64,000 bases of DNA from Candidatus Parcubacteria bacterium (GTDB lineage: Bacteria; Patescibacteriota; Minisyncoccia; Sungbacterales; SURF-37). Under the pieces are notes generated by a model. It had not been told where the DNA came from. It ran no database searches and worked only from the letters and a program-made list of their open reading frames with translations. A program made the translations under genes and the position numbers. Shown here one piece after another: positions 1 to 64,000 of the stretch (positions are counted from its first letter, which is position 1; each line of letters starts with the position of its first letter). The stretch lies in the NCBI GenBank assembly GCA_003599755.1, contig QZJO01000011.1, positions 2,424-66,423 on the forward strand, read 5' to 3'.

Positions 1-320
1 TTCGCCTTTTCGATCATGCGCCGCAGCTGTTCAGATGCAAATTGCATATGCCATTCCTCCGACCCCGCGCGCCATCCCGCGGCCAGCGCCATGATCAGGG
101 AGTAGCCCATGACGAGTATGATCGTGACCATAATGAAGAGCGACATAATTCGTTTGCTGAGATCATGATTCGATTTCTTCGATTTGTCGCGAGGACTGAT
201 GGCGACAAAGAGCCACGGGAAGCGTTTGCGCAGGGCGAGCACCAATGACCCGCCGCCGATAATCGACAAATGGGCGATCAATGAAAGACCAGAGAACGGT
301 GAGCCCGAGAGTGGAGACAT
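1..320 (-). CDS. Polytopic membrane protein, 3' end off-window (N-terminus MSPLSGSPFSGLSLIAHLSIIGGGSLVL...); likely co-transcribed downstream of the GT2 gene
   Basis: Minus-strand frame translated by hand is open from the ATG at 318-320 to the window edge. Hydrophobic helices. Begins 5 nt after the stop of the upstream GT2 gene. Not in the ORF track because it has no in-window stop. Confidence 0.45.
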   Translation of the reverse strand, partial: MSPLSGSPFSGLSLIAHLSIIGGGSLVLALRKRFPWLFVAISPRDKSKKSNHDLSKRIMSLFIMVTIILVMGYSLIMALAAGWRAGSEEWHMQFASEQLRRMIEKA

Positions 321-325
321 CATAG

Positions 326-1342
326 TTATATATTTACTCGTTCCGGCTTGAACCAATTAAGATTTTTCTTCCGGAGTACGACCTCTTTGACCATCTGCTC
401 CAGGAATACGTATGCGTTGATGAATACGAGAAGCAGGAATGGGATCGGTACGATGAGCATCTCCCACCGCCGCTCATGCCAAAACGCGAATATGGCAAAC
501 CCCATGGCAACAATGAAGTACGAGAGAATAAACGTCGCAAAGAAGCGCAGGCTGAGAAGCGGAAGCATAATGAGGAGAACAGAGAAGATGATGCCTTCGG
601 AGTACAGAAGCGTCAGCTCGGCCGCGGCTTTCGGTTCGCGGATCGCGATATCCCAATGCTTGATCAGGCATTGCCAGCCGCCGCCGAACCAGCGGCGCAC
701 CTGGTTGACGTAAGCGCCGAGCGTGACCGGATCCTGCGTGAATGCGACAATGCGGCGGTCATAGAAAATTTTCATCCCGAGCTTGTGGAGGCGGTAGGTG
801 AAATCGAGATCCTCGGTCAGCGTGTCGTGATCGAACGCGATATATTTAAGAAACTCTTTCGTACGGAACGCGCCTGCCACGCCGGGGATCACGAATAGAA
901 AACCGATGTAGGACTGTGCGAGCTTATGGAGGTTTTGGCCAACGGCGTACTCAAACGCACGGCATGCGGTCAGCCAGTTGTATTTCATGCTGCGCACGTA
1001 TCCGCCGATGGCCATTACTCGCTTGTCGCGAAAATCCTCTTCAACGTACTCGACAAAGCGTGGGTCAAGAATGGTATCGCCGTCCGTCGCGATGAATACG
1101 TCCGATGTGATAAATTTCAGCCCATATTCTTGGGCATGGCTTTTGTTGCCGGTCGCGATCGGGATAGTAAGGACACGGATCTTGTCGCCGAAGCTCTTGA
1201 GGATTTCGCCGGTGCGATCGGTGCTGCCGTCGTTTACCACGAGTATTTCATCCGGTTTTCGGGTTTGTTTCAGGCACGACAAAACGCACGCCGTGATCGA
1301 GCGCTCTTCATTGTGAGCCGGTATGAGGATGGAAATCCGCAT
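326..1342 (-). CDS. Family 2 glycosyltransferase with C-terminal TM helices (processive GT2 / PgaC-like architecture)
   Basis: ILIPAHNEERSI...VVNDGSTDRT, DGD and QxRRW-like (QVRRWFGGGW) motifs, then hydrophobic C-terminus. Start set at MRISILIP (ATG 1340-1342); the ORF track extends to 1390. Confidence 0.8.
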   Translation of the reverse strand: MRISILIPAHNEERSITACVLSCLKQTRKPDEILVVNDGSTDRTGEILKSFGDKIRVLTIPIATGNKSHAQEYGLKFITSDVFIATDGDTILDPRFVEYVEEDFRDKRVMAIGGYVRSMKYNWLTACRAFEYAVGQNLHKLAQSYIGFLFVIPGVAGAFRTKEFLKYIAFDHDTLTEDLDFTYRLHKLGMKIFYDRRIVAFTQDPVTLGAYVNQVRRWFGGGWQCLIKHWDIAIREPKAAAELTLLYSEGIIFSVLLIMLPLLSLRFFATFILSYFIVAMGFAIFAFWHERRWEMLIVPIPFLLLVFINAYVFLEQMVKEVVLRKKNLNWFKPERVNI

Positions 1343-1407
1343 AAATATTTGGGAATTCCCGGCAGTCCAGGAATCCCCGTCGCGGATCAATATGTGGCAT
1401 ATGTTGC

Positions 1408-1422
1408 AAAATTAGTCAAGTA
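1408..1422 (-). promoter_or_regulatory. Conserved upstream motif AAAATTAGTCAAGTA (gene orientation TACTTGACTAATTTT, contains -35-like TTGACT); copy 1, about 70 nt upstream of the GT2 start
   Basis: Identical 15-mer recurs at 1996-2010 and a close variant at 50279-50289. All three lie upstream of minus-strand gene starts. Confidence 0.4.
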
Positions 1423-1530
1423 GTGGCATATCTTTCGATTTGGCCGCATTTGAATGCGAAACCGCCCCGGCGAATGCTTTGCCGGGGCGGTTGATTCTTG
1501 TTGCTGGACGCCGTGTTCGGCGGGAGTCCC

Positions 1531-1935
1531 CTACGCGGGGATTCCCTCGAGCTCGACGCTCGGTGCAGGTGCGGCGGTGTGGCAGTACTCGATGAACTCG
1601 GGTGTGAACGCGAGCGAATCCTCGCCGATCGTGGCCAGGAACGCGGCGAGGATCTCCCATCCTCGCGTGAAGTCCTGCCTGATCGCGCGGCCCGTGATCC
1701 CGAGCTTCGCGCCGGAGCGGTCGAGGTACGCCCGTGCCTCCTTCTTGGTGGAGATGAGCCACTTGCCGCGCTCCTGCGCCAGGCCCACGACCGCGGTCGC
1801 CACGGTGTCGGCCTCGCGGCGGCAGAACAGGCCCGCCAGCGCGTCGCCGGTGATGCGGATGTCGGCCGGTCGGATGGGGTGATGAGGCCCGTTTGCCTCG
1901 TTGACGATGACTGCTCGTGCTGCCGATTGCGTCAT
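1531..1935 (-). CDS. Hypothetical 134-aa cytoplasmic protein
   Basis: Clean ORF with a strong GGGAGGA Shine-Dalgarno 5 nt before the ATG and the conserved TTGACT-containing motif about 65 nt upstream. No family recognised with confidence. Confidence 0.5.
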   Translation of the reverse strand: MTQSAARAVIVNEANGPHHPIRPADIRITGDALAGLFCRREADTVATAVVGLAQERGKWLISTKKEARAYLDRSGAKLGITGRAIRQDFTRGWEILAAFLATIGEDSLAFTPEFIEYCHTAAPAPSVELEGIPA

Positions 1936-1995
1936 GCGCGTCCTCCCTCGTCGTGAGAACAGATGTAGAGCTTAAACTGCTTTAGCACTATATAT

Positions 1996-2010
1996 AAAAT
2001 TAGTCAAGTA
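1996..2010 (-). promoter_or_regulatory. Conserved upstream motif AAAATTAGTCAAGTA, copy 2 (promoter candidate for the 1531-1935 gene)
   Basis: Exact repeat of the 15-mer at 1408-1422. Followed in gene orientation by AT-rich TATATATAGT and the GGGAGGA RBS. Confidence 0.4.
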
Positions 2011-2081
2011 TCATCGCAGCGTGAACATGCAGTGCGCCGAACGGTAGCACGAAATCCCGTCTAACGGTTGTCGCGCGACGG

Positions 2082-2726
2082 CTATTTGCGCCGGCGTACG
2101 GCGTAGTGGAATGTACCGCGCCGGCGCAATGGACTTTTTGCCGGCGCTCCCCGCTTCTTCCATGCGGGCGTCTCGCGCCGGAAGAACGTCAAACGCACGC
2201 GCGCGACATCCGACGGCGCGGCCGCATGGCGCACGCGTATGGCCGCAGGCGGGAATGTCGTCTGTATTTTCTTGGCAAGTTTGGCCGCGAGTTGGTTTTC
2301 GGTGGTAGTCACGACGATGTCTCGGTCGCGCTCCCGGATGGCAATCACACGGTCTTGCGGATCGATCTGGAACGCGCGTGCTCCGAAAGCGCGCACCACG
2401 CTGAGAAGTTCCTCGAGAAATCGCTGCGGTGGATTCTCGAGAACCAGCTCGCCTTCGTATTGACCGTTCGTGATCATGGCGCATGCCGGGCAGAGCGCTC
2501 GGCCGGGCTGCGGCGCGGGGCGGCCGAATTTCTCCATGAACACGGTCGGATGGTGCCACGATTTTTTATAAAATACCGACATGCATCGTTTGCATGACCG
2601 GATGCCTTCTGGGCTTTTCCCGAATTCCGCCTCATCGGCGCGAGGCCGAGGCTGCTTTTTCTTGCTGATGATTCTCAATTTCTTGGACATATGCGTAGTG
2701 ACTGTTTTCCGGTGCTGGATAGCCAA
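2082..2726 (-). CDS. Zinc-ribbon (CxxC...CxxC) protein, basic N- and C-termini; possibly an RNA/ribosome-associated factor
   Basis: CKRCMSVFYKK...CPACAM pairs of cysteines followed by a globular domain and a K/R-rich tail. Family not confidently recognised. Start may be the internal MSKKLRII. Confidence 0.4.
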   Translation of the reverse strand: MAIQHRKTVTTHMSKKLRIISKKKQPRPRADEAEFGKSPEGIRSCKRCMSVFYKKSWHHPTVFMEKFGRPAPQPGRALCPACAMITNGQYEGELVLENPPQRFLEELLSVVRAFGARAFQIDPQDRVIAIRERDRDIVVTTTENQLAAKLAKKIQTTFPPAAIRVRHAAAPSDVARVRLTFFRRETPAWKKRGAPAKSPLRRRGTFHYAVRRRK

Positions 2727-2834
2727 GAATACGCTCGTAGCCGCTGCGCGGCTTCAGTCATAACTATCCCCTTCCTTCACGACTGCTGCAATAGGAGTCG
2801 CGGTATCGGCAGGCGCGGCTCCCGCTGAACGGTT

Positions 2835-3407
2835 TCATGCCGAGGATTGGCGGGGGTCCGTCTCGCGTATCGGTACGTTCCGATGCTCCGAAGACGTGGC
2901 GCGCGGCGTCGCGATCCACAGCACGGCGCCGAGGGCGGAGCCGATCGCGCCCGCGGCCAAATCCGTCATGGTATCGGTGAACTCCGTGGCGTATGCGGAA
3001 AGCACCACATCGGCGAGCCACTCGGCAATTTCCCAGAGTCCGGCGAGTGCCAAACCAACGGCCGCGGCAACGGCGGCTGCAGCCCACGCAGGCATGGGAC
3101 GCATGCGGTCAGGAAAGAGCGCGGATCCCGCTAAAAATGCGCATGCGCCGGGGATCATGGTGTGCAGGAATATATCGTACAAGCCGAATCGTCCATAGAG
3201 ATCGAAAAACCATCCCAGCACGCCAAGCATCAACGCGAGCGGTACCAGCGGCGCGAGGTGCGGAGGGATGATCCGGTGCCTCAGTATGAGTGCGATGCCG
3301 CCGAACAAGGATCCGTATCCGAGGACACGCATATGCTCGCCGCGCACGAGCCCCGCGGCGAGTAGTACGGCAACAAGCGCCATGAGCCGCCAGGTACCGG
3401 ATCGCAT
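2835..3407 (-). CDS. Hypothetical polytopic membrane protein (about 190 aa)
   Basis: Hydrophobic helices throughout, starting from MRSGTWRLMALVAVLLAAGL (ATG at 3405-3407). The ORF track's 5' extension to 3689 is Arg/Pro-rich and overlaps the DedA gene, so it was trimmed. Confidence 0.45.
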   Translation of the reverse strand: MRSGTWRLMALVAVLLAAGLVRGEHMRVLGYGSLFGGIALILRHRIIPPHLAPLVPLALMLGVLGWFFDLYGRFGLYDIFLHTMIPGACAFLAGSALFPDRMRPMPAWAAAAVAAAVGLALAGLWEIAEWLADVVLSAYATEFTDTMTDLAAGAIGSALGAVLWIATPRATSSEHRNVPIRETDPRQSSA

Positions 3408-3448
3408 ATTCAAGTAGACGCGCCGATGCGCGGAAATTACCGGCCGCG

Positions 3449-4039
3449 CTAGGAGAAGACGTACTGGAGAAATTCGGCCGCGTGCGGCGCGAGATGCGCG
3501 AGCGATATGTTGAATACGGCATTGCCGAGGACCAGCGGCAGCATGATGCGCCAAAACGGGACGCGCGCGATGCCTGCCGGAATAGTAAGGAAATCGTTCG
3601 AAGCCGGGATGACGCAGCCGTAGGCAAAGCAGACGAACATGAATAACCGCGGACGCTCTATCGCGATCCGGTAGATACGCTGGAACCAAATGCTCGTATG
3701 CTCGGGCAAGAGGGCGCGGCTTTGGTATCCGACAAAATACGATGTCGAATCTCCGGTCGTGACCCCGAGCGTCGCGAGGACGCCGAGGAGCAACGGGTTG
3801 AGCCCGCCCACGGCCAGCGTGATGAGGAGGAGATGATACGGGACAAGGTTGAACGTCGTGAATCCGCCGGCGATCGCCGTGAAGAATATGAGGACGTACG
3901 CATTCTCGACGCCGAGGTATGCGACGATGCGCTCGGGCGTATATACGAGCGAAATGAAAAGCGATATCCCGATGAGTATCGCGAGCGGGAGCAATGCCAA
4001 GAGATACCGCGTCAGTTTTCGTTGCGGGAGCCGAAGCAT
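3449..4039 (-). CDS. DedA / VTT (TVP38/TMEM64) family membrane protein
   Basis: Polytopic protein of DedA size with a VTT-domain-like hydrophobic pattern (YVLIFFTAIAGGF..., GDSTSYFVGY). Confidence 0.6.
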   Translation of the reverse strand: MLRLPQRKLTRYLLALLPLAILIGISLFISLVYTPERIVAYLGVENAYVLIFFTAIAGGFTTFNLVPYHLLLITLAVGGLNPLLLGVLATLGVTTGDSTSYFVGYQSRALLPEHTSIWFQRIYRIAIERPRLFMFVCFAYGCVIPASNDFLTIPAGIARVPFWRIMLPLVLGNAVFNISLAHLAPHAAEFLQYVFS

Positions 4040-4040
4040 G

Positions 4041-4445
4041 TCAGCGCGGGATGAGCGATTTGCCGGCGGGCAGGCGCGGGTCGCCTTCCAGAATTACGAT
4101 GCGCGTCGCGGCGATGTCGCCGTTGCGGCGCGCGCCGAATACCATGACAAACTCCCCTCCCTGCAGCGATGGCAGGCCGACCAGCGTCCGGCCTGCCCGC
4201 AATTCCGTATCGTTCCCGAGTATAATGCGGATTGCAATTGCCTCTTGGTTTTCGATGACGATATAGCCGGCGCCGGTTTCGATCACGCGGCCGGCCAGCC
4301 GCTCGTGGCCCCAGAATCGAACAAAGTTGAACGCGGCAAACCCGACGAGTGCCAGGACTGCGACAAGCAGTGCGATGGTCAGCCACCGGGAACCGACGTT
4401 GCTGCGGCGGCCGGAAGCAGGGGCCGTCGGTGCCTCGGCGTGCAT
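4041..4445 (-). CDS. Small N-terminally anchored protein (134 aa), unknown function
   Basis: Internal ATG (4443-4445) precedes a single TM helix (WLTIALLVAVLALVGFAAF) and a soluble domain. The upstream part of the ORF is Arg-rich and unlikely to be coding. Confidence 0.4.
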   Translation of the reverse strand: MHAEAPTAPASGRRSNVGSRWLTIALLVAVLALVGFAAFNFVRFWGHERLAGRVIETGAGYIVIENQEAIAIRIILGNDTELRAGRTLVGLPSLQGGEFVMVFGARRNGDIAATRIVILEGDPRLPAGKSLIPR

Positions 4446-4456
4446 GGCGGAATATC

Positions 4457-4930
4457 TTAGCCGATTAATGTCCGGAGCGCGGGGAATCTGCGGCAGATCG
4501 GCAAGTTCGCGCACCAGGACTCCAATCCCCACACGCGCCCTGCGCGAACGGCGGCGAGGTATAAGAGCGCCGCGGCATATACGACGTGCTCGTCCACGAC
4601 CAGGGAGTTCGGGCTGGGATACGGGAATCCGAGCGGCGCATAGTACAAAAGCATGAGCGCGGCGCCAAGGATGGATGCTAATCGCACGCCGATGCCGAGG
4701 ATCAATGACACGCCCAACAGGGTTAATCCCCACTCGTTAACGAAGTTCGTGATCGGGAGGATGCCGGGGCTTGCCAGCCACTGATATAATTCGCCGAACG
4801 CTTTCGCGTTTCTCAAGTATCCGGCAGCCGACCATGCGGGGTTTACTATCTTCGTCACGCCGGCATAGAAAAAGAGCCATCCGAGCGAAATGCGCAAGAC
4901 GGTGAGCCAAATTTTTTGTGCGGTAGTCAT
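4457..4930 (-). CDS. DoxX family membrane protein
   Basis: MTTAQKIWLTVLRISLGWLFFYAGVTKIVNP... is a typical DoxX N-terminus. Start trimmed to ATG 4928-4930. Confidence 0.6.
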   Translation of the reverse strand: MTTAQKIWLTVLRISLGWLFFYAGVTKIVNPAWSAAGYLRNAKAFGELYQWLASPGILPITNFVNEWGLTLLGVSLILGIGVRLASILGAALMLLYYAPLGFPYPSPNSLVVDEHVVYAAALLYLAAVRAGRVWGLESWCANLPICRRFPALRTLIG

Positions 4931-4961
4931 GGCCTCATGATACCAAGATGGGTGCCGCCGG

Positions 4962-5627
4962 TTATTCACTGCCGGGAATCCGCGTCCCGTCGACCGCGCG
5001 CCAGAGGTACCACGAAGCGATTGAGGCGTATTGGCGCCATGGCCGGGCAAGCTCCTCCATGCGTTTCGGGCTCGGCATTCGTTTGAGCTCGTAGACGATC
5101 TGGAATCCCTTTCTGATGCCGAGGTCCCCGGTCGGCAGAATATCGGGCCGCCGCAGGGTGAAAAGCAGGAACATGTGCGCGGTCCAGACGCCGATGCCCT
5201 TTACCCGGACCAGGTGCGCGATGATCTCGTCGTTTGCCATGCGTCCGAATCGGCGGGGCTGGATAGTACCATCCGAGAATTTTCTTGCGAGATCTTTAAT
5301 ATAGAGCGCCTTTTGATTCGAGAGGCCTGCGGCGCGCAGTTTCGACATGGGCATGGCCAAGACCATTGCCGGCGTCGGAAATTGCTTGCCGCCGAATAGG
5401 GCAAGAAACTTCGCGAGAATGGACGAGGCCGCCTTGCCGGAAATCTGCTGATATACGATGGCGCGCACGAGCGCGCGGAACGGATCTCGATTGCGGCTGA
5501 AATCCGGCGGCCCGTGCCGTTTGATGAGCGGCCGGAACCGCGGATCCATCCGGAGGAACCGCACCGAATCAAAAATCGTACCCTGCTTGAGCGGCATTGC
5601 ATTGATGGGCCGCGGATAGCGCGGCAT
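4962..5627 (-). CDS. alkA: DNA-3-methyladenine glycosylase II / HhH-GPD family base-excision glycosylase (AlkA-like)
   Basis: HhH-GPD helix-hairpin-helix region (LVRVKGIGVWTAHMFLLFTLRRPDILPTGDLGIRKG) with the catalytic Asp context. Confidence 0.7.
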   Translation of the reverse strand: MPRYPRPINAMPLKQGTIFDSVRFLRMDPRFRPLIKRHGPPDFSRNRDPFRALVRAIVYQQISGKAASSILAKFLALFGGKQFPTPAMVLAMPMSKLRAAGLSNQKALYIKDLARKFSDGTIQPRRFGRMANDEIIAHLVRVKGIGVWTAHMFLLFTLRRPDILPTGDLGIRKGFQIVYELKRMPSPKRMEELARPWRQYASIASWYLWRAVDGTRIPGSE

Positions 5628-5781
5628 TATACGCTCTGCGATCGCTTTTCTTTCCGTTTCGGGGTCGTGCCGAATCTCTTGACGCTCCCCTCAAGGCGAG
5701 ACGCCCGGGGCCGGCCGCGGAATTGATCGGGATGCGCGCGTCCGCGCGATGGTTTGCCTTTCATGCGTAGTGATGCTGGCG

Positions 5782-6366
5782 CTATTGCGCCGCGTGCGCC
5801 TTGAGCCGTTCTTTGAGTTCGCCGACCTCTGTTTCGAGTTCGCTGACGCGCCGTGCGCGCTCTTTGAGATACGCGTTCAGCCGCTCTAATTCCTCGATAT
5901 ATTGTTTTGTTTGTCCGGCGAATGCTTTGCGGATCGTGGCATCCGGTTCGATGCCGATAAAGAATTTCACGTCGCCCGCATCATCGAGCACCGGAAAAAT
6001 ATGGAGCTCCTGCCAGTATAGCTCGCCGTCTTTGTTGCGATTTTGCACGTCGCCGATGAACGGGCGTTTCTCTTCTTTGATGGTCTTCCACATCCGTTCG
6101 TAAAAGTCCTTGTCCATGATCCCGCCCCAAAGATCCCCGGGATTTTTTCCCAGGATTTCGGCGGGCGGGAATCCCGTGTGTTTTTCAACGGCATCATTCG
6201 CGTATACGATGCTTCCCTCGGGATCCGTAATTACGACGTGCTCGCCGATCAGGTCAAATCCCTCGCTCAGCGTACTGATCTCCGAGCGAAGCTGTTTCAG
6301 CTGTTCCGGCGGAAGCGGTGTATGGCGGCTCATGGGTATGGCGCCGAAGGGGTTACGGTACGGCAA
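5782..6366 (-). CDS. Stand-alone PAS-domain protein with C-terminal coiled coil
   Basis: PAS core ...VVITDPEGSIVYANDAVEKHTGFPPAEILGKNPGDLWGG... is about 60% identical to the sensor domain of the histidine kinase at 13554-14696. C-terminus is heptad-like (ELERLNAYLKERARRVSELETEVGELKERLK). Confidence 0.75.
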   Translation of the reverse strand: MPYRNPFGAIPMSRHTPLPPEQLKQLRSEISTLSEGFDLIGEHVVITDPEGSIVYANDAVEKHTGFPPAEILGKNPGDLWGGIMDKDFYERMWKTIKEEKRPFIGDVQNRNKDGELYWQELHIFPVLDDAGDVKFFIGIEPDATIRKAFAGQTKQYIEELERLNAYLKERARRVSELETEVGELKERLKAHAAQ

Positions 6367-6450
6367 GTATCGGGGTGGCGATCAGCGGATTCTGCGCCAA
6401 AACTATCATGAATGCACATACACTTCAATGGCCCGGCCGCGGCGCGTTCC

Positions 6451-7425
6451 TTACACGGCACCGCGCTTCCGAGCTTCTATGGTCGCGAGTTTCTGTCTGA
6501 TGGCGCGCATGCGTTCGGGATCGTGAATGGAAAACGCCGTGACGTTCGGGTTCAGATTCCGCAGGGATGCGATTTTCTTTTCCAGATCCGAGGCGTCTTT
6601 GGTATCGCTTTTAGAAAGGAGCACATGTTCTTCTTTTTCGGTCAGGCCCCGGGCATACGCGCCAAGTTCCGCGCGGACCGTGCGGTAATCGCGGACCGGA
6701 TCATCGGATTCCGCGCTGATGAGATGGAATAGCGTCCGCGTGCGCTCAATATGCTGCAGGAATTTTGTGCCCAATCCCTTTCCGCGCGAAGCGCCTTCGA
6801 TGAGCCCCGGGATATCGGCAAGAACGAGTTCGCCGAACGTACCGAGATTCGGCTCGAGCGTGGTGAATTCGTAGTTCCCTACTTTGGCCCGCGCGCGCGT
6901 GAGTTCATTGAGCAGGCTCGTCTTTCCGGCATTCGGCAGGCCGACGAGTCCGATGTCGGCAATGAGCTTTAATGAAAGACGGAGCGAATAATGCTGACCG
7001 GGCTTTCCGTATTCGAATTGTTTCGGCCGCGTGTTGGTGGAGGAGCGGAAGTGGAAATTCCCCCTGCCGCCGATGCCGCCGCGTGCGACGAGTACTGGCT
7101 TTCCGAGGGTGATGATATCGTAAGTTGCCCCGTTAGTGAGGTTCTCGATTGTCGTCCCCATGGGGACGGACAGCGTTAGATCTTTGCCGTCGGTGCCGTC
7201 GCGGCTTTGTCCGCGGCCGTCGCCGCCGTTGTCCGCCGCAAACACCTTTTTATACCGATAGTTCCTCAATATGCCGAGGTCCGATGATCCGATGAAATAA
7301 ATACTCCCGCCCTTCCCGCCGGATCCACCGACCGGGCCGTATTGATGCAGATTTTTATTGAAGCGGACCGCGCCTTTGCCGCCATCTCCGGCGCGGACCG
7401 CGATAGTGATGTCATCGATGAGCAT
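6451..7425 (-). CDS. obg: GTPase Obg/CgtA
   Basis: Obg fold N-domain (AGDGGKGAVRF, GG repeats) and G domain (GLVGLPNAGKTSLL, DIPGLIEGA). Start chosen at MLIDDITIAVRAGDGG to match the canonical Obg N-terminus; the ORF track starts at 7449. Confidence 0.9.
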   Translation of the reverse strand: MLIDDITIAVRAGDGGKGAVRFNKNLHQYGPVGGSGGKGGSIYFIGSSDLGILRNYRYKKVFAADNGGDGRGQSRDGTDGKDLTLSVPMGTTIENLTNGATYDIITLGKPVLVARGGIGGRGNFHFRSSTNTRPKQFEYGKPGQHYSLRLSLKLIADIGLVGLPNAGKTSLLNELTRARAKVGNYEFTTLEPNLGTFGELVLADIPGLIEGASRGKGLGTKFLQHIERTRTLFHLISAESDDPVRDYRTVRAELGAYARGLTEKEEHVLLSKSDTKDASDLEKKIASLRNLNPNVTAFSIHDPERMRAIRQKLATIEARKRGAV

Positions 7426-8875
7426 ACGCTGCCAGGTCGAGATAGTCATCGATCCGGATACTCTTGAGGAAATCCGGAACGTGACTGATAAGGATCATCG
7501 CGCCCGCGTATTGGTCGAGCGCCTGGGCGATTACGGGAATATGGCGGAAATTAATGTGATTGGTCGGCTCGTCGAGCAGAAGAAGGCCGGGTTTCTGGAG
7601 GACGAGCCGCGCAAACGAAAGCAAGCCCTTTTGTCCCTCCGATAAGCTCTCGATACGGTTTTGCATAAGCTCGCCGGTGATGAGAAAGCCGGCCGCCACC
7701 GAGCGGAGCTTTTGCTCGTCCGGCTCGCTCATGACCTCCGCGAGCGTCGCATAGACGGTTTTGGAAAAATCGAGCGTCGAAAAATCCTGGCCATAGTAAC
7801 CGACTCGGACGCCCGGGGCGACAGCCGCGCCGGGTGCGGTACCGGCGGCCAGCGCCTTGACGAGCGTACTTTTGCCGATGCCGTTCGGCCCCGTGATGGC
7901 CAGGTGCTGGTTCTTGCCGAGTTCGATGTTGGCCGGATACGAATGCGGCGCGTCGTCCCGCATCGCGGAAACGGCGGTTATGCGTATGATCGCGCCGACG
8001 AGATCCTCTTGGACGGGAATGACGAACGGCCGGATGGTCTTGTCGTCGCGGCGCACATCCACCATCGCTTCCTCGAGCTCTTCGGCTTTCTCCCGCATGC
8101 GCGTGGCAACCAGACGCATCTGCCCGCCCTTGAACGCGAATTTATTCGCCTGTTCTTTCTTCTCTTGAATGGTTTTGAGCAGCTGGGCGTTTTTGCGCTG
8201 TTCTTTCTCGATGCGCGCGGCGATCTGGTCTACCACGGCGAAATAGTTGCCGACGTATTGCTCGATCTGATGGGTAAACGAATCAAGATAGAGTACGCCC
8301 TTGGTGAAAGCATTAAGGAAATTGGCATCATGAGAAATAACTACGCACGTTTTTGGATAGTCGATCAAAAATTGTCGCAGATGCGCGATACCCGCGGCAT
8401 CGAGATTGTTCGTTGGCTCGTCCAAAAGCAGGAGGTCGGGGTTTTGAATAAGCGCTGATGCGAGCAGAAGCCGCGCCTGTTGGCCGCCCGAAAAACTGCT
8501 GATGAGCCGATCGTGGCCGGCCTTGAGGTTCACCGTTTCCAGTACTGCGTCGATGCGCGGATCAATGTCATATACCTTGTTCGGAAAGCACGCCTGGAAG
8601 AATTCGCGCACGGTGAATTGCATCTGGCCGCGCGAGATGACCTGCGGTGCGGTTGCGATGGTGATATTCGGTTCGCTATGGATTGCGCCCGATTCGGGCG
8701 CCAATGATCCGGTAATGAGCTTGAACAGCGATGTCTTGCCCGCGCCGTTTTGGCCCATGAGCGTGAGTTTGGCGCCGGTGCGGAGCGTAAAGCTAACCTC
8801 GTGCAGGACAGGTTTCTTCGGTCCGTAGCCGAACGTTACGTTTTCGAATCTGGCGATGATATTGCCGCGCGCCAT
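7412..8875 (-). CDS. ABC-F family ATPase (tandem ABC domains, no TM domain)
   Basis: Two Walker A motifs (GQNGAGKTSLFK; GPNGIGKSTLVK), two signature/Walker B regions and an inter-domain linker. Overlaps the obg start by about 14 nt. Confidence 0.85.
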   Translation of the reverse strand: MARGNIIARFENVTFGYGPKKPVLHEVSFTLRTGAKLTLMGQNGAGKTSLFKLITGSLAPESGAIHSEPNITIATAPQVISRGQMQFTVREFFQACFPNKVYDIDPRIDAVLETVNLKAGHDRLISSFSGGQQARLLLASALIQNPDLLLLDEPTNNLDAAGIAHLRQFLIDYPKTCVVISHDANFLNAFTKGVLYLDSFTHQIEQYVGNYFAVVDQIAARIEKEQRKNAQLLKTIQEKKEQANKFAFKGGQMRLVATRMREKAEELEEAMVDVRRDDKTIRPFVIPVQEDLVGAIIRITAVSAMRDDAPHSYPANIELGKNQHLAITGPNGIGKSTLVKALAAGTAPGAAVAPGVRVGYYGQDFSTLDFSKTVYATLAEVMSEPDEQKLRSVAAGFLITGELMQNRIESLSEGQKGLLSFARLVLQKPGLLLLDEPTNHINFRHIPVIAQALDQYAGAMILISHVPDFLKSIRIDDYLDLAAYAHR

Positions 8876-8930
8876 GGTGTTGCCAACAAAAAAGAGCCGG
8901 TGCGGCCCTCTCGTGTTTCGGCAGGGCTGT

Positions 8931-9155
8931 TCAGTGATGCGTATTATGCCAGTCCATAAAGCGTTTTCGATGCTTGTCGATGGACCAGGCGTTGCCGTCT
9001 TTGAACAAAAGCGGGTATGCCAATTGAAATTTTCGGAGCCTTTCCGGGGACGCTTTGGGAAATCCGGGCGGCAACGTCTTGTTGTATTCCACGGCGAAGT
9101 CGTCGAGGGACACTATTGCTTCATTCAATTCGCGTTGCTTATCGACGCGCTTCAT
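8931..9155 (-). CDS. Hypothetical small protein (about 74 aa)
   Basis: ORF with charged, soluble composition. Start placed at MKRVDK. No family recognised. Confidence 0.3.
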   Translation of the reverse strand: MKRVDKQRELNEAIVSLDDFAVEYNKTLPPGFPKASPERLRKFQLAYPLLFKDGNAWSIDKHRKRFMDWHNTHH

Positions 9156-9242
9156 GAATAAATAATACCACGCATAATCGAAAAATGCAACCACAGTGCA
9201 TGGCTGCATTTTCCCGGTGATGGCGCCGTCTCTGGGGGAGCA

Positions 9243-9491
9243 CTACGACAAATGCTGGGAAACGAGCTTGGTCATCTCAAACATGCTCACCGTTTCCTTG
9301 CCGCCGAATACCTGCTTCAGATCCGCATCGGCGTTGATATTGCGCTTGTTCTCCTTATCTTGGAGGCCGTTTTTCTTGATGTATACCCAGAGCTTTTTGA
9401 CGACCTCGGATCGCGGCATCGGGCCCGAGCCGACGATCGCGGCAAGCTCGGGGCTGATCTTCATCGGCTTCATGAATGCGGCGTTGGCCAT
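9243..9491 (-). CDS. SWIB/MDM2 domain protein
   Basis: MKPMKISPELAAIVGSGPMPRSEVVKKLWVYIKKNGLQD... is the canonical stand-alone SWIB pattern. Confidence 0.75.
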   Translation of the reverse strand: MANAAFMKPMKISPELAAIVGSGPMPRSEVVKKLWVYIKKNGLQDKENKRNINADADLKQVFGGKETVSMFEMTKLVSQHLS

Positions 9492-9529
9492 AGCGGTATC
9501 TCGTTACCAATTATCGGTATAACCTTCTC

Positions 9530-10312
9530 TTAAGTAGTATCCCTTTTTTGCATCCATTTTGCGAACCCTTCGAACGAACGGAGGATTTCCAGCGGAACGG
9601 TGAAGACGACGGTGTTGGACTGATCCGACGAGATGTCGTTGATGGACTGCAGCGTCCGCAGATGCAGCGCGCCCTCGGTGGATGCCAGAATCTTTGCGGC
9701 TTCGGACATGTTTTTCGCCGCTGCCAGCTCCCCTTCCGAGTTGATGATGACCGCGCGCTTTTCGCGTTCGGCTTCGGCTTGCTTGGCAATGGTCCGCTCC
9801 ATGTCCGCGGGCAAGCTGATGTCTTTCAATTCCACGTTGTTCACCTTGAGGCCCCAGGCATCGGTTTCCTTGTCCACGATTTCCCGGATCCGGTCGGCCA
9901 GCTTTTCGCGGTTTGTCAGAAGCTCGTCGAGCGATACTTCGCCGACGATGTTGCGCATGGTCGTCTGGGCATATTGCGAAATCGCGTAGCGAAAATCTTC
10001 TACCTCGAGAATGGCTTTTTCCGCGGATTCGACGCGGTAGTAAATGACGGCGTTGACCGTGACCGAAACGTTATCCTGGGTGATGGCTTTCTGGTCCGGC
10101 ACGTCCACCGCTTTGACGCGCATGTCTACCTTGCGGTAGCCCTGGAAGATCGGGATGACGATGCGCCAGCCCGGATCCATTATGCCGGTAAACCGGCCCA
10201 TGGTGAATCTGAGGCCGCGCTCGTATTGGTTGATCTGTTTCAGACTGACGAGAATCAGAACGACGATGAATGCGCCGATCGAGTAGAGCCAGATCTCAGC
10301 GGTAGTCAGCAT
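9530..10312 (-). CDS. SPFH/Band-7 (stomatin/prohibitin-like) membrane protein
   Basis: N-terminal TM helix followed by an SPFH domain (MRVKAVDVPDQKAITQDNVSV..., coiled AKQAEAEREKRA segment). Confidence 0.8.
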   Translation of the reverse strand: MLTTAEIWLYSIGAFIVVLILVSLKQINQYERGLRFTMGRFTGIMDPGWRIVIPIFQGYRKVDMRVKAVDVPDQKAITQDNVSVTVNAVIYYRVESAEKAILEVEDFRYAISQYAQTTMRNIVGEVSLDELLTNREKLADRIREIVDKETDAWGLKVNNVELKDISLPADMERTIAKQAEAEREKRAVIINSEGELAAAKNMSEAAKILASTEGALHLRTLQSINDISSDQSNTVVFTVPLEILRSFEGFAKWMQKRDTT

Positions 10313-10423
10313 AGGTCATAGTGAGCGGGTAATGCCCCATTTTCTCCATATCGGTATCGAGAAGCCGCGTCAATAATGGTGATGACATTCCGGCTGCGGC
10401 CGGAGCGGCGTCGGGCCGTATCA

Positions 10424-11842
10424 CTAGCGCGTTTTAAGCGAATCGAGTCCGCGGACCTCGATGCTCGCGCCGGCCTCCGGATCGTTGCGTTGGGGCGCGG
10501 GGATATTCTGCGCGGGCCGTTCGCTCACTTTGCCGTATCCGCATTGCGGGCCCGGATCGGGCACGGTCGTGCCGTCAGTTGCCACTACCGCGCCGCCGCG
10601 GGCCGCGTGCCAGTGATCAGCCCCGCAGCCGATTTCGCTTTCTACTTTGAGCTGGCTGACGGGCAGGTACTTTCCATTGTATTCGATGACCGTAATCATC
10701 GGCGTATCGCCCACGAATTGCCGGATGCCCTGGATTTCCTCGTCGGTCATCGTGTCCAAAAGCGTTCCGGTCGGATGGCCTTCCCAGGTCTGCGTGAAAG
10801 CCCAAGATAGAAGTGTAATTCCCTCCCACGGGCCATAATTGACGATTTGGTTGTTGCGGATCTCCACGGTTTCGGTGCCTTCGGGCGTAGCCGGATCGTT
10901 GATATCCAGATACGTCTGGCCGTTCGCTTGGTGGATGCCGGTAACGGTGACCATGTGCCCGCCGACGATTTGGGTGCCGGCCGCATTGGCGAACTTGATG
11001 CGAAGCTCCACCGCATCTCCCTGTTGGAGCGCGTCGCGGATCGCATCCACGGTCGAGAGGCCGTGCGTATCCCCCACTTTTTCGGTGCGGATGGGTACGC
11101 CCGCGGCCGCAGCCCAGCGGTTCTTGCCGGCCACGAAATCATCGGGCGGCACGCCGTTTTGCGGCGTCCAGTTCATGTGGCGCTTGAGGTTTTCGATGAA
11201 ATCCTGCGGATCGCCGGGGATGAGATCTTCGCCGCCGTTTTTGGCGACAAGCGAGATCAAGCTGTTGGCCGCGGCGGTCGGCGCGCATTCGCCCTTGCGC
11301 TGCGAAAGATCGGGCACGCCGCCGGTCGTGATTCCCACCGGTCCGCTCTGGTCTTGTGCCTGCGCGACCGCGATTCCCCAGCCCTTGGTCGCGTTTTCGG
11401 GATCGGTAATCGACGCGAGGTCCAAAAGTTCCCCAACTTCCATGGTCTTGGCCGCGACCGTCGCGTCGTATTCGGCGCCGTTGATCGTTACGCGGGCCTT
11501 GGCGCCCTCGGCCGGCGGCGTGGCAGCCGCAACATACACGCCGCTTGCCCAATTGGCTTGCGGATGTACCGGCGCGTTCCGAACCAGGTATTCATCGTCC
11601 GCGAACGATTCGTCGCCGTCTGCATCGGCCGCGACGCTCATCGCCGCCCGGCCATCGAGCCCACGGATAAACGGCATCTGCACCAGGAGTTTGCCGGTCG
11701 CCTGTCCATTGCTGGTAAATGCGGTAACCAGGACGGTATCGCCGACCAGTGCGCCTCCATTCGGATTCGATGCGGTGTTCCAGGCAAACAGCAGTCCGGC
11801 GAGAATGACGATTGCCGCGCCGATCATCAGGGCATTCTTCAT
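10424..11842 (-). CDS. Secreted/anchored 472-aa protein of unknown function with candidate Cys...His dyad
   Basis: N-terminal signal/anchor (MKNALMIGAAIVILAGLLFA). Internal QRKGECAPTAAANSL and, about 110 aa later, IVGGHMVTVTG, reminiscent of papain-like or transglutaminase-like hydrolases. C-terminal GCGADHWH. Confidence 0.5.
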   Translation of the reverse strand: MKNALMIGAAIVILAGLLFAWNTASNPNGGALVGDTVLVTAFTSNGQATGKLLVQMPFIRGLDGRAAMSVAADADGDESFADDEYLVRNAPVHPQANWASGVYVAAATPPAEGAKARVTINGAEYDATVAAKTMEVGELLDLASITDPENATKGWGIAVAQAQDQSGPVGITTGGVPDLSQRKGECAPTAAANSLISLVAKNGGEDLIPGDPQDFIENLKRHMNWTPQNGVPPDDFVAGKNRWAAAAGVPIRTEKVGDTHGLSTVDAIRDALQQGDAVELRIKFANAAGTQIVGGHMVTVTGIHQANGQTYLDINDPATPEGTETVEIRNNQIVNYGPWEGITLLSWAFTQTWEGHPTGTLLDTMTDEEIQGIRQFVGDTPMITVIEYNGKYLPVSQLKVESEIGCGADHWHAARGGAVVATDGTTVPDPGPQCGYGKVSERPAQNIPAPQRNDPEAGASIEVRGLDSLKTR

Positions 11843-11890
11843 AGTATGGAGACAGTACCAAATACCGCGGCAATGCTCAACGCCGGCGTG

Positions 11891-13561
11891 TTACGCAGCC
11901 AATGCGCCATGCTGCTCCGTTTTCAGCCGGGCCAACGTTTTTGCGTTCCATTGCTCGCTTTTGAGTACGCGCGCGATCCATTCCCCGCCGAGCGTATGCG
12001 GCATCATGACGAAGTCGGCCCCGTGCTGGTAGAGCGCCGCGGCGTCGGCCGCGTGGTAGGCATTCGCAATGATAAGCGCATCTTTGTTGGACTTGCGCAC
12101 GAACTTCATCAAGTTGATCTGGTCATCCACGGCCGGGATGGTCATGATGACGATTCTGCTCGCGGCGATCGACAGGCCTTCCAGAAATTCAATATCGGCG
12201 ATATCGCCGAAGTAAAACGGGATATCGGCTTTGCGGAGCCGCGCGACGGCGGCCGGATCGAAATCGACGACGGCAAAATTCGTTTTCAGATCAGCCATTG
12301 CCTCGGCTACTTTCATGCCGATGCGGTGATAGCCGATGATCCAGGCGTCATACTGTTCGGGGGCGCGATCTTGCTGGCGGTATTTGTCTGGTCCGAATCG
12401 GCGGAAAAACGGCAGAAGCATGCGATAGATTTTCTCGTTATAGGAAATCAGATACGAAGAGGCGAAAATGGTGGCAATGGCTACGGCCGTGAAAATCGCA
12501 ACCTCGTCGCCCTCGATGTGCCCGGCCTGCCGGCCGGCGAACAAAAGCACGAACCCGAACTCGCTGACCTGTGCCGCGGTCAGGCCGGCCAAAAAGCTGT
12601 TGCGCCGCGTAAAGCGCAACGTCCGAAACAATATATAGAGGATCAACGGATTGCCAATAAGAATGAAGAGCGAGAGTACGATGGCCGGTGTCGCGATGGT
12701 CTCGAGCGAGCTGAGGCCCATTTCGCTGCCGAGCACGATGAAAAAGAGAATCAAGAAAAAGTCGCGCAGGGGCCGGATGCGGCTCGCGATTTCCAATTGG
12801 TACGGCGACGAGCTCAGCGCGATGCCGGATATGATCGCGCCGATCTCGAGCGAAAATCCGAGCGCGTAAAGCGTGCTTGCCACGCCGAAGCACCAGGCAA
12901 GCGTGAATAGGAATAAGAGTTCGCTCGAATCGGCGATTCTGTCGAGTAATTTCGGCAAAAGATATCTACTCGCCAGATACAAAACGCCGGCTATGGCCGG
13001 GAGCATCACGATCATCGTGCCAAGATCACTTCCCCCGCTCGCCCGTTCGCCCTGGATCATGCCGAGCGCGATCACGAGGATAACGGCGATCACGTCCTGC
13101 ACGAGCATGAGGCCGATGGTATGGCGGCCGTACATGGTGTCGGTATCCTTTTTGTCCGACAGCAATTTCATGATGATGATCGTGCTCGAAAACGTGATGG
13201 CCACGGCCAAATAGAGCGCGGCTACCAGCGGCATGCCCAGCATCAAAAGCAGCACCGTGCCGATGCTTGCCGTGAAGATTACTTGGCCAAGCCCCGTGAT
13301 GAGGGATACTTTGCCGATGGATTTGAGGTGGTTGAAGTTGAGGTTCAGTCCGATGATGAAGAGCAATAGCACCACGCCGAATTGCGCGAATGTTTCATAC
13401 AGTTCATGGTCGCCGTGGAAGAGATTCAGGATGAACGGGCCGGCGATGATGCCGGCGAAAATATAGGCAACGATCAGGGGTTGGCGGAGCAGCTTCACGG
13501 CAAAAGCAACGCCGACCGTCACCGCCAAAAGCAAACTGGTTTGTACGAAAATGCTATCCAT
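11891..13561 (-). CDS. Monovalent cation:proton antiporter-2 (CPA2, Kef-type) with C-terminal RCK/TrkA-N domain
   Basis: About 12 TM helices followed by a Rossmann-type TrkA-N region (WIIGYHRIGMKVAEAM...VVDFDP). Confidence 0.8.
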   Translation of the reverse strand: MDSIFVQTSLLLAVTVGVAFAVKLLRQPLIVAYIFAGIIAGPFILNLFHGDHELYETFAQFGVVLLLFIIGLNLNFNHLKSIGKVSLITGLGQVIFTASIGTVLLLMLGMPLVAALYLAVAITFSSTIIIMKLLSDKKDTDTMYGRHTIGLMLVQDVIAVILVIALGMIQGERASGGSDLGTMIVMLPAIAGVLYLASRYLLPKLLDRIADSSELLFLFTLAWCFGVASTLYALGFSLEIGAIISGIALSSSPYQLEIASRIRPLRDFFLILFFIVLGSEMGLSSLETIATPAIVLSLFILIGNPLILYILFRTLRFTRRNSFLAGLTAAQVSEFGFVLLFAGRQAGHIEGDEVAIFTAVAIATIFASSYLISYNEKIYRMLLPFFRRFGPDKYRQQDRAPEQYDAWIIGYHRIGMKVAEAMADLKTNFAVVDFDPAAVARLRKADIPFYFGDIADIEFLEGLSIAASRIVIMTIPAVDDQINLMKFVRKSNKDALIIANAYHAADAAALYQHGADFVMMPHTLGGEWIARVLKSEQWNAKTLARLKTEQHGALAA

Positions 13562-14696
13562 GGCGTGCTGCCAGTTCGCGAGCGCGTCCCTCTTGCATCG
13601 GATGACGAGTTGGAATAACGATACGGAAAACTACCCCGGTTTCTTTTCCTGGCGGCGGGCTTTCGAACCAGATCTTCCAGCCGAAATGGTCGGTGATCAA
13701 TTTCACGAGATAGAGGCCAATGCCGCTGCCGGATGATTTGCGCGCTTCGGCGCTTTTGGTGCGGTAGACGCGCGTGAAAATTTTGTCTCGTTCATCCGGG
13801 AGAATGACGAGGCCGTTATTCTCGCACGAAAATAGAAACCCCTCGTCGTTGCGGACGAGTCGGACTTCGACGCGGCCGTTGCCCGGATCGCAGTATTCAG
13901 CCGCGTTCGAGATGACATTGAAAAAGACGATGAGGGCAAGCTGGCGTTCCACGGTGATAACGGCCGGCTCGCTGGGCTGTTCGAACGAGATATGAACCGT
14001 GGGATGCGCTTTTTGAACCTCTGCGATAATCTTGGTGATTTCTTCTTCGAGCCGGAGCGGTTCCTTACCGGATACGGCGCCCTGCAGGCGGCTTGCGGCA
14101 AGAAGGTCAGTAACGAAGTAGATCAGGTCCTGATTTTTGCGATATACCTCGTCGAGAATCTCACGGTCTTTCGGGTCGAGCTTGCCGCGCAATCTGAGCC
14201 AGTCAAGCAGCCATTTCGTGGCGGTGAGCGGATTTTTCAGCTGATGTCCGACGATGGAGATGAATTCCGCGCGGAATGCCTCCTGCTCCTTCCGGTCGGT
14301 GATGTCGGGCTCCACGCCGATGAAGAATCGGACGTTTCCTTCTTGATCAAGAATCGGCGCGATATGGAGCTCCTGCCAGTAGTGCGTTCCGTCTTTTCGC
14401 GTATTCTTCACTTCGCCGACAAAGGGCTCTTTGGTTTCCTTAATCGTGCGCCACATATTCTCATAGAATGCCTGCGGCATCTCGCCGCCCCAAAGATCCC
14501 CCGGATTCTTTCCGATGATTTCGCTGATCGGGAAACCAGTGCGCTCCTCAACGGTTTTGTTCGCATACAGAATATTGGCATTCGCGTCGGTGATGACGAC
14601 GTGATCGCGCAATAAATCGAATCCGCGTTTGAGCGGCTCGATTTCCCGCAAATATGTTTCGAGATCGGCTCGCGAAAGCGGAGTACGGATAGCCAT
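13554..14696 (-). CDS. PAS-domain sensor histidine kinase (cytoplasmic)
   Basis: PAS core shared with 5782-6366. HisKA H-box FISIVGHQLKNPL. HATPase_c region (N, G1/G2 boxes: NAAEYCDPG..., GSGIGLYLVK). The 3' end overlaps the Kef gene start by 8 nt. No response regulator in the window. Confidence 0.85.
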   Translation of the reverse strand: MAIRTPLSRADLETYLREIEPLKRGFDLLRDHVVITDANANILYANKTVEERTGFPISEIIGKNPGDLWGGEMPQAFYENMWRTIKETKEPFVGEVKNTRKDGTHYWQELHIAPILDQEGNVRFFIGVEPDITDRKEQEAFRAEFISIVGHQLKNPLTATKWLLDWLRLRGKLDPKDREILDEVYRKNQDLIYFVTDLLAASRLQGAVSGKEPLRLEEEITKIIAEVQKAHPTVHISFEQPSEPAVITVERQLALIVFFNVISNAAEYCDPGNGRVEVRLVRNDEGFLFSCENNGLVILPDERDKIFTRVYRTKSAEARKSSGSGIGLYLVKLITDHFGWKIWFESPPPGKETGVVFRIVIPTRHPMQEGRARELAARHG

Positions 14697-14707
14697 GGTC
14701 CGGATTC

Positions 14708-15619
14708 CTATTTGAGAATGCAGTTTTTATATGTTTCGCCGCCGCCGGCTTCGGTGATGAATGCCGTATCGCCTTTGTTCCAGAACACGAACGACTCGTC
14801 GGCTTTGGCATAGCGCGCGCCGGAAGCCGATAGCGCGCGCGGCACGGAAAGTTTTCTGCCATCGCTCAGCACGAGGTCGACGTACTTGTCGTCTCCGATG
14901 TAGAACGACGCTTGGATGGTTCTATCGTCTGCACACTGGAAGGTGACGGTCTTGGGCTGGGTCGCCGTGCAGTACTGCTCCCAGCTGCGCTCGCAGGCCT
15001 GGCGCGCTTCGCACCAGGAGTAACCGGCAGCAATCAGGCAGCCGTGCTCGTCCGTTTGGCCGCCGATGGTTTGATCATTGATGTCTTTGAGTTGCATTGC
15101 CTCGGCATCCAGTATGAGCCGCGCGCTTTTACCGACCGACGGCCGTGCCGTCATGGGTTCGCCCGGTTGGCGATCGGCGTAGTTTACGACAATGGTATTT
15201 CCCGGGCCCGATTCGATGGTTTGGGGCGCGATGCGGTCCCCGAGCAGAAATGCCTGCGAGCCGACGTATCCGGTTTCGGTGTTGAGCGCCGCGACAACGT
15301 AGAAAAACGTCCCCGATCCCCCGGTCTCTTGCGTCAGAAGGAACGCTACGTCTTCCCGCCCGTCACCGTTCAAGTCCTTGCGGACTTCGTTGCCGAAGTA
15401 GCGCGTGACGATTTTCGACGCAGACCCCGGAGCCGCTTCCAGCTCCGATATGCCGTTTGCCAGCGTAATCACGCGGCCCTCGATCACGTACGTCGCATCC
15501 TTTTCGCTCGCCGCCGGGCGCTGGTCGCCCTGCTTTTCGGTGTAGATATAGTCATTCAGGAAGTAAAATCCGCCTACGATGAGCACCACCACTACGATTG
15601 CCCATAACAGTATTTTCAT
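14708..15619 (-). CDS. N-terminally anchored extracytoplasmic protein with C-terminal MliC-type (membrane-bound lysozyme inhibitor of C-type lysozyme) domain
   Basis: Signal/anchor helix. C-terminal TVTFQCADDRTIQASFY...LSVPRALSASGARYAKADESFVFWNKGDTAF...C matches the MliC/PliC SxSGAxY core with flanking Cys. Upstream is a Cys-rich segment (CLIAAGYSWCEARQACERSWEQYC). Confidence 0.65.
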   Translation of the reverse strand: MKILLWAIVVVVLIVGGFYFLNDYIYTEKQGDQRPAASEKDATYVIEGRVITLANGISELEAAPGSASKIVTRYFGNEVRKDLNGDGREDVAFLLTQETGGSGTFFYVVAALNTETGYVGSQAFLLGDRIAPQTIESGPGNTIVVNYADRQPGEPMTARPSVGKSARLILDAEAMQLKDINDQTIGGQTDEHGCLIAAGYSWCEARQACERSWEQYCTATQPKTVTFQCADDRTIQASFYIGDDKYVDLVLSDGRKLSVPRALSASGARYAKADESFVFWNKGDTAFITEAGGGETYKNCILK

Positions 15620-16131
15620 ACCTGTTCGTATTGTACTTGGATAATACCATGCTCCAATTTTTGGACCGATTTGAACTGCAACGACATGGTGAAATCCCTG
15701 TGCGCGAATACGGGTTTTCCCGCACCGACGATCACCGGCTCGATGTTGAAAATAACCTCATGAACAAGCCCTGCCTGCATGAATGCGGAATTCACCGTCG
15801 GGCCGCCGCCGACGAGGACGGATGCTATCCCCTGCGCTGAAAGTTTTTGCAGCGCGTCTTCCGGCGAAGCGGCAGCAATGAACCCCGTTTTCAGCTGATT
15901 GGGCCGGGATGTTATGACGACGCGCGGAATATCGGCCAGATCATCGAAACTGTAATCGGCATCCCAACTCGCTACCGTCTCCAATGTTTTCCGGCCGATG
16001 ATGAGCGCTCCCTTCTCCCGAGCAAGAGCGCAAAATACGGTCCAGTTGGCATCTGAAATAAAATCCTCGCTACCGGATTCATCGGCCACGAAGCCGTTGA
16101 GCGACATGGCCATGAATAACGCGACGCGCAT
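15616..16131 (-). CDS. Dihydrofolate reductase-family protein (RibD C-terminal domain type)
   Basis: MRVALFMAMSLNGFVADESG...LIIGRKTLE...VLVGGGPTVNSAF; start trimmed to ATG 16129-16131. Paralogous to 16789-17385. Confidence 0.7.
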   Translation of the reverse strand: MRVALFMAMSLNGFVADESGSEDFISDANWTVFCALAREKGALIIGRKTLETVASWDADYSFDDLADIPRVVITSRPNQLKTGFIAAASPEDALQKLSAQGIASVLVGGGPTVNSAFMQAGLVHEVIFNIEPVIVGAGKPVFAHRDFTMSLQFKSVQKLEHGIIQVQYEQV

Positions 16132-16190
16132 AGCTGAAGCATCGCGCAAATCCAAAACGCCCACAAGGGGCGTTTTGGCATCCCGTTATG

Positions 16191-16745
16191 TTATTGGAAC
16201 GTCACCGTACCGAGGATCGTATCGAAGTCCTCGAGGATCATATCCTTGTCGGTGATCCAGGTGACCGAGAATACATATGCGTTGTTGCCGTAGCTGACGA
16301 TGACCGATTTGCCGGCATAGAGGCCGTCCCATCGGTATTCGAGGCCGGAGATTCCGCTTACGGTGCGCCCAACAGGCGTCTGCGGGAAATTCTTGATCCA
16401 ATTGGTGCTCTGCTGCAGCCAGGCATCCGGGGCAAGATTATTCGGATTGGCGTATACGTCGATGGTTATCGAGGTCGGCCCTTCGCTTTGGCCCGAAGCG
16501 CGGCCTTCGAGATAATCCCGGTTTGCCTGGGTATCTTCGATCAAAACGACGCCGTCGGCATTCTCTTTGAGATAGTAGCCCTTCGGATACTGAAAACTGA
16601 ATCCGTGCGAAGCCGATGCGTGCGACTGGAGCTTGTCGGTGCCGTTATTGGCCTGCTTTTCGGCGTAGATATATTGATTGAGCGCGTAAAAACCGCCGAG
16701 TGCCAGCGCCGCAATGACGATTACTGCGATGAGTGTTGCTTTCAT
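16191..16745 (-). CDS. N-terminally anchored extracytoplasmic protein, unknown function (N-terminus paralogous to the MliC-domain protein)
   Basis: MKATLIAVIVIAALALGGFYALNQYIYAEKQ versus MKILLWAIVVVVLIVGGFYFLNDYIYTEKQ at 15619. Remainder has beta-rich composition with no recognised family. Confidence 0.55.
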   Translation of the reverse strand: MKATLIAVIVIAALALGGFYALNQYIYAEKQANNGTDKLQSHASASHGFSFQYPKGYYLKENADGVVLIEDTQANRDYLEGRASGQSEGPTSITIDVYANPNNLAPDAWLQQSTNWIKNFPQTPVGRTVSGISGLEYRWDGLYAGKSVIVSYGNNAYVFSVTWITDKDMILEDFDTILGTVTFQ

Positions 16746-16788
16746 ATGCTTGGATATACGAGGCCGCCGAGCCGGCGTAACAACTCGA

Positions 16789-17385
16789 TCAGAACGATCC
16801 GGTTTTCACCTCTCCCGCCCGTTCGTAGTTGGCGACAATCACGCCTTTGGGCGATGTTTTCGAATCTTTGAGCGTGAACGCCGCCGGGATCGTGCCCTCG
16901 CCGAACAAGCGTTTTCCCGGTCCCAGCGTGACCGGGAATATTTTCAACCAAAACTCATCCACGAGGTCGTGCTGCAGAAGCGTCTGGATGAATTCGCTGC
17001 TGCCATGCACTTGCAGCTCGGGACCATCTCCCGCCTTGAGCTGCTTCACCGCTTCGACGACATCACCGGCCAGAAGCACGGAGTTCTCCCATTCGGGCGT
17101 CAGCGGCGAATGCGAGGCAACGTATTTTGCCGCCTTATTAAGCGCGCTGCCTTCTTCCGGGTGATGCGGCCAGTACGATGCGAATATGTCGTAGGTCTTT
17201 CTGCCGAGCAAGAGGGCAAAGGGATGGCCCATTTGCTCGTCCATGACGTTGCCGAGAAATTCGTCGAAATACGGGACGGTCCAGCCGCCGTATTTGAACC
17301 CGCCGGAGGTATCTTCCTGGGGGCCGCCCGGCGCTTGCATGACGCCGTCGAGGGAAATGAACGTAAGGACAATGAGTTTGCGCAT
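16789..17385 (-). CDS. Dihydrofolate reductase-family protein (RibD C-terminal domain type), second paralog
   Basis: MRKLIVLTFISLDGVMQAPGGP...LLLGRKTYDIF...LQVHGSSEFIQTLL is the typical YyaP/RibD_C signature. Confidence 0.75.
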   Translation of the reverse strand: MRKLIVLTFISLDGVMQAPGGPQEDTSGGFKYGGWTVPYFDEFLGNVMDEQMGHPFALLLGRKTYDIFASYWPHHPEEGSALNKAAKYVASHSPLTPEWENSVLLAGDVVEAVKQLKAGDGPELQVHGSSEFIQTLLQHDLVDEFWLKIFPVTLGPGKRLFGEGTIPAAFTLKDSKTSPKGVIVANYERAGEVKTGSF

Positions 17386-17503
17386 AATGGGGTGGTATGG
17401 GTATTAGGAGATTGTTGGGGTCTTTACAGTATAGCAGACCGAGGCAGGTCGGAAGCATTACCGTCCGGGACAAGGGGTGCTTCGGGACGCCGAATCCGCT
17501 AGA

Positions 17504-18370
17504 ATGGCCGCGATGGGTTTCCGCCGAAAGAATGGAATTCTGGTTGTAGCTATGGCTGCGATACTGGCAGCCGCTTTTGTGTTGGTTCGACTATCGCGCG
17601 AACAGGCCCCGCCGCCAGTCGCATCCTTGGCGGGTTCGGACCAAGAAGAACCGTCCGGATGCGGCCTCCCCGATACCCCGCCCGAACAAGGGCCGCTGTC
17701 GAAATACGTCGAAATCATCGATTCATGCGGCCCCGATTTCGAAGGGGCGTGCGTCAATGCGCGCACCCGGCCCGATACGTCTGCCCCGGTGGCGGCGCGT
17801 TTGCGAACCGGCATCGTTCTGAAAATTTCGGATACCGTCGTCGGTGATGGCCGATCGTGGTATCGCATCGCGTTCGATGAGGCAATCCGTTATCCCGAAC
17901 GGATCACCAGCGAATGGTATATTACCAGCGAGCACGCGCATCTCATTGAAATTCGAGGCGTTGAAGAACTCCTCGGCGATGCGGTGATAACGACGGAAAA
18001 AGAGATCATCGTGGATCTTTCCGAACAGAAACTGTACGCGTACGAACGCGATGCACTCATCGCCGAAGAATACGTCTCAACCGGCGTGCCGGAGGCCCCG
18101 ACGCCGCGCGGTCCATTCCGCATCTACAAGAAAATGCCGTCGCGCTATATGCAGGGTCCGCTTCCCGGCATTTCGGACCAATATTTCGATCTGCCGGGCG
18201 TGCCGTGGAATCTTTATTTCACGGAACAGGGCGGTGCGATCCATGGCACCTACTGGCACGATCAATTCGGGAAGCGCTGGTCGCATGGCTGCGTCAATCT
18301 TCCGGTCGGGGCCGCAAAGACGCTCTACGAATGGGCGGATCTCGGAACGCGGGTCATCGTGCGCGACTGA
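17504..18370 (+). CDS. L,D-transpeptidase (YkuD domain) with N-terminal anchor and SH3-like domain
   Basis: Catalytic HGCVNLP motif near the C-terminus. SH3b-like segment (TGIVLKISDTVVGDGRSWYRI). TM helix near the N-terminus. Exact start is uncertain; the ORF track begins at a GTG at 17477. Confidence 0.8.
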   Translation: MAAMGFRRKNGILVVAMAAILAAAFVLVRLSREQAPPPVASLAGSDQEEPSGCGLPDTPPEQGPLSKYVEIIDSCGPDFEGACVNARTRPDTSAPVAARLRTGIVLKISDTVVGDGRSWYRIAFDEAIRYPERITSEWYITSEHAHLIEIRGVEELLGDAVITTEKEIIVDLSEQKLYAYERDALIAEEYVSTGVPEAPTPRGPFRIYKKMPSRYMQGPLPGISDQYFDLPGVPWNLYFTEQGGAIHGTYWHDQFGKRWSHGCVNLPVGAAKTLYEWADLGTRVIVRD

Positions 18371-18434
18371 GGGCGTTTCCGCGTTCAGCGGTCTTGGGAG
18401 GCGGCCGATGGCCGCGGCTAGTTTTGCCCCCGAT

Positions 18435-18707
18435 TTATTCGAAGAAGAAAGTTTCTCCTATTAGCAAGGCGAGCGCCAGAGCGCCGATGGCGGTCGCGAA
18501 ATATACGAGCGCATTGCGCTCTTTGTGCCGTATCACCGCAATCAGCCCGAGGACGAAGGCAATGATTCCGAGAAATACGGATGACAATCCGGCGTATGGC
18601 TGGAAACCTTCCACGACGGCAAGCGGAAACAGGGCAAGTGCGGCAATGGCGAGCCCAATAGCCCACCGCGCTACCCAAGATTCAGGAATGATTCTCCGCT
18701 CTTCCAT
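18435..18707 (-). CDS. Small membrane protein (about 90 aa, three TM helices)
   Basis: Hydrophobic helices (WAIGLAIAALALFPLAVV..., IIAFVLGLIAVI..., FATAIGALALALLIG). Start trimmed to avoid overlap with the upstream gene. Confidence 0.4.
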   Translation of the reverse strand: MEERRIIPESWVARWAIGLAIAALALFPLAVVEGFQPYAGLSSVFLGIIAFVLGLIAVIRHKERNALVYFATAIGALALALLIGETFFFE

Positions 18708-18726
18708 ACGATGTGCCCGGATGATG

Positions 18727-19644
18727 CTATTGGCCTCCGTAGGCCTTCTCGAGCGCTGCAACATCGAACTTCTTCATGGGGAGGAACGCTTGGGTCACGC
18801 GGTTGATCTGCTCGGGCGTCCCCCGTTCCATCATCTCCCCCATCCGGTCCGGCACGATCTGCCACGAGACGCCGTATTTGTCTTTCAGCCAGCCGCATTG
18901 CTCGGCCTCCGGAACCGCCGAGAGTTTTTCCCAGTAATAGTCGATCTCCGCCTGATCTTCGCAGTGGACGATCATCGAGATGGCTTCGTTGAACGAGAAA
19001 TCATGCTGGCGCGCGCTGGCATCCATCGCAGCAAACCACTGTCCGAGAAGCTTGAAGTCAGAAAACATAATTGCACCCTCCTTGTTCGGTTCCATGCCGG
19101 CAGGATATCGCGCGATCGCGCCGCGTTTTGCATCCTTAAATACCGAGAGATAAAAGTCGGTCGCTTCTTCGGCAATTTCACCGGTGTCGCTTACAAACAT
19201 CAGAGTAGGGATGATGAGCGGCCGCTCTTCCCCTTCCGGATTCGTAAAGATCAGTTGCCACGAGAGGCCATAGCGATCCTCCACCCAGCCGTAGCGTTCG
19301 CTAAAAGGATATTTGTCCAGTGGCATCAGAATTTTTCCGCCTTCGGTGAGTTTATTCCATACTTGGTCTATTCGTGCTCTCGCGTCGGTATCCTGGGACG
19401 GATCGAAGTTGACCATGAACGAGATCGACGGGTTGAATTTGAACAAGGGCCCCGCGCTAATTGCCTGAAACGAATAGCCCCAAAGATCGAACGAGACGAC
19501 ATCAACGTCTCCCGACGGCGTGTCGTGGAGCGCGGTGACGTTCGTGATACTCGACTGGGGAAAGAGCGACGTATAGAATTCGGCCGCCTCTTTTGCCTCC
19601 TTGTCGAACCAAAGATGCGGAACGATTTTTTGCTTGCGCAACAT
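18727..19644 (-). CDS. VOC/glyoxalase-superfamily protein of the PhnB / 3-demethylubiquinone-9 3-methyltransferase-like type (tandem domains)
   Basis: N-terminus [18 protein letters not shown] is the typical PhnB-like start. Second repeat ...[23 protein letters not shown]... Confidence 0.65.
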
Positions 19645-19699
19645 AGGTATGGATGACGTTTCTGACTTAATTTCCTTGCGCGAATGACGTCGCCGAGTT

Positions 19700-20908
19700 T
19701 TACCGGCGGGAAAGCACGAAGAGCACGAGCCACGACGCCCACGCCAAGATGCCTGCGGCGATGAATGGGGTCTGGATGCCGAGGGCCCCCGAACCCACGC
19801 CGGCGATGAACGGGATCAGGCCTTGCGAGAATGCGAGCAGCGACGCATTGATGCCGAGGGCCGCGCCTTGTTCGTCGGGCGAAACGCTTTTCGAAACGAG
19901 CGCCCCGAGATTGGCCATGGTCAGCCCCTGCGGGATGGCTACGAGCGGGATTATGGCATACAGATACGCCGTATTGGGAAGAAATGGATACAGGATGAAG
20001 AAAAATCCGATGATCGGCATGGTGAAGTAGAGGATCGAGCGCTCGCTGTATTTCCGCACGAGTATGCGAAGGATAAACAGCTGCGTCACCGTGACCCAGG
20101 CGCCTACGATACCGAAAAACGTTCCGATCCCCGCCTCCGAAAAACCGAACCGGTTGATCAAGAGGATGCCGATGAACGATGTAAAAAATGCGAAGCCCGC
20201 AAAATACAGGAAGTTCGTGATATATACCGGCCGGGCATCGCGGTCGCGCCATGCAGCGCGCAAGTTGTGAATGCCTTTCAACATATGGAACGAGCGCGCC
20301 GCGCTGCGTTCTTTGCGGGTTTCGGGCAAAAAGAGCGTAATGGACATCGTATTTACGATTCCGAGTAGCCCGGCGAACCAGAAGGGTGCGGCAGCGCTTC
20401 CGGTAAATTCCGCGATCAAGCCGCCGAGGATCGGCCCGAGAATGAATCCGATGCCGAATGCGCCGCCGATCAGCCCGAAGTTTTTGGCGCGGTCTTTGGG
20501 TTCGGTGATGTCGGCAATGGTCGCTTGGGCAACGGCAAGGTTGGCGCCGGCGATGCCCGATAACGCTCGGGCAAGGATCAAAAGCCAGAGCATCTTTGCC
20601 ATGATCCCGAAGCCGAAGAGGAATTGCGCGATCGCTAGCACCCCGACGCCCGCAGTCAGAATGCGTTTTCGTCCGTATACGTCCGAGAGCTCCCCCACGA
20701 TGGGTGCCGCAAAAAATTGGAACAAGCCGAAGAGTGCGGTAATGATGCCCGCGATCAGATATTGCGAGCTTTGCGAATAACCCTGTAACAGGAACGACGG
20801 CGAGGAGGGATCGGTGAAGATGACCGGGATAATAGGAAAGAGCATCCCGAGCCCGACCATATCTAAAAGTAGCGTCGCGAAGAGAATGGGGAGAATTTTG
20901 CGGGACAT
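19700..20908 (-). CDS. MFS transporter (DHA1/TetA-like, 12 TM)
   Basis: MFS motif A-like [11 protein letters not shown] and 12 predicted TM helices. Confidence 0.8.
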
Positions 20909-21052
20909 GGAAGAATTAATCGATGAGGAAAATCGAGCTGCACCTCAGGGATGCCGATGGACTTGCCGCATTCCACCGCATCCTTCCCAGTAGATTTATC
21001 TCAGAAATGGGGCAGAACAAAACCGCCCCAGCATAGCCAAGTTGGCGGCGCT

Positions 21053-21244
21053 TCAGTTCGAGTTTTTGCGGTGCATGATATACGCCGCGGCAAGTCCGAT
21101 AATAGCGGCGGTTGTGGTCGTAGCGTCCCACTGCCACCCGCTGCCGTGGAAATAGACGCTCCACAAATATGCGACTACGACGTTGGCGGCAAACGCCACC
21201 ACGAAAACCACCGCGAATATCTTCCAAAACGATGGGGTATTCAT
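21053..21244 (-). CDS. Small two-TM membrane protein (63 aa)
   Basis: MNTPSFWKIFAVVFVVAFAANVVVAYLWSVYF... short hydrophobic ORF upstream of creD. Confidence 0.35.
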   Translation of the reverse strand: MNTPSFWKIFAVVFVVAFAANVVVAYLWSVYFHGSGWQWDATTTTAAIIGLAAAYIMHRKNSN

Positions 21245-21322
21245 GGTTCCAGTATACCGCTAGCGCCGGCAATATGTCGCGCCCAGGGACGAGCTCGAAC
21301 GTTTGGAAAAGGCGGGACGACG

Positions 21323-22576
21323 CTACGCCGGCTTTTTGCCGAGCGCGTACCAATCGATGTCGCGCGTCAGGTACATGATTCCGCCCAGAAGCATGAACAA
21401 AAGCAGCGAACCGAACAAGAGGGCGTAATCCTCGAGCTGGAGGACGAAATACAAATATCCGTAGAGCGCGACCAGCATGACGGCAATGGGAACTGCCCGG
21501 CGCTTGCTCCGCAACACGAATGCGCTGTAGAGCGATACCAAGAGCGTGATCATCGCGGTTGCCGTGATATATGCGGCGATGAATCCGATCTGCTCGGCCA
21601 GAGACAGAAGCAAGATATAAAAGAGGGCAAGGGCCGAGCCGATCAGGAGATACTGAATCGGGTGCACGCGGACTCTTGCCAGCACGTCGAACAAAAAGAA
21701 CACGGCAAACGTGATGATAATGAAGAGCACCGCGTATTTCACGCTGCGAAAGATCATGTCGTAGGCGTCCACGCCGGGGTATAGATCAACGCCGAACGTG
21801 GATGCCGACAATTGCGCCGCCGATACCTCATCCCCCCGCCATGTTTGGGGGAATGACCGTCCGAATGAAGAGAGCCGCCATTCTGCCTGGAATCCGGACG
21901 CGTTCACGTCCCGCTGGGACGGAAGAAATGTTCCGGTGAATTTCGGCGATTGCCACGGCGAAGACATGACGACGATCGTTTCTTTGCCTACGGGCGTGAA
22001 CGAAATTCCTTCGCTGCCTTTGATTTGGAATGCAAGCGAAAACGGAATAGTCCCGGCGTTCGCATCCACGGGAACCGCCGCGTGGAGGCCTGAACCTTCT
22101 TGGAATCCCGCTCCGGGCCCCGGCTCGAAGGCATAGTTCGCGCCCGCCCAGGTCAGGGTGAGCTCTTCCTCTATTCCCCGGGTATCGGTGATGGGAAGAG
22201 AGAACACGGCCGTGCCGGATCGCCCGCGCGCGAGTTCGGCTGCCGAAAATTCGCCCGAAATTTTGACGGCGCTCGAATATACGACCACGTCAAAGATTCC
22301 CCGCGAGCGCGTCTCGGGGAGCATGGTGGCTTCGATCCGCGTGTTTTCCGGGAGAATATACGTCCGCGTCGGCGTTTCTTCCTCTGTTTCGGCCACGACC
22401 ATCGGGCCGGTTATTACCTGCCGTTGGCCCCACTGGGACGCGATTTCCCGCCTTGCGTCCGACAGCCGATCCCGCCGCTCCTCCACGAGCGCCAACGCCA
22501 ACAGGCTCGCGACAAAACAGGCGCCTGCAATCACGGCGATAGCGAGAAGTTTGAGAGAAATGCCGTCCTGGTTCAT
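21323..22576 (-). CDS. creD: Cell envelope integrity inner-membrane protein CreD
   Basis: CreD architecture: N-terminal TM, large periplasmic domain (...VYSSAVKISGEF...), then a C-terminal cluster of TM helices. 417 aa. Confidence 0.7.
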   Translation of the reverse strand: MNQDGISLKLLAIAVIAGACFVASLLALALVEERRDRLSDARREIASQWGQRQVITGPMVVAETEEETPTRTYILPENTRIEATMLPETRSRGIFDVVVYSSAVKISGEFSAAELARGRSGTAVFSLPITDTRGIEEELTLTWAGANYAFEPGPGAGFQEGSGLHAAVPVDANAGTIPFSLAFQIKGSEGISFTPVGKETIVVMSSPWQSPKFTGTFLPSQRDVNASGFQAEWRLSSFGRSFPQTWRGDEVSAAQLSASTFGVDLYPGVDAYDMIFRSVKYAVLFIIITFAVFFLFDVLARVRVHPIQYLLIGSALALFYILLLSLAEQIGFIAAYITATAMITLLVSLYSAFVLRSKRRAVPIAVMLVALYGYLYFVLQLEDYALLFGSLLLFMLLGGIMYLTRDIDWYALGKKPA

Positions 22577-22739
22577 TGCGGGAGTGCCAATACTGGGTAT
22601 ACCGGCTGGTGCGGTGAGATGGTTTTCATCTGGGTGAAATTCGAATATCCCTATAGGGCCGGGCCCTCGGGCTGTAGGCGAATATCGAAATTCGAAACAA
22701 ACTCAAAATTCGAATGGCCAAATACTGAAACCCGGTCGC

Positions 22740-23498
22740 TTAGGCCGTTGGTCTTGAGTTAGCGGCACTCGCTTGCCGAAAGAGCAGCGCGGAACCGACA
22801 AACGCCATCACCCAGAAAGTATTGAGCGTGAAGACGCGTACGACCCCGGGGGCGAAGTCCGGCGTCCCGATGATGAGCGCGATGACGGGGATCGCGAATT
22901 GGACCAATGCCGCGGCAAAGAGTACGTAGGACATGCCGCGCGGCTTGAGGCGCGCAATGATGGCGCCGATGAAGAGCGTGAAGATCACGCCGGCGTAGAG
23001 CACATTGACGTCGCTACCGCCGATAATGCCCACAGCACCGTTGACCCAGGCCAGAAGAAGCATTGCCGCAACGGCCATGCCAACGGCAAACCGATATGCG
23101 GCATTGCCCGATGTTCTGGCAATAAGTTCATAGAGAAGCGCGGAACCGAAGAGCACGACGACGGCAAACACGAAATCGCCTCGCGTCCAAGGCCATTGCG
23201 CCAGCAGCGGTATCATGAGAATCGCCACAACGAGGACGGCCCATATGCTCAATCGTTTTATGGTAGTTTGCATACTGATGCGCGTTAAATGTTCCCTGAT
23301 AATCCCTGCGAATGTTTCGACAAATATCCAGAGGGCGAAACCGAGCAATTCCCTGCTTGCCCCTTGGCGCTCGCGGAGCATATCGCCGAAGGTCTGCTCC
23401 ATCCCCTCGCCGAAGCACTCGCGGTACGGCTTCGGATAGAGGCGAACGAGGGTTGCGTACCAAGTACGGTATCGCCGTATCGAGCGGTCATGCTGCAT
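22740..23498 (-). CDS. Polytopic membrane protein encoded immediately downstream of and overlapping a PadR regulator gene
   Basis: Soluble N-terminal about 60 aa followed by about 6 TM helices. The 11-nt overlap with the PadR gene suggests a regulator plus membrane partner pair. Confidence 0.55.
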   Translation of the reverse strand: MQHDRSIRRYRTWYATLVRLYPKPYRECFGEGMEQTFGDMLRERQGASRELLGFALWIFVETFAGIIREHLTRISMQTTIKRLSIWAVLVVAILMIPLLAQWPWTRGDFVFAVVVLFGSALLYELIARTSGNAAYRFAVGMAVAAMLLLAWVNGAVGIIGGSDVNVLYAGVIFTLFIGAIIARLKPRGMSYVLFAAALVQFAIPVIALIIGTPDFAPGVVRVFTLNTFWVMAFVGSALLFRQASAANSRPTA

Positions 23499-23844
23499 AC
23501 CCGAACGTATTCGATGAAAGCCGTTTGGCGACCGCTACGACCTCGCGGTATCGTTCCAATTCGGCCGCAAGCGCTTTTTGGCCGAGGCCGGTGATTTTGT
23601 AGTAAATCCGCCGCTCATCATCTATTGCCGGGTCAATCTTTTTGTCGCTTTCTCGTATCAGTCCGGCTTCGATCATGCGGCTGAGAGAGCCGTAGAGCGT
23701 GCCCGGCCCCATGGCCACCTTCCCCTGTGAATCGGCCTCGACCTGCTTCATAATTCCGTAGCCGTGCCGCTCTATGGCCGAGAGCGCTAGGAGGATATGC
23801 AGCACGGCCGGCGTGAGAGGTGTATTGGCGATGGTTTTAGGCAT
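23488..23844 (-). CDS. PadR family transcriptional regulator
   Basis: Winged-helix PadR signature LHILLALSAIERHGYGIMKQVEADSQGKVAMGPGTLYGSLSRMIEAGLI. Start trimmed to MPKTIANT (ATG 23842-23844). Confidence 0.8.
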   Translation of the reverse strand: MPKTIANTPLTPAVLHILLALSAIERHGYGIMKQVEADSQGKVAMGPGTLYGSLSRMIEAGLIRESDKKIDPAIDDERRIYYKITGLGQKALAAELERYREVVAVAKRLSSNTFGYAA

Positions 23845-23977
23845 ATTTCGCACTATATCTGTTGCGGATATAGTTGGTACTCCCCCGCTCTTCGTGCGGT
23901 TTCGCATTGAGCGAAACCAAAAACGCCCCTACGTGGCGTTGAAAAATCATTCGTTTTGAGGCATAATCGAACCGCAT

Positions 23978-24048
23978 TGGGGAGTCGTCTAATGGTAGGA
24001 CATCGCCCTTTGGAGGCGAGTATCGGGGTTCGAATCCCTGCTCCCCAG
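23978..24048 (+). tRNA. tRNA-Gln (anticodon UUG); CCA not encoded
   Basis: Hand-folded cloverleaf: acceptor UGGGGAG/CUCCCCA with U1:A72 and G73 discriminator (as in bacterial tRNA-Gln), D stem GUCU/GGAC, anticodon stem UCGCC/GGCGA with loop CUUUGGA, T arm CGGGG-UUCGAAU-CCCUG. Confidence 0.7.
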
Positions 24049-24428
24049 CAACACATCGGTGCAGTGAGTGTTGACTCCCCACGCCGCAACATGGCACTAT
24101 CGTTGGGTCACGTTGCAATTCGATCTGAAAGAATTTGCGGGCGTTTGTCGGGCGTCCGCCGCATACCAATAGCGCATGTATTCGCATATGATTGACGCAA
24201 TCATTCGCGCAGAGGGTGACGACCAGACCGAACAGGGCGAGGAAACCAAGGAAGGGGGCGAATCGTCCGAAGAGAGCAAATAGGCCAATCCCCGCGCCGG
24301 AATCCGGCGCGGGGATTGCGTTTGGCCGTCACTCTTGGCGGAAATCCGAAATCCTAAAAGCGTTTTGAATTTTTGATCATTCGATACTGTTTCGAGTTTC
24401 GATATTCGTGCTTCGGATTTTATACATG

Positions 24429-25142
24429 CTAAATCACGTCCTTGCGTTCCACCACGACTTCCCAATTTTTCTTGCGCGCGTATTTGTATAACTTCATCGA
24501 AGGGTTGAATGCGATGGGCCGGTCCACCAGTTCAAGAAACGCGATGTCGGATTCCGTGTCCCCCACGCCGACCGAGCCGTCCAGCGTCAGGCCTTCCTTC
24601 TGAATAGCGCGGCGCAGCACAATGGCCTTGTCGCGGATCACGTCCTCATACAGCACTTTGCCGGTGAAGCGGACTTTTTCGTCCACTTCATAGACCATGG
24701 CATAAACCTTGTCGAAACCAAGTGAGCGCGCGAACGGTGCGACGGCCTCATAGGGCGAATGTGAAATGGCCAGGAGATAGTGCGTTTTGTTGAGTTGCTT
24801 TACCAGATCGCGCGTGTAGCGGTACAGGCGCACGCGATGGAAGGCGACCACCTTCTCGGCCACGGCCCAGATGTCGGCGCGGCGCACGCCTTGGATGTGC
24901 TTGAGATACGCTTCGATGACGCTCTCGATGAATTCGTAATAGGAAAAGCCGGTCTTGGCCGAACCCTCGCGCGCCTGCCATTTGCGCCAGGCATCGGAAT
25001 ATTCATTGCGCGCGGCTTTGGGAAAAATGCCGGCCGCGATCAGGGCCTCGACCATTTCAACCAAAAGAGATGAGCGGAAGATGGTACCGTCGATGTCGAA
25101 GACGGCGACTTTCCTAAGCAGTTTTGTTCTCTTGGTCGGCAT
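24429..25142 (-). CDS. HAD-superfamily hydrolase (HAD-IB / phosphoserine-phosphatase-like)
   Basis: Motif I VAVFDIDGTIF; C-terminal GDTESD motif IV. Confidence 0.7.
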   Translation of the reverse strand: MPTKRTKLLRKVAVFDIDGTIFRSSLLVEMVEALIAAGIFPKAARNEYSDAWRKWQAREGSAKTGFSYYEFIESVIEAYLKHIQGVRRADIWAVAEKVVAFHRVRLYRYTRDLVKQLNKTHYLLAISHSPYEAVAPFARSLGFDKVYAMVYEVDEKVRFTGKVLYEDVIRDKAIVLRRAIQKEGLTLDGSVGVGDTESDIAFLELVDRPIAFNPSMKLYKYARKKNWEVVVERKDVI

Positions 25143-26232
25143 TGATGATTTCCACTAATGCTAATTCAAGCGGTAACTGCGGAATAGGGCTTCGCTTCGC
25201 CAACTCTGCGGCATCGATGAGTGCGGCAATGGCGCGCGCCAGATCATTCGCGGAATATGCCGCAAGATGGGCGGCCAGCGCCTCGCGGCCTTCGGGCAGC
25301 ATGCTTGCCTCGGGCGCGCCGTCGGGATTGGTGGTGGTCTTTGCCAGAAGCGCGTCGCGGAAAAAGCCGATTAAAAGCTTGGCAAGATAATCCATTTCAT
25401 AGCCGCGGTAGTAGAGCGAATTCAAAAGCTCAATTGCCTCTTTGAGGTGCCGGCGGCCGATATGCTCGGAAAGCGTCAGCAGCGCCTCGCGCTTCGGGAT
25501 ACCGAGGATTTCCTCGACATCGCCCAGCGCGATGGGGTTCGTGCCGGTGGCGAGGATTTTGCCGAGCATGCTTTCGGCGTCGCGCATCGCACCTTCGGCC
25601 ACGAACGCGATCGCGGCCGCGGCGTCCGGTTCGAGCTTCGCGCCTTCGGCTTTGGCGATTGCCAAGATGCGGTCGCGGATCACGGTTTCGCGGGGCCGGC
25701 GGAAATCGAAATGCTGGGTGCGAGAAACAATCGTCGGCAATACTTTGTCGAGTTCCGTGGTCGCGAGGATGAACATCGCGTGGGGTGGCGGCTCTTCAAG
25801 GGTTTTCAAGAGTGCGTTGAATGCATCTTTGGTGAGCTGGTGGACTTCGTCGATGATATAGACCTTCATGCGGCCTTCGGCCGGCGCAAAGCGCACGGCA
25901 TCGCGCAGTTCGCGGATCTCATCGATGCCGCGGTTTGAAGCGGCATCGATCTCGATGAGATTCAGCGCCCGGCCGGCATTGAAGGCCTCGCAGGACGGGC
26001 AGGCGTTGCAGGGCGCTTCTTTCTTGGATCCGGTGACCGTGCAATTCGCGGCTTTGGCGACGATGCGAGCGACCGTGGTCTTGCCCACGCCGCGCGGACC
26101 AGAAAACAGATACGCGTGCGCGACGCGGCCGGATTGGATCTGGCGTTTCAGTACCGAGACGATATGATCCTGCCCCATGACTTCGGCGAAGTCCTTGGGA
26201 CGGTATTTTCGGTACAGTACTTGGTACTCCAT
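25114..26232 (-). CDS. dnaX: DNA polymerase III subunit gamma/tau, short form (372 aa)
   Basis: YRPKDFAEVMGQDHIV, Walker A GPRGVGKTT, zinc module CxxCxxC (CNACPSCEAF), DEVH box (IIDEVHQL) and sensor regions. Confidence 0.9.
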   Translation of the reverse strand: MEYQVLYRKYRPKDFAEVMGQDHIVSVLKRQIQSGRVAHAYLFSGPRGVGKTTVARIVAKAANCTVTGSKKEAPCNACPSCEAFNAGRALNLIEIDAASNRGIDEIRELRDAVRFAPAEGRMKVYIIDEVHQLTKDAFNALLKTLEEPPPHAMFILATTELDKVLPTIVSRTQHFDFRRPRETVIRDRILAIAKAEGAKLEPDAAAAIAFVAEGAMRDAESMLGKILATGTNPIALGDVEEILGIPKREALLTLSEHIGRRHLKEAIELLNSLYYRGYEMDYLAKLLIGFFRDALLAKTTTNPDGAPEASMLPEGREALAAHLAAYSANDLARAIAALIDAAELAKRSPIPQLPLELALVEIINADQENKTA

Positions 26233-26290
26233 AAGAATTTATAATGCGGAATTTAGAGCGCAGAAATATTGCAGCGGGTCGGCAGGTCGT

Positions 26291-26716
26291 CTAATTCTGA
26301 ATTCTTGCTTCTGAATTTTTAACTATGATATAGCGCGTCTCGATCGTCTGCTTGCCGTAGCGGTTTTTTGCCACGAAATCGAGTCGGTTGACGCCGTTAA
26401 ACAGCTGGAGGCGTTCGGAAAATTCACCGGTCGGCGCTATGTACAGCGGCCTGCCGTTGATTGAGACGTCGGCGTCCGGATCCGTGCGGCCGCGCACGTC
26501 ATATACGGTCTCGGCGATGGCGATGTCGCGCTCCGGCGCGATAAGCGTCAAATCGGGCGCAGTGAGAAATCGCGACTCATAGACGAAAAATCCGACAATG
26601 CCGGCCGCGAGTATGACTGCCAGAGCGCGTTTGACGTTTTTACGCGAGACGTATCCTTCGGAAATCGGACGCCGGATCACCTGCATATTGTAGCGCACCG
26701 GCCGGGTATTCCGCAT
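26291..26716 (-). CDS. N-terminally anchored hypothetical protein (141 aa)
   Basis: Single TM (ALAVILAAGIVGFFVY) then a soluble beta-rich domain. Confidence 0.4.
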   Translation of the reverse strand: MRNTRPVRYNMQVIRRPISEGYVSRKNVKRALAVILAAGIVGFFVYESRFLTAPDLTLIAPERDIAIAETVYDVRGRTDPDADVSINGRPLYIAPTGEFSERLQLFNGVNRLDFVAKNRYGKQTIETRYIIVKNSEARIQN

Positions 26717-26771
26717 CTTTACCCAGCCATATTTTGGGGTACGCCATTACGAGGGCTGGGTTTACAGAGTT

Positions 26772-26804
26772 AAAAAACTGCGCTCCGGCCGTGCGGGGCC
26801 GGAG
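26772..26804 (-). terminator. Intrinsic terminator (perfect 8-bp GC stem CTCCGGCC/GGCCGGAG, then a T-run on the minus strand)
   Basis: On the minus strand the hairpin is followed by CGCAGTTTTTT. Lies 25 nt downstream of the small ORF stop. Confidence 0.55.
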
Positions 26805-26828
26805 CGGAAACAAGCGGGGTTCACAGGG

Positions 26829-26960
26829 CTAGCTGCAGCCGTACCTGGCGCAGAAGTCGGACGCGCCGGCGATGCCCAGGATAGCGAGCGCCGCGGCGAG
26901 GGCGAGGTACTCTCGCCAGTGATCTGCGACGTGATCGAGGAAACGGTAGAATCGGTCCAC
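26829..26960 (-). CDS. Small ORF (43 codons, GTG start): (M)DRFYRFLDHVADHWREYLALAAALAILGIAGASDFCARYGCS; candidate small hydrophobic peptide, toxin or bacteriocin-like
   Basis: Not in the ORF track because of the GTG start. GGAGGG RBS 4 nt upstream. Near-consensus sigma-70 promoter upstream. Intrinsic terminator downstream. One predicted TM helix and a C-terminal CxxxGC. Confidence 0.4.
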   Translation of the reverse strand: MDRFYRFLDHVADHWREYLALAAALAILGIAGASDFCARYGCS

Positions 26961-27004
26961 GAAACCCTCCAAGCACGGAAATGAGCTCCACGCTTCTAAA
27001 TATT

Positions 27005-27033
27005 ATTATATACTATATTTATAAATAAATCAA
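27005..27033 (-). promoter_or_regulatory. Near-consensus sigma-70 promoter (TTGATT - 17 nt - TATAAT) in an AT-rich island, driving the small ORF
   Basis: Minus-strand reading TTGATTtatttataaatatagtaTATAATaat. -35 at 27028-27033, -10 at 27005-27010. Local GC is far below the window average. Confidence 0.55.
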
Positions 27034-27050
27034 GAGGCAGGCAGTTTAGC

Positions 27051-27085
27051 AAAAAGATAACCGCCCCGGTGCTGCCGAGGCGGTT
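27051..27085 (-). terminator. Intrinsic terminator for the two-gene small-membrane-protein unit (stem AACCGCC/GGCGGTT, T-run ATCTTTTT on the minus strand)
   Basis: Hairpin 16 nt downstream of the stop of the 27101-27349 gene, followed on the minus strand by TCTTTTTGC. Confidence 0.5.
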
Positions 27086-27100
27086 AGGTTGCTTGTTGGC

Positions 27101-27349
27101 CTAGGCCATTTTCTTCTTGTCTTCTTCCTCCATCTTCTTGAGTGCTTCTTCTTCCCATTTCGGCATGGGACTGGTGAGGTCGGCGAATACCACGATAGGT
27201 AGAAGCGAGCAGAGGAAGAGAGCGAGGAGGAGGCCGCCGCCCGAACGTGCGCCGGGAAAGAGTACGATGAGCAGAATGCCGATGGCTGAAGCTACGGCAT
27301 TCCCCGCGTACCATAGGCATCTGTCTTTTGTCATCTTACGGATGCGCAT
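27101..27349 (-). CDS. Small membrane protein (82 aa) with acidic/lysine-rich C-terminal tail
   Basis: Two hydrophobic helices, then KWEEEALKKMEEEDKKKMA. Confidence 0.4.
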   Translation of the reverse strand: MRIRKMTKDRCLWYAGNAVASAIGILLIVLFPGARSGGGLLLALFLCSLLPIVVFADLTSPMPKWEEEALKKMEEEDKKKMA

Positions 27350-27352
27350 GAC

Positions 27353-27778
27353 TCACCTCCAAGGAAGTTGTAGGACGGAAGCCATACCGACCACCACCCA
27401 GATTGCGAAGAATACGTAGCCGAGATATTTAATGATCTGGTGAGTGGTTGTGCCTTGCCGCGCGTTGATGTACTCGCGACCTCCGAAAATGAAGACTGAT
27501 TGGCTGCTTGCCTGTTCGAGCGCCACAAGCCGGAAGTCCCAGTAGTCCAGCCAGTGGATGCTTCGTCGATTTGTCAGCACCCAGAGTACTGCGAAGTATG
27601 CGCCAAGGGCGCATGCTATCGCCTGCGCACCCGATCCAAACTTCAGATAGGTTACGACAAAGGACAATCCTGCCGAATGGATGAGGAAGAAGAGCTGAGT
27701 CCTGGTCCATCGAAGCGTTGTCTCATTCGTACGGAGCGCGATGAGGCCGGCATACATCGTCCGCTGGTCATCGGTCAT
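27353..27778 (-). CDS. Membrane protein (141 aa, 3-4 TM), unknown function
   Basis: Hydrophobic helices (LFFLIHSAGLSFVVTYL; AIACALGAYFAVLWVL; YLGYVFFAIWVVVGMASVL). Stop-start coupled to the next gene (4-nt gap). Confidence 0.45.
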   Translation of the reverse strand: MTDDQRTMYAGLIALRTNETTLRWTRTQLFFLIHSAGLSFVVTYLKFGSGAQAIACALGAYFAVLWVLTNRRSIHWLDYWDFRLVALEQASSQSVFIFGGREYINARQGTTTHQIIKYLGYVFFAIWVVVGMASVLQLPWR

Positions 27779-27891
27779 CGTCGTCCTCCTGGACGGTGTC
27801 GAAGTGCTCGCGCAAGTATACTACGAAATACAAAATTGTCCAGATATACTATCTGTCTGTAAGCCAATCGGAGAATAAATACTTCGAGATT

Positions 27892-30087
27892 CTACGCCTC
27901 GACGGTCGGTTCTTCGGCCGGCTCCCCTGCTCCTTCGGCTTTGACGAGTACTTCGCGGGGCTTGGCGCCGTCGCCCGGGCCGATAACGCCCCGCTCTTCG
28001 AGAATATCGAGGAGCCGCGCGGCGCGCGCATAGCCGATTTTCAGGCGGCGCTGCAAATATGACGCCGAGGCCTTGCCGGCGCGCACCACCGTGTCGCGCG
28101 CTTCTTCGTAGAGCGGATCGTCGTCGCCGTCCTCGGTGTCATCGCCGCCGAGCGCATCGGCAATCGTGCCCGCGCCGGGCTTGGGTTCGAACATTTCGGT
28201 CTCGGCGGTCTGATCCGGAATAAGATCCACCTGGTCGCGGATGAATTTGACCACGCTTTGGATTTCCTTGTCCGATACGAATCCGCCCTGGATGCGCTTG
28301 GGCTTGGCCGTGTCGCCGGCAAGGAAGAGCATGTCGCCGTTGCCCAACAGTTTTTCGGCGCCGCTGCCGTCCAAGATGGTACGCGAGTCGATCTGCGAGG
28401 CGACCTGGAACGCGACGCGCGAGGTGATGTTGGCCTTGATGAGGCCGGTGATGACTTCGACCGACGGCCGCTGGGTCGCGACGATCAGGTGAATGCCGAC
28501 CGCGCGGGCCATCTGGGCGATGCGCACGATCGAGCCCTCGACTTCGCGCGGAAAGCTCATCATGAGGTCGGCCAATTCGTCGATCACGATCACGAGCCAT
28601 GGCATCGGCTCGGGCTTATCCTCGCCTCTCGTTTTTTTCATGATGCTCTCGTTGTAGGACGCGATGTCGCGCACGCCCGCGGCCGAGAGCACCTGGTAGC
28701 GTTTCTCCATTTCCTTCACCGCCCAGCGCAGCGCCTGGATCATCTTTTTCGAATCGGTGATGGGCGGCGTGAGCAAATGCGGGATGCCTTCGTAGACGGA
28801 AAGTTCCACGCGCTTGGGGTCGAGCATGATGAGTTTGAGCATCTCGGGCGGGTTGCGGTAGAGGAACGATGTGACGATGGCATGGATCCCGACGCTTTTG
28901 CCCGATCCGGTCGCGCCCGCGATCATCATGTGCGGCATTTTCGCGAGGTTGGCGTAGACCGGCGCGCCGGCCACGTCGCGGCCGAGCGCAAAGAGAAGCG
29001 GCGCGGACGATTCCTGGAACACGTCGTGCTCGAACAAACTCCGCAGGCCGACCAGGGCAATGGAGCGGTTCGGCACTTCGATACCGACTAGGGATTTGCC
29101 CGGGATCGGCGCTTCGATCCGGATCGGATGCGCGGCAAGAGCCAAGGCAAGATCGTTTTGCAGGCCGACGATGCGCGCAAGCTTCACGCCTTCGGCCGGC
29201 TTCAATGTATATTGCGTGACGGTCGGGCCGATGGAGATGTCTCCCATTTCGACGTCCACGCCGAAGTTCAGAAGCGTACGCTTGATGATGTTGGCATTGG
29301 CGCGCACATCGCCCGAGGAAGGCGTGCCGCGATCGTCATCCAGAAGATCGAGCGGCGGGAAGCGGTACGCCGAGCGCAGGCGCCGTTTGGCGATGGAAAA
29401 TTCTTCGTCGTCGCCCTTGCGGTCCCCGGGACCGACCGTAACCTTGGAGCCCGACGCGGCCGGAGCGGCGGGTTTGACGGCGACTTTGTCGGCAAGGCCG
29501 GTCACGGCGCTTGCCGCCATGGCAACCGCGCCGGCCGATTCGGGTGCGCCGGTGACAACGGTTTCTTCATCCAGCTTACGGATGCGCCAGATCGGAATGT
29601 TGGCGGCGATGAGAATCGCGACCGCAAAGAGCGCGATCTCGATGACGAGCGCGCCCCAGAACGCGAACGCTTGTTCAAGCGGCCAGTTGGCCGCGTAGCC
29701 GATCCACCCGCCCGTGCGATCCTCGAAAAAGAGTTCGATGAGCGCCAGGCCGGTAATGAGAAACAAGCCCGCCCCGACAAATGAGCCGGCGAGACGCGGC
29801 CGATGGAAACTGCGCACGAGGGATCCGGCGGCGACCAAGAGCGTCAGCGGCGCCAGGAAGTATACGTTGCCGACCGCGAGCGATATGCCGGCGGCGATAT
29901 AGCTGCCGAGCATTCCGGCGAGATTCCAGTATGCAAGCAGCGTGAGAATGGCGAGCGCCGCGCAGAGGATCGCCAGGGCGCTTCGCTTCGTTTCCGGAGC
30001 TAGATGGTCGTGCCAGCGGATACGGGGCGCGTCGTCGTCTAGGTCGTCTTCGTCGCGGCGGCGGCGCTTATGGTCTTTTTTCGCCAT
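27892..30087 (-). CDS. ftsK: DNA translocase FtsK/SpoIIIE
   Basis: N-terminal TM helices, Pro/Ala-rich linker, motor domain with Walker A (IAGATGSGKSVGI) and Walker B (VIVIDELADL), and C-terminal gamma winged-helix region. Start set at ATG 30085-30087 (MAKKDHKRRRR); the ORF track begins at a TTG at 30123. Confidence 0.9.
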   Translation of the reverse strand: MAKKDHKRRRRDEDDLDDDAPRIRWHDHLAPETKRSALAILCAALAILTLLAYWNLAGMLGSYIAAGISLAVGNVYFLAPLTLLVAAGSLVRSFHRPRLAGSFVGAGLFLITGLALIELFFEDRTGGWIGYAANWPLEQAFAFWGALVIEIALFAVAILIAANIPIWRIRKLDEETVVTGAPESAGAVAMAASAVTGLADKVAVKPAAPAASGSKVTVGPGDRKGDDEEFSIAKRRLRSAYRFPPLDLLDDDRGTPSSGDVRANANIIKRTLLNFGVDVEMGDISIGPTVTQYTLKPAEGVKLARIVGLQNDLALALAAHPIRIEAPIPGKSLVGIEVPNRSIALVGLRSLFEHDVFQESSAPLLFALGRDVAGAPVYANLAKMPHMMIAGATGSGKSVGIHAIVTSFLYRNPPEMLKLIMLDPKRVELSVYEGIPHLLTPPITDSKKMIQALRWAVKEMEKRYQVLSAAGVRDIASYNESIMKKTRGEDKPEPMPWLVIVIDELADLMMSFPREVEGSIVRIAQMARAVGIHLIVATQRPSVEVITGLIKANITSRVAFQVASQIDSRTILDGSGAEKLLGNGDMLFLAGDTAKPKRIQGGFVSDKEIQSVVKFIRDQVDLIPDQTAETEMFEPKPGAGTIADALGGDDTEDGDDDPLYEEARDTVVRAGKASASYLQRRLKIGYARAARLLDILEERGVIGPGDGAKPREVLVKAEGAGEPAEEPTVEA

Positions 30088-30094
30088 GAAAACA

Positions 30095-30200
30095 GTATAC
30101 CCTGCACTATGCGATGCAACCAAAGTTGATTTTTCCGATGAGTATCGATGGCAGTTAGACGACTATCCTAGGAACCCGGCGGACCATAGTGCAGGGTATA
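30095..30200. repeat. Perfect 17-bp inverted repeat pair (GTATACCCTGCACTATG ... CATAGTGCAGGGTATAC) separated by a 72-nt spacer, overlapping the ftsK RBS region
   Basis: Arms at 30095-30111 and 30184-30200. The left arm lies 8 nt upstream of the ftsK ATG. Lies in the 177-nt gap between the Fis-type HTH gene and ftsK. Confidence 0.6.
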
Positions 30201-30264
30201 CCCGGATGCCAAAAACTGAGAGCCGGCCCGCGGGGGCGACCGCGGGCCGGGCGATGAGGTGGGC

Positions 30265-30567
30265 TTATCGACAGCGGGACGGCCGAACCGCCGACTGCGG
30301 GGTGCTGCGCGGCACGACATGAGGCGGCACGCTGTTGGGATGCCGCTTCGGTCTGGCCCGCGGGCGCCAGAGGTCGTTGTGCTTGCAGATGCGGCGGAGC
30401 GTACCGGAGCTGCACTCCAGCCGCTGAGCCGCCTCTTCGGTGCTCCGGGAATCCCGGAGTACCCGGCGGATCAACTGCAGCTGCCAGGGCTCGAAGCGGT
30501 ACGGTTCGCTTCCCTTTGGATCGAGCTTTTCGTCGTGATCGAGCTGCCACCAGGGGTCCAGAGCCAT
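30265..30567 (-). CDS. Small Fis-type helix-turn-helix DNA-binding protein (100 aa)
   Basis: WQLQLIRRVLRDSRSTEEAAQRLECSSGTLRRICKHNDL resembles the Fis/NtrC C-terminal HTH; basic tail. Confidence 0.55.
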   Translation of the reverse strand: MALDPWWQLDHDEKLDPKGSEPYRFEPWQLQLIRRVLRDSRSTEEAAQRLECSSGTLRRICKHNDLWRPRARPKRHPNSVPPHVVPRSTPQSAVRPSRCR

Positions 30568-30783
30568 TCGCCACCTCAGGTACGGAGTGTGCTGCCGTCC
30601 CCTACCCTAGGAAAAAGACAGGAAAGGGTCAACCACCGACAGATAAAGAAATTCCAAATTCCAGTATCCAAATTCCAAACAAAAGATCGATGCTCGAATG
30701 ATCAAATAATCAAAAACGAGTTTCGGTTATTGAAATTTTATTGGTATTTGTTTGGTGCTTGGGATTTGATGCTTGGTACTTCC

Positions 30784-31257
30784 CTACTTGCATCCTTCTC
30801 CGTATGTGATCGCGATCTCGTGATCGGGATTGTCATGGTCGTGGAGCGTCACGCCGTCCAGCCCCGGATAGCGAATGTCGAAGATCTCGGCTTCGCCCGG
30901 GGCGATATCCGGATACTGCGAGCCCGGGTCTTCGCCGTCTTCGTTGTGCGGCCCGACGCGGATCGTGATGGGCTTGGACGTGGCGTTTTGGATCGAGATG
31001 AGACAGCCGAGCGAATCGGTGATCTTGACGGTAAGTTCGGTCGGATGGAAACCCGCGGTATCGTAGCGGATCGGGCGGGAATCCGACGGGATAATGGAAA
31101 CCTCGCTTTCGTCGAGATCGCGCGGCGCCTCGCCGCCGTCGGAAATCATACGCACGGCCAGCCACGCGCCGAATATGAGTACAACGGCGAATCCGGCTGC
31201 AATGGCGAGGATACGGTACCAACGATTCTGGCTCGCGGGTTGTTGGTCTGGAGGCAT
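30784..31257 (-). CDS. Secreted/anchored small protein with His-rich C-terminus (possible metal-binding, beta-sandwich)
   Basis: Signal/anchor helix, then beta-rich domain ending ...GVTLHDHDNPDHEIAITYGEGCK. Confidence 0.45.
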   Translation of the reverse strand: MPPDQQPASQNRWYRILAIAAGFAVVLIFGAWLAVRMISDGGEAPRDLDESEVSIIPSDSRPIRYDTAGFHPTELTVKITDSLGCLISIQNATSKPITIRVGPHNEDGEDPGSQYPDIAPGEAEIFDIRYPGLDGVTLHDHDNPDHEIAITYGEGCK

Positions 31258-31345
31258 AGAACGAGTGTTTAGTGATTAGTGATGAGTGACGAGTGGCGGT
31301 CAGATCATCGTGATCGTGCGCTCACGGCTGACGACTATTCACTGA

Positions 31346-32203
31346 TCAACTCCGTATTGCGATGCGGCCGCCGCGCCGATGGATCAGGCCTTCGGCGAGC
31401 AGGGCGGCGAGCGTTGCATCAAATACTCTGGCTGAAATTTTCCTTCCCTGCAAGAGCGTTTGTACGCGCGCGCGAATCGCTGGTGCCGAACCGCCGCCAT
31501 CCAGCAGCGCCTGCACGATCTTGCCGCGAAGCTCTCTTCGTGATCCGGCGAATTTCGCCTGAATCGCGTAGACGCGGGCGCGGCGGTTGGGATTCGGCAC
31601 GCCGGCAAGCGCGGCCGAGCCGTAATCCATGAGCGCCCAGTACCATTTGCGAAAATCTTTTTTCGGCAGCGTGCGCGCTACCCAGGCCGCGACTGCGCTA
31701 TCCGGGACGTCGGTTTTGCCGGGAAAGAAATGATGGAGGTACGTGCGGCGGATATTGGTTTCAATAAATACAGCCGGGCGGTCGAACGCGAACGCCAGGA
31801 TGGAGCCGGCGGTGTTCCTGCCAATGCCCGGCAGAGCTTGTAAGCGCTCGATATCAGCGGGTACGCGGCCGCCGTGTTCGGCTTCGATGATGCGGGCCGC
31901 GCGCTGGAGATATGCGGCGCGGCGGTTGTAGCCCATGCCGCGCCAGGCAGCGAGTACTTCTCTGAGCGGTGCCGTGGCCAGGGCGCGGGGCGTAGGAAAT
32001 CGGCGGATGAATTGCGGCCAGATGTCCGCCACGCGCGAAACTTGGGTTTGTTGGAGCATGACTTCAGATACGAAGATATGCCACGGCTCATCGGTATGCC
32101 GCCACGTCAAATCGTGCCGGCCGTTTTTGCGGTACCAAGTCCATATGAAATTCCGGAACTGAGCGGGCGTCATGGTTGTGGGGTGTGGAGATCCCAGCCC
32201 CAT
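31346..32203 (-). CDS. HhH-GPD DNA glycosylase of MutY/Nth type, N-terminal domain only, apparently lacking the 4Fe-4S Cys cluster
   Basis: MutY-like N-terminus (FRNFIWTWYRKNGRHDLTWRHTDEPWHIFVSEVMLQQTQV), HhH (LQALPGIGRNTAGSILAFAF) and catalytic Asp (VFIETNIRR). No Cx6CxxCx5C segment and no Nudix domain. Confidence 0.7.
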   Translation of the reverse strand: MGLGSPHPTTMTPAQFRNFIWTWYRKNGRHDLTWRHTDEPWHIFVSEVMLQQTQVSRVADIWPQFIRRFPTPRALATAPLREVLAAWRGMGYNRRAAYLQRAARIIEAEHGGRVPADIERLQALPGIGRNTAGSILAFAFDRPAVFIETNIRRTYLHHFFPGKTDVPDSAVAAWVARTLPKKDFRKWYWALMDYGSAALAGVPNPNRRARVYAIQAKFAGSRRELRGKIVQALLDGGGSAPAIRARVQTLLQGRKISARVFDATLAALLAEGLIHRRGGRIAIRS

Positions 32204-32403
32204 CGACGAACGGCGTTCGGGCTGACAGCGACATCATGCCAGGAATCCGTTCCGCGGAGAAATGCATGTCCAACCATCGGATACCGCCAATGGGGCTGGA
32301 TTTGCGATTCGTTTCTGCGTAAACTCGCTGCGGTTCATTCTTGCAGGCAAATCGAGAAGGTTCGAGCCCGCGCGCGGGCGGGCTCGAGATACTACGAAAT
32401 TGG

Positions 32404-32748
32404 TCAGGAGGTACGGACGCGGCTCGTCCGCCGCGGCCGAATCGCAAGGGTCGTCACGGTAGCGGGATACTGCGTGATCCAAGCGGCAGACGGCACGCCC
32501 TCGTTCGCGAAGACATCTATGAGGGCCTTGTGCAGGAAGTCGGCGTTGACTTCCCGGACGGCGCCGAGGAGCACGGTCTTGCCGGGGCGCATCGGCCGGT
32601 CTCCCTTGCCGGGAAGCAGCTCATGCCCTTGGCCGAAGAGCGTCATGATATTCGTGGCGCCATGGCGCTCCATGGCGCTGATCAGGGTCTCGAGCAGGCC
32701 TGGCTGGCCTTCGAACACCACCCGCGTTTCGATGACTGCGCTTGGCAT
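32404..32748 (-). CDS. Small GlnB/P-II-like (DUF190-like) protein
   Basis: MPSAVIETRVVFEGQPGLLETLISAMERHGATNIMTLFGQGHE... has a P-II-like beta-alpha-beta pattern and size. The overlapping 271-aa ORF-track extension is Arg/Pro-rich junk. Confidence 0.4.
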   Translation of the reverse strand: MPSAVIETRVVFEGQPGLLETLISAMERHGATNIMTLFGQGHELLPGKGDRPMRPGKTVLLGAVREVNADFLHKALIDVFANEGVPSAAWITQYPATVTTLAIRPRRTSRVRTS

Positions 32749-32770
32749 ACGGCTCCTTTGCGAGATGGCA

Positions 32771-32808
32771 AAAAGTTGATGCCCGTCCCGACACGATGTC
32801 GGGACGGG
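32771..32808 (-). terminator. Intrinsic terminator (perfect 12-bp stem CCCGTCCCGACA/TGTCGGGACGGG, then a T-run on the minus strand) only about 23 nt upstream of the P-II-like gene start
   Basis: Minus-strand reading: hairpin, then CATCAACTTTTT. Lies 18 nt downstream of the stop of the 32826-33227 ORF. Confidence 0.5.
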
Positions 32809-32825
32809 CGGGGCGGGAACGGCGG

Positions 32826-33227
32826 CTAGGCGATGGTCGCCGCGGCGCGGCGCTCGCGGTCCGAGCGGATGATGTCGGCCCTTCGGAACTGCTGTTCGAG
32901 CGCCTTCTTCTTCCGGCGAAAGGCGGCGACGACCTCGGGGTTCATTCGGAGACCCATCCAGGAATCCATGTGGCCGACGACGCGGCACTCGGCCGGCCTC
33001 CAGGTGTCCATCTGGCCGATGCGGTTCCGGTCGCGCGGATCCCGGGCGTCGAGGACGAAGACCTTCAGCGGGCCCTGGCGTTGCACCTGCTCGACGAGCG
33101 CGGTGACGCCGCCTCGTTCGATGATGATGCCCGGTCGGTATGCCGTACCGTTCCCTGCGTTTTCGTGCATGCAGTCCTCCTGGGTTGGGGGTGTGCTGCT
33201 GGGCTTGTGTATACCACACTCCCGCAT
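32826..33227 (-). CDS. Hypothetical protein (about 115-133 aa)
   Basis: ORF with plausible composition (GIIIERGGVTALVEQVQRQGPLKVFVLDARD...); family not recognised; start uncertain. Confidence 0.3.
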   Translation of the reverse strand: MRECGIHKPSSTPPTQEDCMHENAGNGTAYRPGIIIERGGVTALVEQVQRQGPLKVFVLDARDPRDRNRIGQMDTWRPAECRVVGHMDSWMGLRMNPEVVAAFRRKKKALEQQFRRADIIRSDRERRAAATIA

Positions 33228-33306
33228 AAAATCAATGGCGCGGTTGCGCCGGCTGAGGATAGTTCGCTACACTGAATACGCCGTATCAATTGTAACCTTC
33301 TTTCTC

Positions 33307-33894
33307 ATGTTCAGAGTCGATCAACCGTTTCCCGATTTCTCGCTCGAGGTCTATCGGCCCGAGACCAAAGACGAAGGCACCATCACGAAGCAGGATCTGG
33401 CCGGCAAATGGGTGGTACTCTTCTGGTATCCGGCCGATTTTACGTACGTCTGCCCGACCGAATTGGCGGACATGCAGCGGCGGTACGACGAATTCAAAAA
33501 GCTCGGCGCCGAGATCGTCGGCGCGTCAACGGATACCACGGTCACGCACAAAGCGTGGGTAGAAACCGAAGAGCTGCTTGCCGATCTTCGCTATCCTCTT
33601 GCCGCGGACCACAATGGCGCGCTCTCGCGCGCGCTGGAGATCTACGATGAATCCAATGGCCGGGCGCAACGCGCCGCGTTCATTATTGACCCTGACGGGG
33701 TGCTTCGCGCCGTGGACATTGTCGCCGATGCGATCGGCCGGAGTGCCGGCGAACTCCTGCGCAAGACCAAGGCCCTGAAATTCGTGCGCGAGAATCCAGG
33801 TAAGGTCTGCCCGGCCTCGTGGGACGAGGGTGCGCCCACGCTTTCGCCGTCGCTCGGAATATCGGGCAAGGTGGCCAAGGCCCTCGGTCAATAA
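33307..33894 (+). CDS. ahpC: Peroxiredoxin (AhpC/Prx1-type 2-Cys)
   Basis: Peroxidatic Cys motif FTYVCPTE (FYPADFTYVCPTELADM) and resolving Cys near the C-terminus (VCPASW). Start at ATG 33307 (MFRVDQPFPDF); the upstream ORF-track extension is spurious. Confidence 0.85.
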   Translation: MFRVDQPFPDFSLEVYRPETKDEGTITKQDLAGKWVVLFWYPADFTYVCPTELADMQRRYDEFKKLGAEIVGASTDTTVTHKAWVETEELLADLRYPLAADHNGALSRALEIYDESNGRAQRAAFIIDPDGVLRAVDIVADAIGRSAGELLRKTKALKFVRENPGKVCPASWDEGAPTLSPSLGISGKVAKALGQ

Positions 33895-34103
33895 TAGTCG
33901 GTTCAAAAATCGCGTCCTGCTCCACTGGGGATGTGATTTTGGCATCGAATCGCGCGCGCTTCCCCACTGGGGAGGTGTGCAGAACTGCCATAGCTCCGTG
34001 AGAAGACGGTGCTATACTGAAATTGCTTGGTTTTATCAACCCCGCCAGCGTTTGACGCGGCGCGGGAAAAAGGTCGGGATTCTCAATCCGTACGCCAACT
34101 TCT

Positions 34104-34517
34104 GTGAACCCAAAGCAATTTCTCTTGATCGGCGGCATAATACTCGTCGCCCTCGGCGTGCTCGGCATGGTAGGCGTGCTCGGTCCCACGCAGGACGAGA
34201 GCGTGCTTGTCGACATGGGCCTCGACTGGTGGTTCGATGATGCCGAAAACTGGGCGCACTTGGTCCTCGGCGTTATTGCCCTGGCCGCGGCATTCGTCGT
34301 GCCTGCCGGCATGCAGCGCTGGCTCGTGCTGGCCGTCGGCGTGCTCGGCATACTCGTCGGGCTCTACAGCGTCTTAAACGATACGGTCCTCTGGGGCGCG
34401 AACCTCCAGAACCCGGAAGACACGCTGTTGCACCTCGTCGTCGGCGCATGGGCACTGGCTGCCTCGTGGAAAAAATCCGAGGCCGCAGCCCCGATGTCGC
34501 CTACGATGCCGATGTAG
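34104..34517 (+). CDS. Small membrane protein (137 aa, 4 TM)
   Basis: Four hydrophobic helices. Confidence 0.4.
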   Translation: MNPKQFLLIGGIILVALGVLGMVGVLGPTQDESVLVDMGLDWWFDDAENWAHLVLGVIALAAAFVVPAGMQRWLVLAVGVLGILVGLYSVLNDTVLWGANLQNPEDTLLHLVVGAWALAASWKKSEAAAPMSPTMPM

Positions 34518-34752
34518 CGCGAACGTACGAACGCGTCGTTGCGCCGCGGGAGCCCCTGAATGAGGGCTCCCGCGTTTCAATTTCAACGGTGGCGGATTTC
34601 GGCCCGCCTTTGGTATCATGGCGGCATGCCCGGTAGTACAACTTCGAAGGCCTTTGCCGCCTGCTATTCGAGCAACGGGATTTCTAAGAATCATCCATGC
34701 TGGTACGCGCCATCGGTTTTGCGCCATTAATTTTGAAGTCGTCCTACCGGGT

Positions 34753-35190
34753 ATGATCAGACTCGTCGTTTGGCTGCTGATTCTGGGTGCCATCGGGTAC
34801 GGCGCGGCGCGCTTTATCCCGGATGACACCCGCCGTGCGGCGCTTGCGAGTATCGGCCTGGATACGTTTTTCGAGACCACCGCGCCGAATTTCATCCGCG
34901 AGAAGTTGGCCATTGGCCGCGATCCGGCGGCAGAGCGCAAAGCGCGCATTGACGAGCTCGGACTGCATCTGGGGGACGTGCGCCAGAACCTCGATTCGAT
35001 CGCTTCGGCCAAGACGCCCGACGAGATCGCGCGCCACGTCGCCGAGGCGCGCGAAGAGCTTGCCAAGGCCGAGTCGCTCGCGACCGAGGCGGGTGCGCTA
35101 TCGTCCGACACGGGACTCGTGAAAAGAACCACCGCGCGCCTGATCGATAGCGTTTTGCCCGCACCGGCCGCGGCTTGTCCTGCCGAATAA
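34753..35190 (+). CDS. N-terminally anchored hypothetical protein (145 aa), alpha-helical
   Basis: Start at ATG 34753 (MIRLVVWLLILGAIGYGAA). 7 nt upstream of the hydrolase gene. Confidence 0.4.
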   Translation: MIRLVVWLLILGAIGYGAARFIPDDTRRAALASIGLDTFFETTAPNFIREKLAIGRDPAAERKARIDELGLHLGDVRQNLDSIASAKTPDEIARHVAEAREELAKAESLATEAGALSSDTGLVKRTTARLIDSVLPAPAAACPAE

Positions 35191-35196
35191 CGCAGC

Positions 35197-36144
35197 ATGA
35201 GCGCGCCGGCTATGCAAAAGATGCGCCTGATCCAGCGGCCGCCCGAATCGGTTCCTCACCGCCTCGGCCGCCTGCGCGCATTTAGTATTTTTCTCCTGAT
35301 CGTCGTTCCGGTCTTCGCGTGGCTCCTCTGGGTAAGTTTCGGAGCGTTTCGCGATTTGGCTTCCCCTACCTATCGGCCGTCGGGCGTGGTGCCCGGACAA
35401 TATCATTTGGCGTTTGAAGCGGTTTCGATTCCGGCTGCGGACGGCGCGGTGCTGGCGGGCTGGCTCATACCGGCTGCGAACCCGGCGGCGCGCGAAGCCG
35501 TGGTGCTTGTCGCGCCCGAAGGAACGGACAAGGGCTCGCTCATGCCGATCGCGGCGCGCCTCCATGACCGCTTCCATGTGCTCGCCATGGATATTCGCGC
35601 GTCAGGCGAAAGCGGCGGGCGGTGGAGTACGCTCGGTCTTGCCGAGGCCGGCGACGTGGAGCGGGCGGCCGCATTTTTGCGCGAAAACGGCGCCGAGCGC
35701 GTCGGCGTATTCGGTTCATCCGTCGGCGCGGCCGCGGCGGTGCTTGCCGCAGCGGCTGACCCCGGCATAATGGCGATCGCGCTCTGGGCGCCGTATACCG
35801 ACGTGCCGTCGCTTGCGCGCGGATACTACGGCGGCATCGCGCCGCTTGCGGCATTACGCGAGCAGTCGCTCTTCGGCTGGGGTCGGCTTTTGTTAGGCGG
35901 GAATCTGGACACCGTCTCGCCGGTAACCGCGGCGCGCGGCGTGACACAGCCGGTCTTTTTGATCCACAGCCGGGCCGATGCCTTCGTGCCGTTCGAGCAC
36001 GCCCGGCGTTTTCAACAGGCATTCGCCGATCACGCGTTCGCGGAATTTTACTTCACCGATCGGGGCGGCCACGGAGAATATCCGACAGATCTCGCAGACC
36101 GGCTATTGGATTTCTTTTCCCGTGCGCTCGCCACGGCGCGCTGA
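35197..36144 (+). CDS. Alpha/beta hydrolase (dienelactone hydrolase / S9-like) with N-terminal TM anchor
   Basis: Nucleophile elbow GSSVGAAAA (G-x-S-x-G), Asp and His toward the C-terminus (HSRAD..., TDRGGHGEY). Confidence 0.7.
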   Translation: MSAPAMQKMRLIQRPPESVPHRLGRLRAFSIFLLIVVPVFAWLLWVSFGAFRDLASPTYRPSGVVPGQYHLAFEAVSIPAADGAVLAGWLIPAANPAAREAVVLVAPEGTDKGSLMPIAARLHDRFHVLAMDIRASGESGGRWSTLGLAEAGDVERAAAFLRENGAERVGVFGSSVGAAAAVLAAAADPGIMAIALWAPYTDVPSLARGYYGGIAPLAALREQSLFGWGRLLLGGNLDTVSPVTAARGVTQPVFLIHSRADAFVPFEHARRFQQAFADHAFAEFYFTDRGGHGEYPTDLADRLLDFFSRALATAR

Positions 36145-36156
36145 GCTCGGAGAACC

Positions 36157-36187
36157 AAAACCGCCCCGATGTTCATCGGGACGGTTT
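36157..36187. terminator. Bidirectional intrinsic terminator between convergent genes (AAAACCGCCCCGATG...CATCGGGGACGGTTTT)
   Basis: GC-rich hairpin flanked by an A-run on one side and a T-run on the other. Confidence 0.6.
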
Positions 36188-36206
36188 TGGCTTCAGCGGC
36201 GGCGGT

Positions 36207-37184
36207 TTACGGCTGCAGAATATCTTCAGTGCGTCCGTCGATCGATAGCACGACGCTCGATACGGTCGGGAACTGCTTGAGTGTTTCGGTAATCTGTGCG
36301 CGGATCGCCGAGACGCGGCAGGAGCCCCCGACCGCGCGTTCCAATTCATTCGAGAAGTCCACGCGCGCCACGCCGTTGGCGATCGTCAGGGATTGGATCA
36401 TGACGCCCGGATTGATGCTCGTGAAGTAGCCCGCTTGCACCTCGGTGCCGGTCGGACCTCCGAGCAGTTCTTCGAGCGCGGCGCGGGCCACGGCGGTCGT
36501 CCGCTCGATGCGCCGATCCACCGGAAAGACGCGATTGCAGGAGAATTCCGGATCGAGCGCGCTGTTGTTGAAGAACGCCTTGACCGTTATGGGATCGCTG
36601 ATGGCAGCCCGAGGCGCGAAACGCACGGGCACGCGCAATTCATTGGCGTGTTCGGGGAGGCCCGACGGGTTATCCTTTTCGAGCACGAGCGTGCCGGTCT
36701 CGGTTGTCGGCGGATCAAAGTACAGGACCGCGCGGAACGGAACGAAATCGGTCGTCATCCACTCCCCTTGCGCCTGGGCGGGAATCACGCCGAGTTCGCG
36801 GTTGTCGGCATCGAAAATCCTAATCGGAAACGACGCTTCGAAATACCAATTGCCGCGCGCTTCACCCTCCAGCACGAGCGGCGAGGATACGACTTCGTTT
36901 TGGAGCGGCCGGTCGAGCACGATCAGGTCCGGAATTTGAGCTCGCTCATTTTGCGGCGGCGCGACGGATTCGGTGAATGTTTTGTCGCCCGCTCGGCACT
37001 GGCGCGGGTGGGACTCGGTGACCGGGAATCCGCGCGCTACGCAGGTCGCGAAGTCATTGGTCGCCCGGACCTTTTGCCACTCGAACCAGAAACACCAGTC
37101 GTCCTCGCAAGTATAGAGAAGCGCCGTGGCCAGGCCGATGAGTGCTGCGATAATGAGAATCGTGATGACGAGTCCGGTGCGCAT
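36207..37184 (-). CDS. GerMN domain protein with N-terminal anchor and Ig-like (Gmad2-type) domain
   Basis: C-terminal GerMN signature (VKAFFNNSALDPEFSCNRVFPVDRRIERTTAVARAALEELLGGPTGTE...SIANGVARVDFSNEL). Confidence 0.65.
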   Translation of the reverse strand: MRTGLVITILIIAALIGLATALLYTCEDDWCFWFEWQKVRATNDFATCVARGFPVTESHPRQCRAGDKTFTESVAPPQNERAQIPDLIVLDRPLQNEVVSSPLVLEGEARGNWYFEASFPIRIFDADNRELGVIPAQAQGEWMTTDFVPFRAVLYFDPPTTETGTLVLEKDNPSGLPEHANELRVPVRFAPRAAISDPITVKAFFNNSALDPEFSCNRVFPVDRRIERTTAVARAALEELLGGPTGTEVQAGYFTSINPGVMIQSLTIANGVARVDFSNELERAVGGSCRVSAIRAQITETLKQFPTVSSVVLSIDGRTEDILQP

Positions 37185-37263
37185 AGATGGGATTCGTTAT
37201 GGGATAATCGGCATTTCGGGTGCTGAATGTGACGTTAATACTACCGTTGGACTTTCGGTCCCG

Positions 37264-38514
37264 TTACTCATAGCGTAGGGCCTCGATGGGCGCTTTTTGC
37301 GCGGCCCGGCGCGCCGGATAGAGCCCGAAGATAATGCCGGTGACCGATGCGACGAGTACGGCCGAGAGGATGGCCGATGCCGGCATCGCGAATGCCCAAT
37401 CGAACGTCGAAAATTGCGTTACGGCAACGTATACGCCGGCCGCCAACAGCGCGCCGAGCGCAATGCCCGCGATGCCGCCCACGATCGAAAGCATGATCGC
37501 TTCGACGAGGAACTGCATGAGAATGTCGCGATTCGTGGCGCCCACTGCCTTGCGCAACCCGATCTCGCGCGTTCGTTCCACGACCGAGACAAGCATGATG
37601 TTCATCACGCCGATGCCGCCGACGATGAGCGAGATGGAGGCGATCGCCGTCAGAAAGAGCGTGAGAACGGAGGTAACCGTGCCCAAGAGGTCGAGCGCCT
37701 CGGCTTGCGTGCGAACCGTGAAATCATCTTTGTCGGGATCCGTGATGCGGTGGTTTTGGCGCAGGAGCGATATGATGCGCGACTTCACGAATTCGACGTC
37801 GTAGCCGTCAGCCGCTTTGACCGCGATTTCGTTATAGTAATTGATGCCGAGGAGCTGCTTTTGCGCGACCGACATCGGGATCAATACCATGTCGCTCATG
37901 GCCGAGCCGAGAAGGCCGAGTCCCTCGGCGGATATAACGCCGACGACGCGGAATGTTTTGTCCTTGATGCGGATCGTCTTACCGATGGGATTGCGCTCGC
38001 CGAAGAGTTCGTCGGCCAGCCCCGGCCCAAGGATCGCGACGGGTGCGGCGGAATCATCGTCGAACGGGGTGAAGCGGCCGCCGGATTCGAATTCGAGATT
38101 GATGATGTCGAAGTATTCCCCGGTGACGCCGATATAGGTCGTCGCGAGGTCGTTGTTTTCAAAGATGACGCGCGCGCTGCCGCGGACCTCGGCCGACACG
38201 CCGGCCACGGACGGTTCGCGGCGGATGGTATCCAGATCCCGCTCGTTGAGCGTTTTGATCACGATCCCGAGTACGGCCGGCGGCGGGCTGAAGCGCGAGC
38301 TCGAGCTGCCGCCCGGCTGGATTGAGATGAGGTTCGAGCCAAACCGCTCGACCTGGTCCACGATCAGGCGCTCGGCCGAGGTGCCGATGGACATCAAGAG
38401 CATTACCGACGCGATGCCGATGACAATGCCGAGGATCGTCAGGAGCGATCTGACTTTGGCATGACGGAGGCCCGCGCTTGCGGTTTTGACGGTGTCGACG
38501 AAGCGCATGAGCAA
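37264..38514 (-). CDS. ABC transporter permease, FtsX/MacB type
   Basis: N-terminal TM, large periplasmic MacB-like domain, C-terminal FtsX four-helix bundle (LTLFLTAIASISLIVGGIGVMNIMLVSV...). Confidence 0.85.
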   Translation of the reverse strand: MLMRFVDTVKTASAGLRHAKVRSLLTILGIVIGIASVMLLMSIGTSAERLIVDQVERFGSNLISIQPGGSSSSRFSPPPAVLGIVIKTLNERDLDTIRREPSVAGVSAEVRGSARVIFENNDLATTYIGVTGEYFDIINLEFESGGRFTPFDDDSAAPVAILGPGLADELFGERNPIGKTIRIKDKTFRVVGVISAEGLGLLGSAMSDMVLIPMSVAQKQLLGINYYNEIAVKAADGYDVEFVKSRIISLLRQNHRITDPDKDDFTVRTQAEALDLLGTVTSVLTLFLTAIASISLIVGGIGVMNIMLVSVVERTREIGLRKAVGATNRDILMQFLVEAIMLSIVGGIAGIALGALLAAGVYVAVTQFSTFDWAFAMPASAILSAVLVASVTGIIFGLYPARRAAQKAPIEALRYE

Positions 38515-39225
38515 TTATTTGAAGAATCCGTCTATGCCCGTGCGCCGTTTGCCGGGCTTCGAGTCTGATTCGATTTTCCCGTCGCGGAGACGAATATGCC
38601 GATCGGCGTATTCGGCCGTATACGTCTCGTGCGTGACAAGAATGATCGTGCGGCCTTCGTTGTTGAGCCGTTCCAGAATTTCCATGACCTGCGCGCCGGA
38701 CGCCGAATCTAAGTTGCCGGTCGGTTCGTCGGCGAAGATAACTTGGGGGTCGTTGACGAGTGCCCGCGCGATCGCAACGCGCTGTTTTTGGCCGCCCGAG
38801 AGGCGGCTCGCTTCCACCAATAGCTTATCGGTCAGTCCTACCGCGCCGACGGCCCGTTCGACTTTCGCTTTGCGCTCGCGGGGTGGGACTGCGGAATATA
38901 ACAGCGGCAGCTCGACGTTTTCATAGACCGACGAGCGGCCGAGTAGATTAAATGATTGGAATACGAAACCAAGTTCCCGGTTGCGGATGCCGGCAAGGTC
39001 GGCGTCCGCGAGCGATGTCATATCCCGGCCGCCGAACTGATACGCGCCTTCGGTCGGTCGCTCGAGAAATGAGAGGATATGCAGGAGTGTGGATTTACCC
39101 GAGCCCGACGGCCCCATAATGGCCACGAATTCGCCGGGATCGATCGTGATGTTTACGTGATCCAACGCTCGGGTGCGTGCGCCGCCGGTGGCGTAGTCCT
39201 TTACGAGGCGTTCGGCATGGATCAT
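38515..39225 (-). CDS. ABC transporter ATP-binding protein (MacB/LolD-type)
   Basis: Walker A GPSGSGKST, signature LSGGQKQRVAIARAL, Walker B VIFADEPTGNLD. Stop/start abuts the permease gene. Confidence 0.9.
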   Translation of the reverse strand: MIHAERLVKDYATGGARTRALDHVNITIDPGEFVAIMGPSGSGKSTLLHILSFLERPTEGAYQFGGRDMTSLADADLAGIRNRELGFVFQSFNLLGRSSVYENVELPLLYSAVPPRERKAKVERAVGAVGLTDKLLVEASRLSGGQKQRVAIARALVNDPQVIFADEPTGNLDSASGAQVMEILERLNNEGRTIILVTHETYTAEYADRHIRLRDGKIESDSKPGKRRTGIDGFFK

Positions 39226-39294
39226 TTGTTTGTTTTCAGGAAATCCCGCCTGCCGGCAGGCAGGCCGCGGCCGGGAGGCCGCGGAGCTCCTCGT

Positions 39295-40845
39295 TCATTG
39301 GGACGGTCGGCGCCCTACGTCGACGACGCGGTCGCCCTCGGTAACGCCTTCCAAGATTTCCACGTTACCGTCCGTACCGCGCAGACCGAGCGTGACGGCA
39401 ACGTCAGCCGCGTCGGGCGTGCCCCACGGGCGCACGAACGTGCCGTCGTCGGTTTCAATAATGGCGTAGGCGGGGAGAATTAATACGCCCTCTTTCTTTT
39501 GCGCTTCGATATCGAGATTCGCGGTCAGGCCGCTTTTTAGCCGATCATCGGGTGTCTCAAACAGGATGCGGACCTTGTAATTGACTACGCCGTCGATGAT
39601 GGTCTCGCCCGGTTCAATCGACACGACGCTGCCGCGAAACGCTTCTCCCGGGAATGCGTCGAGCGTAATGCGCACGGGATTGCCGCGGTTTACTTTGCCG
39701 ATATCCACTTCGGGAACGTTGGCCTCGATCTCCATGCGGTCCTGCGAAATAAGCGAAACGAGCGCGGTATTGGCTTGCACGATTTCCCCCACCTTGGCGT
39801 CTTGTTTGGTGACGAGGCCGGCGAAGGGCGCGCTCATGACGGTCTCGGCCAGCTGGGCGCGGAGCACGTCGCGGCGCGCTTCGGCTTGGCGCAGCTTTGC
39901 TTCGGCCGAGGCGATGGCCTCGAGCGTGGCGCCGGCTTCCTTCAGGGCAAGTTCGTTTTCGGCAACGGCGAGGTTGGATTCGGCGGTGCGCAACTTTTCC
40001 TCGGCGGAAACGAGGTTCGCCAGCGCGGTATTCACGTTCGTGCGGCCGGTGGATACGTCGGATTTCCAGCCGTCGATGGTTGTCTGGGAAAGTCCGGTCG
40101 TGGAAATCGCCCCGTTCAGCACCATGGCGACGCGGTCCAAAAACGTGCGGATGGCCAGAAGCGTCGCGCGCGCTTCGGCCACGCCATTCTCGGGCCGCGC
40201 GGCAGGATCATCGATCGTTGCGCGCCATGTCACGAGGCGCTGTTCGATCGCTCCGCGTTCGGATTCCACGGTGATTTCCAGCGTAGGATCGGCAACGACG
40301 AATGCGAGCTGGGGGTTGGTCCGCGGATTCGAGAAAAATTGGTCGGCCTTGACCCGGACCGCGTCGTCGGATTTGGTGTAGGCGTCCGAAAGCCGATCGG
40401 CAAGATTTGCCATAGCATCGGCAAGCGCCGTGCGGGCGTTTTCCACTTTTACTTCTTGAATGCGAAGTTCTTCCGGCCGCGTGCCGCGCCGGACTTCCGC
40501 AAGGTTGGCTTGAGCTTCGCCGACGCTCGCCTCGGCTTCGCGGAGCGATGCGGCTAATTCGCCCTGATCGAGCGTTGCCAGGGCCTGGCCGGCGCGTACT
40601 TCGGTTCCCGCTTCGGCAAGGACGCTTGCGACGCGGCCGGTGCGGACGAACGCGAGATTGACGCTTTTGGCCGCCTTCGTGCTGCCGGTCACGCGGACTT
40701 CGGCAACGACCGTCCCCCGCTGCACCTCGATCGCCTCCACCGTATCCGGCTGCTGGGCGTACCAATACCAACCGCCGCCCGCGACGGCGATCGCGAGCGG
40801 GATATAGATAAGCGGCTTTCGAATCAACGCAAAAAGGCGAAGCAT
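39295..40845 (-). CDS. HlyD/MacA-family periplasmic adaptor with extended coiled-coil hairpin
   Basis: N-terminal anchor, beta-barrel/lipoyl segments flanking a very long alpha-helical hairpin (about 250 aa of heptad repeats), C-terminal MP domain. Confidence 0.8.
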   Translation of the reverse strand: MLRLFALIRKPLIYIPLAIAVAGGGWYWYAQQPDTVEAIEVQRGTVVAEVRVTGSTKAAKSVNLAFVRTGRVASVLAEAGTEVRAGQALATLDQGELAASLREAEASVGEAQANLAEVRRGTRPEELRIQEVKVENARTALADAMANLADRLSDAYTKSDDAVRVKADQFFSNPRTNPQLAFVVADPTLEITVESERGAIEQRLVTWRATIDDPAARPENGVAEARATLLAIRTFLDRVAMVLNGAISTTGLSQTTIDGWKSDVSTGRTNVNTALANLVSAEEKLRTAESNLAVAENELALKEAGATLEAIASAEAKLRQAEARRDVLRAQLAETVMSAPFAGLVTKQDAKVGEIVQANTALVSLISQDRMEIEANVPEVDIGKVNRGNPVRITLDAFPGEAFRGSVVSIEPGETIIDGVVNYKVRILFETPDDRLKSGLTANLDIEAQKKEGVLILPAYAIIETDDGTFVRPWGTPDAADVAVTLGLRGTDGNVEILEGVTEGDRVVDVGRRPSQ

Positions 40846-40901
40846 GTCCGTCCCAGTGTATCAAGTTTGACTCGAGAGGCAAGCGGTGGCCGGCCGCGCT
40901 A

Positions 40902-41201
40902 TCACTGCTTTCGTTCTTCGGTGTGGTCCGCCTGCTCTTGGCGCTTGAGAAAGCGCGTGAGATAGACGCTCGCGATCACGACGAGCAGCGTGATGACGAT
41001 GGCATAGATGAATTTCGCGATGACGGTATTTTTCTCGACGTTGATGAAATATCCGATCAATTCGGAGACGGCTTCGTTCCAGGCAAGGCCGGCCACGAGG
41101 CCGAACGCGGTCAAGATGTAACCAAGCGTGCGCTCGCGCACTTCGCGGCGGATTTCTTTCCCCTCTGCGCCTATCTTTTTGAATTCAGAAGTGAATGGCA
41201 T
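40902..41201 (-). CDS. Small two-TM membrane protein (DUF5654-like)
   Basis: Charged N-terminus, two TM helices (LTAFGLVAGLAWNEAVSELIGYF; FIYAIVITLLVVIASVYL), charged tail. Confidence 0.45.
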   Translation of the reverse strand: MPFTSEFKKIGAEGKEIRREVRERTLGYILTAFGLVAGLAWNEAVSELIGYFINVEKNTVIAKFIYAIVITLLVVIASVYLTRFLKRQEQADHTEERKQ

Positions 41202-41210
41202 ACCGGGCTC

Positions 41211-41426
41211 TTAGCGCCGCACGAGGGCATAGGCGCCGTTTTGATAGATCAGCGTGTACTGGCGGTCTTCGTCATCTTCGAATTGCGCCGACCCTTTGGT
41301 GCGGGCTTGGTCGAAAAATACCCGCGCCTCGTCGCTGGAAAGATCGTCGCGCAGATGCCGGATTCCTTCTTCGGCATTATCTTCGTACGAGACCGTCATG
41401 CCGTGGACTGTGGTTTTTTCTGCCAT
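41211..41426 (-). CDS. Small acidic hypothetical protein (71 aa)
   Basis: Compact ORF between two supported genes. Confidence 0.35.
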   Translation of the reverse strand: MAEKTTVHGMTVSYEDNAEEGIRHLRDDLSSDEARVFFDQARTKGSAQFEDDEDRQYTLIYQNGAYALVRR

Positions 41427-41434
41427 AATTTTGG

Positions 41435-41974
41435 TTACAATCCCTGTCCCCGTTTACTCACGCGCGCGACCAGCTCATCACGCAAGCGCTCGGCTTCTTC
41501 GCGATCCAATCCCGGCAGGCGGCCTTCGCTTAGCGCGCCCGTGCGGTTGTATGAAGCGCTGATGCCTGCGGTTTGGATATGGAGATCCGAAAGGCCGAGC
41601 AGGCGCGCAAGGATGCCGCGGTAGATATCCACATTTTGGATGCGATCGTAGGGAATGGTTACGGACTGCTTCCAGATAACGCCGGATTCTTTGCGGAAGC
41701 CCAGATCGCTCAATTCATAGCGATAGTAATAGTACGAGAGACGCGCCCAGACATACGCAAGCGCGAGCACGAGGATGAAGATCGAAATCGTAATTACGCC
41801 CGCCGTGCTGATGGCACCGAGAGCCACATCGAATGACATGTCGCCGTCCTGCGGCGCGCGAGAATTGACAGCGGCGAAGAACGAAATAAAGCTCGCCACC
41901 GCTGCCGCGACAATTGCGGCGCCGGCAAACTGGAAGAAAAATAGCCATACGGCGCGCGGATGGAGTTGCTTCAT
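41435..41974 (-). CDS. Bacterial PH-domain (membrane-flanked, DUF304/YdbT-like) protein
   Basis: Two N-terminal TM helices then a PH-like domain (FRKESGVIWKQSVTIPYDRIQNVDIYRGILARLLGLSDLHIQTAG). Confidence 0.6.
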   Translation of the reverse strand: MKQLHPRAVWLFFFQFAGAAIVAAAVASFISFFAAVNSRAPQDGDMSFDVALGAISTAGVITISIFILVLALAYVWARLSYYYYRYELSDLGFRKESGVIWKQSVTIPYDRIQNVDIYRGILARLLGLSDLHIQTAGISASYNRTGALSEGRLPGLDREEAERLRDELVARVSKRGQGL

Positions 41975-42008
41975 ATATTCCTATGGTAGCGCCGCGGAGA
42001 ATCCGGCG

Positions 42009-42335
42009 CTAGCGGATCGATGCACCGGGCGGCACCTCGCGGTCCGGCACGAGGAGGGCCGGTCCATCCCCGGAATCCGCCGCTAACAGCATGCCCTGGC
42101 TCTCTAAGCCCATGAGGGCGCGGGGCTCAAGATTCGCAACAATGATGATCTGGCGGCCGATCAGCGTATCGGGTTCGTAGCGCTTGCCGATGCCGGCCAG
42201 GATCTGGCGCTCCCCGATCTCGGCGCCGAGATCCACGCGGAGCTTCAGGAGTTTTTCCGATCCCTCTACGCGTTCGGCTTCGCGAATGGTTCCGGCGCGG
42301 AGATCGATTTTTTTGAAATCGTCGAATGGGATCAT
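42009..42335 (-). CDS. csaA: tRNA-binding protein (CsaA/Trbp111, EMAP-II-like OB fold)
   Basis: FKKIDLRAGTIREAERVEGSEKLLKLRVDLG...RQIIIVANLEPRALMGLESQGMLLAA is the canonical tRNA-binding OB-fold pattern. Confidence 0.8.
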   Translation of the reverse strand: MIPFDDFKKIDLRAGTIREAERVEGSEKLLKLRVDLGAEIGERQILAGIGKRYEPDTLIGRQIIIVANLEPRALMGLESQGMLLAADSGDGPALLVPDREVPPGASIR

Positions 42336-42338
42336 GTT

Positions 42339-42782
42339 TCAGAATTCGTGGAGCCCTTCGAAATTCGCAAAAAATTTTCTGATCGCAATCTGACTGCTCT
42401 CAGCAGCACGCAGATGATTGACCGTCATCGAGGCCTTTTGAAGTTCGTTGGCAAAAAATTCCTGCTCTTTCTCGGACGTATCGAATTTCGGGCTGCCGTA
42501 TGCCCCGCAATCGGCATGGACCATAAGGCCGATGGCTCTGGGCTTGTGGAGCTTGATGGATTTGGCGATCTGATCGAGTAGATATACGCGATCGGTCTCG
42601 CCCGGCTGGCCGGCAAGGCCCTTGGCGCCGCCGGCGACTTTGATGAGGTCCACGTGCTGCCAGCCCTGCCTTGCGACCAGTTCCCCGAGGAGCGGCGAGA
42701 ATCGATCATCGAAGCACCAGATGATGCAAATGTCGGCTTCGTAATGATGGGCATCGGACGGATGCGGGAGAATGGTTTGCAT
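42339..42782 (-). CDS. Beta-class carbonic anhydrase, minimal Cab-type (147 aa)
   Basis: Zinc-ligand and dyad motifs CIIWCFDDRF (C-x-D-x-R) and MVHADCGAYG (H-x-x-C-G), plus KVAGGA, compared by eye to archaeal Cab (CIITCMDSRL, VGHTDCGMA, VIKNAGN). Confidence 0.65.
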   Translation of the reverse strand: MQTILPHPSDAHHYEADICIIWCFDDRFSPLLGELVARQGWQHVDLIKVAGGAKGLAGQPGETDRVYLLDQIAKSIKLHKPRAIGLMVHADCGAYGSPKFDTSEKEQEFFANELQKASMTVNHLRAAESSQIAIRKFFANFEGLHEF

Positions 42783-42855
42783 GGATTTTTTCTACACCAA
42801 AACGCCATTAAAGGGAATCCGCGGACGGCGACTGTGCCGTCCGCGGAGTTCGAGA

Positions 42856-43584
42856 TCACTGCTCGCCCTGTTCGTAGGGCAATGCCGATAGGAGTTGCAT
42901 CCGTTCGCCGGATGCGAGCCAGGCCTCCCAGCGCTGGGGATCGACGAAGTACGATCGCTTCGTACCGTGGCGCCAGATGGAGCAGTTGATGCGGAGCCAG
43001 AGCATGATCCGGCCGAGTATCGAGCGATACGCGTACCCCGCTTCCTGATAGCGGAACCTCCGGAAGTGCTGTACGCCCCACGAAATCTGGATGCAGGGAG
43101 CGATGGCGAACCGCTTGCCGGCATCCTCGCCGAGCTCTTCTTCGGCGGCGGCCCGGATGCGGCGCTTGGCGGCGACGATGCCGCCGATCACCTGCTCGGG
43201 ATCCATCTTATGCGCGTGCGCCGCGCCGCAGGGCGCATGGCCGAGCGCGATGACCACGTCGATGTTCTTGAGCTTGAGGCCCTTGATGATGTGACGCACG
43301 AGGACTGCGCCGTCGGGCAGGCCGACGCTGAGCGGCGAATCCTCGGGCGCGAGGAGCGGACCGCCGTTGAGTGCAACCAGGTGCACGCGCGGACCGTTGC
43401 CGTGGCGCCGGCAGATGCCGGACAGGAAATCGAACACGTCTTCACTTTGGTCTCCGTCGCCGCAGATTGCGGCGACCACGCCCTGCTGCGGTTGGAGCCG
43501 GTGGCCGTCGACGTCCTTCAAGACGCCGAAGCGCCGCATCGCGCGATACTCCATTGCGTGGCGAAGGGTGAGCGCGAGGCCCAA
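42856..43584 (-). CDS. Divergent beta-carbonic-anhydrase-family paralog with altered dyad (C-G-D-G-D) and 100-aa C-terminal extension
   Basis: AAICGDGDQ ... VHLVALNGGP ... VVIALGHAPCGAAHAH keeps the Cys/His/Cys ligand spacing, but the conserved Arg of CxDxR is replaced by Asp. Start may be an internal Met. Confidence 0.5.
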   Translation of the reverse strand: MGLALTLRHAMEYRAMRRFGVLKDVDGHRLQPQQGVVAAICGDGDQSEDVFDFLSGICRRHGNGPRVHLVALNGGPLLAPEDSPLSVGLPDGAVLVRHIIKGLKLKNIDVVIALGHAPCGAAHAHKMDPEQVIGGIVAAKRRIRAAAEEELGEDAGKRFAIAPCIQISWGVQHFRRFRYQEAGYAYRSILGRIMLWLRINCSIWRHGTKRSYFVDPQRWEAWLASGERMQLLSALPYEQGEQ

Positions 43585-43723
43585 GCGGTATCCTCCCTTG
43601 GAAAGGGTTGGTAGCGTGCTCGTGAGCGGATTTGCTCACCGCCGCATCTTCCTTCTGGAATTCGAATATGTCAAGGGCGCCGCTACGCGAAATAGCCGCA
43701 TTTATGTGCGTTTTTTGCCTTAA

Positions 43724-43963
43724 CTAATCGAGGAGTACCTTTACGTGGTTCTCGGCGTCCATTTCCAAAAATCCCCCGCTTGTCGCAAGTTCTTTTTTTG
43801 AGCCGTCGGGCGCGGTGATGACCGCCTCGCCCGGCGCAAGCACGGTGATGAGCGGCCGATGGTGATCCAAAATCGTGATCTCGCCGCTTTGGGTTTTGAC
43901 GGTGAAGGCAGAGGCCTCGCCGTCGAAATCCACGCCGCGTAATGATGCAATGGTGAGCTTCAT
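43724..43963 (-). CDS. atpC: F0F1 ATP synthase subunit epsilon, N-terminal beta-sandwich domain only (79 aa)
   Basis: MKLTIASLRGVDFDGEASAFTVKTQSGEITILDHHRPLITVLAPGEAVI... is the typical epsilon N-domain; no C-terminal helical hairpin. Confidence 0.75.
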   Translation of the reverse strand: MKLTIASLRGVDFDGEASAFTVKTQSGEITILDHHRPLITVLAPGEAVITAPDGSKKELATSGGFLEMDAENHVKVLLD

Positions 43964-43971
43964 ACTTGTGC

Positions 43972-44268
43972 CTATGTGGCGTCTTCAAAATCTATGCCGA
44001 TGGAACCCGCATCCATCGCGCCGATTTTTTCGGCCGCAGATCTGTGCAGCGGATGGTTTCGATATGCGTCCAGTGCATCTCGATCGCGTACCATTACAAC
44101 GAATGCGTGCGTATATCCTTCATTCCATTTCGAGAAGTTTTTGCCGCACCGAATATCGATGATGCCATCGATCTGTCCTTTGAGCGTCCGAATGTCTTTC
44201 ATGATAGAGATAGTTTCCTCTTCTGTCGTGCCAGGTTTCCAACGGAATATCGCGATATGCGTGATCAT
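43972..44268 (-). CDS. Dabb-family stress-responsive dimeric alpha/beta-barrel protein, inserted between atpD and atpC
   Basis: MITHIAIFRWKPGTTEEE...GYTHAFVVMVRDRDALDAYRNHPLH matches the Dabb (stress-responsive A/B barrel) signature. Confidence 0.7.
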   Translation of the reverse strand: MITHIAIFRWKPGTTEEETISIMKDIRTLKGQIDGIIDIRCGKNFSKWNEGYTHAFVVMVRDRDALDAYRNHPLHRSAAEKIGAMDAGSIGIDFEDAT

Positions 44269-44277
44269 GAGTGTTTA

Positions 44278-44303
44278 TTCTAATGTTCTTAAGAACATTA
44301 GAA
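44278..44303. repeat. Perfect 26-bp palindrome TTCTAATGTTCTTAAGAACATTAGAA between atpD and the Dabb gene
   Basis: Read directly; the right half is the exact reverse complement of the left. 10 nt upstream of the Dabb start codon. Confidence 0.7.
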
Positions 44304-44351
44304 TGTACTTTGCGGATGCTGGCCGATAACTTAATGACCAGTGACCAATGA

Positions 44352-45776
<1,425 letters not shown>

Positions 45777-46718
45777 CTATGCCAGTGCGCTTTGCGTTGA
45801 GGTAATTTCGATCAGTTCCTTGGTAATGGCTGCTTGGCGCGCCTTGTTGAACTCGATCAAAAGCTTCCCGGAAATGTCATCGGCGTTATCCGATGCATTT
45901 TTCATCGCCACGCGGCGCGCGGAATGTTCCGAGGCGTTGGCCTCGAGCACAAGGTCGTAGATTTGCATGCGAATCAAGTGCGGCACAAGCGCGGCCAGCG
46001 CTTCGGCCGGGGACGGTTCGAAAATAAATTCGATCGGCTCGGCGTTGCGCCCGCCCGCTTCCGGGCTTTTGCCGAGCTCGGCGAAGCGGCCATGTTCGGG
46101 CACGATCTCATCCACGGTTTCGCGGATTTTTGCCATATCGGTCGGCAGGATTTGGCGGGCAAGCGGATCTTGGCGCAGCGTCGTGCGAAAATGCGTGGAA
46201 ATTGTCATGACGCGGTCCCAGGAGCCATCGACAAATCCTTGGACCAAAAGATCGGCAAGCGGCGTGATCTCTTCGGTATCGGCATAATCGCCAAAGCCCT
46301 CGAAGCGGGCGACAATATTCCAATTTCGTTTCTCGGCATAGCGGATCGCCTTGCGGCCCACCGCAATGACCACGAAACGATGGTCGGCGTCGGTACGGTA
46401 TTCGTCGGTCGCGAGCAATTCCTCCATTTTGCGGAATACTTGCGTGTTGAACGAGCCGGCGAGCCCTCGATCCGAGGCGACAAGCAGCAAAGCGGTTGCG
46501 GCGATCGGTCGCGCGGCCATGAGCGGCGAGAGAATCGGAGCGTTCGCCGATACGCGGCCGAGAATTTCAAGCGCCAAAAAAGCGTACGCGCGCGAGGCGA
46601 GCGCGAGTTCTTGGGCGCGGCGCATCTTCGTGGCCGAGACCACTTCCATGGCACGCGTAATCTGGCCGATGTTTTGGACCGCGCGGCGGCGGGATTTGAT
46701 TGTCTGGAGAGATTCCAT
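45777..46718 (-). CDS. atpG: F0F1 ATP synthase subunit gamma
   Basis: MESLQTIKSRRRAVQNIGQITRAMEVVSATKMRRAQ... and C-terminal ...ITKELIEI. Confidence 0.9.
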   Translation of the reverse strand: MESLQTIKSRRRAVQNIGQITRAMEVVSATKMRRAQELALASRAYAFLALEILGRVSANAPILSPLMAARPIAATALLLVASDRGLAGSFNTQVFRKMEELLATDEYRTDADHRFVVIAVGRKAIRYAEKRNWNIVARFEGFGDYADTEEITPLADLLVQGFVDGSWDRVMTISTHFRTTLRQDPLARQILPTDMAKIRETVDEIVPEHGRFAELGKSPEAGGRNAEPIEFIFEPSPAEALAALVPHLIRMQIYDLVLEANASEHSARRVAMKNASDNADDISGKLLIEFNKARQAAITKELIEITSTQSALA

Positions 46719-46720
46719 GG

Positions 46721-48247
46721 TTACATGCGCTTGGCTTCCTCGATCGCAGCCGTAAGCGCGGCTTCGGCCGCATCATCCAATGCGCCGGATTTGGCGATTG
46801 GCGCGAGAATAGTATCGCGGTAGCGTTTGTCGAGATAATCGAGGAGTTTGGCCTCGAACGCTTTGACGTCGGCGATGGCGATATCATCCAAATATCCATT
46901 GAGTGCCGCATAGAGCACTACCACTTGTCGCTCGAACGGCACGGGTTCGATGTCGGATTGCTTAAGAATTTCCGTGAGCAGTTCGCCGCGGCGAATTTTT
47001 GCTTTTGTCGCCTCGTCCAGATCCGACGCAAACTGCACGAATGCGGCCAGTTCCCGGAATTGCGCGAGTTCGAGGCGCAAGCGGCCAGCAACTTTTTTCA
47101 TGGCTTTAGTCTGGGCGGTCGAGCCGACGCGCGACACCGAGATGCCGACGTTGACCGCCGGCCGGATGCCGGCGAAAAAGAGTTCGCTCTGGAGGAAAAT
47201 CTGGCCATCGGTGATGGAGATGACGTTGGTCGGAATGTAGGCGGCCACGTCGCCCAGCTTCGTTTCGATAATCGGCAGCGCGGTCAGCGATCCCCCGCCG
47301 TGCTCTTCAGAGAGCTTGGCCGCGCGCTCCAAGAGCCGGGAATGGAGATAGAAAATATCGCCCGGATACGCTTCGCGCCCCGGCGGGCGGCGAAGCAATA
47401 GCGACAATTGGCGATAGGCATCGGCATGCTTGGAAAGATCATCGTAGACCACGAGCGCGTCTTGGCCGCTTTCCATGAAGTATTCGCCGATTGCCGCGCC
47501 GGCGAATGGGGCCAAATATTGCAGCGCTGCCGGCGCAGATGCGGGGGCGGAGACGACGATCGTGTAGGCAAGCGCGCCCTGCTCTTCCAAGAGCTTCACG
47601 ATCTTGGCCACTTTGGAATTTTTCTGGCCGATGGCCACGTAGATGCAGATCACCTGGCGGCGGCCCGGATCTTGGCGCTGGTTCAGAATCGTATCGAGCG
47701 CGATCGCGGTTTTGCCGGTCTGGCGATCGCCGATAATAAGCTCGCGCTGGCCCCGGCCGATCGGAATCATCGCATCGATGGATTTGATGCCGGTGTGCAG
47801 CGGCACGTTGACCGACTCGCGCGCGACCACCGAGGGCGCGTTTTTCTCAAGGCGATTTCTTTGGGCGTTTGCGGCATCCTTGAATATGACGCCCTTGCCG
47901 TCGAGCGGTTCGCCGAGCGGATCGACCACCCGGCCGATAAGCTCGCGGCCCACGGGGATGGAAAGCACCGCGCCGGTTTTTTTCACGCGGTCGCCCACGC
48001 GTACCGCATCGGCATTGCCGAGGATAATCGCGCCGATAAACGCTTCTTCAAGGTTTGCCGCCAAGGCGGTCACCTCGCCCGATGCGGTTTCGATCGCCAA
48101 GAGTTCCTGCGAAACGGCCTCGCCGAGGCCGGATATTTTGGCGATGCCGTCCCCGGTTTCGGTCACGGTCCCGATGCGTTCAAATTCGGGCTCGTCACGG
48201 AAGCCGGCGATTTCGCGTTTCAGTTGTTCGACGATTTCGTGTGCCAT
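46721..48247 (-). CDS. atpA: F0F1 ATP synthase subunit alpha
   Basis: Walker [12 protein letters not shown]; alpha-subunit conserved blocks. Confidence 0.95.
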
Positions 48248-48262
48248 GCTGCAGTCAGTGTG

Positions 48263-48649
48263 TTATCGCGATCCGGAGAACAGGCGGTTGAGTTTGCGCG
48301 CGAATGACATATCGAGCTCTTCTTCGCCGTCGACGGTGACGCGCGCGCCGGCGATGAGCGACGGATCGACGGCCGTCTCGACATGATCGGGCGCGGGAAA
48401 GCGCTTGCGGAATCGTGCGACGATTTCGTTGGATGCCGGCCGCGCGAACGTCACGCGGACCCAGCGGCCGCCGCGGCTTTTGACCAAGCGTCGTTCGATG
48501 GCCGCGACGATATCGTTCGCGCGCGATAGGTCGCCGTGCTTGGCGACCGCTTGGACGAATCGGCGCACGATGCGGGCGTGCTGGCCGGCAGGCGCTTCGT
48601 CGATGGCGGCAAGGAAAGCAGCTGCGTAGCGATCCGTAGTATGGCGCAT
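48263..48649 (-). CDS. atpH: F0F1 ATP synthase subunit delta (OSCP), short form (128 aa)
   Basis: Positional (between atpF and atpA) and OSCP-like start (YAAAFLAAIDE...); unusually short. Confidence 0.65.
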   Translation of the reverse strand: MRHTTDRYAAAFLAAIDEAPAGQHARIVRRFVQAVAKHGDLSRANDIVAAIERRLVKSRGGRWVRVTFARPASNEIVARFRKRFPAPDHVETAVDPSLIAGARVTVDGEEELDMSFARKLNRLFSGSR

Positions 48650-48654
48650 AGCGG

Positions 48655-49146
48655 TCAGCGGCTTTCGAGCGCTCGACGAATGAGCGCTTCGTCCACGGCC
48701 TTGGGATCTAGTTCGACGGTTTTGGCGATTGCCGCACGGATGATGCCCTGCGCCTCGCGGGAGACCGCATCAAGGGAGGCCAGTCGCTGGCGTTCGAGGG
48801 TTTGGGCCGCTTGGCGGGCGACCTCGTCTGATTTTTTCATCGCCACGGCGAGGATTTCTTGGGCGCGGTGCTTGCCCTCGCCCTCGGCTTTGCCGATGAT
48901 CTCGGCTGCTGCGGCGTCGGCTTCGAGGAGTTTCGCGGTGCGTTCTTCTTCGATCGCGGCAAGGCGGCGTTCCGCTTCTGCGGCGCCGGCGAGGCCGAAT
49001 TCGATCCGCTGGCGGCGCTCGGCCAATAGCGCCAAGAGCGGGCGCCAGACCAAGAAAGTGAGCGCGGCGAGGATTAAAAAGAAATTAACTCCCTGCGCGA
49101 TGAGGAGCCGCCAATCGATACCGAGTTGGTGGAAGAGATCGGACAC
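48655..49146 (-). CDS. atpF: F0F1 ATP synthase subunit b
   Basis: Single N-terminal TM helix then a long charged alpha-helix; positional. Confidence 0.8.
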   Translation of the reverse strand: MSDLFHQLGIDWRLLIAQGVNFFLILAALTFLVWRPLLALLAERRQRIEFGLAGAAEAERRLAAIEEERTAKLLEADAAAAEIIGKAEGEGKHRAQEILAVAMKKSDEVARQAAQTLERQRLASLDAVSREAQGIIRAAIAKTVELDPKAVDEALIRRALESR

Positions 49147-49161
49147 GGAACGCGAACGTTG

Positions 49162-49392
49162 TTATTCAACGAATTTGAGGATGAGCGCGGTTACCAGCGC
49201 ATAGATGGCGATGGCTTCGGCAAACGCGATCGCGAGAATCATCGCGGTCTGGACTTTGGGGGCTGCCTCGGGGTTGCGGCCAATGGCATCGGCGCCTTTC
49301 GAGCCGATCCAGCCGATGGCAACCGCCGGCGCGATCGTGCCGAGCGCCATGATGCCGGCGATCGCGAAGAGTCGAGCGGTTTCTGCTTCCAT
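49162..49392 (-). CDS. atpE: F0F1 ATP synthase subunit c
   Basis: Two-helix hairpin with GxGxGxG packing motif and conserved carboxylate (AIAFAEAIAIYALV). Confidence 0.9.
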   Translation of the reverse strand: MEAETARLFAIAGIMALGTIAPAVAIGWIGSKGADAIGRNPEAAPKVQTAMILAIAFAEAIAIYALVTALILKFVE

Positions 49393-49442
49393 GGGTTCTT
49401 TCTTGCGGAATTAAGCGGAACGACCTTTATCAATCATGCCGG

Positions 49443-50192
49443 TCAGTGATGCGCGGCATCTTCCCGTACGGCTGACGCGATGAACACGAGCGTCAGCATG
49501 GAAAAGATGAGCGCCTGCACGAACCCGACGAAGATTTCCAAAAAAAGAAACGGCAGGGGGATGAAGTATGGGACGAGGAATCCGACGATCGTCAGCAATA
49601 CTTCCCCTGCGAATACGTTCCCGAACAACCGGAACGAGAACGAGATGATCTTAACAAATTCGGAGATAAATTCAAGGATTCCGGCGAAGGTGAGGATCGG
49701 GCTTTGGAGCGTGAAAAACTTCCCGAAATGGCGGAAAAAGCCGATTGCGGTTACGCCCAGGATGTTGGTCGCGAAGACCGATATAACCGCAAGCGCCAGC
49801 GTGAAGTTGAGGTCCGCCGCCGGAGCGCGGAACAGCGGCACCAAGACGCGATGGCCGTCGTGTTCCTGATATAGGCCGATGGATCCGATGCCCGGCAGAA
49901 GGCCGAGCCAGTTGGATATAAGAATGAAGAGAAAGACGGTGGCGATGAGCGGGAAGTAGCGTACGGACAGGTGCCGGCTGCCGAACAGCGTATCCATGAG
50001 CCCAAGCCCCTGCTCAATGAAGAGCTCGACGATGCTTTGCAGCCTTCCCGGTACAGGGGCCAGCGAGCGGCGCAGCGCAAAACCAATCGCGGCGAGAAGC
50101 AACACCGCGATGGTGGAAAGCAGGAGGGCGTTGGTGACCGCGAGCGGTCCGAGGTGAAAAAGTTCTTCGGCGCGGATGGATATTTCGGGCAT
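49443..50192 (-). CDS. atpB: F0F1 ATP synthase subunit a
   Basis: Five-TM subunit-a pattern with the conserved Arg in the penultimate helix (FSFRLFGNVFAGE). Confidence 0.9.
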   Translation of the reverse strand: MPEISIRAEELFHLGPLAVTNALLLSTIAVLLLAAIGFALRRSLAPVPGRLQSIVELFIEQGLGLMDTLFGSRHLSVRYFPLIATVFLFILISNWLGLLPGIGSIGLYQEHDGHRVLVPLFRAPAADLNFTLALAVISVFATNILGVTAIGFFRHFGKFFTLQSPILTFAGILEFISEFVKIISFSFRLFGNVFAGEVLLTIVGFLVPYFIPLPFLFLEIFVGFVQALIFSMLTLVFIASAVREDAAHH

Positions 50193-50278
50193 AACGAAAC
50201 GATTCTAGCCATTTTTCGGCTATTCGGCAAGGCTGCGGGTGCTTGCGATGTTTTTCGAGTTGACACGTGTATCACAAC

Positions 50279-50289
50279 TTAGTCAAATA
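50279..50289 (-). promoter_or_regulatory. Third copy of the TTAGTCAA(A/G)TA upstream motif, about 90 nt upstream of atpB (candidate atp operon promoter)
   Basis: TTAGTCAAATA, versus TTAGTCAAGTA at 1412-1422 and 2000-2010. Gene-orientation reading contains TTGACT. Confidence 0.35.
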
Positions 50290-50470
50290 TTGACCCGCTG
50301 GTTACTTTGATGTATCGAATACGGTCCCAGGAATTGAGAGCATTGTCGCGCCGACCCCTTCTGCCCCGAGCGCCTCGTTGGGCCTTCCGGGGAGGAGGGA
50401 TCGGGACATCTCAGTGTCCGGCCGCATGTCGAGTGGCTCAAGGGTAAAGCGCCCCCTCCACGCACGACCT

Positions 50471-50614
50471 ATGCGCCGAGTACTGGGCCTTGCCCTGCTG
50501 ATCATCGTGCTCCGAATCCTCGTGCCGCGGATTTATGCCGCGTTCGAGGGTTTCTCGGTCACGGCGTTCGGCCAGGCCGCCACCCTTCTCAATAGCCTGC
50601 CGCCGCGCGAATAG
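50471..50614 (+). CDS. Possible small membrane protein (47 aa), MRRVLGLALLIIVLRILVPRIYAAFEGF...
   Basis: Followed 17 nt later by a strong plus-strand intrinsic terminator. No clear SD, so weak. Confidence 0.25.
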   Translation: MRRVLGLALLIIVLRILVPRIYAAFEGFSVTAFGQAATLLNSLPPRE

Positions 50615-50630
50615 GCGGCAGCATCAAAGC

Positions 50631-50664
50631 AACGGACGTTCCCAGCCGGGAACGTCCGTTTTGC
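50631..50664 (+). terminator. Intrinsic terminator (perfect 12-bp stem ACGGACGTTCCC/GGGAACGTCCGT, then TTTT)
   Basis: Read directly; T-run on the plus strand. Confidence 0.6.
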
Positions 50665-50717
50665 AGGTATGACGGACTTATGAAAACACTACCTGTTCGG
50701 TGTGGGTCCTCCCTGCT

Positions 50718-51293
50718 CTAGCCGGTAAAAAAGCGCCGCAGGAATCCGGCAAGCTTATCCCCTTTGCCGGCGATCAAGCCAAGGATAATCAGCGCGGCGG
50801 CAAAAACAATGAAATAGTACCACCCGCTCTGATAGAATGTGCCACCGATAAGGAAAAAGATGATCGTCCCGGGCAAATTGCCGATAAGCGTTGAGAAGAA
50901 AAATTTCCAAAAACCGACCGTGGTCAGACCCGCTGCGTAGCTGATGTAGTCGAATACCGCATTGGACGGCAGGCGCAAGAGCACGAGCGTCCAGAATTTG
51001 CTCCGTTCGGAAATTTGGCGCTCCCATTCGGCAAGCTTCCCGAGCGACGCGAAGCGTCGCACTGCGGGCTCGCGGAAGCGCCGCGCGATCAAAAACGCCG
51101 TCGAGGCGCCGAACATTAGGCCGATCTCGCCGAGAATGAACGCTCGAATCGGTCCGAACAGAGCCATGCCGGCAAGATCAATAAATCCGCCCGGAATCGG
51201 CGGGATAATAATGGCCAGCGCTCGGATTGCTGTATAGAAGACCGGCGCGAGCACCGGATAGCCGGCAAGAAACTGCTGGAGACCCTCCCCCAT
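50718..51293 (-). CDS. DedA / VTT (TVP38/TMEM64) family membrane protein, second copy in the window
   Basis: VTT-domain-like pattern (...IIPPIPGGFIDLAGMALFGPIRAF...RLPSNAVFDYISYAAG...). Confidence 0.6.
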   Translation of the reverse strand: MGEGLQQFLAGYPVLAPVFYTAIRALAIIIPPIPGGFIDLAGMALFGPIRAFILGEIGLMFGASTAFLIARRFREPAVRRFASLGKLAEWERQISERSKFWTLVLLRLPSNAVFDYISYAAGLTTVGFWKFFFSTLIGNLPGTIIFFLIGGTFYQSGWYYFIVFAAALIILGLIAGKGDKLAGFLRRFFTG

Positions 51294-51361
51294 AGGTAAG
51301 ATTTGACTTTATACGTCGTCTGGTATATTACGAACGGCACCACGCACCAGGAGGTGCACCG

Positions 51362-51598
51362 ATGGAGAAGCACATTGGGAGCGCATTGGCGATCCTTTCG
51401 GTCGTCGCGACGTACGGATACATGGCGTGGGATTTTTATTGGCATCCCCCGTGTCCGGCATGCGGCGACAACCTCCGTGGGAACCCTCGCCGGATCTCCC
51501 GGTTTCGCGGAACATGCCAGATCCACGGCGAGTTCGGGAGTGCTGCCTGGGACTGGCCGCGGTGGGCTTTGGCGCGGGCTACACCTCCTCGATCGTAG
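51362..51598 (+). CDS. Small protein (78 aa) with N-terminal TM helix and CPxCG...CxxH zinc-ribbon-like segment
   Basis: AGGAGG RBS 7 nt upstream of the ATG. Strong intrinsic terminator 13 nt downstream. Confidence 0.45.
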   Translation: MEKHIGSALAILSVVATYGYMAWDFYWHPPCPACGDNLRGNPRRISRFRGTCQIHGEFGSAAWDWPRWALARATPPRS

Positions 51599-51611
51599 CA
51601 GAGCAGCAAGC

Positions 51612-51648
51612 GGCGTCCCGATCCATTGGGACGCCGCGCATTTTATTT
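51612..51648 (+). terminator. Intrinsic terminator (GGCGTCCC...GGGACGCC, then GCGCATTTTATTT)
   Basis: Read directly; between convergent genes. Confidence 0.55.
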
Positions 51649-51657
51649 AAAGAAATG

Positions 51658-52077
51658 TTATTGCCACGCGCCGATAATCGCGCCCATGACCAGTAGCGAG
51701 ACGAGCCACTGAGCGCCGTTGAGCGCGACGAGTCCCCAGGGCTTCCCTTCCCAAAGCGCGGCGCCCGCCGTGATCGGGAGGACGAACCCGAGCCAGTTCC
51801 AAAACGCGCCCTGCAGTCCGGCATTGATGCCCGACGCGTTGGTGTAGGCCATGCCGAACTCGATCGAGTGCGCGAGGACGTAGGCCATGACGAGCGCGCC
51901 GATGAATCCGCCGATGGTTGCTCCCAGCGGCGTCATCTTCATGGCCTTCATGCTTTCACCCGTGAAGCCCATGTAGCGCTTCCACATGCTGCCGAACAGG
52001 GGGCCGTACCAGAGAAACCCGACCGCCATACTCGCGACCGCAGCTGCAACTACCGCGACGTAATTGATAGGAACCAT
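51658..52077 (-). CDS. DUF1761-like membrane protein (139 aa)
   Basis: MVPINYVAVVAAAVASMAVGFLWYGPLFG... is the typical DUF1761 start and size. Confidence 0.5.
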   Translation of the reverse strand: MVPINYVAVVAAAVASMAVGFLWYGPLFGSMWKRYMGFTGESMKAMKMTPLGATIGGFIGALVMAYVLAHSIEFGMAYTNASGINAGLQGAFWNWLGFVLPITAGAALWEGKPWGLVALNGAQWLVSLLVMGAIIGAWQ

Positions 52078-52080
52078 GGG

Positions 52081-53163
52081 TTACTGCCTTAGGGGCTTAT
52101 TATCCTCACTATAAGGAGGACGGGAATGTAAGACAAACATGGCGTCCCCAAAGGAGAACAGCCGGAACCGGCGGCGAATCGCCGTGCGATACAGCCCGAG
52201 GAGTTTTGCCCGGCCCACGAACGCGGCGACGAGCATCAGTAAACTGGATTTGGGGACGTGGAAATTTGTAATCATGCCGTCCACGAATTGGAATCGGTAG
52301 CCGGGGCGAATGAAGAGGCGCGTTTTGCCGGTTCGTTTTCGCAATACGCCCCTTGCATCGGCGGCCGATTCGAGCGCGCGTACAACCGTGGTGCCGACCG
52401 CAATGATCGGCCGGCCTTGTTGCTTTGCGCGTTCCAGGCGTCGCGCAGCCGCGGCCGGAATCGCATAGTACTCCGCATGCAGCCGGCCGGTCCGGATTGC
52501 GCGATCATTGAGCGGCGCGAATGTCCCAAGGTGCACGTGCAAGGTGATGCGTTCGATCGCGATCCCCCGCCGCTCGAGTTTTTTCATAAGCGCGGGCGTG
52601 AAATGGAGCGATGCGGTCGGCGCGGCCACGGAACCGGGCACGCGGGCAAACACGCTTTGGTACTCGCGGTGAAGCTTGCGGGCCGAGAGCGGCGTTCCTT
52701 TGATATAGGGCGGAATCGGCGCCTGGCCGTAGCGTTCCAGGATCGTTCGCAAGCGGCGCATGGGGAACAAGAGCTTGATGCGCCACGCTTCGCCGACGCG
52801 ACGGAGTACCCGGAAGCGCGTTTGCTCGGGCCCGCAAAGCAGCATGCCTGGCGCGAGCGCTTTGGGCGCGAGCGCGAGAAAACCTCGCCGATCAAACGAG
52901 AGCGCGAGTAATGCCACCGCGCCGCCGCTCGCCTTGTGCACGACCAGGCGCGCGGGAATGACTTTCGTTTCGTTGATGACGAGCACCGCGCGGTCCGGCA
53001 GATAGCGGCCGATATTCCGGAATACGTCGAATGCCGTGCGCCCGGTACGCATATCGTGCACGAGCAGCCGCGCGCTATCGCGCGGCTTGGCCGGTTTGTT
53101 GGCGATGAGGTGCGCCGGCGCGCGATAGTCGTAGGGCGCGAGCGCGGCGAGGCGCGAGGTCAT
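52081..53163 (-). CDS. queA: S-adenosylmethionine:tRNA ribosyltransferase-isomerase
   Basis: Conserved QueA blocks (YDYRAPAHLIANKPA...; LHFTPALMKKLERRGIAIERITLHVHLGTFAPL). Start trimmed to MTSRL (ATG 53161-53163); the ORF track starts at 53217. Confidence 0.85.
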   Translation of the reverse strand: MTSRLAALAPYDYRAPAHLIANKPAKPRDSARLLVHDMRTGRTAFDVFRNIGRYLPDRAVLVINETKVIPARLVVHKASGGAVALLALSFDRRGFLALAPKALAPGMLLCGPEQTRFRVLRRVGEAWRIKLLFPMRRLRTILERYGQAPIPPYIKGTPLSARKLHREYQSVFARVPGSVAAPTASLHFTPALMKKLERRGIAIERITLHVHLGTFAPLNDRAIRTGRLHAEYYAIPAAAARRLERAKQQGRPIIAVGTTVVRALESAADARGVLRKRTGKTRLFIRPGYRFQFVDGMITNFHVPKSSLLMLVAAFVGRAKLLGLYRTAIRRRFRLFSFGDAMFVLHSRPPYSEDNKPLRQ

Positions 53164-54296
53164 ACCGTACCCCGCCGAATCCCCTCCCGGATGCGCGCTA
53201 CGTACGCATTGAACCAAAAGAGATTATGGAACGTGATGAGGGTAAGCGGCGTGATCTCATGCGCGCGCAACAGATGCGTGAGGTACGCGCGGCTATAGTT
53301 TTTACACGTGGGGCAGGCACAGGCCGCGTCGATCGGCCGATGGTCATTGAGGCACGACCGCCTTTTCAGATCCAAGCGTCCCTTGGCAACAAATGCGATG
53401 CCGCGGCGGGCGTAATGAGTCGGCACGATACAATCGAACGTATCCACGCCCGCGCGTATGATTTTCGGGATATCTTCGGGGTAGCCGATGCCGAGTAGGT
53501 GGCGCGGTTTTTCTTCGGGCAGCGTGTCGGTTACCCATCGAATCATGCGGATCATCTCGGGTTTTGAAGCGCCGAATTCGCCGCCGATGCCGAACCCCTC
53601 AAATCCGAGCTTGCCGATGAACAGAGCGCTTTTCTGGCGAAGGTCCTGGTATTTCCCGCCCTGCACGATGCCGTAGAGCGCCTGCTTCTTCGAATGCTCG
53701 TTGAGCGACAGTTCGGCCCAGCGGTGCGTGCGCCGCAGCGATTCTTCGTGATACGCGCGCGTGGCCTGCGGCGGCGGGCATTCGTCGAAGGCGAACGCGA
53801 TATCCGCGCCGAGCGCGGCCTGGATACGCATGGACGATTTTGGATCAAGGTAGAGTTTTTTGCCGTCGATGTACGAGCGGAACGTCACGCCGCGCTCATC
53901 GATCCGTACGAGTTTGGGCTGGGAGCCGGGCTTGATGATCGGGCGCTTGTCCTCCTTGAGAATTTTGGTGGTACCCCGATCCATGCCGAACCCGAGCGAG
54001 AATACTTGGAAGCCGCCCGAGTCGGTCATGAGCGGCCGCGGCCAATGCATGAACGCATGCAGGCCGCCGTGCTTTTTCACGATCCCTTCGCCCGGCCGGA
54101 GATGCAGGTGGTACGTATTGCAAATCAGAAGCTGAGTACCGGTTGCAAGCACCTGGTCGGCAGTCATGGCTTTGACCGTCGCTTGGGTGGCAACGGGTAC
54201 GAGCGTCGGAGTTTGGACTTCGCCGTGCGGCGTCTTCAATAAGCCGAGGCGCGCGCGGCTTTTCTTTGACTCCTGGAGAATGCGGAATGAAATCAT
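53160..54296 (-). CDS. tgt: Queuine tRNA-ribosyltransferase (tRNA-guanine transglycosylase)
   Basis: TPHGEVQTPTLVPVATQATVK, DSGGFQV, and zinc site CxCxxC...H (CACPTCKNYSRAYLTHL). 4-nt overlap with queA. Confidence 0.9.
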   Translation of the reverse strand: MISFRILQESKKSRARLGLLKTPHGEVQTPTLVPVATQATVKAMTADQVLATGTQLLICNTYHLHLRPGEGIVKKHGGLHAFMHWPRPLMTDSGGFQVFSLGFGMDRGTTKILKEDKRPIIKPGSQPKLVRIDERGVTFRSYIDGKKLYLDPKSSMRIQAALGADIAFAFDECPPPQATRAYHEESLRRTHRWAELSLNEHSKKQALYGIVQGGKYQDLRQKSALFIGKLGFEGFGIGGEFGASKPEMIRMIRWVTDTLPEEKPRHLLGIGYPEDIPKIIRAGVDTFDCIVPTHYARRGIAFVAKGRLDLKRRSCLNDHRPIDAACACPTCKNYSRAYLTHLLRAHEITPLTLITFHNLFWFNAYVARIREGIRRGTV

Positions 54297-54517
54297 AAAT
54301 CGGCGATCTCGATAACCTTGGTGCGGCTTGCCGCGCCGGATGTGATGCGCACGGCTGACGGCGGGACATCGAAATGTTCGGCGATCGCGCGGATCACTGC
54401 TTCGTTGGCTCTGCCATCAACGGGGCGTTCGCGTACGCGCACGCGAAACTCCAGCGGTCCGATCCCATCAACGGAGACCATGCGGCTTCCGGTCGTTACG
54501 TGTATGCGGATGCGCAT
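54293..54517 (-). CDS. DUF167 (YggU-like) small protein
   Basis: VRERPVDGRANEAVIRAIAEHFDVPPSAVRITSGAASRTKVIEI is the DUF167 signature. Overlaps the tgt start by 4 nt. Confidence 0.7.
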   Translation of the reverse strand: MRIRIHVTTGSRMVSVDGIGPLEFRVRVRERPVDGRANEAVIRAIAEHFDVPPSAVRITSGAASRTKVIEIADL

Positions 54518-54553
54518 CTCGGTAGTGAGGTCTCGAAATTAGTCGGAAGTAGG

Positions 54554-54994
54554 TCAGTCCTTGAGCAGCGACTCTAATGTTTTGTCGACAGTGATTCGTG
54601 CATTTCGCTCCCGTAGGGTATGCACGAGAGCATAGAGCTGCTGCCGTGTGAACGGCCGCGTATGGATCGTGAACGCGAATTGCCCGTTTCTGTCGTAAAC
54701 GTCAATTAAAGGGAATCGTTGCGAGGTTAAGCGAAATGCAGGCCTCACTACGATCTTTACAATGTCATCGACAAGAATACGCCGACGCACGAAGAAAAAA
54801 GCTGATTCGAGAGAGCCGCCCTCTAGTCGTAGCCAAGTACCACGAAGGATAAGGAATAAGAACGCCAACGCCCCTATAACGATCAACGCCCCGAAAAGCA
54901 ATGCTGCAAGCGTTCCCGCGGCCGAAACGAGAATAGCACCCATGAGCATTAACAGGGGGAGGATCCAATTGGTGGAAAACGGAGGTCGATACAT
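54554..54994 (-). CDS. Membrane protein with two N-terminal TM helices and a small C-terminal domain (146 aa)
   Basis: Hydrophobic N-half; soluble C-half; no family assigned. Confidence 0.4.
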   Translation of the reverse strand: MYRPPFSTNWILPLLMLMGAILVSAAGTLAALLFGALIVIGALAFLFLILRGTWLRLEGGSLESAFFFVRRRILVDDIVKIVVRPAFRLTSQRFPLIDVYDRNGQFAFTIHTRPFTRQQLYALVHTLRERNARITVDKTLESLLKD

Positions 54995-55036
54995 GAGTGT
55001 AGTGGCTTATCACGCAGCGCATGCTTTTACATATGG

Positions 55037-55321
55037 TCAGCGACGCCTCCAGAACCGGCGTCGTTTGACGTAGATTTCCTGCCACCAAAATTGGCCTGCC
55101 GAAAATCCCGCCAATGCCCCGGCTGCCAGGAGGATGAATGAAAGGATGTTGTGGATGAGGACCCAGGTCTCCCAGGTCCAGCCGAATCCGTAGCGTGAAA
55201 AGTCCTCAAGAAGCAACCCGATGTACCAGGTTTCGATGACCGCATGGGCGATGAATTGTACGAGGATGCCGAGTACGGTAAACGCGGCGATGTAGACGAC
55301 GCGCTTCGAAAGAGAGCTCAT
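55037..55321 (-). CDS. Small membrane protein (94 aa), Trp-rich
   Basis: Three hydrophobic helices, basic tail RRRFWRRR. Confidence 0.4.
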   Translation of the reverse strand: MSSLSKRVVYIAAFTVLGILVQFIAHAVIETWYIGLLLEDFSRYGFGWTWETWVLIHNILSFILLAAGALAGFSAGQFWWQEIYVKRRRFWRRR

Positions 55322-55391
55322 GCCAGCAGTATAGCATTTTTTTAAATGAGCGCGGGACCGGCGGCTGCCGGTCCCGGGATTGGCTGGAGAG

Positions 55392-57002
55392 TCAGTGTCT
55401 GAAGCCGCGGATCTTGCGGTCCGGGGCGGTGATCATGCGCCGCCCGTCTTGACAGAACGCGTTGAGAACCGATTTATCGCGGATTGAACCGGTGGAAGCG
55501 AGTAGTGTGTGGACGCCAGCATCGCGGAGCACTTCTGCGCCGTCCGGAAACGGAAAGAAGCTGTCACTGTACGCCGCCGCGCCTGCGATGGAATGTCCGG
55601 CGCGCTGTGCGAGGAGTACGGCGATGTGGGCCCCGAACCAGCGGTCCTTCTGGCCGACGCCGTTGCCGATCAGCATCCGATTGCGGACGATGCTGATGGT
55701 GTTCGAGAAGGAAGTACTGCCGACCGCCCAGGCGAGCATCATGTCATCCTCATCCTGAAGCGGCGGCATCCCGTGGTCCGCGGCGTCGTGGTACTTCAGG
55801 TCAGGATCTCTGAGGTTCAGCACATAGGTATAGTTCGGCTGGGTGACCCAGCCGCCGCGGATAGAGCGCATGCGCGGCGCCGTATCCAAGCTGTAGCGCG
55901 AGAGATTCTCGAGTGCCTGATTCGCGAGGAAACGGCATTCACCCTTTTTACGCTCCAGGCGTTCCACTGCGCTGTCGGTAAATGCAGGCGCCATAATGCC
56001 GCTGATGACGCGTCGCTGGCCGGGTGGCATGCCATGAGTGAGCAGGAGTTCGGCGATATCGTCATCCACCGGGAAGTTGAACCCCATGAAGCCGCCGAAG
56101 ATGGCGATCGGATCGCCATCGATCATGTTGCGGACGGCTGTATCGCGGTATGAACTGACCGCCGCGCCGCACGGATTTGTGTGCTTATCTGCGACGGCGA
56201 TGTACGGTACATAGCCACGGTTGACATCCCAGACAGCCGCGATGTGCGTTGTGGTCTGAAGCACCGCATCCGCATCGACGAGGTTGTTGTAGCTCGGCGC
56301 ATTGCCGGCCAGTTGCTTGAAGTTGTGCAGAGCGAGCGGATCTTCCCAGCCGCCGGCATAGTGCGCCGCTGGCGACTGCCATGGGTTTTCGCCGTAGGCG
56401 CATTCCTGGACCCGTTCGCCGATGAAGCCGTTGATCGCGCCGCGGCTTAGAAAGCGCGCGGAGTCGAGACTGTAGCGCGCGACGCGGCCTTCGGTGATGC
56501 CGGCCATGCGTCGTCGCAGCATGAACGAATCGAGATCTGGCGATTCGATAGCGGCCAGCGCTATGCCATAGTCCTTGGGGCTGCTCACGATGAGCCGCCG
56601 GCCCTTAGCGGCGGAGCGCAGCATGGCCGGACCGCCGATGTCGGTGAGCGCGAGAACGGATTCTTCGGTCGCATCCGGCAAGGCGATCGCTTCCTCGAGC
56701 GGGTAGAGCCCGACGCAGAGCAAGTCGAAGCGCGGTATACCGCGCTCTTCCCGTTCGATCTCCTGCTCCGGGCCGGTGATGAGGCCGCCGTGGATCTTCG
56801 GGTGGAGCGTGACCACGCGGTGATCCAGCATGGCTGGCTCGCCGGTGATGCCGGCCACATCGGTGACCGGGAAGCCCGCCTTGGCGAGGAACTTCGCGGT
56901 GCCGCCGGACGAGACGAGTTCCCAGCCGCGTTCGTGTAGTGCGCGCGCGAAGTCGAGAAACGGCTCATCCTTCTTGTAGACTGACAGGAGCGCTCGGGGC
57001 AT
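55392..57002 (-). CDS. purH: Bifunctional AICAR transformylase / IMP cyclohydrolase
   Basis: N-terminal MGS-like domain (RALLSVYKKDEPFLDFARALHERGWELVSSGGTAKFLAKAGFPVTDV...LHPKIHGG) and C-terminal AICARFT domain. Confidence 0.85.
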   Translation of the reverse strand: MPRALLSVYKKDEPFLDFARALHERGWELVSSGGTAKFLAKAGFPVTDVAGITGEPAMLDHRVVTLHPKIHGGLITGPEQEIEREERGIPRFDLLCVGLYPLEEAIALPDATEESVLALTDIGGPAMLRSAAKGRRLIVSSPKDYGIALAAIESPDLDSFMLRRRMAGITEGRVARYSLDSARFLSRGAINGFIGERVQECAYGENPWQSPAAHYAGGWEDPLALHNFKQLAGNAPSYNNLVDADAVLQTTTHIAAVWDVNRGYVPYIAVADKHTNPCGAAVSSYRDTAVRNMIDGDPIAIFGGFMGFNFPVDDDIAELLLTHGMPPGQRRVISGIMAPAFTDSAVERLERKKGECRFLANQALENLSRYSLDTAPRMRSIRGGWVTQPNYTYVLNLRDPDLKYHDAADHGMPPLQDEDDMMLAWAVGSTSFSNTISIVRNRMLIGNGVGQKDRWFGAHIAVLLAQRAGHSIAGAAAYSDSFFPFPDGAEVLRDAGVHTLLASTGSIRDKSVLNAFCQDGRRMITAPDRKIRGFRH

Positions 57003-57125
57003 GGTTGATTCTCCTTTCTCAAGGTGCGGGCGCGGCGGGATGCGCTGATAGATCAGCGCGGGAACGAAACTGCCTTATTGGTAGCTGAAATAGCGCTTTT
57101 GGGCAATTGAAAAATTCCGACGACA

Positions 57126-57151
57126 TTCTAACATTCTTGAGAATGTTGGAA
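57126..57151. repeat. 26-bp near-palindrome TTCTAACATTCTTGAGAATGTTGGAA upstream of purH (same length and TTCTAA flanks as the atp palindrome, different inner half-sites)
   Basis: Read directly; 18-bp core AACATTCTTGAGAATGTT has one central mismatch. Confidence 0.5.
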
Positions 57152-57197
57152 TGTTGATCCGGGGAGAATCAGCTACCAAATATACGGAGAAGACCGG

Positions 57198-57551
57198 CTA
57201 CTGCAGCGCGTCGATTTTGGCGGCGAGGATAAAATCGTTTTCCGAAAGCCCGCCGATGGCATGCGTCCAGAGCTCCAGTGCCACGTTGTCGTAATCTACT
57301 TCGATCGTGGGATGATGCTTTTCTGATTCTGCGAGAGCCGCGACTTTGTCCACGAAGTCCACGGCTTGCTTGAAATCCGCGAATTTGAATTCCCGCCGGA
57401 TCTTTTTGCCGTCGATGATATTCCAAGCCAGATCGATTTCCGGCTGCAGTCGCTCGATGGCATCGTGATCCAGTGGCGGCATGCCGCCTTCGCACGGAAC
57501 GCATTTTTTCTCGCGCAGCGATCCCCATTTTGGCAGATCTTTTTGATCCAT
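57198..57551 (-). CDS. phhB: Pterin-4a-carbinolamine dehydratase (PCD/PhhB)
   Basis: ...EKHHPTIEVDYDNVALELWTHAIGGLSENDF contains the conserved PCD HHP...H motif. Confidence 0.75.
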   Translation of the reverse strand: MDQKDLPKWGSLREKKCVPCEGGMPPLDHDAIERLQPEIDLAWNIIDGKKIRREFKFADFKQAVDFVDKVAALAESEKHHPTIEVDYDNVALELWTHAIGGLSENDFILAAKIDALQ

Positions 57552-57566
57552 AGTTTCAGGTTGTTA

Positions 57567-57986
57567 TTACGATTTTTGGAGATCGAGGCAAACCGAATTG
57601 ATGCAGTAGCGCTTCCCGCCTTTTTCGGCCGGGCCGCCCGCCTTGTCTCGCGGCAGGTCATCGAATACATGCCCCAGATGCGAGCCGCAGCGTTTGCAGC
57701 GCACTTCGACGCGATGCATGCCGTGCGATGTATCTTCGCGTAATTCTATGTTCTCGCGGTTCGCGGCTTCTGTGAAGCTCGGCCAGCCGGTGCCCGAGTC
57801 GAATTTCGTGTTCGATGAAAACAACTCAGCCCCGCAAGCCGCACAGCGGTACATCCCTTCTTCATGCGAGTCGACATATTTGCCGGTAAAGGGGGCCTCG
57901 GTCCCCTGCTCGCGCATGACATGGTATTGCTCCGGCGTGAGCTTTTGCTTTAGTTCCTCTTCGGTCGGCGTTGTACGGTCAGGCAT
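57567..57986 (-). CDS. msrB: Peptide-methionine (R)-S-oxide reductase
   Basis: Two CxxC zinc pairs (CAACGAELF; CKRCGSHLGHVF) and GTGWPSF. Confidence 0.9.
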   Translation of the reverse strand: MPDRTTPTEEELKQKLTPEQYHVMREQGTEAPFTGKYVDSHEEGMYRCAACGAELFSSNTKFDSGTGWPSFTEAANRENIELREDTSHGMHRVEVRCKRCGSHLGHVFDDLPRDKAGGPAEKGGKRYCINSVCLDLQKS

Positions 57987-58000
57987 AGAACCCGCAGAAA

Positions 58001-59191
58001 TTATTGGATATGAGATGGAAAGCGCGGTGCTCTTCGGCGCTCGAGCCGCGCCAGCGCCCGATCGCGCTCTTGCGGCGCCCAGCGCGCACGGCGCACGGCC
58101 GCGGCAAGAATGCTAATGACTTCGTCATAGGTTGGCCGGTCCACGGGGTACGGTGTCGCATCCTTGCCGCCGTGGGCGAAGCTGTAGCGCGCCGGGTCTT
58201 CGTATGACGGCTTTGCGCCATAAATTATTTCGCCGACGAGGGCCAATGCGCGCACGGTTTTCGGGCCCACGCCCTCGGTGGCGACGAGCGCTTCATAATT
58301 CTTCGGCTTGTCGCCGGCCAGGCGGCCGAGAATTTTGTCCAGGTACCGACTTTTTGAAAAATTTTCGTATACCACGGGATGATGTCTGAATTCGGTGTCG
58401 GCGAGTTCGAGGAGTGTGAGTTGCCTGCCCGTTCTGCCGTTAGCCATTTTCACCATGCGCGAAAGCGAGGAAGAATGTTTGCGCAAGATCGTGACGTCCT
58501 TCATGAGCGCGGGTAGGCCGGCATTGACCATATCGACCGAAAGCGCGCGCGTGGCCGCGCTTTGCCGCGAGACCAGGTTTAGCGCCTTAGACACTGTCGC
58601 TTCCGAAGCGATTGCCGCATGCGGCTCGGATACCAAGTCCTGGGCGCTTTCGGAATGCCAGTGGTATCGGCGCGCCGCGCCCGCATCGGCATTCATCCCC
58701 TGCTGCACCACGGCCCAGGCGCCGGTTCGCGAAAAGAAGAAGCTGTGATGGTAAATCTGGAATCCGTCCTGCACGAGCGCTGAATCTACTTTGGCGCTCA
58801 TTTTTGAATTATAGGCAAGGTTTCTGATTTTGTTTTCGGCCAAATATATCCGGTCGCCCCATTGGAGAATTTCTTCGGGCGTGCGGCGCGAGGTTTTGCC
58901 TTTGCCGCCGCAGATGAATACGCCCAGGTCCTTTTCCTGTCCGCGGATGGCCTCTTTGAGCGCGGCGGTCAGGATCGTGGTCAGGCCCGAGGCATTCCAG
59001 TCGAATGCCAGCACCGTACCGAGCGATTGGAACCAGACCGGATCGGCAATGCGCCGGACAAACTCGTCCGGTCCGAATTCGTCCACGAGCACCTCGGTCA
59101 CGCTCCGGCCCAGGCGCACCATGCGCGCAAAGAGCCACGGCGGGCAGCGGCCGGTATCGAGCGTGAATGTGGCGATACCGCGGTGAATCAT
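58001..59191 (-). CDS. DUF763 family protein (396 aa)
   Basis: N-terminus MIHRGIATFTLDTGRCPPWLFARM resembles the conserved DUF763 start as recalled from memory; unverified. Confidence 0.5.
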   Translation of the reverse strand: MIHRGIATFTLDTGRCPPWLFARMVRLGRSVTEVLVDEFGPDEFVRRIADPVWFQSLGTVLAFDWNASGLTTILTAALKEAIRGQEKDLGVFICGGKGKTSRRTPEEILQWGDRIYLAENKIRNLAYNSKMSAKVDSALVQDGFQIYHHSFFFSRTGAWAVVQQGMNADAGAARRYHWHSESAQDLVSEPHAAIASEATVSKALNLVSRQSAATRALSVDMVNAGLPALMKDVTILRKHSSSLSRMVKMANGRTGRQLTLLELADTEFRHHPVVYENFSKSRYLDKILGRLAGDKPKNYEALVATEGVGPKTVRALALVGEIIYGAKPSYEDPARYSFAHGGKDATPYPVDRPTYDEVISILAAAVRRARWAPQERDRALARLERRRAPRFPSHIQ

Positions 59192-59230
59192 ACGCTCATC
59201 ATACCAGTCCTTGATGAGACGAAGAATGCT

Positions 59231-59275
59231 CGCCTGCTCGCCTCGCTGAAACTTGTGCGAAGCGGGCCGGACGGA
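59231..59275. repeat. 45-bp direct repeat, copy 1 (intergenic); 43/45 identical to 59890-59934 inside the DEAD-box helicase coding region
   Basis: CGCCTGCTCGCCTCGCTGAAACTTGTGCGAAGCGGGCCGGACGGA versus CGCCTGCTCGCCTCGCTGAAACTTGGGCGAAGCGGGTCGGACGGG. Confidence 0.7.
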
Positions 59276-59290
59276 CAGACACCGCGGCCG

Positions 59291-59683
59291 TTACGCGCCG
59301 TCCCGCTTCCTGCGCTTTTTTTCGGCCGCGCGCACGCGATGTTCGTCCATGCCGAAATGGTGCGCGATCTCGTGCCAGACCGTATCGCGCACGATCGCGC
59401 GCACGGCATCGGGCGAATCGGCCGCTGCGATGATGGGTTTGCGAAAAATTGTGATTTTATCCGGCAGCACGCCGAAATAATGTGGTCCGCGGCGCGTATG
59501 GGGGATGCCCTCGTATAATCCGAACAGCGTCATACGGTGCGAGAGACGCATCCTTCTCCTCTGTTCGAGCGAGGGCTCGTCTTCGATGACGACGGCGACG
59601 TTATCGAGCAATTTGGTGAAGCGTTCGGGAATCGCCGCAAGTCCTTCGGCGACCAGTTCCTCGAATTCTTCGGGCGTTACCAT
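59291..59683 (-). CDS. Minimal zinc metallopeptidase-like protein (COG3824-type, HExxH)
   Basis: VWHEIAHHFG near the C-terminus; about 130 aa. 7-nt overlap with the helicase gene. Confidence 0.6.
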   Translation of the reverse strand: MVTPEEFEELVAEGLAAIPERFTKLLDNVAVVIEDEPSLEQRRRMRLSHRMTLFGLYEGIPHTRRGPHYFGVLPDKITIFRKPIIAAADSPDAVRAIVRDTVWHEIAHHFGMDEHRVRAAEKKRRKRDGA

Positions 59684-61143
59684 GGGCGATACATCGGACC
59701 GTCGGGCGGGAACCGTCCGCGCCGCTTTTGCGGCGGCTGGCCGGAGTGCCGGCGCGGCTGCGCGCCGCGTTCCTGTTGTCCTTGCGGCCCGCCTGCCGGT
59801 CGGGCAGGCCGCGGTTCGCGCGGCTGAAATCCTTGTCCCTGGGGTCGCGGTCCATTGGGCCCGCGCGAGAATCCTTGCGGCCGATATCCCGCCTGCTCGC
59901 CTCGCTGAAACTTGGGCGAAGCGGGTCGGACGGGCGGGCGGCGCCCTTGCTGACCGCGGCGTTGCGGGAACTGGCGTGGCGGCAACTGCGGCAGGGCGCG
60001 TGCCGGCGGCAATTCAGGAACCGCTGAAATGGGCAACGCCTTGCGCGTGAGGCGCTCGATATCGCGCACCGCTCCCCGCTCTTCCGGCGTCGCAAGCGTG
60101 ATCGCGTGCCCGCCCGCGCCCGCGCGGGCGGTGCGGCCGATCCGATGAACGTAGTCCTCGGCATTGGTCGGCACGTCGTAATTAATGACCAGTTCAATCC
60201 CCGTGACATCAATGCCGCGCGAAGCGATGTCGGTCGCGATGAGTACGCGGTATTTGCCGGTTTTGAAGCCGTCGAGCGCTTCGCGCCGTTGGTTGAGCGA
60301 GCGGTTCGCGTGCAGTTCGGCCGACGTATGGCCCATGGTGCGCACTGCGCGGGCGATTTTCCGTGCGCCGTGCTTCGTCCGCGAAAATACGAGCGTGCTG
60401 CCCTGGTAATCGGTGAGCAGGCGCTCGAGCATCTGGAGTTTTTTGTCGCGTTGCACAATAAAAAGTTCTTGACTGACGCGCTCGGCCGTGGTTCCGGGCG
60501 GTGCGATTTCCACGCGGATGGGCAGCTTCATGTACCGCGTGGCCATGGCCGTGATCTCCGGCGGCATAGTCGCCGAAAACAGCATGGTCTGGCGCTCGCG
60601 CGGCAGAGTTTGGAAGATGCGCTGAATTTGAGGCGCAAAACCCATGTCGAGCATGCGATCGGCCTCGTCGAGCACCGCGATCTGTACCCGGTCGAGCAAA
60701 ACGGTTTTTTGGTTGAGATGGTCGATCAAGCGGCCGGGCGTGGCGATGACGATGTGCGGATTCTGCCGTATAGCGGCGACTTGCGGACCGAGCGACATTC
60801 CGCCGATAAGCACCGCGGTGCGCAGCCCCAAGCCGTCGCCGACGCGATGCAGCATCTCGTCTACCTGGAGTGCGAGCTCCCGCGTGGGCAGTACGACCAG
60901 GCCTTGGCCTTTGGACTGGGCGAGGCGTTGGATCATCGGGATGCCGAAGGCAAGGGTTTTGCCCGTACCGGTCTGGGCGATGCCGACTACGTCCTTGCCC
61001 TGAATCGCGACCGGAATGGATTGGCGCTGGATGGGCGTGGGCTGGACGAATTGCATCCGCGCAAGAATTTCCAAAAACGCCGGCGCGATGCCGAGACCAT
61101 GGAATCCCGTTTCAGCGGGAGTATTGCCCGAATGCGGAGACAT
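59677..61143 (-). CDS. DEAD-box ATP-dependent RNA helicase with Arg/Gly/Pro/Gln-rich C-terminal tail
   Basis: Q motif, Walker A AQTGTGKT, PTRELA, DEAD (VLDEADRM), SAT, HRIGRTARAG. About 110-aa low-complexity tail. Confidence 0.9.
   Translation of the reverse strand: MSPHSGNTPAETGFHGLGIAPAFLEILARMQFVQPTPIQRQSIPVAIQGKDVVGIAQTGTGKTLAFGIPMIQRLAQSKGQGLVVLPTRELALQVDEMLHRVGDGLGLRTAVLIGGMSLGPQVAAIRQNPHIVIATPGRLIDHLNQKTVLLDRVQIAVLDEADRMLDMGFAPQIQRIFQTLPRERQTMLFSATMPPEITAMATRYMKLPIRVEIAPPGTTAERVSQELFIVQRDKKLQMLERLLTDYQGSTLVFSRTKHGARKIARAVRTMGHTSAELHANRSLNQRREALDGFKTGKYRVLIATDIASRGIDVTGIELVINYDVPTNAEDYVHRIGRTARAGAGGHAITLATPEERGAVRDIERLTRKALPISAVPELPPARALPQLPPRQFPQRRGQQGRRPPVRPASPKFQRGEQAGYRPQGFSRGPNGPRPQGQGFQPREPRPARPAGGPQGQQERGAQPRRHSGQPPQKRRGRFPPDGPMYRPW
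59890..59934. repeat. 45-bp direct repeat, copy 2 (within the helicase C-terminal tail coding sequence, encoding ...RPASPKFQRGEQAG...)
   Basis: See copy 1. Confidence 0.7.
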
Positions 61144-61167
61144 GTGCGCGGAGCGATGCCGGGGCCG

Positions 61168-61842
61168 TTACTGCCCGGTTTGGGCGACCTCGACGCTCGT
61201 GATGGTTATCGGCTGGAGCGGGCGGTCGCTTTCGCTGACCGCAACCCCGCCGATCGCGTCCACGACGTCCTGTCCCGCCACGACGGTTCCAAAGATCGTG
61301 TAGTTACGGGGCAGGGGCGTGTCCTGGAGCATGATGAAAAACTGGCTGCCGTTGGTATGGGGACCCGCGTTGGCCATAGCCACGATCCCCTTCTTGTAGC
61401 CGTTGCGGTAGCTTTCGGTGTCGGGATTCAATTCATCGTTGAACATGTATCCCGGGCCGCCGGCTCCGCAGGGACCCGTGGCGCGGCTCGGGGTGCAGTT
61501 GGGGTCGCCGCCTTGGATGACGAAATTTTTCACGACGCGATGGAACGTCAGGCCATCGTAGAAGCCGGATGCGGCGAGCGTAACGAAATTCTCGACCGTG
61601 CGCGGCGCGTCGGCGTCAAAGGTTTCGAATGTGATATCGCCGCTTGAGGTATGGAGGGTGATGCGATGCATGCGGTTTTGGGTATTGGTCGGCGGCGGCG
61701 TCGGTGCCGCGCCGGCGGGAGGATTAATGGATGGCGAAGCGGTCTCGGGTACGGGTTCGGGCGCGAGGAACGCGAAATAGCCGGCCGCGCCGATCATCGT
61801 GATGCCAATAACGATAAATGCGATGGTACGAAAGGAATTCAT
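61168..61842 (-). CDS. Cyclophilin-type peptidyl-prolyl cis-trans isomerase with N-terminal anchor and Pro-rich linker
   Basis: TVENFVTLAASGFYDGLTFHRVVKNFVIQGGDP... Start trimmed to MNSFRTIAFIV (ATG 61840-61842). Confidence 0.85.
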   Translation of the reverse strand: MNSFRTIAFIVIGITMIGAAGYFAFLAPEPVPETASPSINPPAGAAPTPPPTNTQNRMHRITLHTSSGDITFETFDADAPRTVENFVTLAASGFYDGLTFHRVVKNFVIQGGDPNCTPSRATGPCGAGGPGYMFNDELNPDTESYRNGYKKGIVAMANAGPHTNGSQFFIMLQDTPLPRNYTIFGTVVAGQDVVDAIGGVAVSESDRPLQPITITSVEVAQTGQ

Positions 61843-61903
61843 CGGAGGTCTAAGCTCTTTTGAAATAGCACGATTTGGGGCGTCGCGCAAGCAGTACGCG
61901 CAT

Positions 61904-62854
61904 TCAGCGGATGCTTTGGATGATATCGATCGGCATGCCGCCGCCCAAAAGCACGGACGCCGCGCCGCGGCTCGCCGGATGGAACGACCATGCACCGGGA
62001 AATTCGAAGAACTTCGGTTGGCCGAGCGCGAACCAGACGAGCGCGCCCGCGATGCCAAGCGCGATGAGCGCGACCAAACGCCCGCGAAGGCGTTTGGCGA
62101 CGCGCGGTTCGCGCGCGGTATGCGCCCGAGCCAGATCCTGCCACAGGCGCCAAGAAAATATGACGCCCAGCGGCAGTGCGATCGCGTTGAAGAATACGAT
62201 CTGGGTGAGCGGGAGAATCATGGCAGGCGCCTCCTTAAGCGAGGCGAACGCCATTCGTCCGGCAATGCTGGCGATAATGCTTATGAGTATGCCAAGCGCG
62301 GCAATCATGACGGCGAACGCAAGAAAGCGCCAAGCGACCGAAAGCCAACTGCCGCGCACGGCCTGCCAGCTTGCCACGAGCGCGGCAAGGCCGGTTTTGT
62401 GGCCGCCGACGAGCGCATAGGCGGGAAACGAAAGCCATACGGAAAGGAGGATCCCGGGCAGCACGAACAGGACCATGCCGCCGAGGATAGCGATTCCGGC
62501 CAAGATGCTGATCCAGAGGAACGGCCCGAAGAATGCCACGGCGTGTTGATACGCGCCGGTGACGCCGCCGGCCGGGGCGCCGCGTTCGGAAACTGTCGCG
62601 ATGAACGCGAGCCGGCCGAGCAGCGTCGCGATGCCGCTCAATAAAAATGCAATGGCGGCGATGGGTAACGGACTTTCCTCGAGTAAGAGCGCGACGAGCG
62701 AGACGGCGGTCGGCACGGTGCTGATGCCGATAAAGATGCGCGCATGCCGCTGATAAAACATCCATGCGCCGAGCATCAATTCTCCCGCCGAGACGAGCGG
62801 TGGGCGGCGAACGGGTTCCAGCGCGATGCTTGGCGCAAGCGATGAGAGGGCCAT
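61904..62854 (-). CDS. Polytopic membrane protein (316 aa, about 8 TM), unknown function
   Basis: Hydrophobic helices throughout; no family assigned. Confidence 0.45.
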   Translation of the reverse strand: MALSSLAPSIALEPVRRPPLVSAGELMLGAWMFYQRHARIFIGISTVPTAVSLVALLLEESPLPIAAIAFLLSGIATLLGRLAFIATVSERGAPAGGVTGAYQHAVAFFGPFLWISILAGIAILGGMVLFVLPGILLSVWLSFPAYALVGGHKTGLAALVASWQAVRGSWLSVAWRFLAFAVMIAALGILISIIASIAGRMAFASLKEAPAMILPLTQIVFFNAIALPLGVIFSWRLWQDLARAHTAREPRVAKRLRGRLVALIALGIAGALVWFALGQPKFFEFPGAWSFHPASRGAASVLLGGGMPIDIIQSIR

Positions 62855-63028
62855 GGGATCCTTTCTATTAGAACATCCGTTGTCCGAACGGACAACGCGC
62901 TATTGAAGCAGCGGCGGTATGGCTGGTTGTGGCGGCGGTTCTGTCCGTGGAGCGGGCGCGGGAGCGGCGGGACGTTCGGTCACCAGCGGCTGCGCAAGGC
63001 GCCAAAGATATTCCAGCCGAACCGCTGA

Positions 63029-63685
63029 TTATCGAAGTTGCGCAAGGTCGGCCAGTGCCAGGGCCTTGTCGAGCGTAAAATCCCCCACCCGCGTGCGCTC
63101 AAGGGCTGCCAGATACCCGCCGGTGCCGAGTGTCGCGCCAAGATCGCGTGCGAGCGCGCGGATATATACGCCCGGACCCGTGAGGATGCGGAGCCGAAGG
63201 TCTGGCCAGGCATAGCTCAAGAGTTCGATCGCATAAATGGAAACCGTGCGCGGTCGCATGACGGGCATCTCGCCCCTGCGCGCGCGTCGATGCGCGCTCA
63301 TGCCGCTGATTTTGAGGGCGCTGAAGGCAGGCGGCGTCTGTTCGATAGTACCGGCGAATTGTTGCAGCACGGCGCGGACCGCTTCTTCCGAGGGCGCGAT
63401 GGCAGCCGGCTGTTCGCTGATCGGGCCCTCGGCATCGTCCGTGGCGCTGGTCGCGCCGAGGCGCACGGTCGCGATGTATTCTTTTTCGGCGCCGACGATA
63501 TTCTTGAGCTTGCGCGTCGCCTCCCGGCCGATGCCAATAACGAGCACGCCGGATGCGAGCGGATCGAGCGTTCCGGCATGGCCTACGGTTTTCTCCCCAC
63601 TTGCCCGGCGCACGGCGTCAACCACGTCATGCGACGTGGGACCGACGGGCTTGGCGACGGCGATGATTCGGTCCGCATTTACCAT
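63029..63685 (-). CDS. truB: tRNA pseudouridine(55) synthase, short form lacking the PUA domain
   Basis: AKPVGPTSHDVVDAVRR...GHAGTLDPLASGVLVIGIG with the catalytic Asp. Confidence 0.9.
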   Translation of the reverse strand: MVNADRIIAVAKPVGPTSHDVVDAVRRASGEKTVGHAGTLDPLASGVLVIGIGREATRKLKNIVGAEKEYIATVRLGATSATDDAEGPISEQPAAIAPSEEAVRAVLQQFAGTIEQTPPAFSALKISGMSAHRRARRGEMPVMRPRTVSIYAIELLSYAWPDLRLRILTGPGVYIRALARDLGATLGTGGYLAALERTRVGDFTLDKALALADLAQLR

Positions 63686-64000
63686 AGAGTATCGCCGGAC
63701 GCTATATTGAGATGCCGGGCAGCATTTCCGCCTTGCATCACGATCTCGAGAAAGCGCTTTCGACCAAGGCCCGAGCTACCAGTGATGAGCGCTGTCTTAT
63801 TGTCCGGTACGTTGCGCAGCGCGGGGATAAATGCCAGGGGACCGTGTCGCGTAGAGAGCGACGCTCCCGGCATCAGCGCGAGCTCATCCGACGTGATCGT
63901 TGTCTTGCAATTTCCGAAATTATCTACCCACCAGACGGCATGGGGCGCATCTGGAATTGCCTCCCAGGATAAAGGAGTACCGGCTGCATGTTTATGACGT
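63679..64000 (-). CDS. C-terminal part of a DUF62 (SAM hydroxide adenosyltransferase / fluorinase-chlorinase fold) family protein, 5' end off-window
   Basis: Hand translation of the minus strand is open to the window edge. ...VWWVDNFGNCKTTITSDE... matches the D-x-FGN-x-T-N C-terminal domain motif. Overlaps the truB start by 7 nt. Confidence 0.4.
   Translation of the reverse strand, partial: RHKHAAGTPLSWEAIPDAPHAVWWVDNFGNCKTTITSDELALMPGASLSTRHGPLAFIPALRNVPDNKTALITGSSGLGRKRFLEIVMQGGNAARHLNIASGDTLW

Follow-up and report, generated by a model that had tools for sequence, protein, structure and literature searches.

A DoxX-linked pair of PAS proteins in Patescibacteria: a candidate redox-sensing module with a Kef antiporter as probable bystander

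The 64-kb stretch of DNA analyzed here (hereafter, the window) originates from a Parcubacteria (Patescibacteria) genome. Our best overall reading, to which we assign a probability of about 60%, is that it encodes a dispersed redox module composed of a DoxX-family membrane protein, a protein in which a PAS domain is followed by a long exit helix (PAS-CC), and a PAS sensor histidine kinase (PAS-HK), the Kef-type antiporter whose gene overlaps the kinase gene being a bystander. In related bacteria, the genes of both PAS proteins recurrently adjoin DoxX genes and sometimes each other, a pattern that suggests a redox-sensing module not yet described. The three genes, scattered over the window, would be parts of a set that recurs across the phylum. 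The closely similar PAS domains of the two proteins, whose nearest relatives are the redox-sensing, FAD-binding PAS domains of MmoS and NifL, would report a redox-type signal arising at, or relayed by, the membrane-embedded DoxX protein. The kinase would dimerize through its DHp helices, autophosphorylate on His151, and hand the phosphate on to a single-domain receiver whose gene lies elsewhere in the genome. PAS-CC would respond to that signal as well, using its N-cap, PAS surface, and exit helix either to pair with the kinase or to drive an output of its own.

The coordinates of window genes were obtained from an ORF listing combined with Pfam domain assignments (Table 1). The window is GC-rich.

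Table 1. Features of the window considered in this work.
Feature	Coordinates	Strand	Description and evidence
DoxX-family four-helix membrane protein	4457-4930	-	157 aa; Pfam DoxX, 36.6 bits versus a cut-off of 23.6 (PF07681)
HhH-GPD glycosylase gene	4962-5627		located between the DoxX and PAS-CC genes
PAS-CC: N-cap, PAS, long exit helix	5782-6333	-	183 aa; Pfam, BLASTP, AlphaFold
Kef-type CPA2 cation:proton antiporter with C-terminal RCK (TrkA_N)	11891-13561	-	556 aa; ORF and Pfam
Overlap of kinase stop and Kef start	13554-13561	-	8 nt, ATGGATAG; direct sequence reading
C-terminal kinase extension (18 aa, private)	13557-13610	-	TRHPMQEGRARELAARHG; carries the kinase frame into the Kef start codon
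PAS-HisKA-HATPase sensor histidine kinase	13554-14696	-	380 aa, soluble; ORF and Pfam
Kinase domain layout			N-cap helix and PAS, residues 1-136; DHp/HisKA with H-box His151 (HQLKNP); HATPase_c, residues 256-363

The kinase matches Pfam families PAS_9 (2e-18), HisKA (4.8e-9, residues 142-205), and HATPase_c (6e-17) and has no transmembrane segment. In an alignment of 30 kinase homologues (A1), the HisKA-class H-box histidine, His151 in GHQLKNP, is kept in at least 90% of sequences; in the HATPase_c boxes, N264 and G295 are invariant, and G323, G325, L326, and G327 are nearly so. The AlphaFold model has a pLDDT of 82 overall and of 85 to 97 across most of residues 210-365, and its top Foldseek matches are YF1 (4gcz), SB2F1, VicK, and WalK. 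With YF1/FixL-type soluble kinases (4gcz, 8a3u) and the cytoplasmic parts of VicK/WalK (4i5s), the window kinase shares an N-cap helix, a single PAS domain, a helical linker leading into the DHp, and a catalytic domain (E values of 1e-21 to 1e-27 for full-length Foldseek comparisons and 1e-21 for full-length phmmer comparison with YF1). It has the H, N, G1, and G2 boxes but, unlike YF1 and FixL, lacks the LOV cysteine and the FixL heme histidine. A search at E ≤ 1e-10 returned 274 homologues, mostly of ~360 aa and from Parcubacteria/Patescibacteria. Among 30 orthologues from different organisms, mean pairwise identity is 66% in the PAS core versus 42 to 44% in the DHp and catalytic domains; the PAS is thus the most conserved part of the kinase.

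The second PAS protein was first called as an ORF at 5782-6366 on the minus strand, with PAS as its sole Pfam domain. The first-pass annotation was right that it combines a PAS domain with a helix and has no kinase domain, but translation almost certainly begins at an ATG at position 6333, since a protein beginning there aligns with Met1 of the kinase, fits the N termini of 29 homologues, and has the length of an identical database protein. The ~60% identity to the kinase reported earlier was reproduced (BLASTP, 60% over 136 aa, E 2e-57, far past chance). This value is lower than the 66% mean among the 30 kinase orthologues and so is not special to the pair. In the AlphaFold model (pLDDT 92.6), a continuous 50-residue helix (residues 133-182) replaces the DHp and catalytic domains. 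By hhalign, PAS-CC is colinear with the kinase up to residue 147; this stretch takes in ~11 residues at the start of the helix, which correspond to DHp α1 of the kinase. Beyond this point, the tail carries a conserved motif of its own, EELERLNxYLxxRExKxxEL, which is unrelated to DHp. The possibility that the tail is a degenerate DHp was set aside, as homology detected by hhalign stops at residue 147.

Full-length homologues of PAS-CC are ~180 aa long, with identities of 45 to 63%; the 29 homologues in alignment A2 are 39 to 62% identical to the window protein, which has the NPGDLWGG and YWQEL motifs of the family, the 133-182 helix, and a tail recognized by the tail HMM at 3e-16. The first-pass annotation treated this protein as carrying a copy of the kinase PAS domain and considered recent duplication as an alternative explanation of the similarity. 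Neither view fits the data: the kinase PAS groups with those of orthologous kinases (70% identity to a Sungbacteria kinase), while the PAS of PAS-CC is 54 to 59% identical to everything in the family and equidistant from all members. Because the neighbor-joining tree of this 140-aa domain is poorly resolved, only the coarse conclusion was drawn from it, i.e., that there was no recent duplication. Judged by its sequence relationships, PAS-CC is an old, separate family. Neither obg nor any other conserved neighbor was found next to PAS-CC genes when relatives were checked, and the adjacency to obg is private to the window.

PAS-CC can also be compared with short LOV/PAS proteins that end in a Jα helix, such as Pseudomonas putida PpSB1-LOV. 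Like PAS-CC, they consist of an N-cap, a PAS core, and a single long C-terminal helix and have no effector domain. By analogy, PAS-CC would be expected to form a parallel dimer through its helices. Unlike PpSB1-LOV, PAS-CC has neither the photoactive cysteine nor the flavin-phosphate arginines; in addition, its helix has its own conserved motif, and its gene is linked to DoxX and a paralogous kinase.

The relationship between the two families raises the possibility that PAS-CC is a kinase-dead decoy, or anti-kinase, which would heterodimerize with the kinase through the N-cap, the PAS surface, and the beginning of the exit helix and thereby damp or gate autophosphorylation. Such a function would be one particular form of the PAS-CC step in the module proposed above. 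Colinearity up to residue 147, with ~11 residues of the future DHp α1 included, is consistent with such a function, as is the predicted structure of a PAS with one long helix. The PAS-CC and kinase genes are adjacent in some relatives (L091, with an 18-nt gap, L084, L127, L074, and an operon described below), and PAS-HisKA proteins without a catalytic domain occur as intermediates (P0263, P0269, P0270; L027). On the other hand, the unrelated tail motif suggests that PAS-CC forms its own homodimer or has a different partner, and a kinase gene is missing from the vicinity of many PAS-CC genes. We consider a decoy function conceivable but rather unlikely.

Positions H32, T36, D37, Y44, N46, W69, G70, Y78, K89, N98, G103, Q108, and P114 are invariant in both the kinase and PAS-CC families. 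The nearest solved relatives of the domain are the PAS domains of MmoS (3ewk, 9e-23) and NifL (2gj3, 9e-19), followed by YtvA and Aer. The first-pass annotation proposed to predict the cofactor from pocket residues. According to Xing et al. 2023 (PMC10468136), the primary determinant of FAD binding is a Trp in the Fα helix, and the combination of this Trp with an Asn is the signature of the NifL/MmoS cluster (“cluster 4”). Both residues are found here: W82 aligns with the Trp of MmoS (DMWRTI) and NifL (ALWGRL), N98 aligns with the Asn in N-R-R-K-D, and both are conserved in alignments A1 and A2. In heme PAS domains of the FixL/DosP type, the proximal ligand is a histidine of the Fα helix (PMC10468136); the Fα helix of the window kinase (residues 75-87, QAFYENMWRTIKE) contains no histidine, and a heme sensor was ruled out. 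A LOV photoreceptor was ruled out as well, since the adduct cysteine of the GXNCRFLQ motif and the two phosphate-binding arginines are absent. Compared to YtvA, Cys62 is replaced by Pro65, Arg63 by Gly66, and Gln66 by Trp69, with Pro65 and Trp69 invariant in the 30 kinases.

The domain also departs from its nearest relatives. Its Eα motif, GKNPGDLWGG, which contains the family-specific invariant NPGDLWGG, differs from GKNESILSNG of NifL and GQDHRIVNSG of MmoS, and an invariant Pro occupies the Cys/His/Glu position, where some FAD-PAS clusters have His. In addition, NifL and MmoS are multidomain proteins, whereas here the PAS is joined to a minimal kinase or a bare helix. Two aligned residues within a pocket with a divergent Eα motif point to FAD as the candidate ligand of the window PAS, and the sensor common to both families is probably of the flavin type.

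A PAS domain without any cofactor would offer a different explanation for the same conservation. It would bind the cytoplasmic face of a DoxX- or TspO-like protein, which would be the true sensor, and the invariant residues would form a protein-protein interface. The lack of a transmembrane segment in the kinase, the absence of the arginines that bind the flavin phosphate in LOV domains, and the presence, in many loci, of a small membrane protein gene immediately upstream, from three families (DoxX, FAM8, and TspO), agree with this scheme. Yet the invariant residues lie in the classical cofactor pocket (Eα, Fα, Gβ, Hβ, and Iβ), among them the Trp of Fα and the Asn of Gβ that serve in FAD binding, and ~80% of loci have no adjacent membrane protein gene. 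A cofactor-free PAS appears improbable.

In the window, the DoxX gene lies downstream of the PAS-CC gene, on the same strand and ~8.6 kb from the kinase gene. It is an orthologue (phmmer E values of 1e-45 to 1e-70) of DoxX genes that adjoin PAS-CC or PAS-HK genes in relatives (L008, L013, L025, L033, L072-L074, L080, L090, L097, and L110). To quantify this association, 106 loci with 987 kb of flanking DNA were surveyed. The survey yielded 27 DoxX-like genes, 26 of them within 2 kb of a PAS gene; for 18 of the 27, the gap was at most 150 nt, compared to 3.3 expected (Poisson P 1.5e-8). Of the 112 PAS genes, 19 had a DoxX-like gene within 150 nt, in 18 of the 19 cases on the same strand. Of the 48 kinases flanked by 600 nt or more on each side, 10 adjoined DoxX. 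Independent gene calls with Pfam labels revealed a DoxX→PAS-CC→PAS-HK operon, a DoxX→PAS-CC pair, and a PAS-CC gene next to DoxX and a Crp-family regulator. A second DoxX-like family, FAM8, falls below the Pfam threshold (21.2 versus 23.6 bits); links to both PAS architectures were seen for the two families, and kinases with such a link are spread over the PAS tree. In one relative (L152), TspO rather than DoxX is located upstream of PAS-CC. The upstream gene of L151 was tested and is not DoxX; by eye, it looks SHOCT-like. Since DoxX is adjacent in about one-fifth of loci, the link is recurrent but not obligatory. No genome with both PAS-CC and PAS-HK loci emerged from one GTDB scan, which covered incomplete genomes and used strict patterns.

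In principle, the neighborhood could be coincidental: gene order in Patescibacteria is compact and shuffled, which by itself might bring DoxX genes next to PAS genes, and the kinase would then act in a pathway unrelated to that of PAS-CC. Kinase gene neighborhoods are otherwise highly variable among relatives and most loci lack DoxX, as would then be expected. The excess of adjacent DoxX-like genes over expectation, their strand agreement, and the linkage of two DoxX-like families to both PAS architectures, with linked kinases spread over the tree, make coincidence a highly improbable explanation. Together, the shared invariant pocket residues, the adjacency of PAS-CC and kinase genes in relatives, and the independent DoxX links make it probable that the two proteins sense one signal and act jointly. 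The first-pass idea of one signal read by two PAS proteins is thus retained, without the output through Kef that was attached to it.

Several histidine kinases depend on accessory membrane proteins, as in the DcuS-DctA, PhoR-PhoU/Pst, and LiaS-LiaF systems. The DoxX-linked kinases resemble them in pairing a kinase that is blind to the outside with a membrane protein that is a candidate supplier of the signal, here encoded by an adjacent gene. The differences are that the partner would belong to the DoxX family and that the set includes a paralogous PAS protein lacking the kinase part. Among the papers listed, a literature search returned nothing relevant on two-component systems of Parcubacteria/CPR or on pairing of DoxX with a histidine kinase.

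The first-pass annotation called the kinase an orphan, and indeed no receiver domain was found in a six-frame search of the 64 kb: the best E values were 3.3 with a 6-sequence HMM and 1.5 with an HMM of 37 receiver sequences from related loci, while receivers in other loci were detected at E values of 1e-17 to 1e-31. The label itself carries little information, since only 4 of 67 kinase loci have a receiver within 150 nt. Orphan status is normal for this family. In L013, L020, and L078, the receivers next to the kinase have a single domain and a common EWGK...LVKxDW signature, and one protein (P0084, locus L083) is a REC-PAS-HK fusion. This arrangement differs from that of FixL, which works with the DNA-binding regulator FixJ: here, the regulator gene is usually not near the kinase gene, and those that are linked encode single-domain receivers.

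The antiporter encoded downstream of the kinase has Na_H_Exchanger (1.9e-57) fused to TrkA_N (2.4e-20) in one chain, the same order of membrane and TrkA_N/RCK domains as in E. coli KefC and KefB. The overlap of its gene with the kinase gene on the same strand, described in the first-pass annotation, is real: ORFs, Pfam matches, and the junction sequence agree, with the kinase frame reading ...GCA CGC CAT GGA TAG and the Kef frame ATG GAT AGC, so that stop and start codons overlap. A terminator scan found no terminator-like sites between genes of the kinase-Kef run. The promoter/terminator scan was otherwise uninformative, as consensus matches were located only within genes and promoter-like sites did not exceed the shuffled background level. 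The overlap and the lack of an intervening terminator make cotranscription of the kinase and Kef genes probable.

The first-pass annotation went further and proposed a translationally coupled kinase whose output is ion efflux. In such a functional unit, the kinase would control ion efflux, or Kef would act as a cosensor in the manner of DctA with DcuS or PhoU/Pst with PhoR. Besides probable cotranscription, there is precedent in its favor, as PAS kinases with a transporter as cosensor are well established, an example being the PhoU-PhoR PAS interaction (PMC13577022). Synteny from both sides argues against this proposal. Among 67 de-duplicated kinase relatives, Kef is located within 6 kb of the kinase in the window alone, and none of five Kef homologues (71 to 78% identity, six places) has a kinase next to it. 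The overlap exists because the window kinase alone has an 18-aa tail past the conserved “IP”; the corresponding tails of 29 homologues are 1 to 10 aa long. Similarly tight packing is seen between unrelated genes of the same run (a 4-nt overlap of RibD_C and MliC and an 11-nt gap between MliC and the kinase). The phospho-acceptor proposed to be sought in Kef did not materialize either: Pfam detects no receiver-like domain, only Na_H_Exchanger and TrkA_N. There is thus no sign that the kinase and Kef form a functional unit; without conserved synteny, the proposal is largely refuted, and we regard it as the least credible of the readings considered.

Kef itself is a highly conserved Patescibacteria housekeeping gene, with 6172 homologues at E ≤ 1e-30, the top ~120 of which are 59 to 79% identical and of equal length; its neighbors were different in every homologue examined. 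It is probably a bystander to the PAS signaling set, and the overlap looks like an accident of a compact genome: a lineage-specific rearrangement, together with the private extension of the kinase, would have brought the Kef gene into overlap with the kinase gene. A TspO gene lies directly upstream of the Kef orthologue in L066. Together with the TspO gene upstream of PAS-CC, this leaves room for a loose stress-gene neighborhood that includes Kef and was counted in favor of the kinase-Kef unit.

More tentatively, DoxX-type (occasionally TspO) proteins, PAS-CC, PAS kinases, and single-domain receivers might constitute a phylum-wide flavin-based redox/oxygen pathway, with Kef also drawn into the transcription unit in the window lineage; at present, we think this broad scheme doubtful. 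To our knowledge, Patescibacteria generally lack respiratory chains, a point that weighs against a membrane redox signal in the module as well.

The picture of a kinase wired to ion efflux was not upheld, which saves follow-up effort in that direction. What the analysis exposed instead are two conserved Patescibacteria families that share one strongly conserved PAS domain and are both repeatedly found beside DoxX-like genes. The genomes of Patescibacteria are tiny, and little is known of how these bacteria sense their surroundings or hosts; a recurrent module with a checkable cofactor prediction offers an entry point. The module would also place the poorly understood DoxX family in a signaling context. 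If the phylum-wide pathway is real, these reduced, host-dependent bacteria may have retained it as one of only a few systems for sensing the environment.

The second PAS gene of the window had been described in the first-pass annotation as a copy of the kinase PAS domain with ~60% identity. The identity holds (60% over 136 residues of the kinase N terminus; E 2e-57), but the origin by copying was rejected, since the protein belongs to its own family, here named PAS-CC. It is 54 to 59% identical to kinases and other short proteins alike, and in a neighbor-joining tree and identity table the PAS domain of the kinase clusters with those of kinase orthologues (70% identity to one from Sungbacteria). 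The 60% value is slightly below the family-wide background. Full-length PAS-CC homologues are 173 to 205 aa long, 45 to 63% identical, and share a conserved tail, RKxFExxxxQYxEELERLNxYLxxRExKxxEL. In the AlphaFold model, the PAS domain is followed by one uninterrupted helix (residues 133 to 182, pLDDT 92.6). In a profile-profile comparison, the PAS-CC and kinase families are colinear through residue 147, i.e., over the N-cap, PAS, and the initial turns of the helix forming DHp α1 in the kinase, and diverge beyond. Judging from the alignments, translation of PAS-CC almost certainly starts at the ATG at 6333, which aligns with kinase Met1 and the N termini of all homologues and yields a 183-aa protein, the length of an identical database entry. 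In one relative (L035), the PAS-CC gene overlaps by 4 nt an msrA-like gene, whose assignment (peptide methionine sulfoxide reductase) is based on a GGGCFWCLE motif judged by eye; PAS-CC in both L030 and L035 has flanking genes that likewise look cupin-like by eye.

PAS, kinase, receiver, Kef, and DoxX sequences were sought in six-frame translations of related loci, 64 of them taken from GTDB species representatives and 80 taken from metagenomes. Removal of near-identical entries left 112 genes of the PAS family, of which 67 encode kinases, 15 are clear PAS-CC genes, and 30 are other or truncated genes. Small four-helix membrane proteins of two families are recurrent neighbors of these genes: DoxX, and a second DoxX-like family, FAM8, with a subthreshold Pfam DoxX score (21.2 bits) and the motif WVLRI.VAGEF.GHG. 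Proteins of the DoxX family are linked to the redox chemistry of quinones and thiols. The 106 loci examined (987 kb of flanks) contain 27 DoxX-like genes, 18 of which lie within 150 nt of a PAS gene compared to 3.3 expected under uniform placement (P = 1.5e-8), and 26 within 2 kb. Of the 112 PAS genes, 19 have a DoxX-like neighbor at ≤150 nt, on the same strand in 18 of the 19 cases; such neighbors adjoin 13 of 67 kinases (10 of the 48 with adequate flanks) and 4 of 15 PAS-CC genes. Independent gene calls with precomputed Pfam annotation reveal a DoxX→PAS-CC→PAS-HK (PAS kinase) order on a 2.7-kb contig (gaps of 30 and 94 nt), an SDR→DoxX→PAS-CC order (gap of 6 nt), and a PAS-CC gene abutting a convergent DoxX gene and a gene for a Crp-family regulator. 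TspO takes the DoxX position in one locus. PAS-CC and kinase genes are adjacent in L091 (gap of 18 nt), and L084, L127, and L074 each have a short PAS gene next to the kinase. The window contains a DoxX orthologue 852 nt downstream of PAS-CC on the same strand, with one glycosylase gene between, and thus has all three parts, dispersed; no FAM8 copy was found in it. The literature searched appears to contain no description of the PAS-CC family or of the DoxX/PAS-CC/PAS-HK association.

Features of the window and of relative loci (L numbers) with their positions
Feature	Locus	Position	Strand	Support or context
Kinase, 380 aa	window	13554-14696	-	PAS_9 2e-18, HisKA 5e-9, HATPase_c 6e-17 (Pfam)
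Kef antiporter, 556 aa	window	11891-13561	-	Na_H_Exchanger 2e-57, TrkA_N/RCK 2e-20 (Pfam)
PAS-CC	window	5782-6366 as called; start 6333	-	PAS domain only (Pfam)
DoxX	window	4457-4930	-	Pfam DoxX 36.6 bits; orthologue of PAS-linked DoxX
SWIB/MDM2-domain protein, stand-alone, 82 aa	window	9243-9491	-	111 bits
Peptidase_C39_2-like secreted protein	window	10424-11842	-	directly downstream of Kef
RibD_C paralogues (dihydrofolate-reductase-like)	window	15616-16164; 16789-17385	-	flank hypothetical secreted protein
MFS transporter	window	19700-20908	-	near CreD
CreD inner-membrane protein, full-length	window	21323-22576	-	439 bits
PadR-family regulator	window	23488-23907	-	near CreD
Single-domain receivers	L013; L020; L078	4685-5098; 5714-6121; 1405-1785		directly after kinase
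REC-PAS-HisKA-HATPase fusion	L083 (protein P0084)	551-2086		492-512 aa
Tandem paralogous PAS kinases	L003	10001-11104; 11117-12214		12 nt apart, one genome
PAS-HisKA protein	L027	9878-10576		no catalytic domain
PAS-CC/msrA-like pair	L035	9986-10522/10519-11067		4-nt overlap
TspO_MBR membrane protein	L152	3498-3974		26 nt upstream of PAS-CC
TspO_MBR membrane protein	L066	5500-5994		6 nt upstream of Kef orthologue
C39_2 gene	L066	12681-13508		~5 kb downstream of Kef orthologue
DoxX beside PAS-CC/PAS-HK	L008, L013, L025, L033, L072-L074, L080, L088, L090, L097, L110, L114, L150			
FAM8 beside PAS genes	L004, L011, L020, L024, L033, L070, L093, L115, L124, L126			

The kinase itself is typical of a large family in Patescibacteria, with 274 homologues at E ≤ 1e-10, most of them 350 to 380 aa long and 45 to 53% identical. 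The H-box His151 and the N, G1, and G2 boxes are conserved in an alignment of 30 homologues. The AlphaFold model (pLDDT 82) comprises an N-cap, PAS, DHp, and catalytic domain, and the structures it matches best are those of YF1, SB2F1, VicK, and WalK. Mean pairwise identity in the family is 66% in the PAS core versus 42 to 44% in the DHp and catalytic domains. Other architectures were also seen. One genome carries tandem paralogous kinases, and four ORFs of ~640 to 660 aa (L036, L037, L039, and L133) place this family's PAS domain at the extreme C terminus, after ~500 N-terminal residues. PAS-HisKA proteins of ~190 to 233 aa without a catalytic domain (P0263, P0269, P0270, P0275, P0281, and one in L027) have an architecture midway between kinase and PAS-CC, though some may be truncations at contig ends.

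The 64-kb stretch was said to encode no response regulator, and no receiver domain was indeed found in its six-frame translation by two HMMs, one built from six classical regulators and the other from 37 receivers of related loci (best E values 3.3 and 1.5); in other loci, both pick up receivers with E values of 1e-17 to 1e-31. A cognate regulator in conserved synteny with the kinase is not the pattern in relatives either: just 4 of 67 kinase loci (L013, L020, L078, and L083) have a receiver gene at ≤150 nt, and orphan status is normal for the family. The L013, L020, and L078 receivers are single-domain proteins of 127 to 137 aa (L013, Pfam Response_reg 1e-20) with a common EWGK...LVKxDW signature, which is shared by receivers at other sites in L023, L031, and L146. 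This class (~125 to 137 aa), of which the window has no member, is the likely type of cognate partner. In L083, the receiver forms the N-terminal part of a fusion with the PAS kinase.

The kinase and Kef genes overlap on the same strand by 8 nt, ATGGATAG, as the first-pass annotation had it; read directly at the junction, the kinase frame ends with ...CGC CAT GGA TAG and the antiporter frame begins with ATG GAT AGC. The kinase extends 18 residues past the conserved C-terminal "IP," the longest tail among 30 sequences (1 to 10 in the others), hence the overlap. This overlap is not distinctive in the window, since unrelated neighbors are packed as tightly. Functionally unrelated genes follow one another here in a single long co-directional series with hardly any space between them, in the minus-strand order RibD_C-like, hypothetical, RibD_C-like, MliC-domain protein, kinase, Kef, C39-like peptidase, SPFH protein, SWIB protein, hypothetical, ABC-F, Obg, PAS-CC, HhH-GPD glycosylase, and DoxX. 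RibD_C and MliC genes overlap by 4 nt, a gap of 11 nt separates MliC from the kinase, and the ABC-F and Obg genes overlap as called. The RibD_C pair sits just upstream of the MliC-kinase-Kef run. The SWIB/MDM2 domain is better known from eukaryotic chromatin proteins. The CreB/CreC two-component genes are absent from the window despite the presence of CreD.

Co-transcription of kinase and Kef is likely. That the two form a functional unit, with the kinase coupled to ion efflux as first proposed, is nevertheless very improbable: among the 67 de-duplicated kinases, Kef lies within 6 kb in the window only. Kef is a very conserved Patescibacteria gene (59 to 79% identity among the top ~120 matches), and none of five homologues at 71 to 78% identity has a kinase beside it; their upstream neighbors differ (a hypothetical gene near FAD_binding_2, TspO, RpoD, hypotheticals, and an EamA-flavokinase fusion). 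The suggested phospho-acceptor in Kef was not borne out, as Pfam detects no receiver-like domain there. The juxtaposition is therefore lineage-specific, and dedicated functional coupling is unsupported. Kinase, antiporter, and overlap are each ordinary. TspO neighbors in L152 and L066 are the sole indirect thread from Kef to a PAS sensor neighborhood.

Examination of pocket residues, proposed earlier as a way to predict the PAS cofactor, favors FAD. The closest solved sequences are those of two FAD redox sensors, MmoS PAS-A (9e-23) and NifL PAS1 (9e-19); YtvA-LOV and Aer come next. In the kinase PAS, the YtvA adduct Cys is replaced by Pro65, the phosphate Arg by Gly66, and Gln66 by Trp69; since Pro65 and Trp69 are invariant in the kinase family, a LOV domain was rejected. 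A FixL-type heme PAS was rejected because the Fα helix has no His. The Fα tryptophan is the primary FAD determinant, and Trp plus Asn is the signature of the NifL/MmoS cluster (Xing et al. 2023, PMC10468136). W82 and N98 align exactly to this pair and are conserved in both the kinase and PAS-CC families. FAD is therefore the most likely cofactor; since no characterized flavin PAS has an Eα motif like NPGDLWGG, we put its probability at only ~45%. A redox role of the PAS would fit the DoxX link, the msrA-like overlap, and the cupin-like neighbors.

As the most likely mechanism, we propose that a redox-type membrane signal, made or relayed by DoxX, would set the PAS state. The kinase, which has the required domains, would then autophosphorylate at His151 and pass the phosphate on to a single-domain receiver whose gene lies elsewhere. 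The same signal could be read by PAS-CC, which may pair with the kinase through the common N-cap, PAS, and helix start or act through its own conserved helix. The PAS-CC family and its association with DoxX and the kinase would represent a variant of accessory-protein-assisted two-component signaling in a poorly understood phylum.

Follow-up and report, generated by a model that had tools for sequence, protein, structure and literature searches.

Two membrane-anchored envelope proteins, one of them a probable muramidase inhibitor, alternate with two cytoplasmic reductase genes in a 64,000-nucleotide stretch of DNA (the window) from a Candidatus Parcubacteria bacterium. The alternating order is a local accident peculiar to the source genome and not a duplicated functional cassette. 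In our judgment the likely explanation is that modular envelope proteins came to lie among cytoplasmic genes with which they have no relation, the two kinds of gene alternating in one genome by happenstance. The observations concern the domain identities of the four proteins, the conservation of the anchor motif, the sizes of the families, the shuffling of domains within them and the absence of a conserved pairing.

Results

All four minus-strand open reading frames of the original prediction were present at its coordinates. Read along that strand, they encode RibD_C-B (16789-17385, 198 aa), anchored protein B (16191-16745, 184 aa), RibD_C-A (15616-16131, 171 aa from its ATG) and anchored protein A (14708-15619, 303 aa). 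The RibD_C-A frame can be extended to a GTG at 16164; its homologs and the NCBI model begin at the ATG. Upstream of the four lie a divergently transcribed, plus-strand gene for a YkuD L,D-transpeptidase with an SH3 domain (17477-18370; Pfam YkuD 1.3e-25, SH3_3) and, on the minus strand, a two-domain PhnB-like gene (3-dmu-9_3-mt, 18727-19644; Pfam 8e-73). When the whole window was scanned, the anchor motif described below was limited to proteins A and B, and RibD_C was confined to the two reductases. Because each is restricted to two frames in 64 kb, the alternation is real; random placement within the genome would not yield such an order.

The stop codon of RibD_C-A overlaps the start of gene A as ATGA (4 bp), and RibD_C-B is separated from gene B, on the same strand, by 43 bp. 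Between the stop of gene B and the start of RibD_C-A, inspection by eye and RNA folding revealed a minus-strand hairpin, CCAAAACGCCC-CUUGU-GGGCGUUUUGG followed by AUUUG (16152-16178), with a minimum free energy of -26.6 kcal/mol (z -3.9); none of 200 shuffles was equally stable. A consensus terminator scan did not list it; judged by its sequence and folding, it is probably an intrinsic terminator. Since the ATGA overlap couples RibD_C-A to gene A and this strong hairpin parts the two pairs, each reductase is probably co-transcribed with one anchored protein, which is consistent with a local functional link and counts against the explanation that we prefer. The same-strand run extends uninterrupted into genes for a PAS histidine kinase and a Na+/H+ antiporter. 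Dense packing and long same-strand runs are usual in CPR genomes.

The predicted RibD_C assignment of both DHFR-like proteins held in HMM searches, in which each matched PF01872 end to end with a score above the gathering score of 24.1 (RibD_C-A 2.8e-25, 89.7 bits; RibD_C-B 1.1e-23, 84.5 bits). Narrower identities were rejected: no equivalog cut-off was reached for a RibD/RibG riboflavin-pathway pyrimidine reductase, an archaeal reductase or a true DHFR (FolA/DfrA). The best NCBIfam equivalog for RibD_C-A was ribD_Cterm, at 44.6 bits against a cut-off of 150, and Pfam DHFR_1 scored 14.4 against 25; the NCBIfam equivalog search with RibD_C-B gave no match. In pairwise alignment the two reductases were 25% identical over 133 aa. 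The homologs of RibD_C-A reached 67% identity in metagenomes, 47% in Moranbacteria and 43% in Nanoarchaeota, and relatives of RibD_C-B with 59-73% identity occurred on 80 metagenome contigs of 34-75% GC; at two Parcubacteria loci (L026 and L064) its identity was 52%. The proteins appear to be cytoplasmic reductases from different subfamilies, RibD_C-A a CPR/DPANN-type short form and RibD_C-B a YyaP-like member. A PhnB-like gene adjoins B-type RibD_C in four relatives (L116, L108, L111 and L137) and is also present in two more (L136 and L102), and it is the recurrent partner of RibD_C-B. RibD_C-B would belong with the PhnB-like gene upstream of it, in a small-protein cluster found in many phyla that was possibly acquired horizontally.

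Proteins A and B begin with the same kind of anchor and then diverge completely, as had been predicted. In protein A a transmembrane helix continues into GGFYFLNDYIYTEKQ (15530-15619, minus strand); in protein B it terminates in GGFYALNQYIYAEKQ (16653-16745, minus strand). Aligned by BLASTP (E 1e-7), the anchors match at 18 of 34 positions and have the motif GGFYxLNxYIYxEKQ in common; past this point BLASTP found no similarity between the proteins. An AlphaFold2 (AF2) model in which aa 2-30 of protein A form an unbroken helix supported the signal-anchor topology proposed for these exported proteins. Generic signal-peptide composition was ruled out as the source of the similarity, F18, N22, K29 and Q30 being conserved in at least 90% of 66 A-family proteins. 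By a strict regular expression, the motif was found in 36 of 82 A-family frames, and some Gmad2-only and Cys-rich proteins bear it as well. The form GGFYALNQYIYAEKQ of the B anchor was present in only 3 of 150 B-family representatives; P0180 and P0267 are B-family members that also bear the anchor motif.

Behind its anchor, protein A carries a Patescibacteria-specific, beta-rich N-domain (aa 38-180; 15080-15508, minus strand) with a DLNGDGRED FG-GAP-like loop. AF2 modeled this domain with a pLDDT above 90, and its sequence had no Pfam, NCBIfam or PDB match, Pfam FG-GAP_3 alone appearing at 0.067-0.14, below cut-off. A Foldseek search of the PDB gave zero matches at E <= 1e-3, and in a PDB profile search with the A family the matches were restricted to the META part. 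The family comprises 6334 homologs, with at least 552 loci in species-representative genomes. Among the best 120 of the 6334, Pfam assigned META to about 86, MliC to 8, Gmad2 to 1 and no further domain to about 25. By sequence, then, protein A groups with a large Patescibacteria family built of an anchor and a beta-rich domain, usually with META and sometimes with MliC or Gmad2. The four-Cys module predicted ahead of its MliC domain was confirmed (C194, C203, C209 and C217; 14969-15040, minus strand); it had no credible Pfam match and likewise precedes MliC in the relative P0002.

The MliC domain itself (MliC/PliC-type, aa 227-302; 14714-14941, minus strand) also withstood the HMM check: PF09864 has a gathering score of 22, and the match over aa 227-294 reached 53.2 bits (E 2.9e-14). 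The NCBIfam MliC equivalog score was 31, against a cut-off of 168 bits. Sequence matches in the PDB were P. aeruginosa MliC (PaMliC; 3f6z, 3.4e-4), E. coli YdhA (2f09, 7.4e-4), Brucella PliC (4mir) and the entry 3oe3. SASGARY (aa 264-270) aligns to ISASGAKY of PaMliC and ISASGARY of YdhA, and FVFWNKG (aa 277-283) aligns to YIWWTKG and YVFWSKG; relative to YxxxTKG/FWSKG, the protein A motif has F for Y and N for T/S and retains K282 (K103 of PaMliC) and G283. The fold of the family is an eight-stranded antiparallel beta-barrel that a disulfide closes; for protein A, AF2 placed eight strands at aa 223-302 with a pLDDT of no more than about 40-60, the alignment being shallow for this part, and C229 and C300 flank the domain. 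Protein A has no lipobox, since its first 193 residues contain no Cys, and no AxA site follows its transmembrane helix. In known inhibitors, the SGxxY loop reaches with its Ser into the active site of the lysozyme (PMC6033465, PMC8334348); mutagenesis of SliC showed that the SGxxY motif and the Lys of xWxKG are required for inhibition, and both are visible in the PaMliC-HEWL complex (PMC6033465). Protein A retains these active-site-plugging residues as S266 and K282. Its MliC domain would most likely act by binding a muramidase and blocking it on the surface of a cell whose peptidoglycan is exposed and which has no outer membrane; muramidase inhibition by protein A is, on these motifs, probable.

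The ectodomain of protein B (16194-16631, minus strand) is, according to its structural model, a PsbP/Mog1-like fold. The sequence itself had no Pfam match. The AF2 model had a pLDDT of 80 (mostly 80-96 within the domain), and its Foldseek matches in the PDB were PsbP (6e-7, probability 1.00), Tsi3 (2.5e-5), BT_1490, Apa and LpqN. A family profile search collected 1256 representatives, and 43 of the best 150 matched Pfam PsbP_2 (PF18933).

These domains recur in other combinations. Relative to the A-domain, MliC is found on either the N-terminal or the C-terminal side (P0002 and P0005 versus P0013 and P0025); elsewhere it is joined to the B-domain (P0125-P0129, P0165) or to a third domain (L053), or stands alone (L016); the B-domain is joined to META (P0180, P0211) or Gmad2 (P0215, P0294). 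At two loci (L029 and L008), a B-like gene lies beside or close to an A-like gene, and no RibD_C gene separates them. We propose that A and B are membrane-anchored, extracytoplasmic proteins of the wall zone that would belong to a Patescibacteria-specific domain-shuffling system. In protein A, a transmembrane anchor, whose juxtamembrane helix bears the conserved YIYxEKQ, would lead into the beta-rich domain, the usual C-terminal META having apparently been swapped for the four-Cys module and MliC. Protein B would carry, on an anchor of this type, a PsbP/Mog1-like domain from a family that fuses with MliC, META and Gmad2.

Gene neighborhoods were compared at 80 A-family genome loci, 80 B-type RibD_C metagenome loci, 4 distinct A-type RibD_C contexts and 5 MliC-bearing relatives. 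The predicted functional pairing of a reductase with an exported protein did not recur. A RibD_C gene lay within 10 kb of the A-family gene at 2 of the 80 genome loci (L026 and L064, where a B-type RibD_C is less than 4 kb away). No gene for an A-domain, B-domain, MliC or anchor protein was found near RibD_C at any of the 80 metagenome loci (B-type) or in any of the 4 A-type contexts, and none of the 5 MliC-bearing relatives had a RibD_C neighbor. The proximity at L026 and L064 counts for something if few Parcubacteria have a B-type RibD_C. Clustering of neighbors gave no conserved partner of A-family genes, no gene family exceeding 9 of 80 loci; a YkuD homolog was near one of them (L009). At another locus (L006), a META-type A gene (63% identical over the N-domain) has a PhnB-like gene (74% identical) as its immediate upstream neighbor. 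This META-type copy may mark the place expected for gene A without the intervening block, and the YkuD gene would then belong to an inserted block that separates gene A from the PhnB-like gene. We infer this insertion history from the comparison of the two loci.

Discussion

The original prediction read the block as a tandemly duplicated two-gene module: an ancestral unit of RibD_C and anchored protein would have been copied, diverged and had one ectodomain replaced, giving an envelope-defense module. In favor of this, the two RibD_C genes and the two anchor-motif genes, with no others of either kind in 64 kb, alternate strictly; the hairpin between the pairs and the ATGA coupling inside pair A point the same way. 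The anchor motifs of A and B are also identical at 37 of 45 nt, and the codons of their shared residues agree at 12 of 17 positions (7.8 expected from codon usage, P = 0.03), hinting at a shared origin of both 5' ends at the DNA level. The idea that gene conversion recently acted between the two anchors within the genome found weak support at that P value, the match to other species being at most 34 of 45 nt; it is weakened further because P0180 and P0267 of the B family have the motif too. Against duplication, the reductases resemble proteins of other lineages (43-73%) far more than each other, and their split is therefore far older than the source genome; the ectodomains are unrelated folds; and, save for the loose proximity at L026 and L064, the pairing is missing from the 80, 80, 4 and 5 contexts sampled. 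The anchor motif, moreover, is family-wide in A-type proteins and present on Gmad2-only, Cys-rich and B-family proteins, so that a local duplication is unneeded. We regard the duplication as very improbable. A lineage-specific operon that formed without duplication, in which the product of the reductase (e.g., a reduced pterin or a flavin-type cofactor or signal) is needed for an envelope function, strikes us as improbable. The tight same-strand spacing inside the pairs, the probable terminator between them and the A-family genes near B-type RibD_C at L026 and L064 favor it. It is countered by the continuation of the same run into the histidine kinase and antiporter genes, by a co-occurrence that is not conserved (2/80 A-family loci, 0/80 B-type RibD_C loci) and by the recurrent partner of RibD_C-B being the PhnB-like gene. 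We know of no biochemistry that would tie RibD_C enzymes to MliC or to PsbP-like proteins. Of the two grounds for doubt named in the original prediction, the lack of conserved synteny was borne out, and the cassette fails for that reason; a merely generic anchor composition was not, the motif being specific. Chance interleaving of unrelated genes remains the reading that we favor.

Within this preferred reading, the target of protein A can be understood in more than one way. Its MliC domain might not be aimed at exogenous lysozyme; as with other proteins of the MliC fold, it could control peptidoglycan hydrolases made by the cell itself or bind another ligand, and we regard this as a possible, if not the expected, role. 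The c-type lysozymes are animal enzymes, whereas the source organism and its relatives are groundwater or subsurface MAGs, and within the A family MliC swaps with META and Gmad2. Brucella PhiA, moreover, has the MliC fold yet inhibits neither HEWL nor SagA in vitro (PMC8334348). PhiA, however, is without the SGxxY motif (PMC8334348), whereas protein A has SxSGAxY and the xWxKG lysine; the active-site-plugging loop is kept, and therefore the target should be a lysozyme-like glycosidase, of whatever origin.

The prevailing view of CPR/Patescibacteria is that they attach to other cells and combine very small genomes with a Gram-positive-like wall that is exposed. The suggestion that the DNA came from an epibiont-type bacterium agrees with its source. 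We offer, as a speculation that we ourselves rather doubt, that Parcubacteria carry a large "wall-shield" system, in which an anchor with a helix ending in FxxLNxYIYxEKQ displays swappable beta-domains (A-domain, PsbP-like, MliC, META and Gmad2, with Cys-rich modules) that neutralize peptidoglycan hydrolases of hosts, competitors and phages. MliC would be its sole recognizable inhibitor and the PsbP-like domain a Tsi3-like second one; the anchor motif could be a sorting or assembly signal for a dedicated partner. Our literature search found no paper tying MliC or META to CPR. Protein A sets a complete lysozyme-plugging motif set on a conserved anchor, in a family of at least 552 loci where MliC swaps with META, Gmad2 and PsbP-like domains. 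It is a concrete, testable way into the envelope defense of Patescibacteria and bears on the role of MliC domains where animal lysozyme is absent. The negative result matters as well, and the alternating order should not be passed on as a "cassette".

Among known systems, the reductases share their full-length PF01872 match with the RibD_C or "dihydrofolate reductase family protein" paralogs (YyaP/YwjB-like), and the B-type protein sits, as in many bacteria, in a PhnB/VOC small-protein cluster. Protein B shares its fold with cyanobacterial PsbP, BT_1490, mycobacterial LpqN/Apa/MTC28 and the T6SS immunity protein Tsi3 (Foldseek E 6e-7 to 5e-4); it differs in being TM-anchored and below Pfam detection by its own sequence, with no functional residues transferable, and its likeness to the muramidase inhibitor Tsi3 is at the level of the fold only. 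The META-domain (HslJ-like, PF03724) proteins of Patescibacteria have the anchor motif and N-domain in common with protein A at 45-65% identity and end in META where protein A has the four-Cys module and MliC.

The C-terminal ~76 aa of protein A fall within the MliC/PliC family (PF09864, COG3895; E. coli MliC/YdhA, P. aeruginosa MliC, Salmonella/Brucella PliC, Neisseria SliC) above the Pfam threshold, with SxSGAxY, a subgroup-1-like FW(S/N)KG, the key Ser and Lys, two flanking Cys and eight predicted strands. Classical members are small periplasmic proteins or lipoproteins of Gram-negatives, whereas protein A is a multidomain protein of a Parcubacterium in which MliC comes last, behind an uncleaved TM signal-anchor, an uncharacterized 140-aa domain and the four-Cys module. 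Mycobacterium tuberculosis LprI (LprI/DUF1311 + MliC) is likewise multidomain, membrane-tethered and outside the classical Proteobacteria (PMC7933661). Its partner domain is the helical LprI and its tether a lipobox, in contrast to the beta-rich Patescibacteria domain and TM helix of protein A, and its setting, a host-pathogen encounter with animal lysozyme, differs from that of protein A.

Gene organization

The four minus-strand ORFs of the original prediction were all found at their predicted positions: RibD_C-B (16789–17385), anchored protein B (16191–16745), RibD_C-A (15616–16131) and anchored protein A (14708–15619). Its family assignments also held, with Pfam scores over gathering for RibD_C in both reductases (1.1e-23 in RibD_C-B, 2.8e-25 in RibD_C-A) and for MliC at aa 227–294 of A (2.9e-14). 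Locus tags C4552_03505/03510/03515 of a Candidatus Parcubacteria MAG are exact matches to window proteins. A GTG at 16164 offers a possible upstream extension of the RibD_C-A ORF; the predicted coordinates are nevertheless right, because homologs and the NCBI model begin at the ATG. These two ORFs are the only RibD_C genes in the 64 kb window. Both are predicted to encode cytoplasmic NAD(P)H-type reductases, and neither reached the RibD or DHFR equivalog threshold.

The stop codon of RibD_C-A overlaps the start of A as ATGA. Between gene B and RibD_C-A, a strong minus-strand hairpin at 16152–16178 (−26.6 kcal/mol, z −3.9) has an 11-bp stem preceded by an A-tract and followed by a U-tract on its U-rich 3′ side. 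A consensus terminator scan did not pick up this hairpin, which is probably an intrinsic terminator and possibly a bidirectional one. Since the hairpin splits the pairs and the ATGA overlap joins RibD_C-A to A, two bicistronic units are plausible in this genome. The same-strand run extends well past the four genes, because a soluble PAS histidine kinase gene (13554–14696) begins 11 bp past the end of A and, at its own end, shares 8 bp with the beginning of a gene for a Na+/H+ exchanger with TrkA_N (11891–13561). About 6 kb from A lies an ABC-F-type ATPase gene (7412–8875); in 20 of the 80 A-family loci compared, a homolog of it (62–67% identity) sits no more than 10 kb from the A-family gene, which thus has a loosely conserved chromosomal neighbourhood. 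A tRNA-Gln(TTG) at 23978–24049 was the sole Rfam or ARAGORN match in the 64 kb window.

Reductases and anchored proteins do not form a conserved cassette

The four genes had been read as a tandemly duplicated two-gene module, with the reductases as diverged paralogs. Diverged they are, at 25% identity over 133 aa, but each has closer relatives elsewhere. Relatives of RibD_C-A show 67% identity in metagenomes, 47% in Moranbacteria and 43% in Nanoarchaeota; those of RibD_C-B show 59–73% in 80 metagenome contigs with GC contents of 34–75%, and just 52% in two other Parcubacteria. The RibD_C split is therefore ancient, and we rejected duplication in the window genome as the origin of the two genes and, with it, the tandem duplication of the module.

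Nor was the proposed pairing of reductase and anchored protein conserved when we compared genomic contexts. Among 80 A-family loci (genes encoding the anchor and the N-domain of A) with 10 kb flanks, a RibD_C gene lay near the A-family gene in two (L026 and L064), both B-type and in differing arrangements; A-type RibD_C was found in none. From the reductase side, no A-domain, B-domain, MliC or anchor-motif ORF was found in 80 RibD_C-B loci or in four distinct RibD_C-A contexts, and five relatives of A or B that carry MliC had no RibD_C neighbour. Clustering of ORFs within 3 kb of the A-family genes yielded no family beyond 9 of the 80 loci, Gmad2-type anchored proteins being among the commonest neighbours. 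B-like and A-like genes adjoin or lie near each other in two loci (L029 and L008) with no RibD_C between them, and second RibD_C paralogs adjoin B-type genes in three metagenome contigs (L131, L137 and L143). We conclude that the duplicated module of reductase and exported protein is not a real unit.

RibD_C-B was repeatedly found with a two-domain PhnB-like gene (3-dmu-9_3-mt), located at 18727–19644 in the window. The PhnB-like gene is directly upstream of B-type RibD_C in contigs L116, L108, L111 and L137 and present in L136 and L102; the L116 copies (900–2413) are 70% identical to the window PhnB-like protein and 68% to RibD_C-B. In locus L064, RibD_C sits amid VOC, PhnB and DUF1801-like small proteins. 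The contigs sharing this neighbourhood have very different GC contents, and because the window copies are nearer to them (68–73%) than to other Parcubacteria (52%), sequence comparison suggests that the small-protein cluster spread by horizontal transfer. In the A-family locus L006, a PhnB-like gene (74% identity) is followed directly by a META-type A-family gene (63% over the N-domain). Compared with L006, the window contains ∼3.1 kb of additional DNA, made up of a YkuD gene on the opposite strand together with RibD_C-B, B and RibD_C-A, and A ends in a different domain; from this comparison we infer a history of insertion and domain exchange.

An anchor common to several envelope families

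As predicted, A and B have a common N-terminal anchor, with 18 of 34 residues shared and no likeness beyond. The motif GGFYxLNxYIYxEKQ occurs in the 64 kb window in the A and B ORFs only; in its general form, G-F-[FY]-x-L-N-x-Y-I-Y-x-E-K-Q, it marks the end of the TM anchor of A-family proteins and lies at 15530–15574 in A and 16653–16697 in B. In the AF2 prediction for A, the TM helix runs on through LNDYIYTEKQ to residue 30. Residues F18, N22, K29 and Q30 are conserved in at least 90% of 66 A-family sequences, and a strict regular expression matched 36 of 82 A-family ORFs in the fetched loci. The YIYxEKQ anchor was found in three of the 150 best B-family representatives (window B, P0180 and P0267), so that it marks a PsbP-like subclade, and a few other unrelated envelope proteins of Parcubacteria, Gmad2-only or Cys-rich, carry the motif as well (L015 15686–16264, L021 16679–17275, L019 13949–14593). 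It matched no NCBIfam or Pfam model. The likeness is thus more than the mere signal-peptide composition that the original prediction had considered: because these several groups carry it, the anchor is a module common to a handful of envelope families, neither a generic signal peptide nor evidence of local duplication. It may be a sorting or assembly signal undescribed so far.

Codons at the shared anchor residues of A and B are identical in 12 of 17 cases against 7.8 expected (P = 0.03), and the motif DNA of B is nearest to that of A (37/45 nt versus ≤34/45 for others). There is a small probability that the codon agreement, the ATGA overlap and the hairpin reflect genome-specific co-expression or an old 5′-end recombination, and these points of local linkage leave a conserved cassette unrescued.

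Protein A joins an uncharacterised domain to MliC

Protein A (303 aa) consists of the anchor, an N-domain, the predicted four-Cys module, which we located at C194, C203, C209 and C217, and the C-terminal MliC domain. The N-domain (aa 38–180, window 15080–15508) is modelled by AF2 as beta-rich with pLDDT above 90 and contains a DLNGDGRED loop (DxNxDGxxD). A fold search of the PDB gave weak propeller-like matches only, none convincing. A search at E ≤ 1e-3 gave 6334 homologs of the N-domain, and species-representative genomes contain it at no fewer than 552 loci, almost all with a Patescibacteria label. Common as it is, with thousands of Patescibacteria homologs, the domain had no match in Pfam, NCBIfam or PDB sequences. 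A few carriers (loci L061 and L063, protein P0048) are labelled Marinobacter, Vicinamibacterales or Anaplasmataceae, and many others bear the generic label ‘uncultured Candidatus Saccharibacteria’; the odd labels probably denote mis-binned or mislabelled contigs.

When Pfam annotations were tallied for the best 120 of the 6334 matches to A, ∼86 had META/HslJ at the C-terminus, ∼25 had no additional domain, 8 had MliC and 1 had Gmad2. The position of MliC relative to the N-domain varies: it precedes the N-domain in P0002 and P0005 and follows it in P0013, P0025 and window A. The N-domain is present in two copies within P0007 and in two tandem genes in L024 (10001–10546, 10584–11513). At L053, a tblastn match to A (10001–11413) crosses two reading frames, which points to a frameshift or else to a pair of gene calls that overlap. 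An ORF with MliC and a third domain follows the N-domain there; this further MliC partner stands alone at L008 854–1519 and is fused to a B-domain in P0224.

The MliC domain of A matched PDB sequences of four known inhibitors, namely P. aeruginosa MliC in complex with HEWL (3f6z), E. coli YdhA (2f09), Brucella PliC (4mir, 4mis, 4ml7) and Salmonella PliC. The family is defined by SxSGAxY and YxxxTKG, S89 and K103 of P. aeruginosa MliC touch lysozyme, and FWSKG marks MliC subgroup 1 (PMC6033465). Within SGxxY the Ser residue is critical; PhiA, which has the MliC fold but lacks the motif, is not inhibitory (PMC8334348). With SASGARY at 264–270, FVFWNKG at 277–283, and Cys229 and Cys300 bracketing the domain, A has the defining features of the family at the sequence level. 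The AF2 model of the barrel is of low confidence because the alignment is shallow in that part.

Protein B has a PsbP/Mog1-like fold

The B ectodomain sequence had no Pfam match. Its AF2 model, with domain blocks mostly at pLDDT 80–96, matched PsbP (6e-7), BT_1490, Tsi3 (2.5e-5), Apa and LpqN, a PsbP/Mog1-like set in which Tsi3 is a muramidase-immunity protein. A word-indexed search found only 11 relatives; profile searching across 1.84 billion representatives yielded 1256, with Pfam PsbP_2 in 43 of the 150 best. B-family proteins are fused with MliC (P0125–P0129, P0165), META (P0180, P0211), Gmad2 (P0215, P0294) and further domains; MliC, META and Gmad2 are fusion partners common to families A and B. 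That the fold class holds a muramidase-immunity protein and the family fuses with MliC suggests that B may have a related binding role.

Proposed function and relation to known inhibitors

In the most likely picture, the signal-anchor would keep A in the membrane and display its MliC domain in the wall zone, where the SGxxY loop and Lys may block the active-site cleft of a lysozyme-type muramidase; conservation of the motif is evident from sequence. The c-type lysozymes are animal enzymes, while database records place the A-family relatives in groundwater, sediment and soil. For that reason the target may be an enzyme of microbial or phage origin. Alternatively, the domain could regulate an endogenous hydrolase, a reading that we regard as rather unlikely.

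The MliC, RibD_C and PsbP-like families are already known, and automated annotation has already labelled some of the proteins. No publication on CPR proteins with MliC or META turned up in a literature search. What is new is a TM-anchored multidomain MliC architecture in a Parcubacterium, together with its partner domain, so far uncharacterised, a conserved juxtamembrane motif and a network of shuffled domains. Protein A has neither the lipobox nor the free periplasmic form of the MliC family, having a TM signal-anchor instead, and its closest multidomain precedent is M. tuberculosis LprI, in which LprI and MliC domains occur together (PMC7933661).

Follow-up and report, generated by a model that had tools for sequence, protein, structure and literature searches.

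Genome annotation systematically overlooks small proteins. Among those that have been characterised, AcrZ, MgtS, KdpF and CydX are small single-pass proteins that modulate larger membrane proteins; they constitute a functional class and not a sequence family. A further small membrane protein, SmeA of Streptomyces coelicolor, targets the FtsK/SpoIIIE-family translocase SffA to septa, and its gene lies upstream of sffA, with which it is co-transcribed. One paper (PMC11539335) describes a general role for small membrane proteins in the regulation of larger ones.

In the present study we analysed a locus within a 64,000-nt stretch of DNA (the window; contig QZJO01000011.1, assembly GCA_003599755.1, from an uncultivated Candidatus Parcubacteria bacterium), where a 43-residue peptide is predicted to be encoded between ftsK and a gene designated p141. 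As in the SmeA-SffA system, a gene for a small membrane protein is found near a gene of the FtsK family. Unlike smeA, however, the peptide gene is placed downstream of ftsK, behind a terminator and with a promoter of its own, its adjacency to ftsK is seen in two lineages only, and similarity in sequence to SmeA is not expected. The sequence comparisons described below on balance favour a self-contained gene for a small membrane protein, independent of two adjoining membrane-protein genes (8xMP and p82).

The peptide gene and its syntenic relative

All-against-all HMMER comparison (1.84 billion representatives) revealed only one homologue of the peptide. This is P0011, a protein of 51 aa (54% identity, E 4e-6 library-wide), which sits at the syntenic site of a related Parcubacteria lineage (L094, hereafter the relative). 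The order of elements in this lineage is ftsK, promoter, RBS, ATG, peptide, terminator, p141 homologue and dnaX. From a single syntenic homologue of this kind it can be established where a gene starts, in which frame it is read and that it is independent of its neighbours. An earlier note on this DNA had named an unconserved frame as one finding that would tell against the gene; the frame, start and RBS are all retained in this sole homologous locus. The features of the region are listed in Table 1.

Table 1. Features of the region between ftsK and p141 (window coordinates)
Feature	Position	Strand	Remarks
ftsK	27892..30123	-	conserved upstream anchor of the locus
Promoter-like site of the 8xMP cassette	27815..27842	-	TGGACA-16-TATACT; homology to L082 begins around here
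141-aa membrane protein, Pfam 8xMP (PF24838)	27353..27778	-	outside the peptide unit
p82, 82-aa two-helix membrane partner	27101..27349	-	3 nt from 8xMP and translationally coupled to it
Terminator of the 8xMP cassette	27049..27086	-	hairpin 27086-27058 and T-run, about -21 kcal/mol
AT-rich island	26994..27040		7.5% GC over 26994-27033
Sigma-70-type promoter of the peptide gene	27005..27033	-	-35 TTGATT 27033-27028, -10 TATAAT 27010-27005
Inferred 5' UTR (about 37 nt)	26961..26997	-	start predicted 7-8 nt past the -10
Peptide CDS (43 aa)	26829..26960	-	GTG start at 26960, TAG stop 26831-26829
Intrinsic terminator of the peptide transcript	26772..26806	-	hairpin 26806-26781, then TTTTTT
p141	26291..26686	-	conserved downstream neighbour; N-terminal membrane anchor and Glucodextran_B-like beta domain

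The GC content of the whole window (59.1%) is slightly below the value of over 60% given previously, but the AT-rich island reported against that background was borne out by windowed GC analysis: its core is the most AT-rich 40-mer of the 64 kb, the runner-up having 22.5% GC. The promoter located in this island (spacer of 17 nt, 94% A/T), reported as the best sigma-70 match seen in the window, is the only one of four sites matching at 10 of 12 positions that combines a perfect -10 with a 17-nt spacer. The 10/12 score alone is not unusual (8 matches found in 14 kb against 5.4 expected). That this promoter is more than a chance match is indicated by the relative, in which 42 of the 44 bp of the AT block are identical, despite a dS of 0.7-1.2 in the flanking genes and the retention of neutral A/T sites at 28% (P about 5e-21 for the identity of the block against that rate). 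The promoter of the relative (positions 688-716) has identical hexamers and spacing. The comparison supports the view that the peptide gene has a dedicated, strong promoter, which would be maintained by selection. A base-specific operator within the promoter spacer is not needed to account for the block, because the identity expected at sites retaining A/T is 88%, and 42/44 is unremarkable once A/T is kept (P = 0.10). A dif site for chromosome dimer resolution was considered owing to the position of the conserved AT block beside ftsK; the XerC/XerD core (ATAA-N6-TTATG) is absent from the island, one mismatch being allowed.

The predicted product is (M)DRFYRFLDHVADHWREYLALAAALAILGIAGASDFCARYGCS. 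The GGAGGG ribosome-binding site (26970-26965) lies inside the inferred 5' UTR, whose GCTTGGAGGG block is conserved in the relative, the remaining part having diverged. Both the RBS and the GTG-started ORF of 43 codons are present as the earlier note described them. Its remark that the ORF track had missed this ORF was mistaken: both the ORF tool and JGI record it, starting from a TTG codon (47 aa). We prefer the GTG codon, because the ATG of the relative aligns with it, and the TTG is out of frame there. In the protein collection used, the ORF originates from JGI only; NCBI does not have it but lists both neighbouring genes.

Gene-like codon usage is confined to the peptide frame (codon score of 0.24, vs -0.25 and -0.48 in the off-frames; GC3 = 0.84). 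When the three frames are compared with the relative, amino-acid identity is highest and pN/pS lowest in this one, with 13/11/17 differences at the successive codon positions, and the indel separating the two peptides is an in-frame 9-nt tandem duplication. The dN/dS ratio is about 0.45 (Fisher P = 0.03 for a value below 1), although such conservation statistics are thin, since the family has two members only. An overlapping ORF in the +1 frame (56 aa in the window, 49 aa in the relative) was ruled out by its codon score (-0.48) and pN/pS (1.43). We hold with considerable confidence, on the sequence data, that the ORF is a genuine protein-coding gene, and it is probably translated. The peptide evolves approximately four times faster than its neighbours (omega of 0.45 vs about 0.1), which would be compatible with weak constraint.

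The peptide is composed of (i) an N-terminal amphipathic helix (about residues 2-17; hydrophobic moment 0.6-0.75), (ii) a hydrophobic helix (about residues 19-37) and (iii) the C-terminal sequence SDFCARYGCS. A single transmembrane helix is predicted by hydropathy (Kyte-Doolittle 19-residue mean of 1.95-2.05; 1.95 over residues 19-37 of the window peptide) and by AF2, which gives one helix over residues 2-40 (pLDDT 83). The hydrophobic run preceding S-D comprises 15-16 residues; membrane spans are usually longer, and this length is typical of the core of a signal peptide. The net charge is -1/-2 in the N-terminal part and 0 in the C-terminal part, a distribution that gives no clear topology. 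Both cysteines are kept in the two peptides, within the motif SD-x-C-x-R-x-x-C; the C-terminal motif recorded earlier as CxxxGC is corrected here to C-x4-C (CARYGC). The tryptic peptides expected from the ORF are FLDHVADHWR and EYLALAAALAILGIAGASDFCAR.

Further searches point to a narrow distribution. A word-indexed protein search with the peptide found only the peptide itself, and the p141-anchored scan of metagenomes yielded 8 loci with ftsK-p141 synteny, none of which contains it. An HMM built from the two peptides was run against the ORFs in all six frames of the window and of 104 loci, and it detected neither a paralogue nor an additional relative. Viral contigs, queried both with the DNA of the promoter and with the peptide alignment, gave no match. 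None of the dnaX-anchored loci of 80 reference genomes carries any of the four small genes, which indicates that dnaX is too distant an anchor. The peptide has no match in Pfam, NCBIfam or PADLOC at E up to 1, and all matches in PHROGs were at chance level (E no better than 0.13); the two of the peptide (E 0.44 and 0.48) are not to toxin families. On this basis the peptide appears to be restricted to the two Parcubacteria lineages so far found.

The ftsK-p141 spacer of the 8 peptide-less loci is empty or contains a palindromic element or unrelated ORFs, and thus seems to be a variable site in relatives. The product of p141 (Pfam PF09136, E 7.6e-10) is 78% identical to its homologue in the L094 lineage, which starts at the MIRRP position; the true start of p141 is probably ATG 26686 (or GTG 26680), not ATG 26716.

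The adjoining 8xMP and p82 genes

The two coupled small membrane genes noted previously are present, 3 nt apart, between ftsK and the peptide promoter. Their products had been described as lacking a recognisable family, which is incorrect for the 141-aa protein: it matches the Pfam family of octameric membrane proteins, 8xMP, over model positions 4-135 of 136 (E 7.8e-11; 42.4 bits vs a gathering cut-off of 30), and its AF2 model has a pLDDT of 86. Besides the window protein, 7 homologues (40-77% identity) were identified; the motif TLRWTRTQLFFLIHSA is invariant across all of them and the window protein, and the precomputed label PF24838 is common to all 8 proteins of the search. No PDB sequence or fold match was obtained for 8xMP, and no paper on the family was found in the literature searched.

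A word-indexed protein search with p82 found only p82 itself, and tblastn detected a 67% identical partner in the loci L082/L083. A coupled gene of 74-98 aa follows every 8xMP homologue examined, and the surroundings of these homologues are unrelated (rpsT/uvrB, a YafQ toxin-antitoxin pair, and others). At the DNA level the window and L082 are homologous from the promoter region of the cassette to the end of its terminator, where the homology stops. The hairpin at 27086-27058 can be assigned to the 8xMP cassette because the homology ends at this terminator. Thus, of the two terminators that were said to bracket the peptide unit, both exist, but the upstream one belongs to the neighbouring genes. 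These data show that 8xMP and p82, with a promoter-like site and a terminator of their own, form a cassette separate from the peptide unit. This may be an independently relocating two-gene cassette, and its position between ftsK and the peptide promoter would then be due to an insertion in this lineage.

The earlier note had combined the peptide and the two adjacent membrane proteins into one module. In such an arrangement the peptide would work with 8xMP and p82 as a toxin, or as a bacteriocin plus immunity, and it is true that in the window genome the three genes are adjacent and on the same strand, and that all their products are membrane proteins. However, the relative contains the peptide unit with ftsK directly abutting its promoter and with neither 8xMP nor p82 at the site, 8xMP and its partner occur in three other contexts without a peptide homologue, and the cassette has its own signals, with homology ending at its terminator. 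In the loci compared, the lack of conserved linkage contradicts the three-gene module, which we regard as very improbable.

RNA, toxin and secretion readings

The terminator of the peptide transcript has a 10-bp stem with 9 GC pairs (-21.7 kcal/mol). It is conserved in the relative, the stem carrying a compensatory C:G to T:A change, and the distance from the stop codon to the stem is 22-23 nt in both genomes, though the sequence in between is unrelated. The absence of an A-run ahead of the stem indicates that the terminator is not bidirectional, and read-through into p141 should be low, given the strong hairpin followed by 6 T.

SRP RNA often adjoins dnaX. Analysis of the window with Rfam 15 gave a sole match at the gathering score, tRNA-Gln at 23978, and nothing meaningful was found over 26200-27950 at E up to 10, SRP RNA included. 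In the minimum-energy fold of the window transcript the 5' end pairs with the 3' region, and GGAGG with codons 9-10, but this fold is no better than those of shuffled sequences (z = -1.26 and -1.65), and the pairing of the RBS differs in the relative. Apart from the terminator, no significant or conserved RNA structure was detected in the window and the relative. Non-coding RNAs (SRP RNA, 6S and others) were rejected on the Rfam result and the folds.

Conservation of the promoter and the terminator far exceeds that of the coding sequence, p141 itself lacks a clear promoter and a clear Shine-Dalgarno sequence, and the stop-to-stem gap is preserved. These features would also suit a unit that is chiefly RNA or regulatory in nature, i.e. 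a small RNA, or a promoter with an attenuating terminator feeding p141-dnaX, the ORF being incidental or weakly selected. We consider this improbable to a marked degree, in view of the conserved RBS, start codon and frame, the in-frame indel, the gene-like codon bias and the lowest pN/pS, as well as the lack of any Rfam family and of conserved structure other than the terminator.

The 43-aa peptide has the size (under 60 aa) and the single hydrophobic helix expected of type I toxins, and it is monocistronic, with its own promoter and terminator, and lineage-restricted, in a variable spacer between core genes. Together with the pairings of the 5' end and GGAGG in the window fold, this could suggest a peptide that damages or depolarises the membrane of its producer and is normally restrained, either through the structure of its mRNA or through an RNA antitoxin. 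However, the opposite strand in and around the ORF has no promoter-like site in either genome according to a consensus scan (which a weak or trans-encoded RNA could escape), the terminator is unidirectional, and the fold neither exceeds shuffles nor keeps the RBS pairing in the relative. Moreover, the RBS is strong and conserved, the gene is single-copy without paralogues, and no toxin family was matched in Pfam, NCBIfam or PADLOC. A type-I-toxin-like function is therefore judged unlikely.

A conserved N-terminus, a rapidly changing C-terminus and a fixed cysteine pair form the pattern of secreted peptide precursors. The peptide has this pattern, together with a 15-16-residue core, a small-x-small motif (AGA in the window), the conserved SD-x-C-x-R-x-x-C and its tail of variable length, and a high evolutionary rate. 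Accordingly, a Sec-type signal or leader might be seen in the first approximately 33 residues, with cleavage following A-G-A (in the relative, A-G-T); the product would then be the disulfide-looped SDFCARYGCS of 10 residues (21 in the relative), an extracellular signal or antimicrobial. Several observations speak against this: the region before the core (14-17 residues) has a net negative charge and is better conserved than any other part, in contrast to Sec n-regions; position -1 is T in the relative; families of bacteriocins and pheromones gave no match; and viral contigs hold no relative. There is also no linked transporter, immunity, modification or AgrB-like gene, the flanks in L094 being ftsK and p141-dnaX only, and the adjacent membrane genes are not conserved neighbours. 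Secretion and processing appear distinctly unlikely.

Taken as one proposal, an effector role in an episymbiotic CPR bacterium, for which the peptide would be exported or membrane-active (type-I-toxin-like, or disulfide-looped and released from a signal peptide), is rather unlikely. If true, it would be the first type-I-toxin-like peptide described in CPR, or a mini-peptide acting on neighbour or host cells, and an arms race or specificity in signalling would then underlie the rapid change around a fixed cysteine pair.

The small membrane protein reading remains the best one: a lineage-restricted small single-pass membrane protein, to which no role is assigned. Of the three options raised by the earlier note (a type-I-toxin-like element, a bacteriocin-plus-immunity module or a small regulatory membrane peptide), it is the last that fits the data. 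Within this Parcubacteria (CPR/Patescibacteria) genome the locus would constitute a transcription unit of one gene, complete in itself, in which the A/T-rich, near-consensus sigma-70 promoter would direct a transcript of about 225 nt, ended by the strong hairpin terminator, and the strong Shine-Dalgarno sequence with the GTG start would yield the 43-residue protein. With an amphipathic N-terminal helix and a predicted membrane-spanning helix (in this reading about residues 19-35), followed by the short tail with the conserved SD-x-C-x-R-x-x-C, the peptide is predicted to sit in the cell membrane, where it may bind or tune a larger component of that membrane in the manner of characterised small membrane proteins. 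We put at slightly under even the chance that it is a small protein integral to the membrane of its own cell and active there. The gene, which is fast-evolving and may be young, lies in the variable spacer that separates ftsK from the conserved p141.

Comparison with known systems

CPR bacteria have tiny genomes. A gene that is predicted to be strongly expressed from a promoter under selection is, in such a genome, likely to matter to the cell. The peptide alone opens no long-standing question, and it is a candidate for small-protein catalogues. As judged from the comparisons above, this tiny gene appears to be real but ordinary-looking, encoding a fast-evolving membrane peptide that is not tied to the two adjoining membrane-protein genes.

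The type I toxins (Hok, Ldr, TisB, Fst, TxpA and others) resemble the peptide in being small and hydrophobic, with a single helix, and in forming stand-alone units at variable intergenic sites with a patchy distribution. In contrast to these systems, the peptide locus has no detectable antisense or overlapping RNA gene and no conserved translation-blocking fold; its Shine-Dalgarno sequence is strong and exposed, the gene is present in a single copy, and its product matches no family. The precursors of class II bacteriocins, pheromones and AgrD-like peptides are likewise short, with a hydrophobic or amphipathic N-part and a variable, short, Cys-containing C-part. Unlike them, the peptide has a long, acidic and well-conserved N-region, lacks a double-glycine leader, and is not linked to a transporter, immunity or AgrB-type processing gene.

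The peptide differs from AcrZ, MgtS, KdpF and CydX in that it (i) shows no sequence similarity to any of them, (ii) is monocistronic, with an unusually strong AT-rich promoter, and (iii) occurs in two Parcubacteria lineages only, with a conserved C-x4-C tail. It shares with this class a length of less than 50 residues, one hydrophobic helix, an RBS of its own and the absence of an enzymatic domain.

The small ORF and its relative

The elements described in the earlier note, i.e. the AT-rich island, promoter, ribosome-binding site (RBS), GTG-started ORF, hairpins and upstream genes, were all found in place (see the table). The window, part of an uncultivated Parcubacteria (CPR/Patescibacteria) genome, has a GC content of 59.1%, and JGI metagenome contig Ga0104756_1000081 contains the same DNA. 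In NCBI the proteins of the neighbouring genes are listed under 'Candidatus Parcubacteria bacterium'. The closest DnaX proteins in reference genomes (68% identity) are those of Wildermuthbacteria/Sungbacteria-type MAGs.

Features of the ftsK-dnaX region
Feature	Coordinates	Strand
ftsK	30123-27892	minus
Promoter-like site of the 8xMP-p82 cassette	27842-27815	minus
141-aa gene (8xMP)	27778-27353	minus
82-aa gene (p82)	27349-27101	minus
Terminator of the 8xMP-p82 cassette	27086-27058	minus
AT island with the peptide promoter	27033-27005	minus
Small ORF (peptide)	26960-26829	minus
Terminator of the peptide unit	26806-26781	minus
p141 (Glucodextran_B-like domain)	26686 or 26716 to 26291	minus
dnaX	26232-25114	minus
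HAD hydrolase	25142-24429	minus

With a codon score of 0.24, the peptide frame ranks at the 20th percentile among true 43-codon gene segments; the off-frames scored -0.25 and -0.48, and just 1-3% of off-frame segments attain 0.24. GC content by codon position (0.67/0.49/0.84) follows the pattern of the genes (0.62/0.46/0.72). Among 5.8 billion proteins, a word-indexed search returned the ORF itself and no other match, and HMMER, run in full on 1.84 billion cluster representatives, revealed one relative, P0011 (MDRFLDHMEEYWKTYLALVVVLVLLGWAGTSDLCTRVNCDDVVQSDTPPRR), with 54% identity to the peptide (whole-library E 4e-6).

P0011 is carried by four contigs (L093-L096) in the same arrangement as in the window: the 3' end of ftsK, a hairpin, TTGATT-17-TATAAT, GCTTGGAGGG, ATG, the peptide, the terminator, a p141 homologue and dnaX. 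The flanking genes are 91% (ftsK, 3' end), 78% (p141) and 89% (dnaX) identical at the amino acid level. The 43-codon reading of the earlier note is right, since the GTG of the window aligns with the ATG of the relative, in which the TTG start picked by the gene caller (47 aa) falls out of frame. Within the aligned coding part there is a single indel: 9 nt (GACCGATTC TACCGTTTC, giving DRF-YRF) are duplicated in tandem, which keeps the frame.

Nei-Gojobori analysis of the peptide gave dN 0.41, dS 0.92 and omega 0.45 (Fisher P = 0.03), compared with omega of about 0.1 at dS 0.7-1.2 for the neighbouring genes. In the proposed frame pN/pS is lower (0.56) than in the other two (0.78 and 1.43), and amino acid identity is highest. 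The frame is thus under purifying selection, though weak, and the evolutionary rate of the peptide is about four times that of its neighbours. The small ORF very probably represents a genuine gene. The conservation of RBS, start and frame, together with the codon bias of the ORF, speaks against a role of the unit at the RNA level only.

Promoter and terminator of the peptide unit

Positions 26994-27033 (7.5% GC) represent by far the lowest 40-mer of the window (next lowest 22.5%). Four sites in the 64 kb match a promoter at 10 of 12 positions; TTGATT-17-TATAAT is one of them, and it alone combines a perfect -10 with a 17-nt spacer. A 10/12 match is by itself within chance, and the promoter is convincing because it is conserved across genomes. 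The 44-bp block CTCTTGATTTAT(T/A)TATAAATATAGTATATAATAATATT(T/A)AG shows two differences between the window and the relative (L094), both being A/T swaps. Four-fold degenerate positions in the flanking genes served as neutral baseline: 28% of the A/T bases that the window has there are unchanged in the relative (36 of 53 became G/C), under which 42/44 identity has P ~5e-21. Given that a site stays A/T, the expected identity is 88% and 42/44 is unremarkable (P = 0.10), which therefore indicates selection for A/T-richness over the whole promoter, and not necessarily for a specific operator.

GGAGGG is located 4 nt upstream of the GTG (5 nt from the GGAGG core). The hairpins on either side of the unit are strong terminators (about -21 kcal/mol each, with T-runs), and the stem of the peptide terminator carries a compensatory C:G to T:A change between the window and L094.

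In the window (26807-26828) and in L094 (917-938) alike, 22-23 nt separate the stop codon from the terminator stem, despite unrelated intervening sequence and an ORF 11 codons longer C-terminally in the relative. Of the heptamer TAGTATA the window contains four copies (0.64 expected), two of them in the 8xMP promoter region (27817-27851) and one in the spacer of the peptide promoter (27009-27015). Another 10/12 match, TTGAAA-17-CATAAT, precedes the plus-strand tRNA-Gln (UUG) gene (23939-24049), the sole RNA gene detected in the window. Contigs L093 and L096, from independent assemblies, begin at an identical base within the AT-rich promoter (AGTATATAATAATATT). Coverage may have dropped in this extremely AT-rich DNA, or strains may differ in structure upstream, e.g. 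by an inserted cassette present or absent.

The 8xMP-p82 cassette and the ftsK-p141 spacer

With 42.4 bits against a cut-off of 30, the 141-aa protein belongs to Pfam PF24838 (8xMP). Its seven homologues (40-77% identity) share an invariant TLRWTRTQLFFLIHSA motif, and in all three contexts examined the gene is followed by a translationally coupled one for a 74-98-aa membrane protein. These contexts are (i) between rpsT and uvrB (L084-L089), (ii) beside a YafQ-family toxin-antitoxin pair (L082/L083), and (iii) ahead of a 624-aa protein (L090-L092). DNA homology between the window and L082 begins near the promoter-like site of the cassette and stops exactly after the terminator T-run, and in L094 the peptide promoter directly follows ftsK, its -35 hexamer being part of the ftsK terminator hairpin. 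The cassette was therefore either inserted, in the lineage of the window, between ftsK and a pre-existing peptide unit, or lost from the relative.

Thus, the proposal that the peptide and the two membrane proteins form one module is not supported, 8xMP-p82 being a separate cassette. Both bracketing hairpins were confirmed, although the upstream one belongs to the cassette rather than to the peptide unit. A bacteriocin with its immunity protein fails the linkage test, as linkage of 8xMP-p82 to the peptide unit is not conserved.

No PDB match to 8xMP was found by sequence or fold, and a literature search on its function found no paper. The protein also resembles SLATT_3, though weakly and below threshold, in both Pfam (E 0.03) and NCBIfam (E 0.02); SLATT_3 is a membrane domain of two helices that serves as an effector in conflict systems. 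The AF2 model of the protein consists of a long helical hairpin and a C-terminal membrane helix. In L082 (8xMP 77% identical) the cassette is flanked by a 185-aa ORF with no function assigned (9-566; it runs off the 5' end of the contig) and by a toxin-antitoxin-like pair, in which an 88-aa gene accompanies one for a YafQ-family toxin (1743-2266); these surroundings are of the variable-island type.

In more distant relatives (FtsK identity 65-74%) ftsK and the p141 homologue are still adjacent, but the spacer differs from one to another: it measures 33-80 bp in L100-L102 and holds a ~140-bp palindromic element in L097, a 92-aa ORF in L099 and a secreted-looking 182-aa protein in L103. No peptide homologue was found in the spacers of L097 and L099-L103, and all four small genes are missing near dnaX in the reference genomes with 68% identical DnaX. 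The peptide gene is therefore a young, lineage-restricted one, in a spacer that has repeatedly accepted insertions.

A 43-nt hairpin-forming segment (CCCAGCC...GGCTGGG; 26718-26760, minus strand) between the peptide terminator and p141, flanked on both sides by TAAA, has no counterpart in L094, although the sequence there is otherwise homologous; it resembles a miniature insertion with target-site duplication. In other lineages the ftsK-p141 region contains different elements, about 135-175 bp long and bounded by terminal inverted repeats, e.g. CCCAGTAGTACAACTTT...AAAGTTGTACTACCGGG (L094, ~1012-1153) and a long palindrome around GACTACCGAGTTAGCACAGAAA (L097, ~3305-3480). Small insertions thus seem to be especially frequent in this spacer.

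As regards p141, the true start probably lies downstream of the called ATG (26716): the L094 homologue starts at the position of ATG 26686 / GTG 26680 (MIRRP vs MQVIRRP in the window), and the upstream stretch is non-coding there. A conserved TACAAT box lies just upstream of the gene; no clear Shine-Dalgarno site was seen in the window or L094. This membrane-anchored Glucodextran_B-like beta-domain protein (26291-26686) is kept directly downstream of ftsK in a Parcubacteria clade (L097-L104), down to FtsK identity of 65%, and 44% in L104, which suggests a functional link between them.

The product and known small membrane proteins

The peptide begins with a helix of marked amphipathicity (residues 2-17, hydrophobic moment 0.6-0.75), followed by the sole hydrophobic span (19-37; Kyte-Doolittle mean ~2.0) and the tail SDFCARYGCS, of which SD, R and both cysteines (SD-x-C-x-R-x-x-C) are kept in the relative. 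AlphaFold predicted one helix (residues 2-40, pLDDT 83). The N-terminal part is the best conserved and net acidic, which argues against a plain Sec signal peptide; cleavage is still conceivable because of the short hydrophobic core (15-16 residues) followed by A-G-A (A-G-T in the relative). A secreted Cys-loop mini-peptide is possible but disfavoured by this conserved acidic N-region and by the failure to find an export or processing gene.

Pfam, NCBIfam and PADLOC gave no family match, PHROGs only chance-level ones (E 0.44, 0.48), and neither paralogues nor viral relatives were found. Type I toxins resemble the peptide in size, hydrophobicity and locus type, but such a toxin fails the tests run: there is no family membership, no antisense promoter was found in either the window or L094, and no conserved RBS-sequestering fold was found (apart from the terminator, no RNA fold was significant or common to both genomes, and there were no RNA family matches). 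A toxin-like or exported effector peptide in this CPR bacterium is, overall, unlikely.

The best-supported reading is that of a monocistronic gene, predicted to be strongly and probably constitutively expressed, whose product would be a small single-pass membrane protein. The peptide and P0011, the two members known, would thus belong to a known kind, the small bacterial membrane proteins. Characterised small membrane proteins are described, in a general statement, as binding larger membrane components (PMC11539335), and by analogy the peptide may act in the same way.
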